Shown piece after piece: positions 1-64,000 of a stretch of 64,000 nucleotides of DNA. The position numbers and the translations under genes were made by a program. The notes below the pieces were generated by a model that saw nothing but the letters and a program-made list of their open reading frames with translations, ran no database searches and was not told the DNA's origin. The DNA is taken from contig DAOPYQ010000003.1 of assembly GCA_035352955.1 (NCBI GenBank), positions 208,206 to 272,205 of the forward strand, in the 5' to 3' direction. Origin of the DNA: Candidatus Omnitrophota bacterium (GTDB taxonomy: Bacteria; Omnitrophota; Omnitrophia; Omnitrophales; Aquincolibacteriaceae). The number at the start of each line of letters is the position of its first letter. The first letter of the stretch is position 1.

Positions 1-3000
1 TCGATGATCCGCCCCTGATACCTCGCGTCACTCCAGATCTGATCCGCCGTCACCTTACCCAGCGATTTCACCGCTTTTTCGTAGTACCAGGGATCCCACG
101 CCGCCCCGCCGCTCTTCCAGCCGACGATCCCGACCCCAAGCAACCTCCTCTTCGACACATTCTCATAAAGCTCTCCGACAGTTTTTACAAGGTCGATCGG
201 TTTGTTCGCGTGGAGATAAAGCGTGTTCTCGCCCATATTGACCGCCGCAAAACCAAACGTATCGCGCGCCTCTTTCGCCATCTTCACCAGAGCCCTGACG
301 AACTCCGGATAACTCCCGAGGTTCCACTCCGGCGTTCCGGGACCCTGCTGGTAATGTTTGACATATTTATCGAAAGACGCCGCTCCCAGGGTCCCTGCTT
401 CAAAGAGACCCTCCACCCAGTTGATCGGAGGATGACCCGGGAAATCTCTATCCAAAGCCGCTTTCTTCTGGGACAACCACAAAAACGCCGGCCACGACAG
501 CGAATAGCTGCCGTGACTGGCCACAACTTCTTCACCTTCGAATTCGTTGATAAGCCCGTTCTTCGGATCCGCTTTTTCGATCATCCGCGTGATCGGCTGA
601 ACTCCCGGTTTCCTCGGTTCCGGAACCTGAGCCGCGCCGAGTTTGTAGACCTCGGGGTTATTCTTGTTATAGGTCTGTCCATAGAACGCAAAACCTTCAT
701 CGATCGGATAATTGACCTCGAATTCGGGAGCGACCGCGGAATCCACCGCAAGGATCACAAGACGCGGGCCGACCTGAGAATCGTTATAGAGAACACGACC
801 GCGCTCCACCTGCTCCAGATAGGTCATGGCACCGCTCGGAGTCATCGTAAGCCCCTTATTTCTGAGCGAATGTCCCGCGGAAAGCATCTTCATCCTCGAT
901 CCTTCACCCGAGGTCAGGATCACAATAACCGTCTTGTCTTTGAATCTTTCCAGGACCTGCTCATTGGTAAGCGAAACTCCGGCCGCCCCCAACGATTCCC
1001 GCAATCCCTTCAAGATGGAATCAATGTGCCCGAGACTTCCCTCGCCGGATTCCGCCGCAATCACCAGGGGGATCTTGGAAGGCGAGAAAAGATTGGGTTG
1101 CTGCTTCTCGAGGAGTTTCCGCGTCTTCAAAACCGTTTCAGGGGACGTGATAACCATCGAAAGATCAACATCTTCGCCCGTCCGGATGGCGCGCTCAAGA
1201 CGGGCATTTGCTTTCTCAATATTATGCTGAACGAGATCCCAGCTGGGCACGCCACGGAGCTCGGCGCGGCCCTTGGTGCCCAAGATATCCTGGATCAACA
1301 CGATCGCTTGCTCCCGGGGCATCGTCGTTGCGGTCATAGATGCCCAGAGGCTCTTCGCCGTCACGGCGTCGAAATCCTTCTGCGATTCAAAGGGGAAAAC
1401 CCGGTCGATAAGCTGCGAAGAGCCGAAAGTCTCGCCCGGAAATTCGGCGGAAATATCCCCCCCGGTCTCACGAAGGACGAGATACGCGCTGACTTTCCCG
1501 TTCTTCTTCTGCCAGACCACGCTGTTCGGGACTTCACGTTTGTAAAGTTGCGGTATCACCAGTTTCAACGCACGGGCCACAACCGTCCAATCCGCGGCGC
1601 TCCAGCGCGTCACGAACACATCTTCCTCTTTCCAGTTTTCTCCCTCCGGCATCCCCTTGACCGGCCCGCGAACCTCTTCGACCGACAATCCGGTAAAGCT
1701 CTGATCAAGCCCCTCGGTGATCTTCCGACCTTCCGCATCCGATACCGCCGTCACTCGAGTCTCGTCCCATTCCGGCCCGAACGAATAGATCTTGGCATGA
1801 ATGTGAGGCTGGGACGAACCCGAAAGCGGCCCGTCAAAATGGATCGAAAGGTTCTGCGACTGCGCGACAAGCGCCGTCAGGTCGTCGATATCGCTATCGG
1901 TAAGTCTCTGGAGCAACAACTTGTCCTCCGCGTCCCAACGGGCCGGCACCAAAAGGAACGATCCCTTGGCATCGACTGGGCTGAGATTATGGACGATGAC
2001 CCATTTCCGGCCGTTCACTTCAACCACCGCGATAGGTTTCCGGTCACGAACCGAGAACTGCCCGCTGCAGATCGAACACTTCGTCTTGTCGTGGGTTTCG
2101 AAACGCGCTTTCCTCTCGGCAAACGCCGTGGGGCCTGTCGCGTTCGGCCGAATGCCCCGATGCCACACAAAACTCACTTTATAAGGTCCGACGACTTTTT
2201 CCTGAAAAACACCCGCGTGATCCTTACCCGTCAGGACCTCCGTCGCAAAATGTTCGATCGAAGCGCCATGGGAGGAGATCCTGAGGCCGCTACGGTACTC
2301 ACGGCCCGAAAGATCCCGCTGCTGACTGGTCACGTTCCCGCTCTGGATCATCGAGATCCATCCCGCGGTGAGCTCCGTGTTCCCGATCATCGCCGGGTGC
2401 CGTTTCATCTCGAAAATATCCGCTGAACCGGGCACCCGCCGTTCCTTCCGGAGCCCCTGCCCTTCGACTTGGGCTTTTTCTTCAGCCGTTACCGGCACGG
2501 TCATCATGATCGCGGCCGTTCCCGAAGGATAATAAGGATCACTGCTCTGCCCCGCGACGGGTTTGCCGTCTTCGAGCTTGAAAGCGTCTTTGCTGTTGGC
2601 CAGGATATGCGCGGCAACGATCGGATCGTCCTTGAACTCCGGCTCCAGGTTTTTCTGACGGATGAGATTCTGCATTTCTTCGATGCTGTAACCCTTGCCG
2701 CCGTCGGCCTCGCTCACATATTTCTCACCCGGGAGAACGATCATGACCGCGCGACCTTTCGCCGTCACGGCGATCAGGTCGTTCGGGTACCGGGCCGGGG
2801 TCAATTTAACGTAGAGTTTGTTCGCGGCAATAAAATATTCGCCGGTTTTCATCTCGCCCGCCGGTTTGGGCTGGATCCTGTGATAGCCCCAGAGCCAATT
2901 GGCGATCGCGCCTTCTTCGATCGCTTCGAGAACTTTCCCGTTCCGGATCATTTGGGCATACCGGGCCAGTTCCGCCATGGACTTCGGATCTCCGGCCTTT

Positions 3001-6000
3001 TCATTCTTGGATCTCGCTTCAAGGTCCGCGGCAAGCGCCTCGCGTCCCGCTCCCGTAAGATAAGGCGTCAGATCCATTTCAAAATAACCGCCGTTCTGCG
3101 CCGCTTTCAAGATCTCGGGGCGATCTTCCGGCACGATCGGACGGGCCTTACCCGACATAAGAATATCCGTATAACCAAGCGCCGTTCCGTATTGCGGCCT
3201 GCCGTCAGCTTTCCTGGCCATGAACTGAATGGAATTATAGGTCTGGTGCCCGTCGCTGAACTGGTGAGCGATCTCCGCCAGGGAAACGTTGTGCCGAACC
3301 GTCGCTTTCCCGTCCACGACCGTGTCGTTCATGATCCTCTGGCCGAACGTCGCGAAAGCGATCTCGTCACCGATGTGTTTCTCGGTCTTGTCGGCGGCAC
3401 GATAAACACGCACGCCGCCTTTGACCGAATGATCCGTTAGGAACCGGAAATCTTCGGAGGAAGCGCGACCGTCCTTCCAGACAACGGCCATGCTGTAAAC
3501 GCGCTGGCCGAACGGTTCCCCGCCGGAATAATAGAACTGGTGTTTGTTCCCGTCATACATCACGACCCAGTCGTTATGCATGAAATTGTGATTGGAATAA
3601 AGGACCCGGTGCTCTTTCGTAACGTCGCGGGATCCCGCCTGAGCCTCGATCGTTTCCCACGAGACATCCACGGGATTCGAGTGAGGCAAGGTTTCTCCCA
3701 TGAAAGTCTGCGTCCCGCCGATTTGATCGTCATAAAAATTCCCGTTCAACGACCCTGTCAGGACCTTCCCGCTCTTTGCGGTGAGCGTGACAGTTTTCAA
3801 CAGCTGATCGTTGACCAGGAGTTCCAGCCGCCCGCCCGCGGGAATAAGATCAAACGCCGGCGTGAAAGGAACCGACGATCCGACCTTCACGATCCCGGTG
3901 GCCTCAAACACCCGTCGTTCTTTACGCTCGCCAAACCGCCAGTCCTGATAGCCCGACACGCGGCGAAGATCTCCGACTCCGGCGATCGTCTTGAAATCCC
4001 AGATCAAACCCGAACGGAACTTCTCGTAATTCGGATTGGGATCCATGATCGGCTTGCCCAAAACGGGGTCGACATCGAGCATCGCGTCCTTCCGGGTCAA
4101 CATGGCCTCGGACTTCAAATGACGGGTCAGGTTTCCGGAAGCCAGATCTAGCATGAACACACCCGGCATCTTTTTGTGGGGGCTGAACGCGATCGGCTCC
4201 ACGAGACCGCCCAATGACTCCACGGCATTGAACGCCTTCTCCCAGTTCACGATCATAAACAAACGGTTGTAGGGATTGTCCGGAAGCCGCTGCGCTTCGG
4301 GTTTACTCTCCCACTCTTTGGAGAGCGCGCGCAAACGCGCCTTCACAGCCCAATCCTCGGTCGCCATGCCCTCCACAAGGAAAGAAAAGGGATCGCTGCC
4401 GCTAGTTCCCAGTCCCAGACCGCCTTTCTGCCTCGGGGTCGTGAAATTGTTAAGAGCCCAGTACAAAAGTTCCGTTTGGTGTTTTTTCTGGCGATCCAGA
4501 TACAACGCGTACATTTCGACCGGTACCGCGCTCTCCGGACGCAACGGGATCAGATCGTTCACGCGGTGGACCAGGAACGAGAGATCCGAAACCTTCCCCT
4601 GGTACCGCCCCTCCACGTACTTGTTGGCCGGCATTGCGGAAGGCGTAAATCTCTGCGCGCCCTCATCCCAGGTCAGGGAAAACCACGGCAATCTCGCGTT
4701 GGAAATATTGCAAGCGTGCCCGTAATTCTTCCTGTCAGGAACGAAGATCAGACGACCAGCCCCTTCCTCCTTCACGTACTTGAAAGGCATGGCATTATCC
4801 GGATTCATGACCATCACGATATTCCTCGGATCGAACCCGAAAAAGCGAGTGCGCCCGAAAGAAAGTTCCCGCTCGACCCTAAGGTCGCGCTCGACATCCT
4901 CGGCAACATTTTCGTTAACGCTGATCATCACGATCTTGTGTTTCAGAACCTCTTGGGGATCCAGACCCAGCGCCCGGCTCTGACTGACAAGCCCTTCACT
5001 CAGGGACAACAAGTGCCGGGCTCCCAATCCGAGATGTTTCGCCTCTTTCGGGAGCCCGCGCGGATCGTCCGCCTGTTTGATCAAACCCTCAAGATCCTTG
5101 ACCAGGTTTTCGACCGCCTGATATTCTTCACCCTCGTCCTTCACTTCCTTCTTTTCTACGGCAAGACGCTCAAGCTCCGCCTTCTGCTCTGCGGTCGGAA
5201 GATCCCCGATCTGTCCTTCGAGCGCCTTGAGTTCACCCGCGAGCCGCATAAAAGTCTTGACCTCAGGCTTTTGCGCCAATTCGCCAAGCACCTTTTTCTG
5301 ATCCGCCAAAACACGGGCCATCGCGGACCGGCGTTCTTTGAGGAGCTGGACCAGTTTCCAGGTGTCAAGATTCCACATGCGATAGGCGTTCTTGGTCTCC
5401 GGATTCTTCAAGTCCTTTTCCGTAAGAACGGCCGCGGGGCGCCCCTGGTCCTTATGCGCTTCATCCGTAAGACTTTCCCACAAACGCGTGGCCTCTCCTG
5501 CCGCAAAGATAAATTCCACAAGAGAACCGGTTCTCAACCCTTGCCGGGCGGGCTCAAGATCGGGATGCTCATCCTCCAGCCACAAGAAAGGAGCCGTCCT
5601 TAACGCGGGGACCAGTTTTTTCAGCCATGCCGAGTTAACGATGGACAGATCTTTGACATTCCCGCTAAAATTCGCTCGGTTCAGTTCATTCTCGGCTTGC
5701 TGCTTCCAGCGAAGGCTGAAGGAACGGTAGGCGATTTTCCTCAACGCCTGGCGTTCCATCGCCTGGGTCCACTCTCCCAGAGCCGCTTTATTCTCCTGGT
5801 ACAAACGGATCAGTACCAGACGCTCGAAGATCCGGAGGGTCAGTTCCGTGAGGGATTTCGCCAATTCGTCCGCGCGCAAATAAAGAGTGTTCTGGGCCGC
5901 CTGATATCCCAGATGCGGCATCACCCGCGGATCCGATACGACACGAACTTTCAGGACCTGGCGAACCCATTCTCCGTAAGGATCAAACGCTTTCCCCTCA

Positions 6001-9000
6001 GGTCCGCCAAACTCGGAAAGCGGCCAGGTAAAACCTTCCATCATCCGCATAGCATCGTCCGTCTTGGTGTGGCGGAGGCGGACGATAGAACGGCTATGAT
6101 AGCGCCCCCCCATGACCCGATCGATCTCTTCGGTCGCGCGATACACCGCCACACGCAACGATTCCGCAAGGGCTTCATCGTCTTCTACGCGAATCGAATC
6201 CAGGACCGCCTGGATCATATCCCGGCGAACGGGATCCGCCGCCTGATACTGCTGCGCCAGGGTCGACAATTCGGCGTTGGACAACAGACCAAGAATATCA
6301 ACACCGGCCTCACGAGAAATGACCGCCCGCGCCGTCTGGCGCTTTTCCACGCTCGGCGAATAAAGATCATTTCTGAGGTCCCAATCCGAGGCCCGCTTCT
6401 CAGCACGCAGAAAACCGCTATTGCGGATCCTTCGGTCACTGTATCTCAAAACAGAGGCCAGACTGGAAAGACCGGACGCGTCTTTGATATCAGCGATCCG
6501 GGCCTGCGGCGAGACCTCGGGATTATAGGTTCCCCGGATAGGAAGAATGCCGTCTTCATGAAAAACGTCCCTCCGCCTCATCATGGCGACCGAACGGATA
6601 AAATCCCCGGCCTTTATCGCTTCGTCCGAAGGCGGAATGGTCACATTCCCTTCGGGAAGCTCAAGAGTCCAGAACCCGGGAGTGGGCTTGTGCGCTTTCA
6701 ACGCCATGGTGAGCATCTGGTTATGTTCCCGAAGCCAGCGATACACCGGCCGGAAACTGACGATCTGGTGCATGCGGTTGAACGGCAGATCGGGAAGATT
6801 CAGTTCGGCCTGCGCCTGAAGCGAAAGAGTTTTCAGAGCCGCCTGGACCGCCGGCGTATAGGTCGCCAAACCCTCCACAAGCATTGAGAACGGCGCCGGA
6901 AGATCCTTGTGCCCGAGCGCCAAGCCGCCCTTCTGACGGGGTTCCGTCATATTGTTCAGGACCTCATAAAGCACCATCGCATTATTTTCCGAGGCGAGTT
7001 TTTCAAACAGAGCAAGCATGGGAATGTCCACAACGCTCTCGGGCCGCATCAGGATCATGTCATTGATACGGTGCACGATCCCCAGGAGATCGTCCGCGCT
7101 CTGGTCCTCCCAGGTCTGGATCACCGGCTCGGCGACGGACACGAACTGCCGCCGGACAGGATCGAACGAATAGGTCATGTAAGGAATATCGGCGTTGATC
7201 AGATTGAAAGCGTGGTTGTAGTTCGCCCCGCGATCCGTGTACACAAAATCCCGGGTCTCCGGATTCCAGGCGAACGCAGGCGGTTCGTCGGGATTGTAGA
7301 CCAATTTGACGTTGTCGGGGTTCAAGCCGAAAAAGTTGTTCTCGACAAAAGTTTTTCCGATGTCCTCAAGGATCTGCCGGTTAAACGAAATGATGATCTT
7401 TTGGTGGCTCAACGCCTCCGAAAAATCAAAGCCGTACTTTTGAGCGGCCGCCCGCAAGCCTTCAACAATCGTCCAGATATGACGTTTGCCGAGGCCCCAG
7501 TCCAGGCTCCCTTCCGGAACCCCTTCCCGGGCCACTCCAATCAGGTGGTCCAGTTCACCCAGTTCCGTTTGCTTTGCTTTCTTCTGAGCTTCGGTCAGGG
7601 CACTTTCCGGGGCAACTTCCTTCAAGAAGACCTGACGCTTCGCCTCAAGCTCCGGCAACTTGTCCCGAAGGCGCTGAACGATGCTCCAGCCGTTGAACCG
7701 CCACATCCGGTACTGAGGATCTTTCGCCATCTCCGGCGTGATAATGCCCCACTTCACAAGACTTTCACTCAAACGGCTTGCCGCTCCGGCCGCAAAAACA
7801 TAGTGGATCACACGCCCTGACCGGACGGCTTCTACGGCCTTGGAAACATCGATCCCCCGGGTTTCATCTTCATAGAAAAGAATCGTGGGCATCCGGAGAT
7901 CGGGAAGCATGGCCTCGACGCTTCTGGCGTTCAACGCATCGGCGGCTTTTTCGTCATCGCTTCGCTTGACGTCGCTCGGCCCTTTGGTCCCGTTCGGGGA
8001 CATCGCCGCATATTTTTCCACCGAAAAATCCGGCGGCAAAAAGTCCTTCATGCGCTGGATCGCGTCCAACCGTGCGGGGAAAGACTTGTCGCGGGCAACG
8101 TCCCGAACCTTCTTTTCAAGGTCTTCGTTCCACCCCCCGTATTCTTTTTCGGCGCGCTGACGGGCAAACAATTCGATCGCCTGCTCGATAAAATAAGCCG
8201 TCACCCAGCTTTGCGGCTTCTCCTTGATATCCGACTGCGGGATGTAGATCGCATTTTCCCGCATCTGATAGATCCAGTCAGGCGCCTTGCCTTCCTTCCC
8301 CACCGCAAAAGGAACGATCCCCGACAAAACCTCATGAACGTTAACCGTACCGAGGCTCCGTTCTTTCCCGTCCACCCGAACGTTCGGAAGGACCACCACA
8401 AGCCCTTCGGTGGCACGGAGCGCTTCGATGAATTTGGGATGATTTTTGGCCACATAAAAATTCTTCTCGGCCATGTAGAACATTTTCAGGACATAGGTCG
8501 CCGCGGCATGCAACTCCGGTTCCACAAGCGGATTTTCAGCCTCGGCGGAATTGACGATATCCAGCAACCGGTATTTGCGGGCATTATTCTTCTCTGTGAT
8601 CAAAGCCTCGATCACCCGGTCAGCGTCATTGTCCCACCGCAACATATTCTGGATGTCCAGTCCGAGCGCATGGCCCAGCATGATCCGGGCCGCCAACCGT
8701 TTCTTGCGGGCCAGAGGATCCTGGCTGTCACGAAGGAACAACCATTCGTACGCCTGGCCTTCAGACGACGGCCGAACGTCATCGCGTTTTTCGGCGCGCA
8801 AATCCGGAGAGACGAACTTGTCTTTGCTGGCGAGAAGCCCCGCGAGATCATTTAGCGGGCTTTCGAGCGCACGGAGGCTCTCGCTCACCGCGAGCTTCTT
8901 GGGATCACGCGGCTCCGCAGAAAGCTTCGTGACAACCGCCTGGATCATAGCAAACGCCTCGAGGGGACGGCTGTCGATCGCCAGGCTGACCGCCGACAAC

Positions 9001-12000
9001 TGCGCTTCAACTTGATCATCCTTCGGCAAGAATTTAAGGATCGCGGATTTCTGCTCGTCAAAAAGTCTCTGGATACTTCTGCGGCGGACTTCGATGGCTT
9101 CACTCGTCGTGACCCGGTTATAGAAATCCGACTTTACTTCCGTGCGCAGCCCCAGGCCCGCCTTCACGAGATACGAGTCCACCTCTTTTGCGTCCAGGCT
9201 CGCGGCTTTCAACCCCGCTTCGATCTGCGCTTCGGTAAGATCTTTTTTGTCCGCGGTCACGGTCACGACCCCCGCGGCTTCCAGAACGTGGACCGTGTGG
9301 TTCTCTCCCAGGATCGCTCCGACCTCGGCAACCGGCGTATTCGGTCTTCCCATGAAAACAACGACCTGCCCCTTAGAGATCATGGTCCAGTGCGGGATCT
9401 GCTCATCCTGCAGGACCTTGATCAGCTTCATCGAACTCGCGGTAAGCTCCTTTTTGTTCACGCCGCGGAAGATCACATGGGAGAGCGGCCACTCTTTGAC
9501 CTGAGAAAGGGCCACGTTTCCGTCCCTTCCGATCGTCTGGGCGCTCGACGCAAGGCTCTCGAACGGCAATCCGAACGTGGTCACATGGATGTGGAGCTGC
9601 TCGGCCGTATACCATTCGGTATTCTGAAGGAACTTCATCCCGGGATTCTGTTCGGCCAACGTCAGTGAGGTATCGACGTCGGCGGCAGTAAGGATATTCG
9701 GCCGCACCGTCTCGTCGTCCGAGATCATCAGCGTGTGGTAAGGGACCGTAAGTTCCTTCGGCGCTACCATGAAATATTTCCGGCCAAAAGCCAGCGGGTG
9801 GAAAAGGATCCCTCGCTCATTGAGAAACTTCTGTATCTTTTTGAAATAAAATCTCGTGAGATCCGTAGGCCGGTTCGGCTTCAGGCCGTCAGTGTTGGGC
9901 TTGCCCTGAGCGGCCGGGTCGATCGCCAACAGGAATTTTCCTCTAAAAAGGCGTTTGGGAATGTTGGCCTGGTTGTCCCGGACATAGGCATTCCCGCTCC
10001 AGGCGTTTTCAAAACCATGCTGAAAGCTATCCAAAGCGACTTCGTTCCCGCTATTGTCCAGTACCCTCGCAAGCTGCGGCATCTGTTCGAGCGTTGCGAT
10101 CGACTGTTTCGCGACTTCGCTTCTCGGAAGAGGCGCCGACCACGGATCTAATTGACCGTTCGCGTCTTTGTGATCCGGCCACGTATCGATCTTGTTCACT
10201 TCGGAAAGAGCAAGCTTGCCCTTCTCGACCGCGGTCTCATCGGACAGAGCGGCCACGTTCGGAAGATACGGAGCGTAGCTGAAGATCCGCATGTCCTGCG
10301 GGGCGATGCCGAGCGCCTTGGGCAATTCAACGACAGCGACCGCCCCGGCCCTCGCCTGCAGCCACGGCGTCTGGATCACAAGCACGCGCTTCGGCGAAAA
10401 ACCTTTCGGGAAATTTGTGGCGGCGCGCATCACTTTCACGGAATCGCGGAAATTAGACCCGGTATTCCGGGAAGTGATCTCCGTCGCGGTCACAGGAGCA
10501 CCGTGTTCTGCCATCACGTTCGCGTAATACGTCGCTTCCGGGATCCGCTGCCGGGTCTCAGGGTCCGTATAAACTCCGGCGGTATCGGCACTCATCCCCC
10601 ACATACCGCTCGTGATAACCGGCAAGTCCAGGTTCGCGCCACGAAGCGTCTTCACGATCTCCGCGGCATACAAAGGCACCTGATCATCCGACGAACCAAG
10701 CACCAGGACCCAATCCACATTATTCAAAAGATCCGCTTCGGTGACCGGCGTCCAAGTACCGGTCGTGCCGTCATAAACCGCCCGTTGCGCGAGATGATCC
10801 TCAAGAAGCGCCTGTTGATTCACGTCCAGCGTCGCCCGGTCTTCCGGCGTCAACGCCCTTTTCTCCGAACGACCCGCCGGCGCTGCCTCCGGACCGGCAG
10901 ACGCGGCCCGTTGAGCCAAAGCGCGCGCAGCCTCTTTCCCGGCTCTTTTTTCATTTAGCCAGGCTCTGACGGAATAGTAAACGCCATTATTACTGAACCA
11001 CGGGAAAAAGCTGACCAATACGATCATTGCGAAAATGGGCCAAAAGACCGGGAAAAAGTTGATACAGGCGAACAACAGCCCCATCGTCACGACCGTTGCG
11101 GAAATTTGATACCACTTCCCGAAGGAACCGATCCACCAGAGCAGGCCACCCATCAACCGGATAAAGGTACTGGCAATGATGAACGTCGCCCACCCCATGA
11201 ACACCGGATGAGCCCCCTGGAGAGCAAGACCAAAAGCCTGGCCGCCCCCATCCATCGACATCCCCCCGGTCCCTGTCCCCGCCGCGACAAAGAACGTGTT
11301 CGGGTCGAACTGTTTGTTGAAAAGTCCGAAGAACTGCTGGAGCGAGTGAGCATAAATCATCGCCACCGTTGAGAAAGCAGCAAGGATGCCCCGAGTCATC
11401 GACATCCGATCCGCCTGGACCGTCCCTGTCAAATCCCCCTTCTCTTCGAAAATATTTCCGTCCCAGGAATCCCCAACGGACTTCGACAAAAACCCGAACC
11501 AGAGAGGCATCGTCAGCGGAAGGTAATAGTACGGCACGACACGTTCATGGGAAAGAATCGGCAGAAGCAGACCCACCGCGATCAGGATCCCTGAAACCAG
11601 GAGAAGATGCGAGCCGATCCTGCGGAACGCCACGGCCTCATAAGGCTTCCGGACCTTGGACCCGCGGTGGTATTCATTCCACAACCAGAAGAGACACCCC
11701 GCAAGCGCCGCGTAAAGCGCTCCGGCCGTCAGGAAAGGAACCCCGAAAACGACTCCCACAATAAACGTAAGAATAATGGCCCCGCCGATAAGAGGCCCCT
11801 TTTTCGTTTTGCCGTACGCGTCAAGCCACAGTTTCAGGAACAGGGTAAAAGAACTCGCGTGTTTCGACGCGATAAAGGGCTTGATGTCTTTCTCGCTCTT
11901 AAGCCCACGGATCTGGCTAAAATGATGCTTCGGGTCCTTGAGCCAGTCCTTTTCCAGATACTGCGAAAGCCGGTGTTTGTATTCATCGGAACGAAGCGCC

Positions 12001-15000
12001 GGACGGATAAATGCAACGTAAACAATGAACGCCGCGGCCACGAAACCGCCAAAGCTCATCCACGCCCACGAGGCTCCCATATAGGGAAGAAGCGCTTTCC
12101 CGACAAGCAGAAAGACCGGAATGAACCCAAGCAGAAGTCCGCGACGGGTCGTGTTAGGACGGGAAAATTCCCCGAGCGGTTTGCTCTCGGAAGAAAGACT
12201 CGCGGGTCTGGCCGGCGGTGACGCAAGCTGATGGTGAAAACCCCAGAAGTCTTCGGTCGCTTCGACAATGTCCATCACATCCAGCACGGAAGTCAGGTAG
12301 GTCGTACTGCCTTTTTCATCCGTCCACCGGAAAAGATCTTTAACCAGTTCAAAGATCTTTTTAAGCATTCCCGGCCGCGTCACCTCTCCCCCATAACCTT
12401 TCACCCCGCTGAACGGTCCCCCGATATTCTGAAGATAGTTCAACACGGCGCCGAAAAGCGAGGGCACAAAAACCATTGTCAGGATGATAAGCCCCAGCGC
12501 CTGGGCCGCACCGACCGCCGAGATCCCGTAAACTCCGGGCACAAGCGCGGCATACAGCATGAACACGAGCGTTGAGCGCCACATCGGATTATTAAAGATT
12601 CCCTTGATCGGCTTATCGTCCAGATATCTTGCCGCACGGGTCCGGGCAAAGCTTTTTCCGATGAACCTCAACCACGTCGTCGGAAGATCGTTCGCCCGCA
12701 ACCATTTATCCATCTTCTGGATCTCGGACAAAAAGTGCATATCGCGATCGTCCCCGATAAGCGCCTTACCGTCAGCACGGGCCAGGAGAGCCGTGCTCAT
12801 TCCCTGGAAAGGCGGTTCGATGCTGGCAAGTTTTTCGAAAAACTCGAACGACAGATTATCCAGGGCCTTATCACTCCAGGGCATCCCTTTCAAGTGGACC
12901 TTTTTCCAGAGCTCTCCCTTCGGAGAATCCGTTTCCTGGGCCGTCTTGTAGGCACGGAGATTTTTAAGATTCGCCCGCGCCCAACGGACCTGTTCCCAAC
13001 TGTCCGAAAGCGTCGCCGTCACGATCTCGTCTTCACCGTTGGTTTTCGCCGCCAATCCGTTGTCGGCGTTCAGGTTCAGGTCCCCCTGTTTCAGCCCCAA
13101 GATCTTCTCTTTGTCCAGTGTATCCAGATGCTTGAACAGAATACCGTCAAGGAGAACGGTCCGGGTGTAATACGGCCCCCAAACAAATCCCTTCGTCGGC
13201 CTGGCCATACGGCGCGAAACCTTGGTCGGGATGGTGTATTTACCGAACGCGCGATTGTAATTCACGAGACCTGCCGTAAACATGACGGTCGGGAAAAGCA
13301 TCTTGTGGATCGCCCGTCCCTGCGTCCATTTCATACTGGCCTTCTTCTCCTTGTAGAAGGTCGCCCCCTGAAGAACGCCGATATCGGGCCGCTTGGCGAG
13401 CGCCTGCACGAAATAAGGCACCGCGCCCGCGAAAGCGAAATTCGCGCCATCCACCGTCGTGGTAAACCTGACGTTCGGCTCCGGCTCGCCTTCCTCATCA
13501 AGCACGTATCGGGAAGTCTTCCGGATCTCTTCCGGATAGACCGACGCGAGAAGTGTCCGGTTCAGCCACTGTCCTTCGAGTTCCAGGGTTTTGATCTCCG
13601 TCTTGAGGGATTTCACTTTACGGCTTGCGGCCAGAACCTCTTTTTTCTTGGCGGATTTCTCCGCGTCGTTCGTTTCCGGCATCGCGTTGGCAGCCGCCAA
13701 AACCTGTTCCGCCGCCGTCAATGCGTTCCGCTTGGCCCCCAAAAGATCAGCCACCTTCATGTCCCGGGAAATCAACGGGAGATACGCCGTCGCGCCTTCC
13801 AGCTGCGTCTCGATCTCACCGTAATGTTTCGGCTCTTTGGAGAGAACCGCCGCAACCGCATCGCACCAATGTACATAGGTCTTGGTGTTGATGCGTGCCA
13901 TAACAGGTTGAAGGATCGCCTGCCACGCCGCGTTATCGTTGGCCTTTTCAAGCTTTCCGAGGATGTCCTGGGTCACCAAGCCAAGCTCTCTCAGGATCGC
14001 AAGATCGCTCGCGAGGAATTTCTTTTTCTCGGAACTTCTTTCAATAAGGTCTTTTTTCAGCTTCTGGATCCGCGCCGACATCCCCAGATCCTCCCATGCC
14101 GCGCCAAAAAAAGCGCCTTCGTGTTGAACGACGGCATTGACCGCATCCAGCCATTGGGCGCCCGTCATGGCATTAAGATCGTCAGGAGTAACCGTTGCAG
14201 GTTGCAGCCCGAGTTCCATCAAAATGAACTTGTCGCTATCCCGCAGAGTCCCGGCAGCGATGCGGGTCTTCATCCCGGCAAGCAATAGCGGGATATTCAG
14301 ATCCGAAGCGAACACGGCGTAAGAATCTTTTTTCCGCGGCATGAGAGCCTGGATCATCGGCGTGTCCTTCACCTGATCATAGGGAACGAACCAGCTGTCT
14401 TTGGTCGCCACACCGAGAATGAACGGGGTTTGGGGATTATCAAGCATCGGGAGAAACGCCTTGTAGGGATTGGCGACGGACATGATCTCCGCGGAATAGA
14501 TCGCCGCGAACGCTTTTGCTTTCGCCGCGTCGATCTTTGCCTCGATCTCCGCTACTTTTTCTTTCGCTTCATCCAGTCTCTTTTGTTTGGCCTCTTTGTT
14601 TTTTAAAAATGTTTTCCTCAATATTTCCGCAGCCTTTTTCGCCTCGGCCTTCGCGGCTTCCAGCTGGGACTCCAACGGGGCAAGCCCGCTCAAAATACCC
14701 TGGGTCTCACGGACTGTGGCAAGGGCGGCACCCAGCTCATCGGCCGTGGCACCGTCAACCACGGCATTCCGGATCCCGTCGCCGTAGAGCGCCTCCAAAA
14801 ACACCCGGTTAAGGAAATTCCGCACGGCTTCCGGTTTCTTGACATCCTCCTTGGCCTTTGCAATAGCCTCGAGAGCCTGTTTGACAGCCGCATCTTTACC
14901 GGCCTTCTCGGCAGCATTGGTCTCCGGCATTCCCTCGGCCGTCGTCAAAGCCGCCTTGGCAGTCTGCAGCGCGTTCTGCAAAGCAGTTATGTCACCCGCT

Positions 15001-18000
15001 GCGGTCGCAGCGCGATCGAGCATTTCCTGGGGCACACCCGCGGCCTGCAACTGTAAAAGGACCTTCTGGTGAAGAGCCGTATCAGCCATCACTTTCCTTA
15101 GAGCAGCGATCCACTGGGCTTCCGTAATAGAATTGAGCTGGGCCGGAGTAACCGTAGCGGGATCCAGACCCAGAGCATTCAAAATGAGCGCGTCGCTCGC
15201 ACTCCCGGAAAGCACCGCCGCCGCAAGCGACCGCGAATTGACCTTCAAGGAAAGATTGGCCGTCACATTCCGGTTAACAGCCTTCCTGTCCGGATTTGTG
15301 TCATCCTTCAACGCTGCCCGGAGTTTTGCGGCACCCCGCTTGATATAAGCTTCGATCGAAGATCGGGAGCCCAAAAGGAACGGCCGGCCGCTGCGCGTGT
15401 GTACTTCCACCGCATCCGGATCCGCACCGTGAAAATCTCCGGCGCCGTTCCCCGGCGTGCCGTCCTCGCCATACCCCGTAAAAGAGCCGAGCATCGGAAC
15501 GTTCCTGGCCGGCTTGCGGTCTCCGGGCCAATAGGAAATCATCATGCGCTCGTGCCCCTCGACATACATTCCCTGTTCATCATCAAAATAACCGAGATAT
15601 TTCCAGTAAGCCTGCGCCCGCTTATGAAGTTCTTTCATCATCACTTCGGCCGTCATGTCCCCGGTCTTGGAATCCGTGATCTTGGCTACCCAGCGGGCAC
15701 CCGCCTGAAGCACGACCCGGGCCTGTTTAAAATTGCTCCCGATCAGGATCCTTGCCAGCGAATTCACGACCTTATCCAGATCTTCCGGTCCGCCATCCAT
15801 GAGCCAGGGTTGAGCGGTCAGCACCAGTTCCCCTTTTTCAAAGGCATACTTTACGCCTTTCGGCAATTTCTTGAGCATATTGGCCAAAAGGACATCGTTC
15901 AGATCCAGCACCCGGATCCTTTTCTGGAGGGCGGTTTCCCGTTCGGCTATGCTCTCTTTCCAGTTTTGGATCGCACCGGCGTAAGTCTTTTCAAGCGCGT
16001 CACGGTTCAGCGATCCGATCCCTGCCCGAAGGGAGGCTTCTTCAATTCTTGCGTTGTTGATCTCTTGTTCCGTCTTCAGGAGAGCCTTCTCACCCGCATT
16101 GACCTCGTAGATCATCCCCAAAACCGTCTTGCTCGCACGGGAGAACGACCTCTCCAACCGAATCTTCCGCTGCGACAACGCTTCTTTTTCCGCTCCGGGA
16201 TCCATCCCTTTAAGCGCATCGGTCGTCTTCTCCAAATCCGTCTCGATCGTTTCCATCTCCAGCTTTGCGGCTTCCAGAGAGGATATCCTGTCAATGAGTT
16301 TGCAAATGTCCTCGAGCTTCGCCTGTTCATCCTTCTGTTCCTGAATGTCCAGCGCCAGCTTCTTTTTATCTTCCCCGTCGGGCAATCTCGCCAGCTGCTC
16401 GTTCATTTTCTTGAGATTGTCCTTGAGCTCCTTGATCCGAGCCTCGACCAAAGCGACCGTCTCGTATTTAACTTCCCTGGGAAGACCTTTCACAAGATCC
16501 TTCAGCTCTTTCCCGGCGGCATCCAAAACAACATCGGCCGAGGCCTCGATCTTCGCGGGTATATTGCGACGAGGCGTGTCGTCCGTAAGAAGGTCGTTAA
16601 GCGCCGCCGCCAGCTGATCTTTGGTTGCGCGGTCGATCACCTCGGCATAGGTTCTCCCCATAACGCCAAGCCCCACGAGCCTTTCGATAATCTTGTCGTT
16701 CGTCTTCCTGAAAGAAGCATTTTTCAACATAGCTTTAAGACCCGCGACACGGGCGTCGGGGATATCCGCCGCGGTAAACGCTATCGATCCCGCAAAGGTT
16801 CCGGCAAGACGTACTTGTTGGCGATGATTTTCGTACAAAGCCAACGCGGCATCCGCTGCGGCCACAAGTTGCGTCAGCAAGGGATCTCCGGGATTAAGAG
16901 CGAGCCTCTGCCGGAGAACGATCCCCTGAACAAATGCTTGCGCGGTAAATATATCGGCGTTGCTTTGTTCAATCTCTCCTTCCGGTGCCTTCGTCCGGTC
17001 TGCCGCGGGGATATTCTGGAAAACCCGGAGCAGGCCGATCTCATTTTGCAGACGTAAAATATCGGCCTTTTGAACCGCTGTACGCGTGGCCTCGGGTATC
17101 GCAAGAAGCGGCGCGACGGCGGTCTGTCGCTCCGCCACAAGGGCCTCAACCTCATCCACGGACAGTTCAAAAGAAATTCCGTTCGTTGCCGCAAAACCCT
17201 GATAGAGACCCGCCCTGGCGCGGGTCAGATTAAGGGCGCCGGTCAACTCCTCTTTCGTAGCGCTGTCGATCAGGACCGAATCATCCGTAACGGGTTTTTT
17301 CTTTTGTATTTCCCTGATCTTTCTCAGACTTGCGATCACAACCTGATTGATCTGCGCGTTGCTGGGATCCTTAAGCGCCGCGCGCAAAGCAGCTTCGTCC
17401 ACCGCGTCCTGGGAGATGAGGCCGCTGTTGGCCACCTTATCGATATCCAGAGCTTCCTGAAGGACCGCGTCAAGCTCGGGTTCAGACATTTCCCAATTCT
17501 TCCGCTCCTGAAGGGCCCTCTTTCTCGAAGCAAGCGCTTTTTTTGCGGCGGAAATTTCCGCGGAAGTTTTCCCGTCGGCTCTCATCGTGTTGATTGCATT
17601 CGCGTCCGCCAGGATCGCCTGTTCTTCCTCATGGATCTCCGCCTGTTCGTCAGCCGGAATATTCCTTTTCCCGGAATCAATGTCCCCCCTGACAAGACCG
17701 CTATACCGGTCATTCGCCATCCATACCGCCAGAAGGAACGGAACAGCGACCAGGGGAAGGCTCCACCAGTTCAACACAAACCACGCCACGATCGGCCCCC
17801 ATCCCAAAAACGCGATCCCGGCAAAATAGCCCCAGGCCGTGATCCCTGCGGCGACAAGACCGGTCAGCAAAAAGAACCCTTTCTGTTGCGCCAGGAGCGT
17901 GGCCCAAAAAGTTTCGCTTAAGCTGTTATACATTGACTTATAAATGAACATGAAGAGCACGACAGCCACCGCCGAAATAGCGACCGCCCACGGCGTGACC

Positions 18001-21000
18001 ACTCCCAGGGCCCAGAAAATAAAGATAAGATCGGTAAACCCGAAAAGAAATTTCCCGACCACCATGCGGAAATCGGCCCATTTCCTGTTCGTGATCCAGG
18101 CTCTTACCTGAGCCGCTTTTTCAGCTTTCACATCCGCCCGCAACTCCGCTCGCACTGAAGATTGGGCCAACGCTGAACCATAAATTTGATCAAGGAGGCC
18201 ATAGTTCAGGCTCCGAATTTCTTCTTTGCCCGGCAGGCCTTCATCCGCCGCAGTCTCGAAAGCGCTCCGAACCGCGGGATCAATACCCCGGTTCGAGATA
18301 GTTTGCGCTATATCGTTTAATCGGCGTTCGGCATCGGCCAACGCATTTCCAGCTCGTTCAACCTTGCGCCCATCAAAGAAGACCGCCATCCTGGCTTTCG
18401 TCACATCAAAATACCACTCGCCCTTTTGGGACAACCAATCGAACACGTTAGAAACATATTCGAGAACTTCACGGATCGTTTCCACACGGAAAGGCCAAAT
18501 GACCGGCCGCAACGCCTTAACCTGATCCCAACGATGGTCTATCTCGCTGCGAACCCGGGTCTGCAAATAATCCCTATCGGCCCGGCTGGTCGCCTGATCA
18601 CGTTGTTCAGATTCAAACTCAGCTCTGAGGATCTTGCTACGGGATATGGCTTCTATCCACTGTTCCACTAACCTGTCGACTTTGGCAGGTTCCAAACCTT
18701 TGGCGATCAAGGCTTGCTTCAAATCCTCGATACTTTCAATTCGTTGAAGCAACCGCTGCATCTCCAACGAGAGTTGTGTCCTGTTAATCTGACCGGAAAG
18801 AAGCTGCGGCAGATCCGTACGATCAAGAACCTTATTAAGCGCAAATGCCATTAATGAACCATTGTCCTGTCTTTTCAGATTGCGCAGAATTTTCTCAAAG
18901 AAAGACGTCTTAGCGAGTTCTCCTGATATAAGGCGGTCGCTAGCCCTATCTTTTCCAAGCTCACTATTTAAGGCAGCGATATCCATTTGGGCCGGCGTAA
19001 ATCTGACTGCCCGGGTCATATATTGGTACTTGGCAAATTTAAAAATCACCCGGAAGAGCAGCGCCGCAAAAGCGGCCGCGACACCATAGAAGAAGATCTG
19101 CTGAAGAGGGGCTTCGACTCGGCTGAAGTTCAGGAAATCGGGCAACTTATGTTCCGTGTTGCTCCACGGAAGCCTGAAATATTTATTCCCGGCATCGAAA
19201 TTGATCCCTTTCGAGAAAAAGGTCTTTTGCCCCTGCTTGCCCGGGATCTTCTCCGCGGGCGCAACCAGGTCCATCCAGTCCATGTTCCCACGCTGGGTGA
19301 TCGCAGCCGCCTTGTCCGTCAGGATCTGCTCGCGGGCATTCAGGTCGGTTTTGGGAATATACGGCACCAAAACCCCGTTCTTGTCCCGGGAAGAAAGAAG
19401 GATTTCATAAAGACCCAGTTGCTTCGCCGGGTCGGGATTCTGGAGATCCTCAAAGACTGCGATCCAGAGCGGTGACCCGAGCTTTGGCTTCGGCCGGGGA
19501 TTCGAAACGATCCTTCGTTCATTCTCAGCCTGATAGGACACGTCCAGCAGGCGCTGGTATTTGTCCGTCACACGCTGCATAAAATTGAAAAGATCGAGCG
19601 GCGTGATCGCCCCCTTATCGAGAAGCGCCTGGACACGGGCTTCAAGAGCCCGGAGCTGGATCGCCTTAAGCTCCGGATCTTCCTTCCATTTTTCCTCTTG
19701 GGTCCTTTCAATACTGATCTTCAGAGAATCGCTGTAGATCCGGTTGTCATTGAACCCTTTGTCCAGAGTGTTATCGATCCCGGTCTGACGCTCGTCCTTA
19801 ATGAAACCTTCCCGACTGTACCGGGCCGCCGCGGGAGTTTCCGCTTCGACTCCTTCGGGAAGAAGTTTGTAGAGGTCCATCGCCCCGTCCTGGCCGAAAA
19901 ATCCACCGAACAACGCAGGAACAAGCCTCGCGCCAAGCGTAGACTGCCAGGCAACGGGATCGGGCTGAGCGGCAAGCCCCACGTCGAGGAGGCTGTCCGC
20001 TTCAAAAAGGATCCTGCGGATATCGGGATCCGGGTTCCCGGCCGCTTTGGCACGGGCATACATATCTTTGGCAAGATCCAGCCACTGATCAAGGAAGGCC
20101 TGAGGGATCCCGCGGTTCGCGCTCCCCTCCGCGATCCTCTGGAGTTCTTTTTCGAATTTTTCCTCCGTCGCAAAGAACGGGACGGCGGCCCGCTGCCTCT
20201 CCGAAATGATCCCCGCAACGCCCTTGGTCCCGCGGATCCCGTCAAACCTCGTCCTTAACGAATCCTCCCGAGCCTTAACATCACTGAATTTTTTCAGTTG
20301 TACCTTGATCTCCTCAAGAAGATTTTCGGGATCGCCGTCTTCCGGCGAGAACACGTTTTTCCCGTCATCACTCGTTTTCCAAAATCCATTCGCCTTAACG
20401 GTCGCCCGGTCCAGGACTTCCTTGGACCGGTGGAACACCTTGGCCTTCACAATACGGTCCTTGACCTTGTCGAGAGACTCGTATCCCATATCCTTCAGAA
20501 TACGCGGCATGATATAACCGTTCAGGAACAATATTTCATCCGCCGAATACCCCGTCCGGAGCATCTCCCCGGCGAACAATTCCAGCTCGGTATTGTCGAA
20601 GAGGATCGGGGAATCTTTCAAAGCGCCGGCCTCCTTATCGTTCAGGACGTTTCGCCGGTCGCCAAGGACATTAAAGGCCTCTTCAAGAACCACGTCATAG
20701 GGCGCGGTCTGATAGATCCCCTTCACGGCATCAAGTCGCGCTTGACGTTTGTCTTCGATCGCCTTGCGGCTGTTGGAAAATTCGTATTCCAGGTTCTGCT
20801 GCTCCCCCGAACGCTCGCGAGCCTGGCGGTCCTTCTGGACGCGGTAATTTTTAAGAAACCAGTCCGCGTAATCACTCAGGAATTTTTCTTCGCCGAGGTT
20901 CGACCGCCCGGAAAGTCTCGAGAGATCGCTCACCGGACCGTAAGCCGCACGTTCCAGAGATTCCTTGGCGTCTTTCAGCGCGACCATCAGTTCATAGAAG

Positions 21001-24000
21001 ATGGCTTCCGCCTCCGCCGGAGAAACTCCCATCGCATCGATCTTCGCCTTCTGGGCAACCCCCCAATCCATCCCGAAAACGCTCCGGGAGGCCGCCTCTT
21101 CCTGGATCACAGGAAGGTCCATCCCAAAGATCTGGCGGTAAAGGAACCGGTAAGCCCGCATCGACTCATATCCGGGCGCCGGCCGGGTGTCCGTGTTCGT
21201 GTAAAGTTCCGTCGAATACTTATCGACAAGATTCTGGATCGCGCGCGCCGTGCGGAGATCGGCCATTTTGTTGCCCTTCTCGCTGATCGTCAAAGACGCC
21301 CCTCGCGCACCGCGGACAAGCCCGGGCAACGCTTCCGGAGAAGAAAATGTTCCGTAGGTTTTGTAAAGCACCGCGTCCACGATCGCCGCATCCGCCAACC
21401 ACTGATAAAGACGTTTCGGGAGTTCCCCCGGCTTTTTATCAAAGAACTTCGCCCCGTTCTCCTGGATCTGAAGCTCGCGGGACACGGTCCCAAAGATCTT
21501 TTCGATCGGCCATTTAGCGTGATGCTTCAGCACCCAATCTCTGTTGACCGGGTTCCCGTCCTTGTCTTCCATGATACCAAGATTGTTCAATCGCATGGCA
21601 AGCTCGGCAGGGAAATCGACCGCCACGTCTTTATAAGGATTGCCGGTGATCTCGCGGCCGGTCACCGCCGCAGCCAGCAACCCGCGGCCGGTCAAGAGGT
21701 TCGCGTAGGCATTCCGTGTCTCAATGGCCTTCGCCCGGCCCTTCACCGGATCGGACTCCACTTCTTCGCGAAGCAATACCACACGGGAATAAGCTGCCAG
21801 GTCGCCGCGCGGCAAGCTTTGAACGGGGAGCATATCCTCTTGCTCGAGTTGTTTTGCCTCATCCGGTCCCACGCGATCGTCCACGACCGGGTAAAGCGAG
21901 TTCGCGGCCTGCAGGAACATTTCGATCCCGACGCGTTCCTCGATCTTCTGACTTGCTTTTTTGGGATCCGCGGGATCCGCAAGCCCCCAACGAACCTGTT
22001 CGCCAACCCACGCCTTCGCGTCATCGATCGTGTAAGCCTCTTCCTTCAGCCCCGGACGATGATCTTTCCCTTCGATCCTGGCCGCCATCCGCTGGCGTTC
22101 CCCTTCAAGCATCCAGAACGGCTTCGCGGCGGGATTCTTGGTGTATCCCTCGAGTTCCGTGCTGAGATCCTTGCCGGCTGTTTCCTTGGCATTAAGCACC
22201 GTCTTGACCCAACGGTAATATGTGGGAGGTTCCAGTTTTTCCAGACCCGGCCGCGCATGCCGTAGCTCCTGGATCATCGTGTCCTCGGCATCCAACTCGG
22301 TCCGCTTGACGGGAAGATTGATATCGGGGAGACGGCTCGCGTCATAGATCTTCACCCGGCGATCGAGAACTTCTTTGGCCTTATCAAGGATCTGATGGGG
22401 GCTGACATCCTTGTTCTCAGAACCTTTCAAGGGCAGTCCTTCTTTTTCGATCTGACGAAGGATCTCCACATCTGTCGCCATGATCAAGCCGGAAGTGGCA
22501 CGTTTATCCTTCTCCATGGCCTTGAATTCGCCGGTATCCTTGTCCGTCGCCTTGAGATATTCTCTGGCGTCCTTATCAAATTCTTTCCCCATGAGAACAT
22601 AGAAAAGCGTCCAGGCACGTCCTTCATTCTCAGGAAGGATCGCACCGTCCGCTTCCAGGATCCCGTCGAACATATCCCCTTTTCCCTTACCGAGCTGGGT
22701 CGAAAGGGCAAAAAGCAATCCGAAGGCCTTCCCTTCCTGGTCATACGAAAGATCATAGGTTTTCCGCGCCTCACTTCCGGTCCAGGAGTTCGGTCCCGTC
22801 AGGGATTTCAGCGAATCGCTCAAGTTCAGCGCGACGCGGACCGTGGCCTTCAACTCGGTAAGACGGCTCGCAACCGAGCGCGACAAATACGCTTTCCGGT
22901 CGGCTTCTCTTTCAAAATTGGTCCCGTTCAGAAGATCGTCCAAAAGGCCCATCGCAGTGCCCATCTCGACGCCAAAACGGATATCGTCAAGGTTCTGACG
23001 CATCCGGGCCTTAAGGTCCGCGATGTTCTGATCCGTCAGGGTGATCTCGCCCCGCGCGTGGCGGTCGAGGAGCTTCTGAACTTCACGAGCGGGCGCGGCC
23101 CCGGGATGAAGGATCAACTGTTCGTCGGCAAGAAAGACCGGCTGTCTCACATGCCCGTTGGAGAGCGTGACGGGTTCCCTCATGGTCTGCATCAGTTGGG
23201 CCACGATGTACCCGACCGCGGGCCATTCTTCGTTCGAGATCTGGCGGAGCGCCTGGATCCTCATCAACGATTCATCGAACGCGCGGATCTTCATTTCGCT
23301 CGGGTGATCTTCGAGAGCGGTCACCAGCTTCCCGTCCTTGAAATGTCCGCGCACCATCGAAAGGAATTCCATCGCCGCCGGCCGATTCGTGCTGAAATCC
23401 ATCATCCGGCGTCCCTGCAACTGTCCGACGAGTTTGTTGAAATTGTAGGAGGCCATCATCTGCTCGACCTCGACACGGATCTCCGGATCGTTCAGCATGG
23501 CTTCCGTCAGTTCGACGCCCCTCATCTTGGCGTAAACCGACCAGGCCAGAATATTGCCGATCTCATACGGGTCGTTCACGCTGAGCGGAATACCCTTCGC
23601 CCGGTAGACCTTATCGAGAACGATTTTGGTCTTCGGCATGGATTCGATCAGATCGCCGACCCAATTCATGAGCGCGGCATCGTCTTTAGCGTTGATGTTC
23701 CGGAGCAACTCGGGATCATCCTTCACCATGTCGAACATGCGGGCGAAGAAATCCGCGAACCCGATCTCGCCGAAATCGATCCCGGCATCGCGCAGGGACT
23801 CCTTGAGAAGACCCGACATCACCACCGGCTCATTCCAGTCCTGCGAGTACAGATTCCCCCATTTATCCCCGGGAAGAAGCATGGTCCCGCCGGCCTCCGC
23901 CTTCGCGAGAAGTTTGGCCTTGGCAGCACGGGCATAAAATTCTCCGAGCGGGATGATCCAACGCTCGTTCAGTTGCTCCGGGGTGAGGGTTTTGAGCAAA

Positions 24001-27000
24001 TTATGGCGTTCCGCCACGCGACCGAGCTGGTTTGCAAAAAGGATCTTCAGATTCGCCGGAAGATTTCCCTTCCCCATCTTCTCAAGCAAATAGTCCGCCC
24101 GATCCTTCAGTGCCGGATAGAGAAGTAATTTATCGTCGATGACCTGCGACACGATCTTGCCGTCCGGAAGTTTCTTCGGCATCAGAACCTCGAGATCCAT
24201 CGATTCGATCACGCGCCCCTCTTCGATCGGAGCCCGCTCGGCCTTGACCGCGGCCTTCGGCGCCCCCTCTGAGGTCGCCGCAACATCAAAGGCATTCTTC
24301 AACCGGGCCTCAAGCCCCTCGACACGGGCCTTCGCCCGGAGCACATCCTGCTCCCGGATATCCGTCATAATCTCGGAAGCAAAAAAGAAGATCCCGGCCA
24401 GCGCCGATCCGCTGATCGACCGGTCCAAAGCCGCCCGATAATCGTTGCGCGCCAATTCAAGCTCGGCGCTGATCTGCTCACGGGTCTGGTTCGGCGTTCT
24501 GCCAAAAGCTCTTTCGACTCCCGCAAGCGCCCGGGACTGAGACCTGAGCGCCAAATCCTCGGCTAGTAACCGGGACCACCCGGACGAAAAACCAGAAACT
24601 CCGGAGGAAAGTTCTTCGACGACGTTTTTATAAACGAGAGACCGGCGCTCCGTCTCGACCTGTCCCAGCCTGCGGTTGATCTTTTGCCGGGTTTCATCCA
24701 GCTTCTCGGCAAAGGCTTTTTCCATTTTTGCTTCGGCTGTTTTCGGGTCTCTGCCATAATCACCGCGGAACCCGTCCAGAAATTTCTCGGCATCCTTCAG
24801 ATCCAGTTCCCCGCTCATGAACAGACCTGCGTTCGGCGCAAGAAACCGGCTCTTAAGCTCCGAAAAAACCTTGTCGTCTTTCAGGAACTTCTCGAGATCG
24901 CCCCGGACCTGTTCGAGACCGGTTTTTCCGGCAATATAATCGCGCTGGCTCCGGAGACCGCTCTTCCCGTCGGCCCAGATCCCGTCCATCCACCGGCTCA
25001 TCGCGACAGGGCGCTGCGCCTTGGGAATATTGTATTTGTCAAAAAGCTCCGTCTGGGCCTTCTGGAACGCGCTGACCCGCGCTTCGGTCTCCTTGGGAGC
25101 CAAAGCTTTCTCGGCCACGGGTTCGGAGGTCACGAGAAGCCCGCCCTCGTACCTCGCCTTTCCGACCGGCAAACCCTCCATGGAAAGTCCCAAGATCTTC
25201 GGGTCGATCTTGTTGCGGGTGAGAAAATCGACCAGGTCGATCTCCGCGCCGCGATGATCGAAGTAAGCAAAGTGAAATGCCCGCTGAGCGTTCTGAACTT
25301 CGTTGAGATAATTTTTGAAATAATCGAGGCCCTGGTTCCCCTTGAGAACGTTCTGGAGGGCCGTTTCATAAGCACCCTCACCCGTCACGGCGGCAAGCCT
25401 CTCGTCATAGATGGTGACGAGCCTTCCGGTGGATTCAAAATAGTGCGCTTTGGACCAGAGCTCCTGCTCGAAATTTTGCCGGTCTTTGGCATCCATAAGC
25501 TTCATTTTCTCAAGCAATAAGGCATTCTCCTTGAGCGACGACCACCAATCCCCGCCCCAAAGCTGGATGGAAGTCCCGGCCGTAATGTCCTGATTGAGGA
25601 CCTGCTGGCCGTCCGCATTCAGAAGACCGAAACGGGCCCAAACGCTCGCCTGTCGCGTCATGATCTGCTCGCGAGTGATATTAAGACGTTTGATCACTCC
25701 TTGGGTGTCCCGGACCTCGGGATTTTTTTCCGATAACTTGGCCGCATCGATCTTCCCCGTGTTGATGTCCTTGAGAAGTCTGTCGACGCCCTTGATCCCG
25801 AAATCGGTCTGGGAACCGAGGACCACGGACTCAATATCAAGGGAGAACCCCGTCGCTTTATAGAAATTGCTCCGGGCTTCCAGGACGGAACGCTCGGCTT
25901 CGAGGATCCGGTTGGCCATCAGGAGCAACCGTTCCTGGGACGCCATTTTCTCCTGATCGGTCGCCTCGAGGGTCTGCACCTTCAGCGCGTGCGCCCGCTC
26001 CACGAGCGCTTTCACCTGCCGCTGCTCCTCCGGGATAAGCCGGGTATACAAGTGTTTTTCCGCCTCGTATTTATTGAGAGCCTTGTAGAGATCGTGCTTT
26101 TGGTCCTCAAGCTTCGTCTCGACATCGTCCCGGGTCTTCTGATCGATCGAATCCCGCTTTTGCCCTTCAAAATCCCAGATCAGTTCGCCGAGATAGAATT
26201 GCGCCTTTACAGAAAGCGTCTGGTCCGTGTAGCCCCCGCTACGCTGCCGCCCCGCCTCAAAAAGAGCGTCTCCTTCATTGAACCCCGAGCCGACCACGCC
26301 CATTTGCGTGCGGCTCTTCTGCCTGGCAAGATACTGGTTGATCTCCATATCCAGCCCCGCGATCTTGTAAGGCACAGTCTCTTTCGCGATCTCTTCAACG
26401 GTCTTTCCGGCGGCTTTTCCGGCTCCTACAACCTCGCCACCCGTGGTTCCCCCCGCAACCTCCTGGTCGATCATCGTGTGATCAATACCCCGCTGGAACA
26501 ACCGGTCTTTCTGGTCGCGAACGCTGCGCTTGAGGCTCGCCAGCTGCTCGTTCCAGCGCTCAAGCTCCGTCATATCGCGTTCCCGGGTACTACGGTCGCC
26601 GCTCGTGAAAAGATTTGAAAAAACACGGAACCAGCCCCTGTCACCGGCTTTTTCCTTCTCATACGCGATCCGCGTTTCGGTGCTCTTGATCAGCTTGAGG
26701 CCCGTGCGGTACTCATCTTCAGCCGCTTCCTGGTCCGCCATAAAACGGTCCAAGGCGTCCTTGGAACCAAGAGCAATTACCTGGTAATCGCGCTGCAAAC
26801 CGCGGATCCTGTTCTCGCGGCCTTTGAGATCGTAGAACAAGCGCGACGCGAGCGGTCCCGCCAAGGGAATCAGGTCCACCACTGAGGCAGCGCCATAGCC
26901 AAGCCCGTTCCAGAACGGTCCGACCCCGGCTTTTCCGTCTCCGTTCGTGTCCCAGAAGTAACCCGCCGCAACGCCCCCGTCGAGGACAGACATCGTCTCA

Positions 27001-30000
27001 CGGCGGACCCCCACGCGCAGGTTCCAGGCATAAGCCTGAAGGCCCAGCATGTTATCGATATCCGGCATCGCGGCCATCTTCTCAAGCGCCAAGCGGATCG
27101 TTTCAAACTCGGCATAAAATTTCGGATAAGAACCGGAATTAAGGAGATAGCGGCTCAAAAGGAAAGCATTCCCCGCCGCAACGGAATCCTGCGTGGCATG
27201 CATCAACCGATGATACTGGGACGCGCGATCCTGCCCCCCGGCAAGAACCTCGCTATAAGCTCTCGAAGAGGCGATTAACTGCGCACGAACCCCAGCGATC
27301 TCCCGGACGGAGTTCTGTTTCTCTCTTTGAACGTTCGGGTTCTTTTCAGCCGCCGCGTCCCGTGCGAGGTGCTGTTCCACGGCTTCGAGCTTGTTCACAA
27401 GGACATTCTGATCGGCCACAAGCTTTTCGATCCCGGCCTTGCCGGAAGCCAGGACGGTACCGTCCCCGGCAACGACTCCGGGAAAAGGATCGAGAATATT
27501 TTCCGCCTGGGCAGAATCCTTGGCGGCGATCTTGGCGGAGGCTAAAAGCCCGTTCAGAGGAAATTCCGTCCCGTTGACCAGCTGCCGAAGCGCGCGCATG
27601 GTTCCCGCATAATTCGAACGCGTCGCGAGTAATTTTGTTTCGGCCTGCCCGACATTGGCTTCGGCGGCAGCCAGCTGGACTTTCAACTCATCTCGAGGCT
27701 CTGCCGCGCCGCGGGCTTTCGTATCAAGATCCACGGTCTCGCGAAGTTTCTCAAGAGAACGCCTCTCACTCGAAAGCTGATTGCCGGCGGCAGTCACGAG
27801 GTCCCTTTGATAGCGAAGAAGACTTGTCAAACTCCTCACCGCGGCTTCGAGCCGCTGCGCGGCATCATCAAAATACTGGTCCGCGCTCTCGCCGGAAAGG
27901 CGGGTCTGGACCTTTTGTGAAAAATAGGAAATATTCATGAGGGTCGCTTTAATGCCGACGCCGATCTCGCCTTTCAGCTGATCCAGGCCGCTGACGTTCC
28001 AACCCGTGGAATTATCATAGCTGACCCCGTAAAGCGCGGAAGCAAAGACCCGTCCCCACTCAACGGTCCGGGTCTGCAGGGCATCCACATCCTTTTTCTC
28101 TCGCGCGGTGCTGAGCTGGGTCTTCGCAGCGGCTTCATAGAGCGCGCGGTCGAGCAAATCCGCGTTTTTCCCGCCGTCCGCATCGTAAAAATCAAGCCAA
28201 CTGTCCGCGTCCTCGATACGTGACTGATCTTCCTCCGCAAATATTTTCGCGTCATTTTCCGTGAAGGCCTGCTCCCGCGACACAGGCGCCTTCCATTCAA
28301 ATGACCGCTCCGACAATCCTGCGTCCGCAAGAGCCTTGCGGATATATTCGGCATGTTTGGGATGTTTTTGCTGGATCTCATCAAAACGCGCCTTGAGGAT
28401 CTTGAGCGCCTGATCCGCCTGGCCGATGCGCATCCGGACCAGTTCCTGGTCTTTGACCGTCCCTTTCATCTGGCTTTCCATCGACAGCGAGTTGATGTTA
28501 GCGCTCAGATAATCGACGGGCTGGCGTTGACCTTCGTTCTCTTTGGTCACTCGCCCGGCATCCACGGCACCGATCGACTCGTTGAACATTTTTGCTTTTT
28601 GCATCGCGGCGACGACTTTTTCCTGGGCCGCAAAATCGGCGGCCTGCCGCTGGTGATCCCGTCTGAGCCGGTCCAGTTGCCGGAAATCGTCATCAAGCTG
28701 ATTCTGAAGCTGACGGATCTGGTCGACCCCGTTGCGCACGTCATACTGGAATTGTTCCTTTTCGACCCCGCGATCAAAAAGGTCCTGATTGCTTAACCAA
28801 AGATCGGCTTTGAGCCCGGCCCTCAGGGTACCGTCCGTCGCGATCGAAACTTCAGGAATCGCGACCGTCGCGTTCACGCCCGCAAGCGGCTTTTCCTGCG
28901 CGATCCCGGATTTGATCCGGGCGGCCGCGGCAAGGATCCGCGCTTCAATGTAGTTACGGCTCAGGCCCATTCCTTCCATGCTTTCCTGGACGTTTTCCAT
29001 CGTGAACGCCGCCGCCGGGTCCTGGATCTCGGCATTCGGTCGATGATTGGTCAAACGCTTGATCTCCACGAGACGGGCTTCCCGGCTCGCGCGCAGGACC
29101 TCTTTCTCGCCTTCGATCCCCTTGATCTTGCTGTCAATGATCCTGAACGATTCGGGGGTCTTCGTCACACCCGGCTGCGACTGAATGTCGGTCTTGATGC
29201 CTTTTAGCCGGAAAATCATTCGATCCGCCATCGTCATTTGATCGTTCAGAAGAGCGACCTCATAAGCATTTTCATAAAAAGAGCGTAACCGGGTATCCGC
29301 GACAAGTTTGGTGTCCGCTTCCCGGGACAAAAGTTCGGCGGCGCGGACTTTGGTCTCCCAAGTACGGCTGAGATTCACGGGCTCGAAACGGAACACAAGC
29401 TCTCCGTTGACCAAGTCGGCCGTTCCGACTTCTTTCACATAGGTTTGTTGCTCGGTCGTAAGCTTCGTCCGGGCAGCAGCGGCGGTCGGGATATGGATCA
29501 CCGTCCCCTGATCGGGATCCGCACTGGGCGTATAATCCAGTTTCGCAGGAGTTGTCGTAGTCGTCGTGACCGTGATCTTCGTTTTTTCCTGACGAGGCGT
29601 CCATTTCACGTTCGCGTAAAGTTGGAACCACTTCTGCAGAATGCCCATCGCCTCGAGATTCGATTTCGCGATCTCCTGATCCTTCTTGGCCATCAGAAGG
29701 TCCAGATTGTTCGCCAAAAGATCCTTCGCCATCCCGTCAAGAGTAGGCGCCATTTTGTCCTGGGTGGTAGCCCACGTGGTGCCTGCGGCCAACCCGGAAA
29801 AACCGGCGATCGGAAAATCCTGCACGCTCGTGGCGGTACGATCCACAAAAGATTTTGGAACAAACGTTTTTTCGCGCGCTCCTGGCGCAACAAAAGTATT
29901 GGCAGCACCGCTCATCGCGGGGGCCGGCGGCGTGGCCGCCTCCGGGTTCAGGAGCGGTGTCATAGGCGCAACCTCTTCGGTCGCGGGCACGCCGGTCACG

Positions 30001-33000
30001 CCGACCATCTTTTGGGCCAACTGGTCCAGCGTCTCTTCGACCATTTTGAGGTCTTGGTCGTTTCGAACGCTCCGCTTTAAATAATCCACGCGATCGTGGA
30101 ATGCGGCCCGGTTTTTGTCATCCTTGATCATGCTTTCATTGCGCTTCATGGTGGCATCGAAAACTTCCAGCGCGAGTTCCAGCTCCGCAGGGACTTTTTC
30201 TTTGACTTCCTGAACCTTCTGGATGTCTTGCGGAACGCGCGGGACCGCGGTTCCCATAACTTTCGCCGGGGTTGGAGTCACTTTCGCCGGGATCGGCGCA
30301 GATGTCACTTTCTTGATCGCTTCGGGCGAAAGCAGATCCCCGGAACCGGGCAACACCACCGGCGGCAACTCACGCTGCCTCGCCGTCGCCGGTTTCGCGG
30401 CTTCCGCCGGATTCACCGTTCCGGTTTTCGAAACCGCCTCCGTCCCGGAAACATTTTCTTTCGCCGCGTCCTCTCTGGCAAATTTGTCCGCGAGCGTCCG
30501 TTCTTCATCCGTCATCGGTCCCACAGGCTCGGGGGCAAGCGGGATCACAGTCCCCTTGGATTCCTTGGCAGGCATCAATCCGACGGCGCTTCCGAGGAAT
30601 TTCACGACCTCCACAGGCCATCCTGAAAAAGTCATGCCCTTCCCCGTCGCGGAACTTCCGGTTTTCTCCGGAACATAATCCAAACGGGCCGGCCCCTCAG
30701 GAGCGATCAACATCTTCGAGGCCTCGAATTCAAGATCGGTGAAGATCTGCTGAGGATCCGCGCCGTTCTTCAGGGCTTCTCTCATCGTGACCGTCGATTC
30801 ATAGAAAGCAGTATCCCGGTATTGCGGATCCACCTGGTCCCTGAGGTTTGCCACACGCCGGTCAAACTCATCCACCGGACCCGCCCATTCCTCGCTCTTG
30901 GCCGGCTCCGCGATCACAGCGCCGGCCCCGGCAGGGCCTTCCACCATAATGCTCAGAACACGGACGGCATCCGTGGTGGCTTGCTCCGCTTCAGTCCCCC
31001 TCAGTGCGGCCGTCTTCATATCGGCCCCAAAGAGTTCTACGGAACCGCTCACTTCGATCGTCTCGTTATACGGGTTCAGGTTCCCGCCGTTCATAAGCCA
31101 GTAAAATTTGTTCTCTTCCTTCCCGGTCGTCCGGTTCAAAGCGCCCTTGGCCTGGCCGCCGATATAAGACAGAACATACGGGACCTCTTCCCGGGGAATG
31201 GCCACCACACCGCTCTTCACCCGGTTAAGACGCTCGGAAAAAATCCCCCCGATCGCACGCAACGGTTCCGACGCGGGATCCACCGAATACCGCACATAAA
31301 GCTTCCCATCCGTCCCGAGAAAATAATTCCCGCTCTCGAAATGATGCCCAAAACCGCCGGCGTCCTTCATGCTTTCAAGAACGTCATCCCGATAACTCGA
31401 CGGCAACGAGCCACTCTTCGAAACGCTCTTCAACCACGACTCCAGATGCGCCTTCGCCGCCTCCGGCGTCACAGCAGCCGGCTCCACCACGATCTTCTGC
31501 GCGACCGCCGGCTCCGCCACTTTTACTTCCGTGACAGCCAACGGCGTTTCCGCCTTCGGCGCAGCCGCGGATTCAGCTTTAGCCGCAACAGCTTTTTCAG
31601 CAACCTTGGGGGTTTCGACCTTCACTTCCGTTCTCGGCGCAACCACGGATTCTTCCGCGCGCTGGTTTACCCCGCTCAACCGATCCGCAACATTGGCCAG
31701 TTTTCCTACCGTAGCAACAACCACCGAGGGCATCATCCTGACCCCGACGCCCCCGATACCCGCTGCGGGCTGCTTCGAAGTTTCCGGAACGGTCTTGGCG
31801 CCGGACCCCTTCGCTGAGATCGACGTCCCGGCGGCCATCCGTGACTGGTACGCCCGGAACTGTTCTAAAAGTATTTCAAAGTGGGATACAGGATCTCCGT
31901 TGGGACGGCTCGTGCGATACACCGACCAGCCCGCCAGAGCGGCTTCAAGATCCTTGATCCGTTCGCGGGGAATCTTTTGCGTGGACTCCCGATTAGCGCC
32001 AAAAAGCTTTTCCACTGTAAACCGGACTGCAATGTCCCCGTCCTTGTCGACAAAATAAGCTCCCGGATTATATGAAGTCATGGTCCAGAGAGCCTTGCGC
32101 ATCGCGCTTTTCTCGTCACTCGGAATATCGTTGGAATTCTTCACCCACGTTTCCACGGACTCACGCGCTTTCACCTGAGCCTCGGTATCGAACGACACGT
32201 GGTCCGGAGCCCTGTCGTTCCGCACGATGTCTTCCCCAAGCTTCACAAAACTGCCCGGGATCGATTTCACTCCGCGGACAAGGCTGGTCCCGGCTTTGGC
32301 GACGGCATGCTCGACCGTCTGAACCGCGCCGCGCTTCTGATCGGCCGGAGCATTCTTGAGAACCTCGGTCGTTTTCGCGTAGGCTTCGATCGCTCCGAGC
32401 ATTTCCTTGTCGTCTAAACGAACCAAAAGGATCGGTGTTCCACCTGCCGCACGCTTGAAGATCCACCACGACCGGTTCTTCCTGGCAACTTCCAGTGCTT
32501 CCCGCGACGATTTCCCTTTCGCGAGCTCCCCCGCGATCGTGTTAAAAACCCGGTCATAATCCTCGGGAGCGGCGTTGCTGAAGCTCTTGTCCAGGATCAC
32601 CTTCTTCAGATGATCTTTCGCAGCCTCTTGGGCATTTTCCAAATCACCCACTTTAAATTCCTTCACAACCGCCGCCGGCGTTTCCACAGCCACGGGTTTC
32701 TCCGCAACTCTGGGGGCTTCGGTTTTTACTTCCGCCTTCGGCGCAACCACGGGTTCAGCTTTAGCCACGACGGGTTTTTCAGCAACCTTGGGAGTTTCGA
32801 TTTTCACTTCCGCTTTCGGCGCAACCACGGGCTCAGCCTTGGCCACGACGGGTTTTTCAGCAACCTTGGGAGTTTCGATTTTCACTTCCGCTTTCGGCGC
32901 AACCACGGGCGCAACCTTAACAACAACGGGCTCAGCCTTAGCCACGACGGGTTTTTCCGCGACTTTCGCAGCAATCACCGGCTGCGGCATTTCAGCCCTC

Positions 33001-36000
33001 AGCTGATTCATGGCCATCGTGACATATTCTGCTTTCCCCGGACGCGGACCGGTGCCGAAAACTCTTTCGGCTTCGGATTCGACCTTTTTCTCCGCCGCGG
33101 CGATCCTTGCCTGCCAAAGCTGGTACGGGGTCATCGGTTCCGAGCCGGCATCCCCTTCAAAAACATGCCGTCCCACAACCTTACCCGCTTCGTCCCTAGC
33201 AATCTTGACGGTCACCTGGACGTTTCCGGTCGTCTTGTCCGCCACTCTCGTCACTCCGGCCGCAGCCGTAAGCCGGTTCGCCCAGAAAAGTTTGGACATC
33301 TTTAAATCAACGAGCTTTTTTCCTAAGGCGTTCTTGGTAGCAGCATCGGTAGCCGCCGCCCAATCCCGCTCCATGTCCCGGACATCTTCTCCCAAACGCC
33401 GTTCACGCCATGGAGCAATCAAGCCGTCCAAGACCAAATGCTCCCCGCCTACCACCGCGCCAACCACTCCGGAGTTCACGGTATTCGTGGTAATCCCAAG
33501 CAGCCCCACCGCCCCAAGGGTATCCGCGAACGTGGGCTGTTCACCGCTTCTTTGCATCTCGGCAAGCTTCACCTGTTTGTCGTGGTCCCCTTCAATGGCT
33601 TTCACAAGCGGCGCGATAAAAGTAATATTGAGCCATTCATCCAGTTTTTCCGCATAGCTAACGATCACGCTGATCTCATGAGTGACGAACCACATGCTGA
33701 ACGTCCCGAAGACCATCCCGATCCAGAATTTCCTGCTCGTCAGAAGATTGTGCCTCGCCTGCCGTTTGACGACGGCTTCCGGCGCGAGCTCAGAGAGCCG
33801 GGAGTCGATCGGGGAACCATGCTGGGCCAAAAGACCGAGAAGAGCCTCGTCCACCGAAGAACTAATGACGCTTGAATCCAAACGGTCGAGATCAAAAGCC
33901 TTTGCGGAAAGGTACTGCTCCAGAAGCCGAAGAAGCATGACTTTTTGGTCCGGCGACAAATCACTTTTCTGAACTGACTGGACGAACAGGACGAGTTCCT
34001 GCGCCGAACCTGACTCCAGCAGAAGCCCCTGATTTTTAAGGGTCCGTACCGCCTCTTGAATTGCACGGGGATCGCGTGGATTAAGCGAAGGGTTCAGGGT
34101 CCTGAGGATCGTGTTCGTCGCGACACGGACTCTAAGCTGAAGCATGTTCTGTTTCAGCTGGGTAGAATACTGGAGAAGAAAGTTCAGCATTCCGGAACTG
34201 CCGAACGCACCGATCGTAAAATGAAATGTTTGCGATTTGATGAAATCGACGGCCGGAGTATTCCAGACCAACCCGTTGTTCAAGAGGTCGAATTGCGGGC
34301 CCATGTGCGGCATGGGAATATTAATACCGAATACATTCAGCGCCCGGGTCGCGAGATCCGCTCTCCCGGCCGTTTCAACCCCCGCATGCAAAAGCGTCGG
34401 ATCAAGCCCCATATGCATCCCGCCAAACACCGCGAGGCCCAGCAACGTGTGGATCACGATCTTCCGGACAATCCAGCCGGTCGTCACGTCCTTCCCGCTT
34501 TTCCGGAGCTCCTGGTACTGGCGGTAATCACGGATCGCCATAAAAGACCAGACCCCCGCCATCACGATCAAAAACACGGGGAGATTGGTCCCGACCAAAG
34601 TCAGGGCAACACCGCTTACCTGGCTGTAGAGCATCAGACGGCCGCGGTTCTTGATAAAATTGGATAGCCCGGCGATGCCGCTCATCTGGAGCGCTACCCA
34701 CATGTAATACCCCGGAGGGGTGCGCTGCAGAACCAGCATTTTTCCGTTGAAGGTTTTTTCACTTTGAAACCGGCTCCAGAAACCTTTCCCCGCTTCGTCC
34801 CGGATCTCTTTTTCGGAGGCCTTGATCGTCGCTTGGGCCATTTCGTCGGAAAGCCAGCGCTGGTTCCTGCCGCCGAGCCAGAAATACTGGATCGGGATAC
34901 GGATGAACTGGATGAAGAAACCGTCCAGAAGATGATAACCGACACCGAAAAGGATGTGAGCTGTTTTGCCGAGCACGAACGCGATACCCTTTTTGAAAAA
35001 GGCTCCTCGGCCGCCGGCTATCTGAACTTCCTTACGAGCCTCTGCTTTGACGCCTTCCCAGAAAAGAAAAACCACGGCACCAGCGATCGATCCAACGATC
35101 GCAATCGGCAGAATGGCCGCCATGCCGGTCACTCCCAAGGTGACCGCAATAGCCCCCGTCAAGATCCCGCTCAAAATCCCGGTAACCAGTACGCCTACCC
35201 GGCGTTTGTCCACTTCGTCAGAGGATTCTCCGAACGCCTTGCTCTTATGGATCCGGACAAATTCCGAAAATTCCTTGATCGACAAATTGACCTTGGTCCG
35301 CCACCGGAGTGTGGAGTCCGAGATCTTAAGCTCGCCATACTTGCCGGCCTCAGGATTCGCGACTTTACCTCCTATATAGAAGGTCTCCCCCAGGGCCGTC
35401 TTAATAGCCCATGCCTGCGTTCCGGGCATTTGTTTGACTTCAAAGCCAAGCATAATGCCAAGAGCCCGCCAGAACGCTACGGCAAATCCTATAGCGGTAA
35501 ACCCGAAAACGATTGGGACCGAAAAACCCAAAAAGCTGAAGATCGCCGCGAGAACAATCCCCACTCCCGTAAACACGGCCAGTGTCTTGAGAGCACGGAC
35601 GCTCAGCAGCCGAAACAGCAGTGTGGGTCCGGCCTCGGCAAGAGCCGCCCCGCCCGGAGCGTTCAAAATACGGCCATATTCAACGGCAACCCTTTCCCGG
35701 ACTTCCGCTTCTCCCGTCGTTGCCTGTACTGCAACAGGCGCGGTGGCGGCTTGAGCTGCCGGCGCAGGGGCCGGAGCGGCAGCGGCGGCAGCTTCTCTTG
35801 CCGCAGCTTCATCCATGAGTTTCCTTTGGGCTATTTTCTCGGCAACCTTCGCCTGGACCGCCTCAATTTTCAGGCGGACCATATAAACGCTCAGCGGAAT
35901 CTGATGTTCGACTAGCAAGCGGATCTTCGGAGCGATCTCGGTCGCGAGTTTGTCCGCGCCATACCATATAAGGATCGTGTTCAGCGTATCCTGCGGGATC

Positions 36001-38606: not shown

Positions 38607-39050
38607 CGGATTGCCGTCCTCCCTTTAAATTAAGACTGGGATATTTGATTAGCAAACAAGCCTAGAATAAACTTATTTTAAAGTCTTATAAACCTCACTA
38701 TGAATATACACAATCAACTTACATTTGTCAAATAAGTATTAATTTTTTTTAAGGCCATAAGTCATTGAAAATAAATGATTTATGAAAATAGAGAAATTTG
38801 ACCTTTTAAATTTTTTAGACTCCCTATTACTCCTTATAGCAATGTAAAACAATTGACTTTAGATATTTTTTCGTCTATTCGATTTGGAATTGAAACATAT
38901 CATACTACTTTGATAAAGTTTTAGAAAATAAATTTGTTTTAATAGACTACCTCACCCCGCGGTTATTTTGACGATCGAAGAAAGACAAGCTTCAAGAAAA
39001 ATCCGTCAAGGAAAGATTTCAACGCATCGAAGCAAACAAAACGTCCTGCA
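38607..39050 (-). promoter_or_regulatory. AT-rich leader and putative promoter region of the giant gene
   Basis: Seen in sequence: about 400 bp that is conspicuously AT-rich against GC-rich surroundings. It contains no supportable ORF and ends at the giant-gene ATG. A candidate minus-strand -10 box TAAAAT (plus 38675-38680) sits about 70 nt upstream of the ATG. No convincing -35 box was found. The promoter assignment is an inference. Confidence 0.4.
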
Positions 39051-39051
39051 G

Positions 39052-39117
39052 AAAAAAAAAAAAAAAAAAAAATACCCGACAGCGAAAGACATCGGGTATT
39101 TTGGGTGGACCTGCCCT
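39052..39117 (-). terminator. Rho-independent terminator on the minus strand. Hairpin acccgaca...tgtcgggt followed by T21 (= plus-strand A21 at 39052-39072). Copy 1 of a duplicated 45-bp element (39073-39117)
   Basis: Seen in sequence: read on the minus strand the element is agggcaggtccacccaaaatacccgatgtctttcgctgtcgggta followed by 21 T. Stem is acccga/tcgggt with a 12-nt loop. Confidence 0.6.
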
Positions 39118-39273
39118 TTCCATTTCACTCCAAGGGCGATACAAAACATCGAGGGGAATCGGCTCCTTCGCTTGTCTCATAAAACAAGTCAAGCTGCGGT
39201 AGTCCACCCGCCCTTGAAACATGAAATCCCGTCATGTTTCAGACCAGGGCTTCTTTCAATCCCCCTTCAACTT

Positions 39274-39327
39274 AAACAAAAATACCCGACAGCGAAAGCT
39301 ATCGGGTATTTTGGGTGGACCTGCCCT
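39274..39327 (-). terminator. Rho-independent terminator on the minus strand immediately downstream of tRNA-Ala. Copy 2 of the 45-bp element (39283-39327, 2 mismatches to copy 1), followed on the minus strand by TTTTTGTTT
   Basis: Seen in sequence: tacccgacagcgaaagctatcgggtattttgggtggacctgccct on plus. On minus this reads as a hairpin plus a U-rich tract about 40 nt after the tRNA 3' end. Confidence 0.55.
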
Positions 39328-39366
39328 GAAGGGCTGGCCCAATAACCATTAATTTTTAAAAAAAAT

Positions 39367-39439
39367 TGGACCTGAGGGGAATCGAACCCCTGGCCTCCGC
39401 AATGCGAATGCGGCGCTCTCCCAGCTGAGCTACAGGCCC
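39367..39439 (-). tRNA. tRNA-Ala, anticodon CGC
   Basis: Seen in sequence: the rc is GGGCCTGTAGCTCAGCTGGGAGAGCGCCGCATTCGCATTGCGGAGGCCAGGGGTTCGATTCCCCTCAGGTCCA. It folds as a cloverleaf with a G3:U70 pair in the acceptor stem (the alanine identity element) and an anticodon loop TTCGCAT. It has GTTCGATTC in the T-arm and a discriminator A. CCA is not encoded. Confidence 0.9.
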
Positions 39440-39555
39440 TTGTCTCATTCTACTTTATCAAAGATTACAAGGACCAGTCCAATTAACCCTTCCTTCTCGA
39501 TGGAGAATTGGACAGGCCCACAACAACAGAGAAATTCAGTTGCAGCAGGGCGTTA

Positions 39556-40389
39556 TTATACACAATCTTCGATAATTGTCTTCAAAACATTGAAAACCTT
39601 TTCCTGCCCGATCTCGCGGAAGATCTCGTGATAAAAGCCGTCGAACTCCACCAGCTCTTTTTTCGTGGCCCGGACCTTTTCAAAAAAGCGCCGCGCCGCC
39701 CGCGGATCAACGATCCGCTCGTCCCCCGCAAGGAGGACGTAACACGGGAACGGAAATGCCGGTGCGAGCTTGCGGATCGCGCGCATCCGCTCCATGAGAA
39801 GGCCGATCAGCCGCGCCGATATCTTTCTCTCAATCAAAGGATCCGCCCGGTAAGCAGCCACCTCCGCGGCATCATGGGTCAAATGCTTCGGAATGACCGG
39901 ATTGCGGTAAATGAACCCCGGACAAAAAAAACTGACGGCCCGGTTGATCAGCCCCAGGGCCGACAGACCTCTCAACCCAAGGAACGGCGAAGTCAAGATC
40001 AGCGCCTTAAGAGAAGACGGATTCCGGATCGCCCATTCAACGGCAAGAAGACCTCCGAGGCTGTGCCCCAAAAGAACCACGGGACCCTGAACACGAAAAT
40101 GCTGGCTTAAATGCTCCCTGAAAGCCGTAATGTCCCGCAAATAATCCTCAAAAGACCCGACGGTCACACGCGCCCCGCCCGAACGCCCCATCCCCCGGTG
40201 ATCCATGATCGCCATCCGGACTGGGAAACCCGATATGCTTTCGCTGAATTTCACATACCGTCCGGAATGCTCCCCGAATCCATGAAGAAGGATTATGGTC
40301 CCGCGAGCCCCGGCAGGGTCCCAGATCCGGAAGAAGATCTTTTCCTTGTCCCAGCTTTCAAAGCACCCCTCGATCCAAGACCCGCTCAT
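39556..40389 (-). CDS. Alpha/beta hydrolase, monoacylglycerol lipase or lysophospholipase-like
   Basis: Translation contains HGFGEHSGRY (MGL-family oxyanion region) and a GHSLGG nucleophile elbow. Length is 277 aa. The family assignment rests on established knowledge of these motifs. Confidence 0.8.
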   Translation of the reverse strand: MSGSWIEGCFESWDKEKIFFRIWDPAGARGTIILLHGFGEHSGRYVKFSESISGFPVRMAIMDHRGMGRSGGARVTVGSFEDYLRDITAFREHLSQHFRVQGPVVLLGHSLGGLLAVEWAIRNPSSLKALILTSPFLGLRGLSALGLINRAVSFFCPGFIYRNPVIPKHLTHDAAEVAAYRADPLIERKISARLIGLLMERMRAIRKLAPAFPFPCYVLLAGDERIVDPRAARRFFEKVRATKKELVEFDGFYHEIFREIGQEKVFNVLKTIIEDCV

Positions 40390-40398
40390 CGCATCCCC

Positions 40399-42261
40399 TT
40401 AGACCTTGGAACCTGTCCGCTTGCACCACCGGTGATCGGCATGACGGTAAAGCTCCTCGATCGCCTCATGATATTCTTTCATGACAACGCGCCGCTTGAT
40501 CTTGAGGGTTTGGGTCACCTCACCCGCCGCCTGGGTGAACTCACGGGAAAGAAGCAGGAAAGCCTTCACGGTCTCATATTTTGCGAGACCGTCCATCCGG
40601 ACATCAAGACGCATCCGGACCCACTCGCAGATTTCCGGACGCCTAAGAATCTCTTCATACGGCAGGTTCTGCAGCTTAAGCATGCCGGCCTGAGCCATAA
40701 CCTGAGCTTTGTCAGGAACGATCAGCGCGCACAAATAGGGCCGTTTGTCTCCGATCACAATGACCTGGGCAAAAAGAGCGTCTTCCAAGATGCGAAGTTC
40801 GATGTTCTGGGGCGACACGTTCTTTCCGCCGGCGGTGACAATGATGTCTTTTTTCCGGTCGGTGATACGGAGGAATCCTTCCGCATCGAAACTCCCGATA
40901 TCCCCGGTATGGAACCAGCCGTCCCGGATAGAAGCCGCCGTAGCATCAGGCTGATTGTAATACCCCTTCATAACACACGGACCGGACGTAAGGATCTCCC
41001 CGTCTTCGGCGATCTTCACCCGGATTCCCGCGATGGGCTTGCCGACCGTGCCGAATCTGCAATCGTTGGGAGCATTCACCGCGATCACCGGAGAGGTTTC
41101 GGTGAGACCGTATCCTTCGAGGATCAGAACGTCCGCGGCAAAAAAGAAACGCGCGATATCTTTGGAAAGCGGCGCGCCACCCGATATAAAAAAACGGATC
41201 TTTCCGCCCATCGCATTCTTCAGCTTATTGAAAACCAGGTATTTGGCCAACCCATTATAGAAAGCGAGCCAACCCGGAACCGAGGTCTTGCGGATCTTCA
41301 TCTGCGCGGTCCGGGTCCCGATCCGCACCGCCCAATGGAATAACGCCTGCCTCCACGGCGGAGATTCCCGGACCTTTTCGAGGATCCTGGCGTGAACCTT
41401 TTCGTAGAACCGCGGCACCGCAGTCACGATCGTCGGCCGGACCTTCCGGATGTCCTCGGTGACCGTTTGCGGGTTTTCGGCGTAAGCGATCGAAACCCCG
41501 TAGGCGAACTGGTAATAGTAGCCGGCCAAGCGTTCGAACACGTGACTAAGCGGAAGAAACGACAAGACAGAGTCCCGGTCGTCGATCTGGATACTTTGCC
41601 AGGACCCCTGATAATTGGCGATAAAATTACGGTGCGTGAGCATCACGCCCTTGGGGGCACCCGTCGTCCCGGACGTGTAGATCAGGGTCGCAAGATCATC
41701 GGCACCCACACTCTCGACACACCGCTCGTAAAGATCGTTCCGATTCAATTCCGTGAGACGCCCTTTTTGACGGAGACCCGCCAACGTCTCCGCACCGGAG
41801 ACCCCTTTCAAAAAAAACAGGATAAGGCCTCCCGCAAGAAGAGACGGCTTAACAGCAAGAACCTTCTGGTAAAGCTCTTCGGAAGAAACGAACAGGACCC
41901 TGAGACCGGAGTGTTCGATGATGTGACGGACATCTTCCGCCGACGAGGTCGGATAGAGCGGAACCGTAACGGCACCGAGACTTAACGCCCCAAGGTCCGC
42001 AAAGGTCCACTCGGGACAATTCTCCGAAAAAATACCGACCGTATCGCCCTTCCGGACCCCAAGGGCGAAAAGGCCCATCGCCGTTTCACGGACGGCCTGA
42101 CGCCACTCCTGCCAGGTGTAGGAGCCGGCATAAACTCCGTCAACCTTGTAGAAAAGGGCTTTTTTTTGCCCGAAAAACCGGGCGCGATGGAGAAAAACAC
42201 GGAGCAGATTACCGTTTTCCTCAATATCGTCCGGGGGAAACTCAAGACGTTTGAGGGCCAT
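40399..42261 (-). CDS. Long-chain fatty acid--CoA ligase (AMP-dependent synthetase)
   Basis: Contains the AMP-binding motif IYTSGTTGAPKGV and a TGD...GYGLTE region. Length is 620 aa. Confidence 0.9.
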   Translation of the reverse strand: MALKRLEFPPDDIEENGNLLRVFLHRARFFGQKKALFYKVDGVYAGSYTWQEWRQAVRETAMGLFALGVRKGDTVGIFSENCPEWTFADLGALSLGAVTVPLYPTSSAEDVRHIIEHSGLRVLFVSSEELYQKVLAVKPSLLAGGLILFFLKGVSGAETLAGLRQKGRLTELNRNDLYERCVESVGADDLATLIYTSGTTGAPKGVMLTHRNFIANYQGSWQSIQIDDRDSVLSFLPLSHVFERLAGYYYQFAYGVSIAYAENPQTVTEDIRKVRPTIVTAVPRFYEKVHARILEKVRESPPWRQALFHWAVRIGTRTAQMKIRKTSVPGWLAFYNGLAKYLVFNKLKNAMGGKIRFFISGGAPLSKDIARFFFAADVLILEGYGLTETSPVIAVNAPNDCRFGTVGKPIAGIRVKIAEDGEILTSGPCVMKGYYNQPDATAASIRDGWFHTGDIGSFDAEGFLRITDRKKDIIVTAGGKNVSPQNIELRILEDALFAQVIVIGDKRPYLCALIVPDKAQVMAQAGMLKLQNLPYEEILRRPEICEWVRMRLDVRMDGLAKYETVKAFLLLSREFTQAAGEVTQTLKIKRRVVMKEYHEAIEELYRHADHRWCKRTGSKV

Positions 42262-42272
42262 GGACCCCGATC

Positions 42273-43070
42273 TCAGGCCTGAGCCTTCTTTGTTGCGGAA
42301 GACTCCGGGGAAGTTTGTTCGGCCGCGGCGGATTTATTTTTGATTTCCTGGATCATTTTCTCGTTACGTTGCGTTTCCTCGTGAATGATCCTCAGTTTTT
42401 CCTGGGAAAGAAGGTCCGACTTTTGCGGGGCCGTATTGGGCGATCCTTTTTTTTGGGAAGCTTCGATCGCGTCCAGGATCCGCTGATGAATGCGCGCCTG
42501 TTCCTGGATACGCTGAACCTGTCCCACGCGCCCGGATTGAACGCTCTGGATCTTTTTGTTCAGTTCGAGAACTTTTTGGATCTCCTGACGGATCTGCGGG
42601 ACCTGGACACGCGGCACCGGCGGAGGTACCACATAGGTTGCCTTGACCGGCTTGGGAAGCGGCTTCACGATCTTGGCAATGGGGATCACGGACGCTTGAG
42701 GAACGCCGCCTTTACCCGTTCCCGACCCGGCGGCACTGGAACCGGTCATCTTTTCACCCGTTCCCGCCTTAGTTTTTCCCGAGCCCCGTGCAGCAAACTG
42801 CCGAACGATCTGGCTTCCAACTGATTGAGGAGTCATCGCAGACATCACGGTTTTCCCGCTATCCGCCCGCACCGTTTTCACAGCGGCTTTCACGTCTTTC
42901 TTCACCGCCAAAGCCGCAGTCCCTTTGACGACGCTGGAACTTGGGGTTCCCGCCGAGGACGACGTTTTTTCTTTACCGGCGGTCGTCTGGGAGGAACTTT
43001 TCTGTGGTGCTGAAACCCCCAAGTGAAACGCGGCTGCCACCACCAGAAGAAGGACACTGACCCTGCGCAT
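42273..43070 (-). CDS. Secreted hypothetical protein with signal peptide, Ser/Thr/Gly-rich low-complexity region and C-terminal coiled coil
   Basis: The track ORF is 42273..43127. The likely true start is the internal ATG at 43070 (MRRVSVLLLVVAAAFHLGVSA, a signal-peptide-like N-terminus). No recognisable catalytic motif. Confidence 0.5.
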   Translation of the reverse strand: MRRVSVLLLVVAAAFHLGVSAPQKSSSQTTAGKEKTSSSAGTPSSSVVKGTAALAVKKDVKAAVKTVRADSGKTVMSAMTPQSVGSQIVRQFAARGSGKTKAGTGEKMTGSSAAGSGTGKGGVPQASVIPIAKIVKPLPKPVKATYVVPPPVPRVQVPQIRQEIQKVLELNKKIQSVQSGRVGQVQRIQEQARIHQRILDAIEASQKKGSPNTAPQKSDLLSQEKLRIIHEETQRNEKMIQEIKNKSAAAEQTSPESSATKKAQA

Positions 43071-43219
43071 GATATAACCTTTCAATATTTTACAATGTCG
43101 GAATAGTTCGGCATCCCAAAAAGGCATCGCTATTATAGCTTAAAAGATTATCGTATTAATCAGTTTTTTCTTGACCGGGCTCCTCCCCGCTTCGGAGTGG
43201 AAACTTTCCTCCGGAGGGG

Positions 43220-45289
43220 TTACTCCGCCAAAAGCCGGCGGATCTCGACCATCTGATCGCGAGTCTTCTTCACGCCTTCGTCCACAAACTTATCCTGCGA
43301 GAAGAACTCGATCCAGTGCGCGTCCGCCGCCGCGGCGTGAATGAAAATATCGGCTTCGTTCCCGGCCATGCGGGCAATCTCGAATTCCGTGAACATGATC
43401 GAATTCATCAAGACGTTAAAGATATTGGCGGTATAGCGCCGCTGCAATCGGTCCAGGGTCTTCGTGACCATCTGCCGCCACCGGCCCTGCCGCTGAAACG
43501 ACTCGTGGTAAGACTTTCGGCGAAGCTCGTTGCGTTCGACCAAATCCTTGGGACCCGGCAGAACATTTACGGCGATAATCTTGCGGACCCCCATCCCCGA
43601 CAAGATCTTGACCGGCAACGGGTCCACGATCCCCCCGTCGATCAAGTAACTTCCCTTGTAGGGCACCGGTCGAAAGAACCCCGGAATAGAGATCGTGGAG
43701 CGTAGCGCGTTGACCACGCTCCCGGAATCGAGGACAACCTCTTCGGACGTCAGAAGGTCCGTCGCCGTCATCTTGACCGGAATCCGGAGGTCCTGAAAGG
43801 TTGTGTTCTTCAGATACTGCGAAAGGAACCGGACGATTTGCTCTCCTTTGAAAAAGCCGCGATGAAGCGCCGAAATATCCCGGAGCCCGAGGATCTTGAA
43901 GAACGTGGTCCGTTTATCGAGGGACTTCGCGATATTTTCGATAGCGTGGGAGTCATACCCCGCCGCCCAAAGCGCCCCGATGAGCGCCCCGATGCTCGAC
44001 CCAGCGATCACATCCACCGGGATATTCTCTTCCTCAAGCACCCGCAGGACGCCGATATGGGCAAGCCCGTAAGCGGCCCCGCTTCCGAGGACAAGGCCCA
44101 CAAGCCGCTCGGACCATTCCTTAGCCAGAAACGTCAGAGTCTTTTCGTAACGGTAGCGCTGGGATTGCAACGACGGCAACATCGAAAAAAGCTGGATCTC
44201 CGGCGCCGGTTCCGCCCCGCTGGCGGAGCCCCCTTCATCGGAAGGCATCAGGATCCAGATCTCGTTCCTGCTGAACCCGAAATTCTGGCAAAGTTCCGCG
44301 ACCTTGGTAGAAGCGAGTGAAAAGACCTCCGAGCGTTTGTCCGCCCAAAGATAAATACGGTCCGAATAGTTCAGAGCCTTGACCGCAACAAGCGTATTCT
44401 TCTCCGGAAGGCAGATCACGAGATAATCGTATTCATAGGTCAGGTAGGTTAGAAGCGCCGTGAATTTCTTGTCTTTCTCACTCAGGCCGGCGTTCACAGC
44501 AACGTGCAAGAAATCAAACTGGGATTCCGAAACAAGGATCGCCTGACGGATCGATTCCTCGCTCGACGGATCCATACGCTCGAGATCAAAACCGTGAACA
44601 CTTCCGCGACGAAAATCATCCGGAAGCCGCAACCGTAAGGCTCCCGAAAGGTCCAACAAAAGGACTTTTCTCTGGGTCTCGCGCTTAAGAGCCGCGATAA
44701 AATCAAAAAGAAATCGGGCCATACCTTCCGTAGCCGACCCGTAAAAACCGGCGATGCGGACCTCCCGTCGATGGTGCCGGTATCCCAATTCTTCCCGGGT
44801 CAAATGGCGCCCGAGGGAACGGCTCAGATGAAGCCCCAAGGCCGGGATCTGGTTCAAAAGCTTGTGAAAATCATCGGTTCCGATCCGGAGCGCCGTCGCG
44901 TCCGTTTTTGCCTCAACCGATGCGCTATGAACGTTCCCCGTCAAAAGCGATGTTTCCCCGAAATGCTCTCCTCGGTAGAAATAAAGGAGCGTCGTTTCCT
45001 CGTTACTCACACGGTCACGCGTAAAAAGGCGGAACCTTCCCGAAATGATGATATAAAAAGCGTCAGCCGAAGCACCCTCTTCGTAGACAATGTCCCCGCG
45101 TTTGAAACCTACCAGCCGGGAATGCCGCTCAATGAGAGCCTGCTCTTCGGGGATTAAGGATGTAAAAAGCGGAATCGGGTCAAGGAGGTGTCCCTCTTTC
45201 GATTCCGGCTTGATCTTTCGTCCAAAAGGAAAAAAACTCGCCATGGAATGATTATCGGCAAGAGGCGCGGTTCCCTTACAGGGCGGCAC
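43220..45289 (-). CDS. Cyclic-nucleotide-binding domain protein fused to a patatin-like phospholipase
   Basis: N-terminal cNMP-binding-like segment (FKRGDIVYEEGASADAFYIIISGRFRL, ...GETSLL...). C-terminal patatin hallmarks are GLVLGSGAAYGLAHIGVL (glycine-rich oxyanion loop), GSSIGA (GxSxG nucleophile) and a downstream DGG catalytic Asp. Confidence 0.85.
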   Translation of the reverse strand: MPPCKGTAPLADNHSMASFFPFGRKIKPESKEGHLLDPIPLFTSLIPEEQALIERHSRLVGFKRGDIVYEEGASADAFYIIISGRFRLFTRDRVSNEETTLLYFYRGEHFGETSLLTGNVHSASVEAKTDATALRIGTDDFHKLLNQIPALGLHLSRSLGRHLTREELGYRHHRREVRIAGFYGSATEGMARFLFDFIAALKRETQRKVLLLDLSGALRLRLPDDFRRGSVHGFDLERMDPSSEESIRQAILVSESQFDFLHVAVNAGLSEKDKKFTALLTYLTYEYDYLVICLPEKNTLVAVKALNYSDRIYLWADKRSEVFSLASTKVAELCQNFGFSRNEIWILMPSDEGGSASGAEPAPEIQLFSMLPSLQSQRYRYEKTLTFLAKEWSERLVGLVLGSGAAYGLAHIGVLRVLEEENIPVDVIAGSSIGALIGALWAAGYDSHAIENIAKSLDKRTTFFKILGLRDISALHRGFFKGEQIVRFLSQYLKNTTFQDLRIPVKMTATDLLTSEEVVLDSGSVVNALRSTISIPGFFRPVPYKGSYLIDGGIVDPLPVKILSGMGVRKIIAVNVLPGPKDLVERNELRRKSYHESFQRQGRWRQMVTKTLDRLQRRYTANIFNVLMNSIMFTEFEIARMAGNEADIFIHAAAADAHWIEFFSQDKFVDEGVKKTRDQMVEIRRLLAE

Positions 45290-45424
45290 AGTGCAAGTGC
45301 TCGCCCTGCGGGAAAACCTTTTTAAAACCTGTTGTTTTTGGAAGATGTAAAAACGGTGAGAAAAACCTGCTGAAGGAGGATCAATAAAGTGACCCCTACG
45401 GAAGGACCCGGGGTCCCCCCGTAC

Positions 45425-45814
45425 TTACCACTCTTGGACGCTTTCGGGATCCGCGAAATCGTTGACCTTCATCTCGAGCCAATGATTGTAGGCATAATCC
45501 AGCACGCGGAATTTGTCGACCGGATCCATGTTCACGAGTTTGACCCCCTGATCATAACCCTGGTTCGAACCTTCCGAAGGACGGGACCACATCACCTGTC
45601 CGGAACTGAAGATCGGCTTCGGATCGTCGGGAATGGTGATCTCGAGATCCAACTGCGTTCCTTCTTGCATGGCTTTGTCCGAATTGATCTTCAAACCTTC
45701 GCGGCAAAGATCACGGCTTAGGCCGAGCCCTTTGACTGAGGTGTTATCAATACCCGTGAACTTGACGCTCATGAAGGCGTCAAAGCGCTTGAATTTGCGC
45801 TTTTCTCGTTCCAT
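45425..45814 (-). CDS. PilZ-domain protein (c-di-GMP receptor-like)
   Basis: Contains RKFKR (RxxxR) and DNTSVKG (DxSxxG), the paired PilZ c-di-GMP-binding motifs, near the N-terminus. Length is 129 aa. Confidence 0.7.
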   Translation of the reverse strand: MEREKRKFKRFDAFMSVKFTGIDNTSVKGLGLSRDLCREGLKINSDKAMQEGTQLDLEITIPDDPKPIFSSGQVMWSRPSEGSNQGYDQGVKLVNMDPVDKFRVLDYAYNHWLEMKVNDFADPESVQEW

Positions 45815-46067
45815 CTCATCCTCCTTTTCTTTTTTTCGTTGTCGAAGTTTTTGAAAAAACCTCGAGCGGTGCTTCAGTTTAATATCGGCTTTTGGGAGTT
45901 TTAAATTAGTAATTTCGCCTGTTACGCCGAAAAATTAACACATAACCCCTGCTTTGACAAGGGATAGGGACGCTTTTTTTTGAGAAAAACCCCAGGGGAT
46001 ACGTCCGGCAAAATACCCCCATCTCTAACGTGGCAGAAGAGCAGCTAACCCTTTACATTGCAACGAG

Positions 46068-46571
46068 TTATCGAAAATTAACAAACTGGATCGGAACGGT
46101 AAGAGGAAGGGCCCGGAGGTGTTGGATAACGGCCTGAAGCTCATCCTTGCTTTTGGAGCTGATGCGAACCTCTTCGCCCTGGATGGCCGTCTGGACCTTG
46201 AGATTCATATCCTTGATCGCCTTGACGATCTCTTTGGATTTCTCCTGAGGAAGGCCCTGAACTAGTGAGACCTCCTGACGAAGACACCCGTCAAAAGCCT
46301 TTTCAGGTGTTTTAAAATCGAGGGATTTGACCGAGATCTTTCGGCTGACCATTCTTGTTTTCAGGATATCCTGAAGGTTCCGGAGCTTCATATCATCGTC
46401 AGCGATCAACCGGATCTTTTTTTCTTTTTCGTCTTTCAGGAACTCCACGGAACCTTTGCTACCCTTAAAATCGAAACGCGTCTGGAGTTCTTTCTTGGCC
46501 TGGTTGACGGCGTTGTCGACTTCTTGAAGATCCAACTGGGAGACAACGTCAAAAGAAAATTGTTGCGCCAT
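46068..46571 (-). CDS. yajQ: YajQ / UPF0234 family nucleotide-binding protein
   Basis: The track ORF 46068..46682 has an N-terminal extension overlapping the upstream PilZ gene. The internal ATG at 46571 (MAQQFSFDVVSQLDLQEVDNAVNQAKKELQTRFDF...) matches the canonical YajQ N-terminus (MPSFDIVSEVD-like). A GGAG lies 8 nt upstream. Length is about 167 aa. Confidence 0.75.
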   Translation of the reverse strand: MAQQFSFDVVSQLDLQEVDNAVNQAKKELQTRFDFKGSKGSVEFLKDEKEKKIRLIADDDMKLRNLQDILKTRMVSRKISVKSLDFKTPEKAFDGCLRQEVSLVQGLPQEKSKEIVKAIKDMNLKVQTAIQGEEVRISSKSKDELQAVIQHLRALPLTVPIQFVNFR

Positions 46572-46593
46572 GCGAAGGCTCCGGAAAGATCCG

Positions 46594-46965
46594 TTATTTT
46601 TTCTGCGGCCGCTGGGTGAGGAACGCCTGAAGGCGCTGGCGGGATAATTCGTCAATGTCCAGGAATTCAATCCCGGTGTCAAAATTCTTTTTCACGGAGC
46701 GGACCTGCCCGCTCGGGATAACCCATACGCTGCGCCCAAGGCACTGAACTGGCGGTTCCCCATCCTTGAGCTCGAGGCTGATCTTGCACCGGTCGAAACG
46801 CTCGAGGGCTTCCTCCAACATCACGCTAACGCCCCCCATGCCGACGTTCTCGGTAGTCGTTTTAAAAGCCCTGGCTTTCCCCTGAGGATGGATCACGACC
46901 TCACAGGATAAATGAAGTCTTGGAAATTTTCTTTTATTGAACCCGTCCCACATAAAATTTGTCAC
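46594..46965 (-). CDS. PilZ-domain protein
   Basis: Contains RKFPR (RxxxR) and a degenerate second motif ENVGMGG. Length is 123 aa. It overlaps the upstream SPOR gene by 4 nt. Confidence 0.6.
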   Translation of the reverse strand: MTNFMWDGFNKRKFPRLHLSCEVVIHPQGKARAFKTTTENVGMGGVSVMLEEALERFDRCKISLELKDGEPPVQCLGRSVWVIPSGQVRSVKKNFDTGIEFLDIDELSRQRLQAFLTQRPQKK

Positions 46966-47960
46966 GAGGTTGTCTTCACGAAAGCGTCCTGAAAGGGCCG
47001 TGCCACTTCCAGAGCGCGGAATTTGACAAGCTGGGCCTCGGCCTCGGCCTCGGTACGGAACCCGCCCAGGTGCACGATATAGAACACGCGACCGCTCGGC
47101 CTGACGCTTTCCTTAACGAAAGCTTTGAGCTGCGCGCGCCTGAGAGAATTCACGATCTGTTCGGCATCCGCAAGCGCGGGATAGGTCACCACCTGGATCA
47201 CATAAGGAAGCGCCGGCGTTCTTTGAACTTCACGGGAAACCGTCTTGGCGGCCGGTTTGGGCGACACCGGCGTAATCACAACCGGACGCTCCGCGACCGT
47301 CCCGGAAGGCGTCACCGCTCCGGCAGCAGGCACAGTCCCCGAAGCCTGTGCCGCTGATTCCGAGGGAATCTTGTAACGGGTCCGCATAGCGGTCTCCCGT
47401 TTAAAATTAAGGGCGTTGACGCCCCAAAAAAGGAGGAAGATCACGAGGGCTACGGACCCCCAGATAAGGACCCGGCGCGCGACAACGCGGCGAGGGTCCA
47501 GCAACCCTTTAAAAAATTCCGTGACCGTAGTGAAAAATCCGGTGATAGCGCCCCAGGAAAAAGAGATTTTCGATGTGGGAGAAGATTGATGATAGCGAAA
47601 ACGCGAATACATATCCGTCGCGGCATTGCTCCCGCCAGCAGGAACTGTCTTTTTCTCGAATTCATGAAGCGGAACATGCCGGGAAACGCTTTCGCTTTCG
47701 CGAGGTTCCCGAACCTCGCTCGGCGCCTGGATCAAAACATCCCTGTGGGGAGGCGTAAAAAGATCGACCGGTACAGCGGACGGTTCCTGCGGGGGCGCCG
47801 CAACCGTCGTCGTATCACGATAAGTCTCGCGGCCGGCCCCGGCGGCAACACGGGGAGCTTCATCGCCAGCGTAAAATTCGCCGTAAAGTTTCTTCTGAAT
47901 TTCGGCCTCAGTCAACAAGGAAACGTTCTGGTCTTTGTGCTTCTTTTTGAAGAGTGCCAT
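46962..47960 (-). CDS. SPOR-domain membrane protein (septal peptidoglycan binding)
   Basis: Single TM segment (VALVIFLLFWGV). Pro/Ala/Thr-rich linker. C-terminal SPOR-like fold signature YVIQVVTYPALADAEQIVNSLRRAQLKAFV...GRVFYIVHLGGFRTEAEAEAQLVKF. Confidence 0.65.
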   Translation of the reverse strand: MALFKKKHKDQNVSLLTEAEIQKKLYGEFYAGDEAPRVAAGAGRETYRDTTTVAAPPQEPSAVPVDLFTPPHRDVLIQAPSEVREPRESESVSRHVPLHEFEKKTVPAGGSNAATDMYSRFRYHQSSPTSKISFSWGAITGFFTTVTEFFKGLLDPRRVVARRVLIWGSVALVIFLLFWGVNALNFKRETAMRTRYKIPSESAAQASGTVPAAGAVTPSGTVAERPVVITPVSPKPAAKTVSREVQRTPALPYVIQVVTYPALADAEQIVNSLRRAQLKAFVKESVRPSGRVFYIVHLGGFRTEAEAEAQLVKFRALEVARPFQDAFVKTTS

Positions 47961-47961
47961 T

Positions 47962-48456
47962 CTATTTCCCCTTCACCGCGTGCGCAGGTTCACGCAACGA
48001 CAATGACAATTTGATCAGTTCAATCGGCCCCAGCACAATATGACCGCGCTGGATGAACCCGTTTTTTTTACAAAGATCGATCGCCCCCGACATCTTGGAA
48101 GTCGTCTTCAGGACCACTTCCTCGTATCCGACCTCACGGCAAAAATCCAGCGCCCGGTCAATCAGCCGCTTACCAATCTTCTGGTTCCGGTGCGTCGGTA
48201 CGACAAAGATCCGGCGGAGAAGCGCCACGCGCCCGTCCTCTTTCTTGATCGCGACGGTCCCGACCACTTTTTGGGTCCCGTTATCAACGGCCACAAAGAA
48301 CGCCTCGCCGATCCCTCCGTAAGCCTTGTCGATGCACTCAACGTCCTCAGTCGGATAGGCCTGCTTCACCTCACGAAACTCGCGGTTCATGATGCTGTTG
48401 ATGAGGTCCACCACCGCATTCTCATCTTCTTTCGTCGAACGTCGAATCGTAATCAT
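47962..48456 (-). CDS. GNAT family N-acetyltransferase
   Basis: Has a GNAT motif A region (RRIFVVPTHRNQKIGKRLIDRAL). Length is 164 aa. Its start is 2 nt after the stop of the downstream gene. Confidence 0.8.
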   Translation of the reverse strand: MITIRRSTKEDENAVVDLINSIMNREFREVKQAYPTEDVECIDKAYGGIGEAFFVAVDNGTQKVVGTVAIKKEDGRVALLRRIFVVPTHRNQKIGKRLIDRALDFCREVGYEEVVLKTTSKMSGAIDLCKKNGFIQRGHIVLGPIELIKLSLSLREPAHAVKGK

Positions 48457-48471
48457 AAAACGGAAAGACCC

Positions 48472-48777
48472 TTATTTTTTCGCATCACCGGCAGGTTTCC
48501 CGGCGGGTTTGGCTGCGGGCTTCGCTGCAGTTTTCGCGGCTCCAGCGGCAACAGGAGTCGCTGCACCAGGGGCGGCCCCTTCAGCAGCGTCTTCTTTGGC
48601 CTCTTTGACCTTCTTCATCTTAACCTTGAGGGACTTCACTTTGGGCAGATTATAAATGGTGCTTTTATCGCTCCACTTCCCCATTTCCTGAAGCTTTTTC
48701 ACCCTCTCAAAACGTTTAAAAACATTGCGATGTTTAGTCCCGACACTGTCAGAACGAAGACTCGGATGCTGCGACAT
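48472..48777 (-). CDS. Small basic protein with a Lys/Ala/Pro-rich C-terminal tail (histone H1-like low-complexity)
   Basis: 101 aa. The C-terminus reads ...AAKTAAKPAAKPAGKPAGDAKK. No enzymatic motif. The family is not recognised. Confidence 0.4.
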   Translation of the reverse strand: MSQHPSLRSDSVGTKHRNVFKRFERVKKLQEMGKWSDKSTIYNLPKVKSLKVKMKKVKEAKEDAAEGAAPGAATPVAAGAAKTAAKPAAKPAGKPAGDAKK

Positions 48778-48925
48778 AAAAGCTGGACTCCTTTGCTAGG
48801 TGATGGAATTTCTCCGGGCTACTTGGCTATCGGAGGAACGTATTATACCGATGGAAAATGGGATTGACCAGAGGAAAAGTGACTAAAACACCAAAAATGG
48901 AAATAAAAAAAATGGCGCGGAACGT

Positions 48926-49711
48926 TCAGCGCGTGATGGGCCGGATATAGGCGTCCGACGAAACCAGCTTCTGCGACCGGAGCGTCTTAAGAAGCTCCAT
49001 CGCTTCTTTGCGGGTCTCAAACGAAGCAATGCAAACCTGCAAATGCTTCCCGCTCGGGATCACAAACGACGGATGGCCCTTCTGGAAAAGCTTCTGGATC
49101 TCACGGTCCGCTGCGGATTGGGTAACATAAGTGACATGCTGGATCGTATATTTGCCCTTCGGAACGGCCACTTTAGCCACAGGCTTCGGCATAGCCGTCA
49201 CGGGGATCGGAACTTCAACGGGAATTACGTCGGAAACCTCGTTCGGTGCGGCCTGAGAAACCGCCACAGGCTTCCCTCCTGCCGTTGTAACGGGCATCGT
49301 CTGAACCGCGACCGGAACGGCCGCAACAGCAGCAACCCGATTTGCGACCGAGGAACGCTTCCCCGTTTCAACGCCCCATGCGAAGATCACGACAAAGAAA
49401 ACGAGAAGGATAAGCGAAAGCCCGATCGTCTGATCGAGTCGCAAGGTCACAAAAGTTTTTTCAAGAAAAGTGGATCTGGGTTCCTCGGACGTTTCCGCCT
49501 GAACCGGACGAGATGACAATTCGAATAATTCGGGTTGCATTTCAGTTTCCTCCGCACATTCATTTACGGCAATCCATGCGGAAGATTTAACAAAATCAGC
49601 ATAAATCTCGACGCGCAACGTAACGGAAATTCTTTTCGGCGCGAGTTGAGCGTTGCGCGCCGTACCGAGGGAAGCGTTTAGCGGGTTAGCTTGATCCGTT
49701 TCGGCGGCCAC
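48926..49711 (-). CDS. SPOR-domain protein
   Basis: TM segment (IGLSLILLVFFVVIFAWGV). C-terminal SPOR-like segment YTIQHVTYVTQSAADREIQKLFQKGHPSFVIPSGKHLQVCIASFETRKEAMELLKTLR. Its 5' end overlaps lepB by 34 nt, so the true start may be further downstream. Confidence 0.55.
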   Translation of the reverse strand: MAAETDQANPLNASLGTARNAQLAPKRISVTLRVEIYADFVKSSAWIAVNECAEETEMQPELFELSSRPVQAETSEEPRSTFLEKTFVTLRLDQTIGLSLILLVFFVVIFAWGVETGKRSSVANRVAAVAAVPVAVQTMPVTTAGGKPVAVSQAAPNEVSDVIPVEVPIPVTAMPKPVAKVAVPKGKYTIQHVTYVTQSAADREIQKLFQKGHPSFVIPSGKHLQVCIASFETRKEAMELLKTLRSQKLVSSDAYIRPITR

Positions 49712-50319
49712 CAGATCATAAAGGCCTTACCGACCATATTCTTCTCGGGCACAAAACCCCAATCGCGGCTGTCCGCGGAATGCGCGGAGTTATCCCCCAG
49801 CGCGAAGTAGCTTTGTTCCGGGACCCGGATCACCTGCCCGGTCTTCCCATAGGCCCAGTCTTCGACATTGTAATAGGTATGTTCCCCGAACGGCGGTTCG
49901 GTCATCGGTTTGCCGTTCACGAGCAGGATGCCTTTGCGGATCTCCAGCGTGTCCCCCGGAAGCCCGGCAAGACGCTTCACAAAGTCTTTTTTGGGATCAC
50001 GAGGGTATTTGAAAACGATAATGTCCCCCCGCTCCGGCGGATGGAACCGGTAACTGAGTTTGTCGACAAAGATTTTATCGTTGATCATGAACGTTGGGAT
50101 CATTGAACCCGACGGAATCTTGTACGGCCCGAAAATGAACGTGCGGATCGCGATCGCAAGGATCGCGGCGATCAGGAGGGGCTCCCCCCACTCTTTCCAG
50201 AAAAAATACAACCCCTGCCGCAACGAATACTTCATCACATAATACAGAACCCCGCCGAGGATCGCAGCCACCCCGATCCCGATCATAAGGAACATCTGCC
50301 GGTCCATAGATTCGAGCAT
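49678..50319 (-). CDS. lepB: Signal peptidase I
   Basis: Contains the SPase I catalytic boxes PSGSMIPT (Ser box), KRLAGLPGD and GDNSAHSADSRDWGFV. Length is 213 aa. Confidence 0.9.
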   Translation of the reverse strand: MLESMDRQMFLMIGIGVAAILGGVLYYVMKYSLRQGLYFFWKEWGEPLLIAAILAIAIRTFIFGPYKIPSGSMIPTFMINDKIFVDKLSYRFHPPERGDIIVFKYPRDPKKDFVKRLAGLPGDTLEIRKGILLVNGKPMTEPPFGEHTYYNVEDWAYGKTGQVIRVPEQSYFALGDNSAHSADSRDWGFVPEKNMVGKAFMIWWPPKRIKLTR

Positions 50320-50320
50320 A

Positions 50321-52102
50321 TCAGTCCACCTTAAGAACGCTGATGAAGGCTTCCTGCGGCAAGTCCACCCGGCCGATCTTCTTCATGCGTTTCTTCCCTT
50401 CTTTTTGGCGTTCCCACAGTTTGCGTTTACGCGTAATATCGCCGCCGTAGCACTTGGCGGTCACGTTTTTCTTGATCGCGGCGATCGAATCGCGTGCGAT
50501 GATCTTTGCTCCGATCGCGGCCTGGATAACGACCTCGAACATCTGTCGCGGGATCACTTCCTTCAGTTTCTCCACGAGCGCCTTGCCCCGCGGGTACGCC
50601 TTTTCCCGCCAAGTAATGATCGCAAGCGCGTCGACCGGTTCGCCGTTGATGAGGATATCCATTTTAACGAGCTCGGAAGGCTTGTGCCCGATAAAATCAT
50701 AATTCAGCGACCCGTACCCGGCGGTCATCGACTTGATCTTGTCATAAAAGTCCATGACGACTTCGGAGAACGGGATCTCATACGTCAGCACCACACGCTT
50801 CGCGTCCAGAAATTCCGTGCTCTTATAAATCCCGCGCCGGTCCTGGCAAAGCTGCATGATGGCCCCGAGCGCTGTCGCCGGGATCATCACATGCGCCCGG
50901 ATATACGGTTCCTCAATGATCTCGATTTGCTGCGGCGGCGGCAGCTTAGTCGGATTGTCCAACTCGAGAATTTCCCCGGCGGTCGTCAGCACCTTGTACA
51001 CCACGCTCGGCGCCGTAATGATCAGCTGGAGATTGAATTCCCGCTCGAGCCGTTCCTTGATGATATCCATATGAAGCAGACCGAGAAAGCCGCAGCGGTA
51101 ACCGTGCCCGAGAGATGCGGACGATTCCGGCTCATAAACAAACGATGAATCGTTCAGCCGGAGCTTCGCGAGCGCGTCACGGAGCAACGGAAAATCTTTC
51201 GCCATGATCGGGTAAAGCCCGCAAAACACCATGGGCTTCACGTCCTGGTAACCTTCGAGCGGCTCCGGCGCGGGATTGGAGGCCAGCGTGAGCGTATCGC
51301 CGATCTTCACCTCCGAGATATCCTTGATATTCGCATTCAGGTAACCGACTGCCCCGGCGCTCAGTTCCGTAACCGGTTCAGGGTTCGGATTAAAGATCCC
51401 GATCTGGTCGATCTCGTGCGGCGTCTGGGTCTGCATCATGAGCACCTGATCGTGTGCGTGGAGCTTCCCGTCAAAAATGCGGAAGTACGCGACCACCCCC
51501 TGATAGCTATCGTATTTGGAATCAAAAATCAATGCCTTGAGGGGTTTGTCCGGATCTCCTTTGGGATGCGGGATCTTGTCGATAATGGCCTTAAGGATCT
51601 CTTCCGCGCCTTCGCCGGTCTTGGCGCTCGAAAGGATAATATCCTTCTCGTCAACTCCGAGGAATTCTTTGACTTCCTGTTTTACGCGCTCCGGCTCGGC
51701 CGTCGGCAGATCGATCTTCGTAATGATCGGAATGATCGTAAGGTTTCGTTCCATCGCAAGATAGAGGTTCGTGACGGTCTGCGCCTGGATCCCCTGCCCG
51801 GCATCGACCAGGAGCAACACCCCTTCGCAGGCCGCGAGACTTTTGGAGACTTCATAAGTGAAATCGATATGGCCCGGCGTATCGATCAGATTCAGCCAAT
51901 AGTCCTTGTAATGGATACGCACCGCCCGGGCTTTGATCGTGATCCCGCGCTCACGCTCGAGCTCCATATCATCCAGAATCTGATCGCGAAATTCGCGCTT
52001 CGAGATCGCTCCGGTATGAAGAAGCAGACGGTCTGCGAGCGTAGATTTTCCATGGTCAATATGCGCAATAATGGAGAAATTACGGATCTTGGATGTTTGC
52101 AT
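50321..52102 (-). CDS. lepA: Elongation factor 4 (LepA)
   Basis: Starts with the GTPase G1 motif AHIDHGKSTLADRLL. DTPGHIDF and NLIDTPGH-like motifs follow. Length is 593 aa. Confidence 0.95.
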   Translation of the reverse strand: MQTSKIRNFSIIAHIDHGKSTLADRLLLHTGAISKREFRDQILDDMELERERGITIKARAVRIHYKDYWLNLIDTPGHIDFTYEVSKSLAACEGVLLLVDAGQGIQAQTVTNLYLAMERNLTIIPIITKIDLPTAEPERVKQEVKEFLGVDEKDIILSSAKTGEGAEEILKAIIDKIPHPKGDPDKPLKALIFDSKYDSYQGVVAYFRIFDGKLHAHDQVLMMQTQTPHEIDQIGIFNPNPEPVTELSAGAVGYLNANIKDISEVKIGDTLTLASNPAPEPLEGYQDVKPMVFCGLYPIMAKDFPLLRDALAKLRLNDSSFVYEPESSASLGHGYRCGFLGLLHMDIIKERLEREFNLQLIITAPSVVYKVLTTAGEILELDNPTKLPPPQQIEIIEEPYIRAHVMIPATALGAIMQLCQDRRGIYKSTEFLDAKRVVLTYEIPFSEVVMDFYDKIKSMTAGYGSLNYDFIGHKPSELVKMDILINGEPVDALAIITWREKAYPRGKALVEKLKEVIPRQMFEVVIQAAIGAKIIARDSIAAIKKNVTAKCYGGDITRKRKLWERQKEGKKRMKKIGRVDLPQEAFISVLKVD

Positions 52103-52755
52103 CAGGAGTGCTTCTTTGCAACCTCGCGGAACTCGGAGATCACCTGTGCGCGGTCCTTTTTACCGAATACCGCGCTGCCCGCAACCAGGACATCCGCGCC
52201 CGCCGCGATCGCCTGCAAAACGTTCCGGGGATCAATTCCGCCGTCGACGGAGATAAGACCTTTGAATTTTTGCCGCAACGCGGCGACCTTCGGCATTTGG
52301 TCCGGCATAAAGGCCTGGCCGCCGAAACCCGGCTCGACCGACATCACAAGAATGAGGTCCAACTCCTCAAGATACGGAAGAATCGCTTCGACAGGCGTCT
52401 TCGGCTTAAGGGAAAGCCCGGCCTTCGCGCCGAGTTTCCGGATCTCCTGCAGAGTCGCACGCACATTCTTTTCAGCCTCGACATGGATTGTGATCCAGTC
52501 AGCACCGGCCTTCCGGAACTCGGCAATGTATTTCGCTGGATCCGAGATCATCAAATGTACGTCGAACGGGATCTTCGTAATCTTCCGCAGCGAACTCACC
52601 ACCACGGGACCGATCGAAATATTCGGCACAAAATGCCCGTCCATCACATCGATATGCAGCACATCGCAGCCCGCCTGTTCTACATCACGGATCTCTTCGG
52701 CCAAACGGCTGAAGTCCGCGGAAAGCAAACTCGGCGCGAGCATGATCTTTTTCAA
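52102..52755 (-). CDS. rpe: Ribulose-phosphate 3-epimerase
   Basis: Begins PSLLSADFSRLAEEI and contains HIDVMDGHFVPN and DGGI, as in Rpe. Length is 217 aa. Its stop overlaps the lepA ATG by 1 nt (TGATG). Confidence 0.9.
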   Translation of the reverse strand: MKKIMLAPSLLSADFSRLAEEIRDVEQAGCDVLHIDVMDGHFVPNISIGPVVVSSLRKITKIPFDVHLMISDPAKYIAEFRKAGADWITIHVEAEKNVRATLQEIRKLGAKAGLSLKPKTPVEAILPYLEELDLILVMSVEPGFGGQAFMPDQMPKVAALRQKFKGLISVDGGIDPRNVLQAIAAGADVLVAGSAVFGKKDRAQVISEFREVAKKHS

Positions 52756-52794
52756 CGTGCACTCCTCTTTCCGGCCGGAAAAACCCCGGCTCGT

Positions 52795-53721
52795 TTACGA
52801 TTCCCGTTTTGAGTCCTGTTTTAGGGCCTTTAAAAATCCGGGATGGACTTTATACCCCAGCTTCACCGCCTGGTGCAAGTCTTTCCAGCTTTTGTTGTAA
52901 TTTTTTTTCCCGAAATACGCGACCGCGCGGTCATTGAAAAATTGTCCAAGCTGCGCAACGGGAGGATTTCCCTTGATCGCCTTATCGAAACAGACAAGCG
53001 CCCGGTCAAGATCTCCCTTTCCAAGATACGCGAGCCCAAGATCGTGCTGGATCTTCTCGTTCGCAGGTTCGAGCTTCAGGGCCCGCTGGTAGTCCGCGAT
53101 TGCGTCATCATACCGGCGCATGTCCAAATAAGCATTCCCGCGGTTCGCATACGGCAAAACGGCCTCGGGCGTCATCGCGATCGCCTCGGCATAATCCGCG
53201 ATAGCTGCCTCGGTTTTTCCCTCACGGGCGAGCGCAAACCCCCGATTATTGTAATACTGCGCCGAACTTTTCTTCAGATCCGCGAGGATCTCCGGGGGAG
53301 CTTCAAAACCCAGCGACCCGGCTTTCCGGACATCCTCCCACAGAATCGTGTACGATTCCTTTCGCTCGTAAATAAGCGCTCGAGTAAAATAATATTCCCC
53401 GACCCTTGGCGCGAGCTCGATCGCCCGATTAATATCCGCGAGCGCCCGGTCATACGCCCCAACCTGCCCTCCGCCGTAGGACATCGCCCGGTGGCTATAA
53501 GATTCCGCATTGCGAGGATCAAGCTCGATTGCCTTCGTAAAGGACCGAACCGCCTCTTCCTGATTTCCGTTCCGACGAAAAACCATCCCCTGCTCATTAT
53601 AATACCGGACCTTTGCCGCGATATCTTGAGCCGGAGTTCCGGCGAAAAGAACGGTGGAGAAATTTCCAAAAATCAGCGCCCCCAGAAGCACCGCTAGGAC
53701 CGGGGCCATACGGCAATTCAT
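52795..53721 (-). CDS. TPR-repeat protein with N-terminal signal/anchor
   Basis: Multiple 34-aa TPR-like units (AxxxYxxxG...A.......P patterns) after MNCRMAPVLAVLLGALIFG. Confidence 0.7.
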   Translation of the reverse strand: MNCRMAPVLAVLLGALIFGNFSTVLFAGTPAQDIAAKVRYYNEQGMVFRRNGNQEEAVRSFTKAIELDPRNAESYSHRAMSYGGGQVGAYDRALADINRAIELAPRVGEYYFTRALIYERKESYTILWEDVRKAGSLGFEAPPEILADLKKSSAQYYNNRGFALAREGKTEAAIADYAEAIAMTPEAVLPYANRGNAYLDMRRYDDAIADYQRALKLEPANEKIQHDLGLAYLGKGDLDRALVCFDKAIKGNPPVAQLGQFFNDRAVAYFGKKNYNKSWKDLHQAVKLGYKVHPGFLKALKQDSKRES

Positions 53722-53724
53722 CGG

Positions 53725-55005
53725 TTAAGAACCTTCGATCTCGAGCTGTTTTGTCAGCTCTCGCTGCATCTTCTCCGGCACGGGACCGATCAACGAGAGG
53801 TTGAGGCTTCTCGTACGAAAAAGTTCCTGCGCAATACTCCGGACGTCCTCAAGCGTGACCGCCTCGACCTTCTGGCGGATCTCTTCCTTGTCCGGAAGTT
53901 CGCCCGCACAAAGGGCTTTTTCCCCGGCCCAAAGCATGTAATCCAGCGTGTCCTCGACACCGAGATACACCTGACTCATGAAATAATCCTTCGCCCGACG
54001 CAACTCGCCTTCCTTGACAAAACTCTTACGCACCTTCCCGAGCTCTTTGAGGATCACGGCCAGGGCTTTCACGGACTTTGACGTCTCGACACCCGCCGAA
54101 ACCGTAAACGCGCCCGTGTCCTGATACGCCGCAACACTCGATTTGATCTCGTATGCCAGCCCCCGCTTCTCACAGACCTCTTCAAACAGGCGGCTCGACA
54201 TATTCGCACCAAGCATCACGTGCAACAGCCCGAGCTTGTACCGGTCCGGATGGGTCCTGGGCAAAGCATGCAGGCCGATCACAAAATGCGTCTGTTCCGT
54301 TTTCTTCTCAAAAAAATGGGTGCGCGGTCTTTTCTGGACGCTTTCGGCCGGCGTGAACACCGACGGTTTTCTCTTCAGCGGCGTCTTGTAGATCTCCGCG
54401 GCCTGCCGGAGAACTTCGTCGTGTTCGATATTTCCCGCGATCGAGACCAAGATGTTGGCGGGGTGATAAGAATCTTTTTTATAACCGAGGATATCGGAAC
54501 GCGTCATCCGCGAAACGGTCTCCGGAGTCCCCGCCAAGGTCCTCCCGAGCGGCTGGTCGGGCCAGAGAAGCTCCCCCATCAGATCGTGCACATGATGGGA
54601 AGGAAGATCCCGGTACATCTTGATCTCCTCGAGGATCACGGTCCTCTCCTTGACCAGTTCGTCCGCCGGAACCGTCGCATTCAACACCATATCCGAAAGA
54701 ACCGTCAACGCGCGCGTGTAATGCTGCTTCAGGAGCTTCGCGAAATAACAGGTCACTTCCTCGCCGGTAAAAGCGTTCAGGATGCCGCCGACGCCCTCGA
54801 TCTCTTCCTTGATCTGCCGGATACTCCGCGTCTTCGTGCCCTTGAACATCATATGCTCAAGAAAGTGAGAGACCCCGGAAAATTTCTTTTTCTCGTACCG
54901 CCCACCGGTCTTCACCCAAACTGCCACCGCGGCAGAATCGCGATTCGGCATCTCCACCGTCAAAACCTTGAGTCCGTTCTCTAGCGTCGATAATTGATAA
55001 CTCAT
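53725..55005 (-). CDS. M16 family zinc peptidase (pitrilysin-like)
   Basis: Contains the inverted zinc motif HFLEHMMFKGT (HxxEH) and a downstream ...NAFT.... E... motif. Length is 426 aa. Confidence 0.85.
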   Translation of the reverse strand: MSYQLSTLENGLKVLTVEMPNRDSAAVAVWVKTGGRYEKKKFSGVSHFLEHMMFKGTKTRSIRQIKEEIEGVGGILNAFTGEEVTCYFAKLLKQHYTRALTVLSDMVLNATVPADELVKERTVILEEIKMYRDLPSHHVHDLMGELLWPDQPLGRTLAGTPETVSRMTRSDILGYKKDSYHPANILVSIAGNIEHDEVLRQAAEIYKTPLKRKPSVFTPAESVQKRPRTHFFEKKTEQTHFVIGLHALPRTHPDRYKLGLLHVMLGANMSSRLFEEVCEKRGLAYEIKSSVAAYQDTGAFTVSAGVETSKSVKALAVILKELGKVRKSFVKEGELRRAKDYFMSQVYLGVEDTLDYMLWAGEKALCAGELPDKEEIRQKVEAVTLEDVRSIAQELFRTRSLNLSLIGPVPEKMQRELTKQLEIEGS

Positions 55006-55013
55006 AAAAACAC

Positions 55014-55442
55014 TTACTCCTTCGGAGCGTTCGCCCCACTATCAATGAAGTTTTGTAAAATGCGCTGGGCCGCCAATTGGTCGATGATCTCTTTACGTCT
55101 GTCCCGCCGCACATCTGCTTCGATCAGGACCCGCTCGACTTCTTTAGAAGACAGCCGCTCGTCCCACAACACCACCGGCACCGCAAGTTGCGTCCGGAAC
55201 CACTCAACTTCCTTTGTGATCTTCTCGGCCGCGATACCGACCTCGCCTTTCATCGTCACCGGAAGCCCGGCCACGATCTTTCCGATCTTTTTCTCGAGAA
55301 CGATCTTTTTGATCTCCTGCAGGACCTGTCCCCGGCCCTTGTTCGGGATCACGGTCAACGGAAACGCGATCGTCGTCCCCTCCGCTACGAACGCGACACC
55401 GATCCTTTTTTCGCCGAAATCCAGCCCGAGAACGCCGCCCAT
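55014..55442 (-). CDS. ruvX: Putative pre-16S rRNA nuclease / Holliday-junction-resolvase-like YqgF (RuvX)
   Basis: The track ORF 55014..55799 has a low-complexity Arg/Asp-rich 5' extension overlapping trpA. The conserved RuvX start LGLDFGEKRIGVA begins at the ATG at 55442, a 1-nt overlap with the trpA stop. Confidence 0.8.
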   Translation of the reverse strand: MGGVLGLDFGEKRIGVAFVAEGTTIAFPLTVIPNKGRGQVLQEIKKIVLEKKIGKIVAGLPVTMKGEVGIAAEKITKEVEWFRTQLAVPVVLWDERLSSKEVERVLIEADVRRDRRKEIIDQLAAQRILQNFIDSGANAPKE

Positions 55443-56245
55443 CAGCCGTGGACCGCACGGGACATTGTTTCGATAAAACGTTCGGCGCAGCCGATACCGC
55501 GTTTGAGATGTTCGATCACCGCGCTCCCTACGATCACGCCGTCCGCCATCCCGCAAAGCTCCCGCGCCTGATCCGGTTTTGAAACGCCGAACCCCACAAG
55601 GACCGGCTTTTTCGACATCCGCTTGATCTTCACAAGATGCGCTTTGAGATCGGCCGGCAGGACTTTCCGTGTGCCGGTCACGCCTCGGAGCGAAACGTAA
55701 TAGATAAATCCCTGCGATCTCTGAACGATCTTCCGGGCGCGCACATCCGGCGTCGTCGGCGCCACGAGAAAGATCCGCGAAAGTTTCCGACGACGACATT
55801 CGGACTGAAAACCTTGTTCCTCTTCCGGCGTCAGGTCGGGAACGATCAACCCATCGATCCCGGCAGCCCGGGCGTCCCGCGGGAAATCCTTCAAGCCGTA
55901 CGCAAGGATCGGGTTGAAATACCCGAAGAAAACGACCGGCATGCGGAGCCCCTTCGTGCGCAGCCGCTGGATCATCCGGAATGCTTCCCGGATGCTCGGA
56001 TGTCTCTTGAGCGCCTGTTCGGAAGAATACTGGATCGTCGGCCCGTCCGCCAAAGGATCTGAGAAAGGAAACCCGAGCTCAAGAATATCCACACCCGCCT
56101 TTTCGCAAGAGAGGATCAACCGTTCCGTCGCTTTCACGTTCGGATAGCCGAACGTAAGGAACACGCAGAACAGCTTTCGCTTTTTCCTACCTGCTTCGTT
56201 GATCTTATTCGTCAGATGATTTATCAAACTCTTACTTCCTTTCAA
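55442..56245 (-). CDS. trpA: Tryptophan synthase alpha chain
   Basis: TrpA-like throughout (FLTFGYP, ELGFPFSDPLADGPTIQ, YFNPI, GVTG). Length is 267 aa. Confidence 0.9.
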   Translation of the reverse strand: MKGSKSLINHLTNKINEAGRKKRKLFCVFLTFGYPNVKATERLILSCEKAGVDILELGFPFSDPLADGPTIQYSSEQALKRHPSIREAFRMIQRLRTKGLRMPVVFFGYFNPILAYGLKDFPRDARAAGIDGLIVPDLTPEEEQGFQSECRRRKLSRIFLVAPTTPDVRARKIVQRSQGFIYYVSLRGVTGTRKVLPADLKAHLVKIKRMSKKPVLVGFGVSKPDQARELCGMADGVIVGSAVIEHLKRGIGCAERFIETMSRAVHG

Positions 56246-56300
56246 GAAAGCCTACATAGACTTTAGCAAAAGCTAGGAGCTAAGGGCCATAGACTATAAG

Positions 56301-57482
56301 CTAAAAATGCTGCTGCACCGTATGGATATCCTTGTCGCCGCGGCCGGACAAACAGACCACGACCACATCGTTCTTCCGGGTCTTCGGCATCAGCTTCGGC
56401 AGATACGCCACCGCGTGCGACGACTCCAGCGCCGGCATAATCCCTTCCGTCTTGGTCAGAAGATCGAACGCCTTCAGCGCCTCTTTGTCCGTGATCGCTT
56501 CATAGCGCACTCGGCCCGAATCTTTCAAATAAGAATGCTCCGGTCCCACGCCGGGATAATCCAATCCCGCAGAAACAGAATGCGCGAGCTGGACCTGCCC
56601 GTTCTTGTCCTGCAAAAGATAGCTTTTCATTCCGTGCAAAACACCCGGCCGGCCTTTCAACATAGTCGCCGCATGGAAAGCCGTATTCACTCCCTCGCCC
56701 GCCGCCTCAAGACCGATCAGACGAACGCTTTTTTCTTTCAGAAAATCATAGAAAAATCCGATCGAGTTGCTGCCGCCGCCGACACAAGCAAGCAGGTAAT
56801 CCGGAAGCTTTTTCGCAGCTTTCAGGATCTGCCGACGCGTTTCCTTGCCGATCACGGCCTGGAAATCCCGGACCATTGCCGGATACGGATGCGGCCCCAT
56901 GACCGACCCCAACAAATAATGCGTATCCTCCACGTTCGTGACCCAATCGCGGATCGCTTCGTTCGTGGCATCCTTCAGCGTTTTGGATCCCGATAGAACC
57001 GGCCGCACTTCAGCGCCCAAAAGCCGCATCCGGTAAACGTTCAGCGCCTGACGTTCCATATCGACCGCGCCCATATAGACCACGCATTTCAGGCCGAACA
57101 CGCAGGCCGCCGTCGCCGAGGCCACACCGTGCTGACCCGCCCCGGTCTCGGCCACGATCCGTGTTTTACCGAGCCGTTTCGCCAGGAGCCCCTGTGCGAG
57201 GGTGTTATTGATCTTGTGCGCGCCGGTGTGAAGAAGATCCTCACGCTTGAGAAAGATGCGCCCGCGGCCGAAATGGGCCGCCAAATTCTTCGCTTCATAG
57301 ACCGGCGTCGGACGTCCGGCATAGGTCTCGAGATAATAACGGAGCTCTTCCTGGAACTTCCTGTCCCTTTTGACCGCATTGTACGCGGCTGTCAGCTCTT
57401 CACAGGCCTTGAAAAGTGTCTCCGGCACATACCGGCCGCCATACGGCCCAAAATGTCCTTTATTGTCAGGAAGTTTTTTCAT
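56301..57482 (-). CDS. trpB: Tryptophan synthase beta chain
   Basis: Contains [23 protein letters not shown] (PLP lysine region) and GGGSNSIG. Length is 393 aa. Confidence 0.95.
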
Positions 57483-57485
57483 AAT

Positions 57486-58250
57486 TTAAAGTTTAACCTC
57501 AGCAATGTCTTCGTTTTTGACCCAACCGCTTTCCCCGTTCGTGAGAACCACGCGGCTCCAGTCTTCGCGACGGTCCACCACAAACACCTTGATCCCCTCG
57601 CCCATGCGGAACGCCACTTGGTCATGTTCCGACGGGCCGTAGCGGGCCTCGCATTCCTTCTGCATCACAATCGCATCCGTGAAAAGATTATCCTGCACAT
57701 GCTTTCCGAACTCGACCAGGAACGCGATCAACACCAGCGCAAACATGCATTTCCGCCACGCGGTCCAAAACGGGTCACGGCCGGATAGCAACCGAAGGAT
57801 CCCGCCCAAAAGAAAAATGAACACGAGGACCTGGGTCAGCAAGTGGATCTCTTGCCGCGTCCAGAACCTCAGGACCGCCGCGGTCGCTTTCAGATACCAG
57901 TTACGGCTGTCTTCAACGCGATATTCGATCAACCCGCGCGCGTAATTGAGATTGTAACGGATATCGGCGTTCCGGGGATCAATTAATAATGCCTTTTCGT
58001 AATTCAGGATCGCCTGGCTCAGTTTTCCGAGGCGGACATACGCGTTGCCAAGATCATAATAGACCGCTGCGACCGGAGCGCCTTCATGCGTGAGCCGTTC
58101 ATAAAGCCCCGCAGCCTTCTCGTAATTCCCGGTCCGGTACGACGTATTAGCTTCCTCGAAAACAGTCCCGCCCTTCTGTGCCGCAAAAGCATGGAATTGC
58201 GACACTCCAAGAAGCGTTATCAAAGCCCCGAGAAAAACCCGCGTCTTCAT
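57486..58250 (-). CDS. BatE-like TPR plus SH3-domain protein (aerotolerance operon family)
   Basis: Signal peptide, then TPR units (YDLGNAYVRLGKLSQAILNYEKALLIDPRN), two TM-like segments and a C-terminal SH3b-like segment (GIKVFVVDRREDWSRVVLTNGESGWV). It overlaps batD by 4 nt. Confidence 0.55.
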   Translation of the reverse strand: MKTRVFLGALITLLGVSQFHAFAAQKGGTVFEEANTSYRTGNYEKAAGLYERLTHEGAPVAAVYYDLGNAYVRLGKLSQAILNYEKALLIDPRNADIRYNLNYARGLIEYRVEDSRNWYLKATAAVLRFWTRQEIHLLTQVLVFIFLLGGILRLLSGRDPFWTAWRKCMFALVLIAFLVEFGKHVQDNLFTDAIVMQKECEARYGPSEHDQVAFRMGEGIKVFVVDRREDWSRVVLTNGESGWVKNEDIAEVKL

Positions 58251-60160
58251 CGTCTCATCCTCTCGATGCGGTTCACCGTATCCTGGAAGATCTTGATCCC
58301 CATCTTTTTGGAAGCCTGCGGGATCGCCCCTTTTCCAAAGCGCGATTCGTCACAAAGACCGTAAAGCCCGAGCACGTCTTTCAAATGGGCGTCCTCCGTC
58401 CCGAAATGTTCCGCAAGCGTCGCCTCAAGGTCCTGGCGCGTCACACCGTGGGCCGAAAGATTCCACTTGTCCGCGATATAATGCGTCATCGCTTTCTCCA
58501 GCTCGTCAAAAAAGACCCCGGTGTCTTCTGGCTTTTGGGAATGGGCAAGGCGCTTGAGATTCTTAAGATTGGTGGAAGCAACGAACCGCGCGAGCTTCCG
58601 CCGCCGCAGGGCTTCATCTTTGGAAAAGAGCCTCTCACGCCGGTCTTTCAGCCACAACAAGGCAAGGACGCCCAACAAAAGCAGATTCACCCACTGGCCA
58701 AGGCGGCCAAAAAGCCCGGCGAGCACCGGGGTTTCCGGGAACCGTTCCTGGATATAACGGATGTCTTTCGTCTCGAGTTTGACCTGTTTCTGAAAAAGCG
58801 CTTTTCCGGTCAGTTCTTCCGGCATCTGGAACGCCTGGTCCGAATGCTCCACCTTGATCGGGAAGTTCGGCGTACGAAGGGTTTCATATTTTTCCTTTTT
58901 CGGATCGAAATAGCTGAACTCGAGCGGCGGGATAAAAGCGTCGCCTTCCTCTTTCGGGATAAAAACGATCTCGAAACTCTTCTGGCCGCCGATCACGTTC
59001 CCGGTCTTGAAAAGCTGGGAATTGGTATCGGCATCGTAAGTTTTGAAACCCGTCAGGGCCGGCACTTTCGGGCGGTTGATGGTCTCGATATTTCCTTCTC
59101 CCTCGATCACGACCTTGAGCGTCACGGGTTCGCTCTGTTTCACCGTCGCCTTGTCGAGATTCGCCGAAATACGGAAACTCCCCACTGCGCCCTGAAAACT
59201 TTCGGGCTTGCCCTGCACCGGGAACGGCTTGACCACAAGCTGGATCGGCGAAGGATTCAGCAGCCGGTTCTGCCGCCGGGCAAAGAACGCGCCTCCGGTA
59301 AAAAAACTGTCGCTGAAAAACTCATCGAACGCGCTCGATCCCTGGGCCTCTTCGCGGATCGAAACCTTGAGGCTTCCCGGCTGGATCGTGTAATTGCCGG
59401 GCGCCGTCGGAAATAACGCGAGTTTTTTGACATCGGCCTTCACATACCGCTTGCCGTTCACACGGACGGTCTCCCGTTCAATATCACGCTCCATGGGAAA
59501 TTCTTCGATCCAGAACCCGCTTGTTTCGGGCTCCTTTTCAAAACCTTCGTACCGCGTGTCATAACGGGTATAAAGCGAGTACGTCAGCAGGATCTGCTCA
59601 TTCTGGTAAACGCTCGTACGGTCCACCCACGGCCGCACGAAAATATTGTCATCCCCCTGCGGGGAAACCACGGCGGCCGGTTCCTGAGGGATCGGCTGTT
59701 GTGCGGAAGGCTGGGGAACCTGCGGCATTTGCCGCACGGGAGACGGAGTCGCGGAACCCGCCGTCTGCCCCTGCCCGCCCGTGATCTCGATCGTGCTTTC
59801 CTCGGTCTTAAAAACCTGCTGTCCCGCCTGGACCTCCACCGGAGGGAGCGTGAACTTGCCGGGCTTCTGCGGGATCAGGGTGTAGCTGAATTCGACATTG
59901 GAAGAAGAAACACCGTTGATGAACGTAATATGCGAAGCGCGGCCGGTATAGTAGGTATCAAAACCGTCCAGGGCGGGAAGACGCGGCGCCTGGAGATTCG
60001 AGCTCTGGCCCGTCACGCGGATATTCAGGCGGATCTCTTCCCCCACCTGAGCCGTGCGCTTGTTCAGGGTCGCATTCACGCGGACCTCCTCGGCCCGGAG
60101 CGAAAACGCCGGGGCAGACAAAGCCAAAAGGAGCGTGAAAACAAATAGGATTTTTCTCAT
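58247..60160 (-). CDS. batD: BatD-like oxygen-tolerance protein
   Basis: Signal peptide. Repeated DUF11/BatD-type beta segments, GKFTLPPVEV and NYTIQPGSLKV. Pro/Gln-rich linker. C-terminal TM plus cytoplasmic tail. Length is 637 aa. Confidence 0.65.
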   Translation of the reverse strand: MRKILFVFTLLLALSAPAFSLRAEEVRVNATLNKRTAQVGEEIRLNIRVTGQSSNLQAPRLPALDGFDTYYTGRASHITFINGVSSSNVEFSYTLIPQKPGKFTLPPVEVQAGQQVFKTEESTIEITGGQGQTAGSATPSPVRQMPQVPQPSAQQPIPQEPAAVVSPQGDDNIFVRPWVDRTSVYQNEQILLTYSLYTRYDTRYEGFEKEPETSGFWIEEFPMERDIERETVRVNGKRYVKADVKKLALFPTAPGNYTIQPGSLKVSIREEAQGSSAFDEFFSDSFFTGGAFFARRQNRLLNPSPIQLVVKPFPVQGKPESFQGAVGSFRISANLDKATVKQSEPVTLKVVIEGEGNIETINRPKVPALTGFKTYDADTNSQLFKTGNVIGGQKSFEIVFIPKEEGDAFIPPLEFSYFDPKKEKYETLRTPNFPIKVEHSDQAFQMPEELTGKALFQKQVKLETKDIRYIQERFPETPVLAGLFGRLGQWVNLLLLGVLALLWLKDRRERLFSKDEALRRRKLARFVASTNLKNLKRLAHSQKPEDTGVFFDELEKAMTHYIADKWNLSAHGVTRQDLEATLAEHFGTEDAHLKDVLGLYGLCDESRFGKGAIPQASKKMGIKIFQDTVNRIERMRR

Positions 60161-60193
60161 TTTATGATCACTAGGGGGCGTATTGTATAGTAA

Positions 60194-61153
60194 TCATAAC
60201 ATGACGTCAAACAACGAGTTAAGTGCGGAACGGCTCTCCGAGAGTCTTTTAAGGATCGCGTCAAGATCCGCGGCATTTTTCACGCGAGCGCGCAATTCAA
60301 ACCCTTTTTCTTCAAATCCTTCGACCGGCTCCAGGCGCCATTGTTTGTCGTCCCGGATAATATCGGCCTTCCGGTGCTCGAATGCCTCAAGATAAGCCGA
60401 ATATCTCGGAAAACGAAGCCATTTGACCGCGGCAAAGAATTTGTCCGCCTTGGTCCGGGGATCTATGTCGGGGTGATCAAGAACCTCCCGAACGGGATGA
60501 TTCTTCAACAGCGCTTCCAGGCACTTCCCCTCCCGCTTCATCACATCCGACAGCCATTCCCCCGTCTGAAGAAGTTGCGAGCTGCTCAGTTTTACACGGG
60601 ACCCGACGGCCTTGGCAAAATACGTCTGATCCGCCTCCGAAAATTTCAGGAGAAACGTCACGCCTCGGAACGCCAGAACTCCCGTCGCAAAAAGATCTTT
60701 CAGCGCCCCGGGCATGGCATCCGCTTTGAGATAAAGCTCGAGCGTCGCCTGATCCGCGGGCAGACCCAGAAGCGGCATCAGGATTTCCCTCACTTCTTCC
60801 GGCTTGAAACGAAATTGACGAACCGCAAGACCGAGCGCCTTCGCGCGGTCCATCTCGGGAACTTCCTGCCGCCAGTTGGAAATAAGATTGAGCAGGAACG
60901 CGTCCTGCGGCTTGAGCCCGGCCGCGACAAGCGCTGGAACTGTCTCAATTCCCGCCGCCAAGGCGGCAGCGAACCGCTTGTGACCGGCGATCACAACCGG
61001 ATGCTTTTCCTCGGTCACGATGAGCGGCATCAGAACACCGGACCGGTTGACCGACACCCCCAGTTCCGCATCCGCGGACCGGTAGCGGTAATTGTACGGG
61101 GAATCCCCGCGAACCGAGGAAAGTTTCAATTCTTGGGGATCGTAGCGAGCCAT
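60194..61153 (-). CDS. ParB/Sulfiredoxin-domain protein
   Basis: N-terminal ParB-like nuclease box (LMPLIVTEEKHPVVIAGHKRFAAALAAGIETVPALV). Length is 319 aa. Confidence 0.6.
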   Translation of the reverse strand: MARYDPQELKLSSVRGDSPYNYRYRSADAELGVSVNRSGVLMPLIVTEEKHPVVIAGHKRFAAALAAGIETVPALVAAGLKPQDAFLLNLISNWRQEVPEMDRAKALGLAVRQFRFKPEEVREILMPLLGLPADQATLELYLKADAMPGALKDLFATGVLAFRGVTFLLKFSEADQTYFAKAVGSRVKLSSSQLLQTGEWLSDVMKREGKCLEALLKNHPVREVLDHPDIDPRTKADKFFAAVKWLRFPRYSAYLEAFEHRKADIIRDDKQWRLEPVEGFEEKGFELRARVKNAADLDAILKRLSESRSALNSLFDVML

Positions 61154-62253
61154 TCTTTCTCCAATTGCCCCGGAGAGACCCCGAGAACTTCCTCGATCGC
61201 CTCCTCCGCACTTTTGCCTTCCTTGAATTTTTCGAGCACTTCCTTCATCCGGTACATTCGATAACGTTCCATGATGTAACTCACGATCCGGAAGGACTCC
61301 TGATAAAAAAGGGTGAGCAACAAGGGATCCGGGTTCTGGCGCATCAGGTCCGACGAAAGGATCTCCTGAACCGGCATCAGGGTATTCGTTTTCACCGCGG
61401 CATTGAAGACCAGAAGGTCTACGGGCCGGACCTTGTTCGCCTCATATTCGGCGAGCCCCTCATGGAGCCACGACGGCGCCCGCATGCTGCTGATCGCGGC
61501 GATGAAAGCGTGCGTCATTTCGTGCGTGACCACTGCCCGGAGCTCCGTATCGGTCAGCCCCTTACGGAAAGCCGGCAAACGGATCTTCCCGTCGTACATG
61601 CCGCCCACCCAGTGCCCCTTCCCCGTCAGGTTATGGAAATCGGCGGAGTTGTAAAAAAGCACCACGGTCTTGTGATTGAAATAATACCCGAAGTCCTGCG
61701 ACACCTGACGGTAAACTTCCCGTAAAAGGTTCTTAAGCCCGGTGGCGCTGTAATCCTCCTGGCCTTTTTCGAATTTAATGATGAAATGTTCTTCGTCGAA
61801 ACTGCCGAGCTTGTCCTCGACGGTTTTTTCTTTCTGCAATTTTTCGATCTTTTCACGCAGCCGCGGGGAAGGGCTCAGAAGGTAGCTTTTCTTGTAATAG
61901 GCCTCAGCCTTCTCAAAATCCTGTTGCAGGTTCTCGATCTCGCCGCGGAGCTCCCAGGCCGGAGCGTTGCGGGGCTCGAGGTCCAGAGCGTCCTCCACGG
62001 CCTGGCGTGCCATGTCGTACTCCCCTTTTTCGAAAAATTTGACCGCATCGTTATAAAGCCCGATCGCCACCGGCAGCACGGGAACCCTGCCGCCTTTTCC
62101 GGCATAGAACTGCTGGAGCTCGATCTTCTGCTGCCGCTCCACCGACTCTTTCGCGCGATCGGCGTCATCCGCAGCGGCGTAACTCTCCGTAAGAAAAAAG
62201 AGACTTCCCGAAAAAAGTCCCGCATACAATGCGCAACGCACAATGTTTCTCAT
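61126..62253 (-). CDS. Secreted TPR protein with C-terminal HExxH metalloprotease-like domain (peptidase MA-like)
   Basis: The track ORF runs to 62415. The ATG at 62253 gives a signal-peptide start (MRNIVRCALYAGLFSGSLFFLTESYAA) and forms an ATGA overlap with the M48 gene stop. Contains TPR units and VVTHEMTHAF (HExxH). Confidence 0.6.
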   Translation of the reverse strand: MRNIVRCALYAGLFSGSLFFLTESYAAADDADRAKESVERQQKIELQQFYAGKGGRVPVLPVAIGLYNDAVKFFEKGEYDMARQAVEDALDLEPRNAPAWELRGEIENLQQDFEKAEAYYKKSYLLSPSPRLREKIEKLQKEKTVEDKLGSFDEEHFIIKFEKGQEDYSATGLKNLLREVYRQVSQDFGYYFNHKTVVLFYNSADFHNLTGKGHWVGGMYDGKIRLPAFRKGLTDTELRAVVTHEMTHAFIAAISSMRAPSWLHEGLAEYEANKVRPVDLLVFNAAVKTNTLMPVQEILSSDLMRQNPDPLLLTLFYQESFRIVSYIMERYRMYRMKEVLEKFKEGKSAEEAIEEVLGVSPGQLEKEWLATIPKN

Positions 62254-63380
62254 GGTTTTTGCCCTGAGATCTGTTGTCTTGCCATTTCGACCCGCCGATG
62301 GATCGCCGGATGATCGTAGAAGAGCCACTCGTACCACACCGGGGGTGCCGGGTCCGCGAGATTCTGACTTCCGAGTTTTTCCATACAGGAGATAAATACG
62401 TCCGTTTTGCCGCACACCCTTAACGCAAAAAGGTCCGCTTCACGCTCGCGGTGGCGGGAATAACCGTTCAGGGCCGGCATCAGGATAAGGTTTACCGCGT
62501 AAAAAATAAGGAACAGGAGCGGAAGCCCCGCGATGTCCGCGGCCGAATTTAACCCCATCGGCGCCGTCAGAGTCCGTATCCCCCAAAAGCCGAGGCCGAA
62601 CCCGGCGAGCGACGCAAGAAGCCCGAGCCCCAAAAGCCGCCACACATCATGATGTTTGTAATGCCCGAGCTCGTGCGCCAGGACCGTTTCGATCTCGTCG
62701 TGCGTAAAGTTGCTGATCAGCGTGTCGCTCAACACCACGCGCTTCGTTCTTCCGATCCCCATGAACGCCGCGTTCGCCTTCTTCGTCGTCTTGCTGAGAT
62801 CGAGCGAATACACATGTTGCACGGGCATCCCGAACCGCGCGGCAAGTTTCAGGACCCGGTCCTCGAGCGCCTTGTCCTCGAGTTTTCCGTATTTGTAAAA
62901 AAGCGGCACGATGAAAACCGGAAAAAGTTTCCCGATCCCGTAACTCACGAATGCGTACGCCGTCCACGCCCAAAGCCACCAGCTCCCGGGACATTTCCGG
63001 ATAATAAAATACAACGCCTCGAGAAGCACCAACGAGAATGCGAACGAGAGCGATGCCTTCTTCAAAAACTCGACGGCCCAGGAACGAAGGTCCTGATTGG
63101 AAAGGCCAAAGCGGTGTTCGATCACGAACCCCGAGTAATAATCAAGCGGCAGGTCAAAGATCAGGAAATAGACCGAGAATAGGAAAAAATAGACCGCGAC
63201 GGAGCCCCAATCGTTGCCGCCCGTCACCGCAACGGCATTCTGCCGCATCAAAAAACTCCATCCGCTCGCGATGAGGATGCCGAGAAGCGCCGGCGTGAGC
63301 AGCAGATGAAAAAGCGTCAGCCTGCGCCGGATCGATTGGTACAAAATCGCTTTTTCTGTTTTGTTTGTTTGCTGTTCCAT
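62250..63380 (-). CDS. M48 family zinc metallopeptidase (HtpX/Ste24-like), multi-TM
   Basis: Several TM helices, then HELGHYKHHD (HExxH) and a downstream E of the M48 signature. Length is 376 aa. Confidence 0.85.
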   Translation of the reverse strand: MEQQTNKTEKAILYQSIRRRLTLFHLLLTPALLGILIASGWSFLMRQNAVAVTGGNDWGSVAVYFFLFSVYFLIFDLPLDYYSGFVIEHRFGLSNQDLRSWAVEFLKKASLSFAFSLVLLEALYFIIRKCPGSWWLWAWTAYAFVSYGIGKLFPVFIVPLFYKYGKLEDKALEDRVLKLAARFGMPVQHVYSLDLSKTTKKANAAFMGIGRTKRVVLSDTLISNFTHDEIETVLAHELGHYKHHDVWRLLGLGLLASLAGFGLGFWGIRTLTAPMGLNSAADIAGLPLLFLIFYAVNLILMPALNGYSRHREREADLFALRVCGKTDVFISCMEKLGSQNLADPAPPVWYEWLFYDHPAIHRRVEMARQQISGQKP

Positions 63381-63448
63381 TATGGAAACCTGCTAACATG
63401 TGCCACGCACAACGCGCAAAGTTCAACGAAAAATTTTTCCGTTGCGCG

Positions 63449-64000
63449 CTATGAAGTAAACTCCGTCAGGACCCCGAAATGGTCGGACGGCCAGACGCCG
63501 GCCGATGAGGGCTGATCGAAAACGACCTTGGAGGAGCGGATCCTGGCCAGCGGACCGACCCGTTCCCGGATGAAAATATAATCGATCCGCCGCTCCGCCA
63601 TTTTCTCACGTTCGGCCTCCGCGTATGAATTCCGGTAATCCCAGGTGAGCCCCAATTCCCCGGGATTCTTCGTCAGAAATGTGTCGATCCATTTGTGCAT
63701 TTCCCGGAGAAAAACAACGCCCGGGGTGTTCGCGGCCGCATTCAAATCGCCCATGAGCACGACCGGCTGTCCGCGGGCCGCCTTCCGCCCGACAAATTCG
63801 TGCAGCTCGAGCGTCTGCTGCATCCGCACCTGACCTTCGTCAACTTTCCAGGAAAGGTGCGTATTAAAAAGCGCGAGTTTTTCCTCGCCGGTATCGACGG
63901 ACACATAGAAAGCGTAACGTAAATAGTCCTCGGTCGGCGACTTCGCCTTGTAAATGATGCATTCCTGTTCGGCGGGCTTGTATTTGGACAGGAAGATCAA
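63449..64000 (-). CDS. Endonuclease/exonuclease/phosphatase (EEP) family protein, probably 5'-truncated by the window edge
   Basis: C-terminal EEP-like motifs (LMGDLNA, SDHFGV). The ORF reaches the last base of the window, so the true start is probably outside it. Confidence 0.5.
   Translation of the reverse strand: MIFLSKYKPAEQECIIYKAKSPTEDYLRYAFYVSVDTGEEKLALFNTHLSWKVDEGQVRMQQTLELHEFVGRKAARGQPVVLMGDLNAAANTPGVVFLREMHKWIDTFLTKNPGELGLTWDYRNSYAEAEREKMAERRIDYIFIRERVGPLARIRSSKVVFDQPSSAGVWPSDHFGVLTEFTS

Follow-up and report, generated by a model that had tools for sequence, protein, structure and literature searches.

tRNA-linked repeats (TLRs) have been known in Escherichia coli since 1978 (Egan and Landy 1978, cited in PMC8144298), and most are without an assigned function. 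They are defined by a 3' end that is identical over 18-19 nt to that of the upstream tRNA or rRNA gene (PMC8144298). The small RNAs rrA, rrB and rrF reside between the terminators T1 and T2 of rrn operons and are made by read-through of T1 (PMC8144298). Here, we describe a locus from Candidatus Omnitrophota that is organized in a comparable manner. It is part of the window, i.e., the whole 64-kb stretch of DNA that was analyzed, and all of its features are located on the minus strand. Read in this direction, tRNA-Ala(CGC) is followed by a two-hairpin spacer unit, a terminator-like hairpin (T1), a structured RNA module designated type C, a second terminator-like hairpin with a run of 21 T (T1' and T21), an AT-rich promoter region and a giant gene. 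Just like the E. coli TLRs, which may also follow 5S genes, the array lies directly downstream of a tRNA gene, presumably within its operon, and has one to several copies per locus. It includes a small structured RNA whose end repeats the 3'-terminal sequence of the stable RNA upstream. This RNA is flanked by two terminator-like hairpins, and the gap between T1 and type C is too short for a promoter of its own. The likeness is one of organization and not of sequence, as judged from Rfam yielding only tRNA, and the phylum, Omnitrophota, is a different one. In addition, the modules described here, which are known from sequence, are larger than TLRs, their covariation-supported helices make use of the tRNA-derived segment, and a second type of unit (J+M) is present that is shared with the 5' leader of the tRNA. 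The hallmark, here a module that carries the final 18 nt of the preceding tRNA at its end, lies between two terminators and has helices supported by covariation, would then occur in a distant uncultured phylum, suggesting that the construction of small RNAs on tRNA operons is a general strategy. We consider it somewhat probable that the region is a 3' extension of the tRNA-Ala(CGC) operon, consisting of an array of tRNA- and leader-derived modules that would be transcribed by read-through, and that the giant gene's promoter region comes next.

Organization of the tRNA-Ala and giant gene locus

The tRNA-Ala gene specifies a G3:U70 pair and A73, while CCA is not encoded. ARAGORN did not detect any additional tRNA or tmRNA gene in the window. 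The giant ORF is free of stop codons over the at least 12,868 codons contained in the window. On longer contigs its product is called at 13,915 or 13,941 aa, and the gene comprises about 14,000 codons or some 42 kb. Homologues of the N-terminal part of the giant protein are present in 76 Omnitrophota species, and the synteny of a hydrolase gene, the tRNA gene and the giant gene is kept among relatives. Part of the putative site found 5' of tRNA-Ala ('..ttgaagacaatcatcgaagattgtgTATAAT') recurs upstream of tRNA-Ala in six related loci (L012, L014, L021, L025, L027 and L045). A potential protein gene on the plus strand (38968-39345, 125 aa) was rejected: it yielded no significant Pfam match, contains the A-run read as poly-Lys and is not conserved. 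The literature on giant genes of Omnitrophota makes no mention of tRNA or promoter features.

Table 1 Features of the tRNA-Ala and giant gene locus (window coordinates).
Feature	Position	Strand	Evidence and remarks
Putative site 5' of tRNA-Ala	39555..39582	-	Consensus scan, 10/12 matches
tRNA-Ala 5' leader, two-hairpin unit	39436..39519	-	Fold -37.1 kcal/mol
Leader J hairpin	39519-39506 / 39484-39471	-	GGGCCTGTCCAATT / AATTGGACTGGTCC; fold
Leader M hairpin	39474-39436	-	3' strand takes in tRNA nt 1-4
tRNA-Ala (anticodon CGC)	39367..39439	-	ARAGORN; Rfam tRNA 68.1 bits
First 3' unit (J helix + M1)	39316..39372	-	Fold with T1 -39.9 kcal/mol, z -7.3
First 3' unit, J helix	39372-39365 / 39343-39336	-	GGTCCAAT / ATTGGGCC; AU loop between
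M1 'minihelix'	39340-39316	-	GGGCC-A-GCCC-TTCA-GGGC-A-GGTCC-A, then CCC
T1, terminator-like hairpin + T5	39278..39312	-	15-bp stem, -21.9 kcal/mol
Type C structured RNA module	39103..39271	-	Covariance model R1, 111 bits, E 4e-25; ~165 nt
Type C P1	39265-39257 / 39159-39151	-	Latter strand copies the 3' half of the tRNA T arm
Type C P2 hairpin	39250-39210	-	
Type C P3	39208-39161	-	
Type C extra hairpin	39137-39113	-	
Type C tail AGGTCCA-CCC	39112-39103	-	tRNA-Ala 3' sequence
T1', second terminator-like hairpin + T21	39052..39102	-	13-bp stem, -14.1 kcal/mol; hairpin 39102-39069, tail 39072-39052
Spacer, moderately AT-rich	38951..39051	-	No conserved columns in 21-species alignment
Conserved AT-rich regulatory region of giant gene	38624..38950	-	21-species alignment
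Upstream box	38943-38908	-	
TGCTATAAGG box	38841-38830	-	
AT-rich UP-like stretch	38761-38732	-	
Predicted -35 TTGACA	38731-38726	-	Promoter scan, 11/12 matches
Predicted -10 TATATT	38708-38703	-	Promoter scan, 11/12 matches
5'-UTR box GAGGTTTATAAG..TTTAAAATAAGTTT	38696-38669	-	
Giant ORF + Shine-Dalgarno	1..38623	-	SD GGGAGG 38623-38618; ATG 38606-38604; runs off window start

Two terminator-like hairpins and the repeat that contains them

A first-pass annotation of the region had reported a duplicated 45-bp element. This duplication is real, as the copies at 39073-39117 and 39283-39327 differ at only two positions, and two copies in 64 kb compare with none expected in shuffled sequences. The ungapped repeat actually measures 54 nt (39064-39117 and 39274-39327, 94% identity) and extends, past an indel, into a 'ccct..aagggc' hairpin. 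Note that the word 'upstream' in the annotation referred to higher plus-strand coordinates, i.e., to the position closer to the tRNA. Both copies fold into a hairpin followed by a U-tract on the minus strand, just as had been stated. T1 forms the core of copy 2 at 39283-39327, which also takes in the AGGTCCACCC tail of M1, and T1' forms the core of copy 1. In the relatives, 12 distinct versions of the T1 hairpin are found, always 0-3 nt past GGTCCA and always with a tail of T5-T8. Their stems exhibit many compensatory changes, with such orthologues present in L010, L014, L018, L020, L030, L095, L096, L109 and L120. The last of these also has a T1' with the same layout and a T7 tail.

A scan for terminators is not significant on its own (5 sites versus 2.8 expected in shuffles). 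T1 and T1' resemble intrinsic terminators, including bidirectional ones with an A-tract and a U-tract, in pairing a GC-containing 13-15-bp stem-loop with a T-run behind it, in being located directly after the 3' end of a stable RNA, and in keeping position and structure through compensatory changes in the stems. They differ in that T21 goes far beyond the T5-T8 of the orthologues, in that the copies are 94% identical paralogues and in that copy 2 ends in only T5. The annotation had interpreted the hairpins as two consecutive terminators of tRNA-Ala transcription. This is correct insofar as both are conserved and terminator-like on the appropriate strand; however, they are not simply redundant, as each closes a separate tRNA-Ala-derived module. 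The 45/54-nt repeat is composed of the module end (AGGGC-AGGTCCA-CCC), AAAA and the terminator hairpin, and it is present twice because both modules share the same ending. Judging from the 94% identity in this species and the differing hairpins of L120, one terminator has in all probability also been copied onto the other. The T1 pattern was found exclusively at the array position among the 131 loci fetched, and the element is thus specific to the locus and not dispersed.

tRNA-derived repeats and J+M units

Each 45-mer finishes with 8 nt (TGGACCTG) that are reverse-complementary to the 3' acceptor strand of tRNA-Ala including the discriminator (CAGGTCCA), and 11 nt copied from the tRNA T arm are found between the two 45-mers. 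The annotation had seen neither an integrase nor direct att repeats. Direct repeats of the tRNA are present. No integrase is among the 12 genes called upstream in L001-L003. Downstream of tRNA-Ala, the acceptor strand is repeated one to three times not only in the window but also in L010, L012, L014, L016, L018, L020, L027 and L058. The 3' modules begin 26 nt past tRNA-Ala on the same strand. The spacer unit, which ends in a copy of the 3' acceptor strand of the tRNA (AGGTCCA), is of a type that recurs in the tRNA's own 5' leader, and the leader version of this two-hairpin unit was also detected in L010, L016, L018, L020 and L058. The junction (J) helix covaries between species (TTT/AAA, GTC/GAC, GTT/AAC, ATT/AAT and AT/AT). 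In L027 and L125, units are amplified in tandem, which is compatible with a dynamic repeat and with a functional RNA alike.

A structured RNA between T1 and T1'

Type C is carried by nine distinct species, with a single copy per locus. Among the loci of 76 GTDB species, only four contain it in addition to the window (662 kb searched including the window). Covariation supports both unit types, in alignments that were model-fitted or hand-built from related sequences, so that the statistics lean towards structure: 91% of the cells of type C are paired compared with 41-50% in slid controls, with double changes in nine pairs, and 94% of the cells of the J+M unit (alignment A6) compared with 28-50% in the controls, with double changes in six pairs. 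The covariation score of type C was not reached by any of 500 shuffles. P1 follows the T-arm sequence of each species and reads GGGGGATTG/CGATTCCCC in the window and GGAGAGTCG/CGACTCTCC elsewhere. In the MFE fold of the window sequence, a long-range helix (GGGTGGACT/AGGTCCACC) is preferred to the consensus P1.

At its 3' end, type C is identical over 18 nt to the tRNA's 3' end (CGACTCTCCTCAGGTCCA) in L010, L018 and L020, a length that matches E. coli TLRs. In the window, this identity is split into 11 nt and 8 nt by an insertion of 37 nt, and the splitting hairpin is shared with L014 and L120; the M1 unit has only 8 nt in common with the tRNA. In the relatives L008, L024 and L025, tRNA-Ala is followed by a plain terminator. 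As type C is present in only some species of the clade, it must be dispensable. Searches with Rfam release 15 at gathering as well as permissive thresholds covered the window region together with 12 related loci and yielded tRNA alone. IMG/VR does not contain the type C core, no antisense targets of the window's array were detected within the 64 kb at E <0.05, and no analogous arrays were found beside tRNA-Gly(CCC) in other clades.

By analogy with the E. coli TLRs and the rrA, rrB and rrF sRNAs, transcription would begin at the tRNA promoter. T1 would be read through in part owing to its weak tail, which consists of only T5, four of which pair with A4. Type C would then be made as a 3' appendage that ends at T1', and its tRNA-identical 3' end may allow the machinery that processes tRNA 3' ends to trim it. 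T1 together with T1' may in addition shield the promoter of the giant gene, some 320 nt further on, from strong tRNA transcription. An RNA made in this way would resemble sRNAs of the 3'ETS-leuZ type in being the 3' trailer of a tRNA operon that is freed by tRNA-processing nucleases (PMC8144298). In contrast to type C, 3'ETS-leuZ is a short base-pairing sponge that lacks identity to the tRNA 3' end. Any function that type C may have is likewise inferred from these analogies.

The T21 tract and the promoter region of the giant gene

The run of 21 A at 39052-39072 noted in the annotation was found as described. No other homopolymer in the window is longer than 8, the longest one in 598 kb of related Omnitrophota loci measures 10, and T-runs in this intergenic region do not exceed 9 in any other species, which is why we do not regard the tract as a conserved regulatory device. 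Homopolymer lengths derived from short-read assemblies are unreliable. When tract length was compared across five assemblies, values of 21, 21, 21, 22 and 23 were obtained, a spread that is indistinguishable from homopolymer errors of sequencing or assembly; the comparative information in the near-identical assemblies L001-L006 comes from tract length alone. Two contigs break at or near T21, and L002 contains a T-biased artefact after it. The tract is also of practical concern as a breakpoint and source of error in metagenome assemblies of this organism. The suggestion that changes in its length tune read-through into the giant gene found no support, given that all other species have T5-T8 and that the tract lies about 320 nt upstream of the -35 element of the giant gene, outside any conserved ORF. 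U-tracts longer than ~8-9 nt are not known to affect termination any further. The position of T21, which is neither part of a conserved ORF nor situated between -35 and -10, does not fit a phase-variable contingency locus. The sequence comparison points to T21 as a species- or lineage-specific slippage expansion of a T5-T8 terminator tail.

The AT-rich island reported in the annotation is evident from sliding GC analysis, with values of 0.235-0.295 in 200-nt windows over 38600-38999 and flanks of about 0.55. The minimum of 0.235 is the lowest in the entire 64 kb, other intergenic regions ranging from 0.43 to 0.50. About 330 bp of the block align across 21 species, with an invariant TTGAC-N17-TATATT, the 5'-UTR box and the Shine-Dalgarno region. 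DNA that is alignable in 21 species and contains promoter elements is neither foreign nor an insertion scar, and the proposal that it represents the signature of an insertion site beside a tRNA gene did not hold. The block is best described as the giant gene's own conserved region, with a predicted promoter of the sigma-70 type, upstream boxes and a 5' UTR. With these elements defined for one of the largest bacterial genes known, the regulatory map offers a handle on how a gene of ~42 kb is transcribed and regulated.

Alternative explanations for the array

The observations just described bear on several alternatives to a 3' extension of the tRNA-Ala operon. In a first reading, in line with the annotation, tRNA-Ala transcription is brought to a stop by two redundant intrinsic terminators, which also insulate the promoter of the giant gene, with a slippage-prone T21 tuning read-through and with the AT-rich DNA as the remains of an old insertion at the tRNA. 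The hairpins and U-tracts on the correct strand, the outstanding length of A21 with its readings of 21, 22 or 23 between assemblies, and the lowest GC of the window would all fit. However, the hairpins are separated by a conserved structured module and not by a mere spacer, and a tRNA-like 3' end precedes each of them. The AT-rich block with its promoter elements is conserved in 21 species in an unchanged gene order, T-runs of more than 9 in this intergenic region are confined to this species, and the calls of tract length on which tuning would depend are unreliable, with contigs breaking at or beside the tract and the artefact in L002. We therefore regard this explanation as unlikely. The modules could also be non-functional debris, either decaying tandem duplications of tRNA-Ala with its leader and spacer, or scars that an integrase left through repeated insertion at the tRNA 3' end. 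The modules would then be fragments of pseudogenes, with the terminators as the sole parts of importance. Fragments of tRNA ends indeed bound the units, and the M units resemble the leader joined to tRNA nt 1-4 and nt 66-73. Direct repeats of 18 nt from a tRNA 3' end are typical of att sites. Copy numbers differ between species, units are near-identical within L027 and within L125, and the presence of the array in the clade is patchy. Mere debris appears doubtful to us nonetheless: type C, T1 and J+M stay alignable and keep their helices by compensatory changes even though the adjacent protein shares only 65-78% of its amino acids between species, and in type C, P1 offsets the differences in T-arm sequence between species. 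No integrase is among the 12 genes called in the ~10 kb upstream in L001-L003, and the type C core is missing from IMG/VR. An island integrated at the tRNA gene was rejected as well. The locus is reminiscent of tRNA-associated genomic islands in that repeats of the tRNA 3' end adjoin a segment of high AT content, but the 'cargo' bounded by the repeats here is a conserved structured RNA of 150-200 nt, the AT-rich segment is a promoter region retained in 21 species with unchanged synteny, and no integrase is among the 12 flanking genes called upstream.

The units might furthermore serve as tRNA-like molecules, with acceptor-like helices containing G3:U70 and A73 that RNase P would cleave and alanyl-tRNA synthetase would aminoacylate, giving anticodon-less Ala carriers or decoys. 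Either the closing stem of M could act in this way, or the J helix could be the acceptor stem of a circularly permuted two-piece RNA akin to two-piece tmRNA. All units of the array keep GGGCC/GGTCC with the G.U pair, A73 and U at -1, and the J helix has the order 3' strand, loop, 5' strand that is typical of precursors from permuted tmRNA or tRNA genes. Type I paralogues in L012, L014, L016 and L058 retain the whole tRNA-Ala scaffold, with a closed hairpin in place of the anticodon loop. There is also a weak match to the Rfam family tmRNA_permuted at 39330-39391 (25.4 bits, E 0.01), but it falls short of the gathering score of 47, covers only T arm, acceptor and loop, and arises because the T arm and acceptor of the tRNA are followed by the GGGCC of the next unit. 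A two-piece tmRNA was rejected on these grounds. In contrast to tmRNA, the modules do not possess a tag ORF, pseudoknots or a P2 helix, and the M units lack a T loop and a consistent CCA. The G.U pair derives from the tRNA and gives way to A-U in the J-helix copies of the leader, and the phylum has a one-piece tmRNA of the standard kind (L038). In the window as in the relatives, ARAGORN and the Rfam tRNA model recognize only the bona fide tRNA-Ala, excluding the modules as tRNA genes or pseudogenes, and the tmRNA models accept none of them either. Taken together, we judge it very improbable that the modules are employed in this way. A broader version, according to which the array represents an undescribed family of tRNA-Ala-derived structured RNAs (type C, J+M and the anticodon-less type I paralogues) that are made from the tRNA-Ala operon, matured by tRNA enzymes and act as tRNA-like molecules, e.g., as substrates or decoys of RNase P or AlaRS or as permuted two-piece RNAs, only beside the giant gene in one Omnitrophota clade, would be speculative and strikes us as rather improbable. 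Finally, the 45-mer and its hairpin could belong to a dispersed family of REP- or MITE-like repeats, as the elements are palindromic, intergenic hairpins and as one array hairpin in L020 has a 46-nt copy (89% identity) inside a CDS 1.5 kb away. Both 45-mer copies in the 64 kb are at this locus, however, the T1 pattern keeps to the array position in 131 loci, type C occurs once per locus in 662 kb, and when each array was compared by BLAST with the remainder of its own locus, matches were obtained in L016 and L020 only. A dispersed repeat is thus highly improbable.

Occurrence of the array in metagenomes

Units of the array were also sought in metagenomes by a pattern scan that is independent of the giant gene. 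About 10 of 48 loci contain real units, with two more being doubtful, and most of the rest are chance matches in GC-rich coding DNA; as the scan missed the contig of the window itself, these figures do not amount to a census. Five of the loci (L095, L096, L108, L109 and L125) offer enough sequence for inspection, and in all of them the N-terminus of the giant gene is encoded downstream.

A tRNA-Ala-derived array upstream of a giant gene

As judged from sequence comparison, the locus reveals a conserved tRNA-Ala-derived RNA array adjoining one of the largest bacterial genes. All relevant features of the window lie on the minus strand. Six other assemblies hold a virtually identical locus, in which the giant product is called at 13,915-13,941 aa. 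Its first 1000 aa gave no Pfam match, and the names on its N-terminal homologues are Candidatus Omnitrophota. When one genome per species was scanned with an alignment of this N-terminus, 76 loci from other Omnitrophota were obtained. About 20 of these carry tRNA-Ala(CGC) on the same strand as the giant gene, mostly 275-1170 nt upstream (2.8 kb in the exceptional locus L036; L numbers denote fetched loci of related Omnitrophota or metagenome contigs). Giant-gene homologues of other clades have tRNA-Gly(CCC) or tRNA-Val/Asp instead, and comparable repeats were not found at the tRNA-Gly loci. Some genomes, e.g., CAZEFF01, CAYWRU01 and JAUYMS01, possess two giant-gene loci. Stable-RNA genes adjoin the giant gene in many lineages; in L038 (515-894, 2029-2198) and L064, tmRNA plus tRNA-Val plus tRNA-Asp, or tRNA-Gly(CCC), precede the homologue.

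Features of the tRNA-Ala/giant-gene locus in order of transcription
Feature	Position or length	Strand	Remark
Hydrolase_4 gene	40389-39556	-	first in transcription order
Promoter-like site	39582-39555	-	consensus scan; overlaps end of Hydrolase_4 gene
tRNA-Ala leader	110 nt	-	between promoter-like site and tRNA-Ala(CGC)
tRNA-Ala(CGC)	39439-39367	-	Rfam, 68 bits
Region harbouring the array	760 nt	-	between tRNA-Ala(CGC) and giant ORF
Hairpin T1 (copy 2)	39312-39278	-	nearer the tRNA
Type C structured element	39271-39103	-	between the two hairpins
Hairpin T1' (copy 1)	39102-39069	-	at the T21 tract
Giant ORF	38606-1	-	ATG at 38606; at least 12,868 codons, no stop; leaves the window at its start

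The first-pass annotation had described a run of 21 A and a duplicated 45-mer in this region, both of which we confirm. The homopolymer lies at 39052-39072, and the 45-mers (39073-39117 and 39283-39327), expected zero times in shuffled sequence, differ solely at two N positions. In ungapped form the repeat comprises 54 nt with 94% identity, and on folding both copies read as a hairpin followed by a T-run on the minus strand. The 45-mer end (TGGACCTG on the plus strand) is the reverse complement of CAGGTCCA, which in the adjacent tRNA-Ala forms the 3' acceptor strand plus discriminator, and the stretch between the two copies includes an 11-nt T-arm copy (CGATTCCCCTC). Because of these matches, we take the 45-mer repeat to be tRNA-derived. 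As in the window, the tRNA 3' strand recurs one to three times downstream of the tRNA in L010, L012, L014, L016, L018, L020, L027 and L058. A pattern scan of metagenomes for one module type, independent of the giant gene, added about ten real loci, while the remainder of the 48 matches were chance hits in GC-rich coding DNA. The N-terminus of the giant gene followed downstream in all five metagenome loci long enough to test (L095, L096, L108, L109, L125). Note that the scan missed the window's own JGI contig, Ga0116247_10000007, though the pattern is present there, and the collection is thus incomplete for that sample.

Structured modules of the array

A unit of two hairpins, here termed J+M, fills the stretch between the tRNA and T1. 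In the J helix, the preceding GGTCCA and a further 2-4 nt pair with complementary nucleotides plus TGGGCC. Covariation is seen in this extension (TTT/AAA, GTC/GAC, GTT/AAC and ATT/AAT; AT/AT in the window), and the loop is formed by a conserved spacer or, in some species, by a second terminator type. Next comes the M hairpin, and GGGC-AGGTCCA closes the unit. Across 14 aligned instances, 94% of cells are paired compared with 28-50% for slid partners, and both sides have changed in six pairs. The window's 3' unit is reduced, its M hairpin having shrunk to a 4-bp stem with a tetraloop, which together with GGGCC/GGTCC makes up a 'minihelix' (39340-39316).

The same unit occurs in the tRNA 5' leader of the window (39519-39436) and five relatives, where the 3' strand of the M hairpin extends into tRNA nucleotides 1-4; by sequestering these, the hairpin would compete with the acceptor stem. 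Since J+M is also present in the leader, the array units look like copies of the tRNA leader/spacer, bounded by tRNA-end fragments. The window's leader unit opens with a copy of the first 8 nt of the tRNA (GGGCCTGT). Full-length tRNA-Ala paralogues, which ARAGORN and Rfam did not detect, reside directly downstream of the real tRNA in L012 (3395-3560) and at equivalent positions in L014, L016 and L058. Their D loop contains one or two inserted hairpins and, in L016 and L058, the T loop contains another; a closed hairpin (CCTGCC..GGCAGG) takes the place of the anticodon loop.

T1 was found in 12 distinct versions, each starting 0-3 nt past a GGTCCA end and each consisting of a stem of about 15 bp, including A4/T4, followed by T5-T8. 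The stems show compensatory differences, e.g., TACCCGGTGGC/GCCGCCGGGTA, TTGCCCGGTGGC/GCCATCGGGCAA and ATTCCCAATGGT/GCCGTTGGGAAT. Locus L120 shares the window's layout (unit, T1, type C with an extra hairpin, T1'), but its two hairpins are unlike in sequence, and we therefore attribute the near-identity of the window's copies to recent copying or gene conversion. Owing to the two mismatches, copy 1 is the less stable hairpin (-14.1 kcal/mol as opposed to -21.9 kcal/mol for copy 2).

Between T1 and T1' lies the type C element of about 165 nt. With a covariance model built from five species, it was found in a total of nine distinct species, at one copy per locus; within the 662 kb of the window plus 76 GTDB loci, the model matched just its five source sequences. 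The consensus comprises three helices: P1, in which a purine-rich 5' strand pairs with a copy of the 3' half of the tRNA T arm, the long hairpin P2 (GAAACATGA...TCATGTTTC) and the variable P3. Pairing extends to 91% of cells (41-50% with slid partners), both sides have changed in nine pairs and the covariation score was reached by none of 500 shuffles, figures that lean towards structure because the alignment was fitted to the model. P1 tracks the T arm of each species (GGGGGATTG/CGATTCCCC in the window, GGAGAGTCG/CGACTCTCC elsewhere). The last 18 nt of type C are identical to the tRNA 3' end in L010, L018 and L020, and a hairpin is inserted ahead of the final AGGTCCA in the window (39137-39113), L014 and L120. 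In the minimum-free-energy fold of 39050-39275 on the minus strand with the T21 tail, the U-run pairs with the purine-rich strand (GAAGGGGGAUUGAAAGAAG) and displaces P1; this pairing may be an artefact to which poly-U gives rise in the folding program.

The T21 tract

The tract stands where the normal tail of a terminator would be. All other homopolymers of the window are 8 nt or shorter, and the maximum over 598 kb of related loci is 10. Since the tails of all other T1 versions remain at T5-T8 and T-runs between tRNA-Ala and gene reach 9 at most in the relatives, T21 is a lineage-specific expansion. Five assemblies have tract lengths of 21, 21, 21, 22 and 23, a spread that cannot be taken as biological variation. 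The tract acts as an assembly breakpoint: of two independent metagenome contigs, that of L006 ends inside it (window-equivalent 39053) and that of L004 12 nt before it (39084). In L002 (JGI Ga0116247_10000007), and in no other assembly, T replaces many non-T bases over about 85 nt downstream of the tract (window-equivalent 38966-39051), apparently a phasing artefact of sequencing that entered a 448-kb contig.

Proposed function and alternative explanations

The closest described system is the tRNA-linked repeat family of Escherichia coli. These repeats reside in tRNA and rRNA operons, their last 18-19 nt correspond to the 3' end of the upstream stable RNA, and they occur one to five per locus, mostly without known function (PMC8144298). 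Three of them, rrA, rrB and rrF, are located between terminators T1 and T2, produced by T1 read-through and then processed (PMC8144298). By analogy, read-through of T1, whose tail in the window is T5 only, would yield type C as a 3' appendage to the tRNA-Ala transcript. The gap between T1 and type C is just 7-12 nt, leaving no room for a promoter. Transcription would end at T1', the tRNA-like end of type C may be handled by the tRNA 3'-processing machinery, and the two hairpins would in addition keep tRNA transcription away from the giant-gene promoter. We rate the array as a probable variant of tRNA-linked repeats or 3'-trailer sRNAs, plus ordinary terminators. Rfam release 15 holds no family for these modules, and they are unmentioned in the literature on Omnitrophota giant genes.

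The mechanistic ideas of the first-pass annotation were mostly not borne out. It had read the hairpins as redundant plain terminators whose tract length tunes read-through into the giant gene. Terminator-like hairpins with U-tracts are indeed present, but simple redundancy leaves out the conserved type C module between them, and tuning depends on an unconserved tract, which overlaps no conserved ORF and is about 320 nt away from the -35 element of the giant gene. To our knowledge, intrinsic termination is not altered by U-tracts beyond about 8-9 nt. A dispersed REP- or MITE-like family is contradicted by copy counts: the 64 kb contain two 45-mer copies, type C has a single copy per locus, and the T1 pattern is confined to the array position in 131 fetched loci.

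If the array were neutral debris, left by tandem tRNA duplication or by integrase scars, its patchy occurrence and the tandem amplification seen in L027 and L125 would be accounted for. Such an origin is at odds with the helices, which are kept by compensatory change in species whose neighbouring protein is only 65-78% identical. That the modules are true tRNA mimics, be it as substrates of RNase P or AlaRS or as tRNA-like RNAs of the permuted two-piece kind, is improbable and unsupported. All tRNA and tmRNA models reject the modules, and their G.U pair, inherited from the tRNA, is A-U in the leader copies. Rfam gives a sub-threshold hit to permuted tmRNA at 39330-39391 on the minus strand (25.4 bits, E 0.01); this match arises from the T arm and the 3' strand of the acceptor together with an AU loop and the GGGCCAG of the next unit. 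An array hairpin in L020 (3063-3108, 3360-3400) is 89-90% antisense-complementary over 41-46 nt to L020 1473-1518, a stretch that belongs to a 250-aa ORF without annotation, 1.5 kb upstream. The match may reflect a chance relic or an antisense target, and none of its kind was found in the window.

The AT-rich giant-gene promoter region

The drop in GC content ahead of the giant gene was confirmed: at 0.235-0.295 it is the lowest in the 64 kb, other intergenic regions ranging from 0.43 to 0.50. The proposal that it marks an insertion site does not hold, since the DNA is alignable with conserved promoter elements across 21 species. In an alignment of the 420 nt that precede the start codon, the window could be aligned throughout from about 38950 to that codon. 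TTGAC (TTGACA in the window, 38731-38726) and TATATT (38708-38703), 17 nt apart, are invariant or nearly so, and a consensus scan also finds this pair (11/12 matches). Conservation also extends to an AT-rich stretch immediately upstream of the -35, the boxes TGCTATAAGRAAT and TTATTTTnAAAAACTTTTTATTAA, the 5'-UTR box GAGGTTTATAAGnnTTTAAAATAAGTTT and GAGGACGGCAATCCGATG at the giant-gene start. Every tRNA-Ala-linked relative examined has a 150-nt GC minimum of 0.18-0.30 in this intergenic region. From the alignment we conclude that the AT-rich block is a conserved regulatory region and not foreign DNA, with species-specific filler at 38951-39051 only. It is ordinary in kind, though unusually AT-rich and well conserved for a promoter region.

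The 5'-UTR box GAGGTTTATAAG..TTTAAAATAAGTTT (38669-38696, minus strand) and the start region GAGGACGGCAATCCGATGAT (38604-38623, minus strand) are almost invariant in the 21 species. This conservation goes far beyond what a Shine-Dalgarno site alone needs and suggests a candidate element for translational or RNA-level control.
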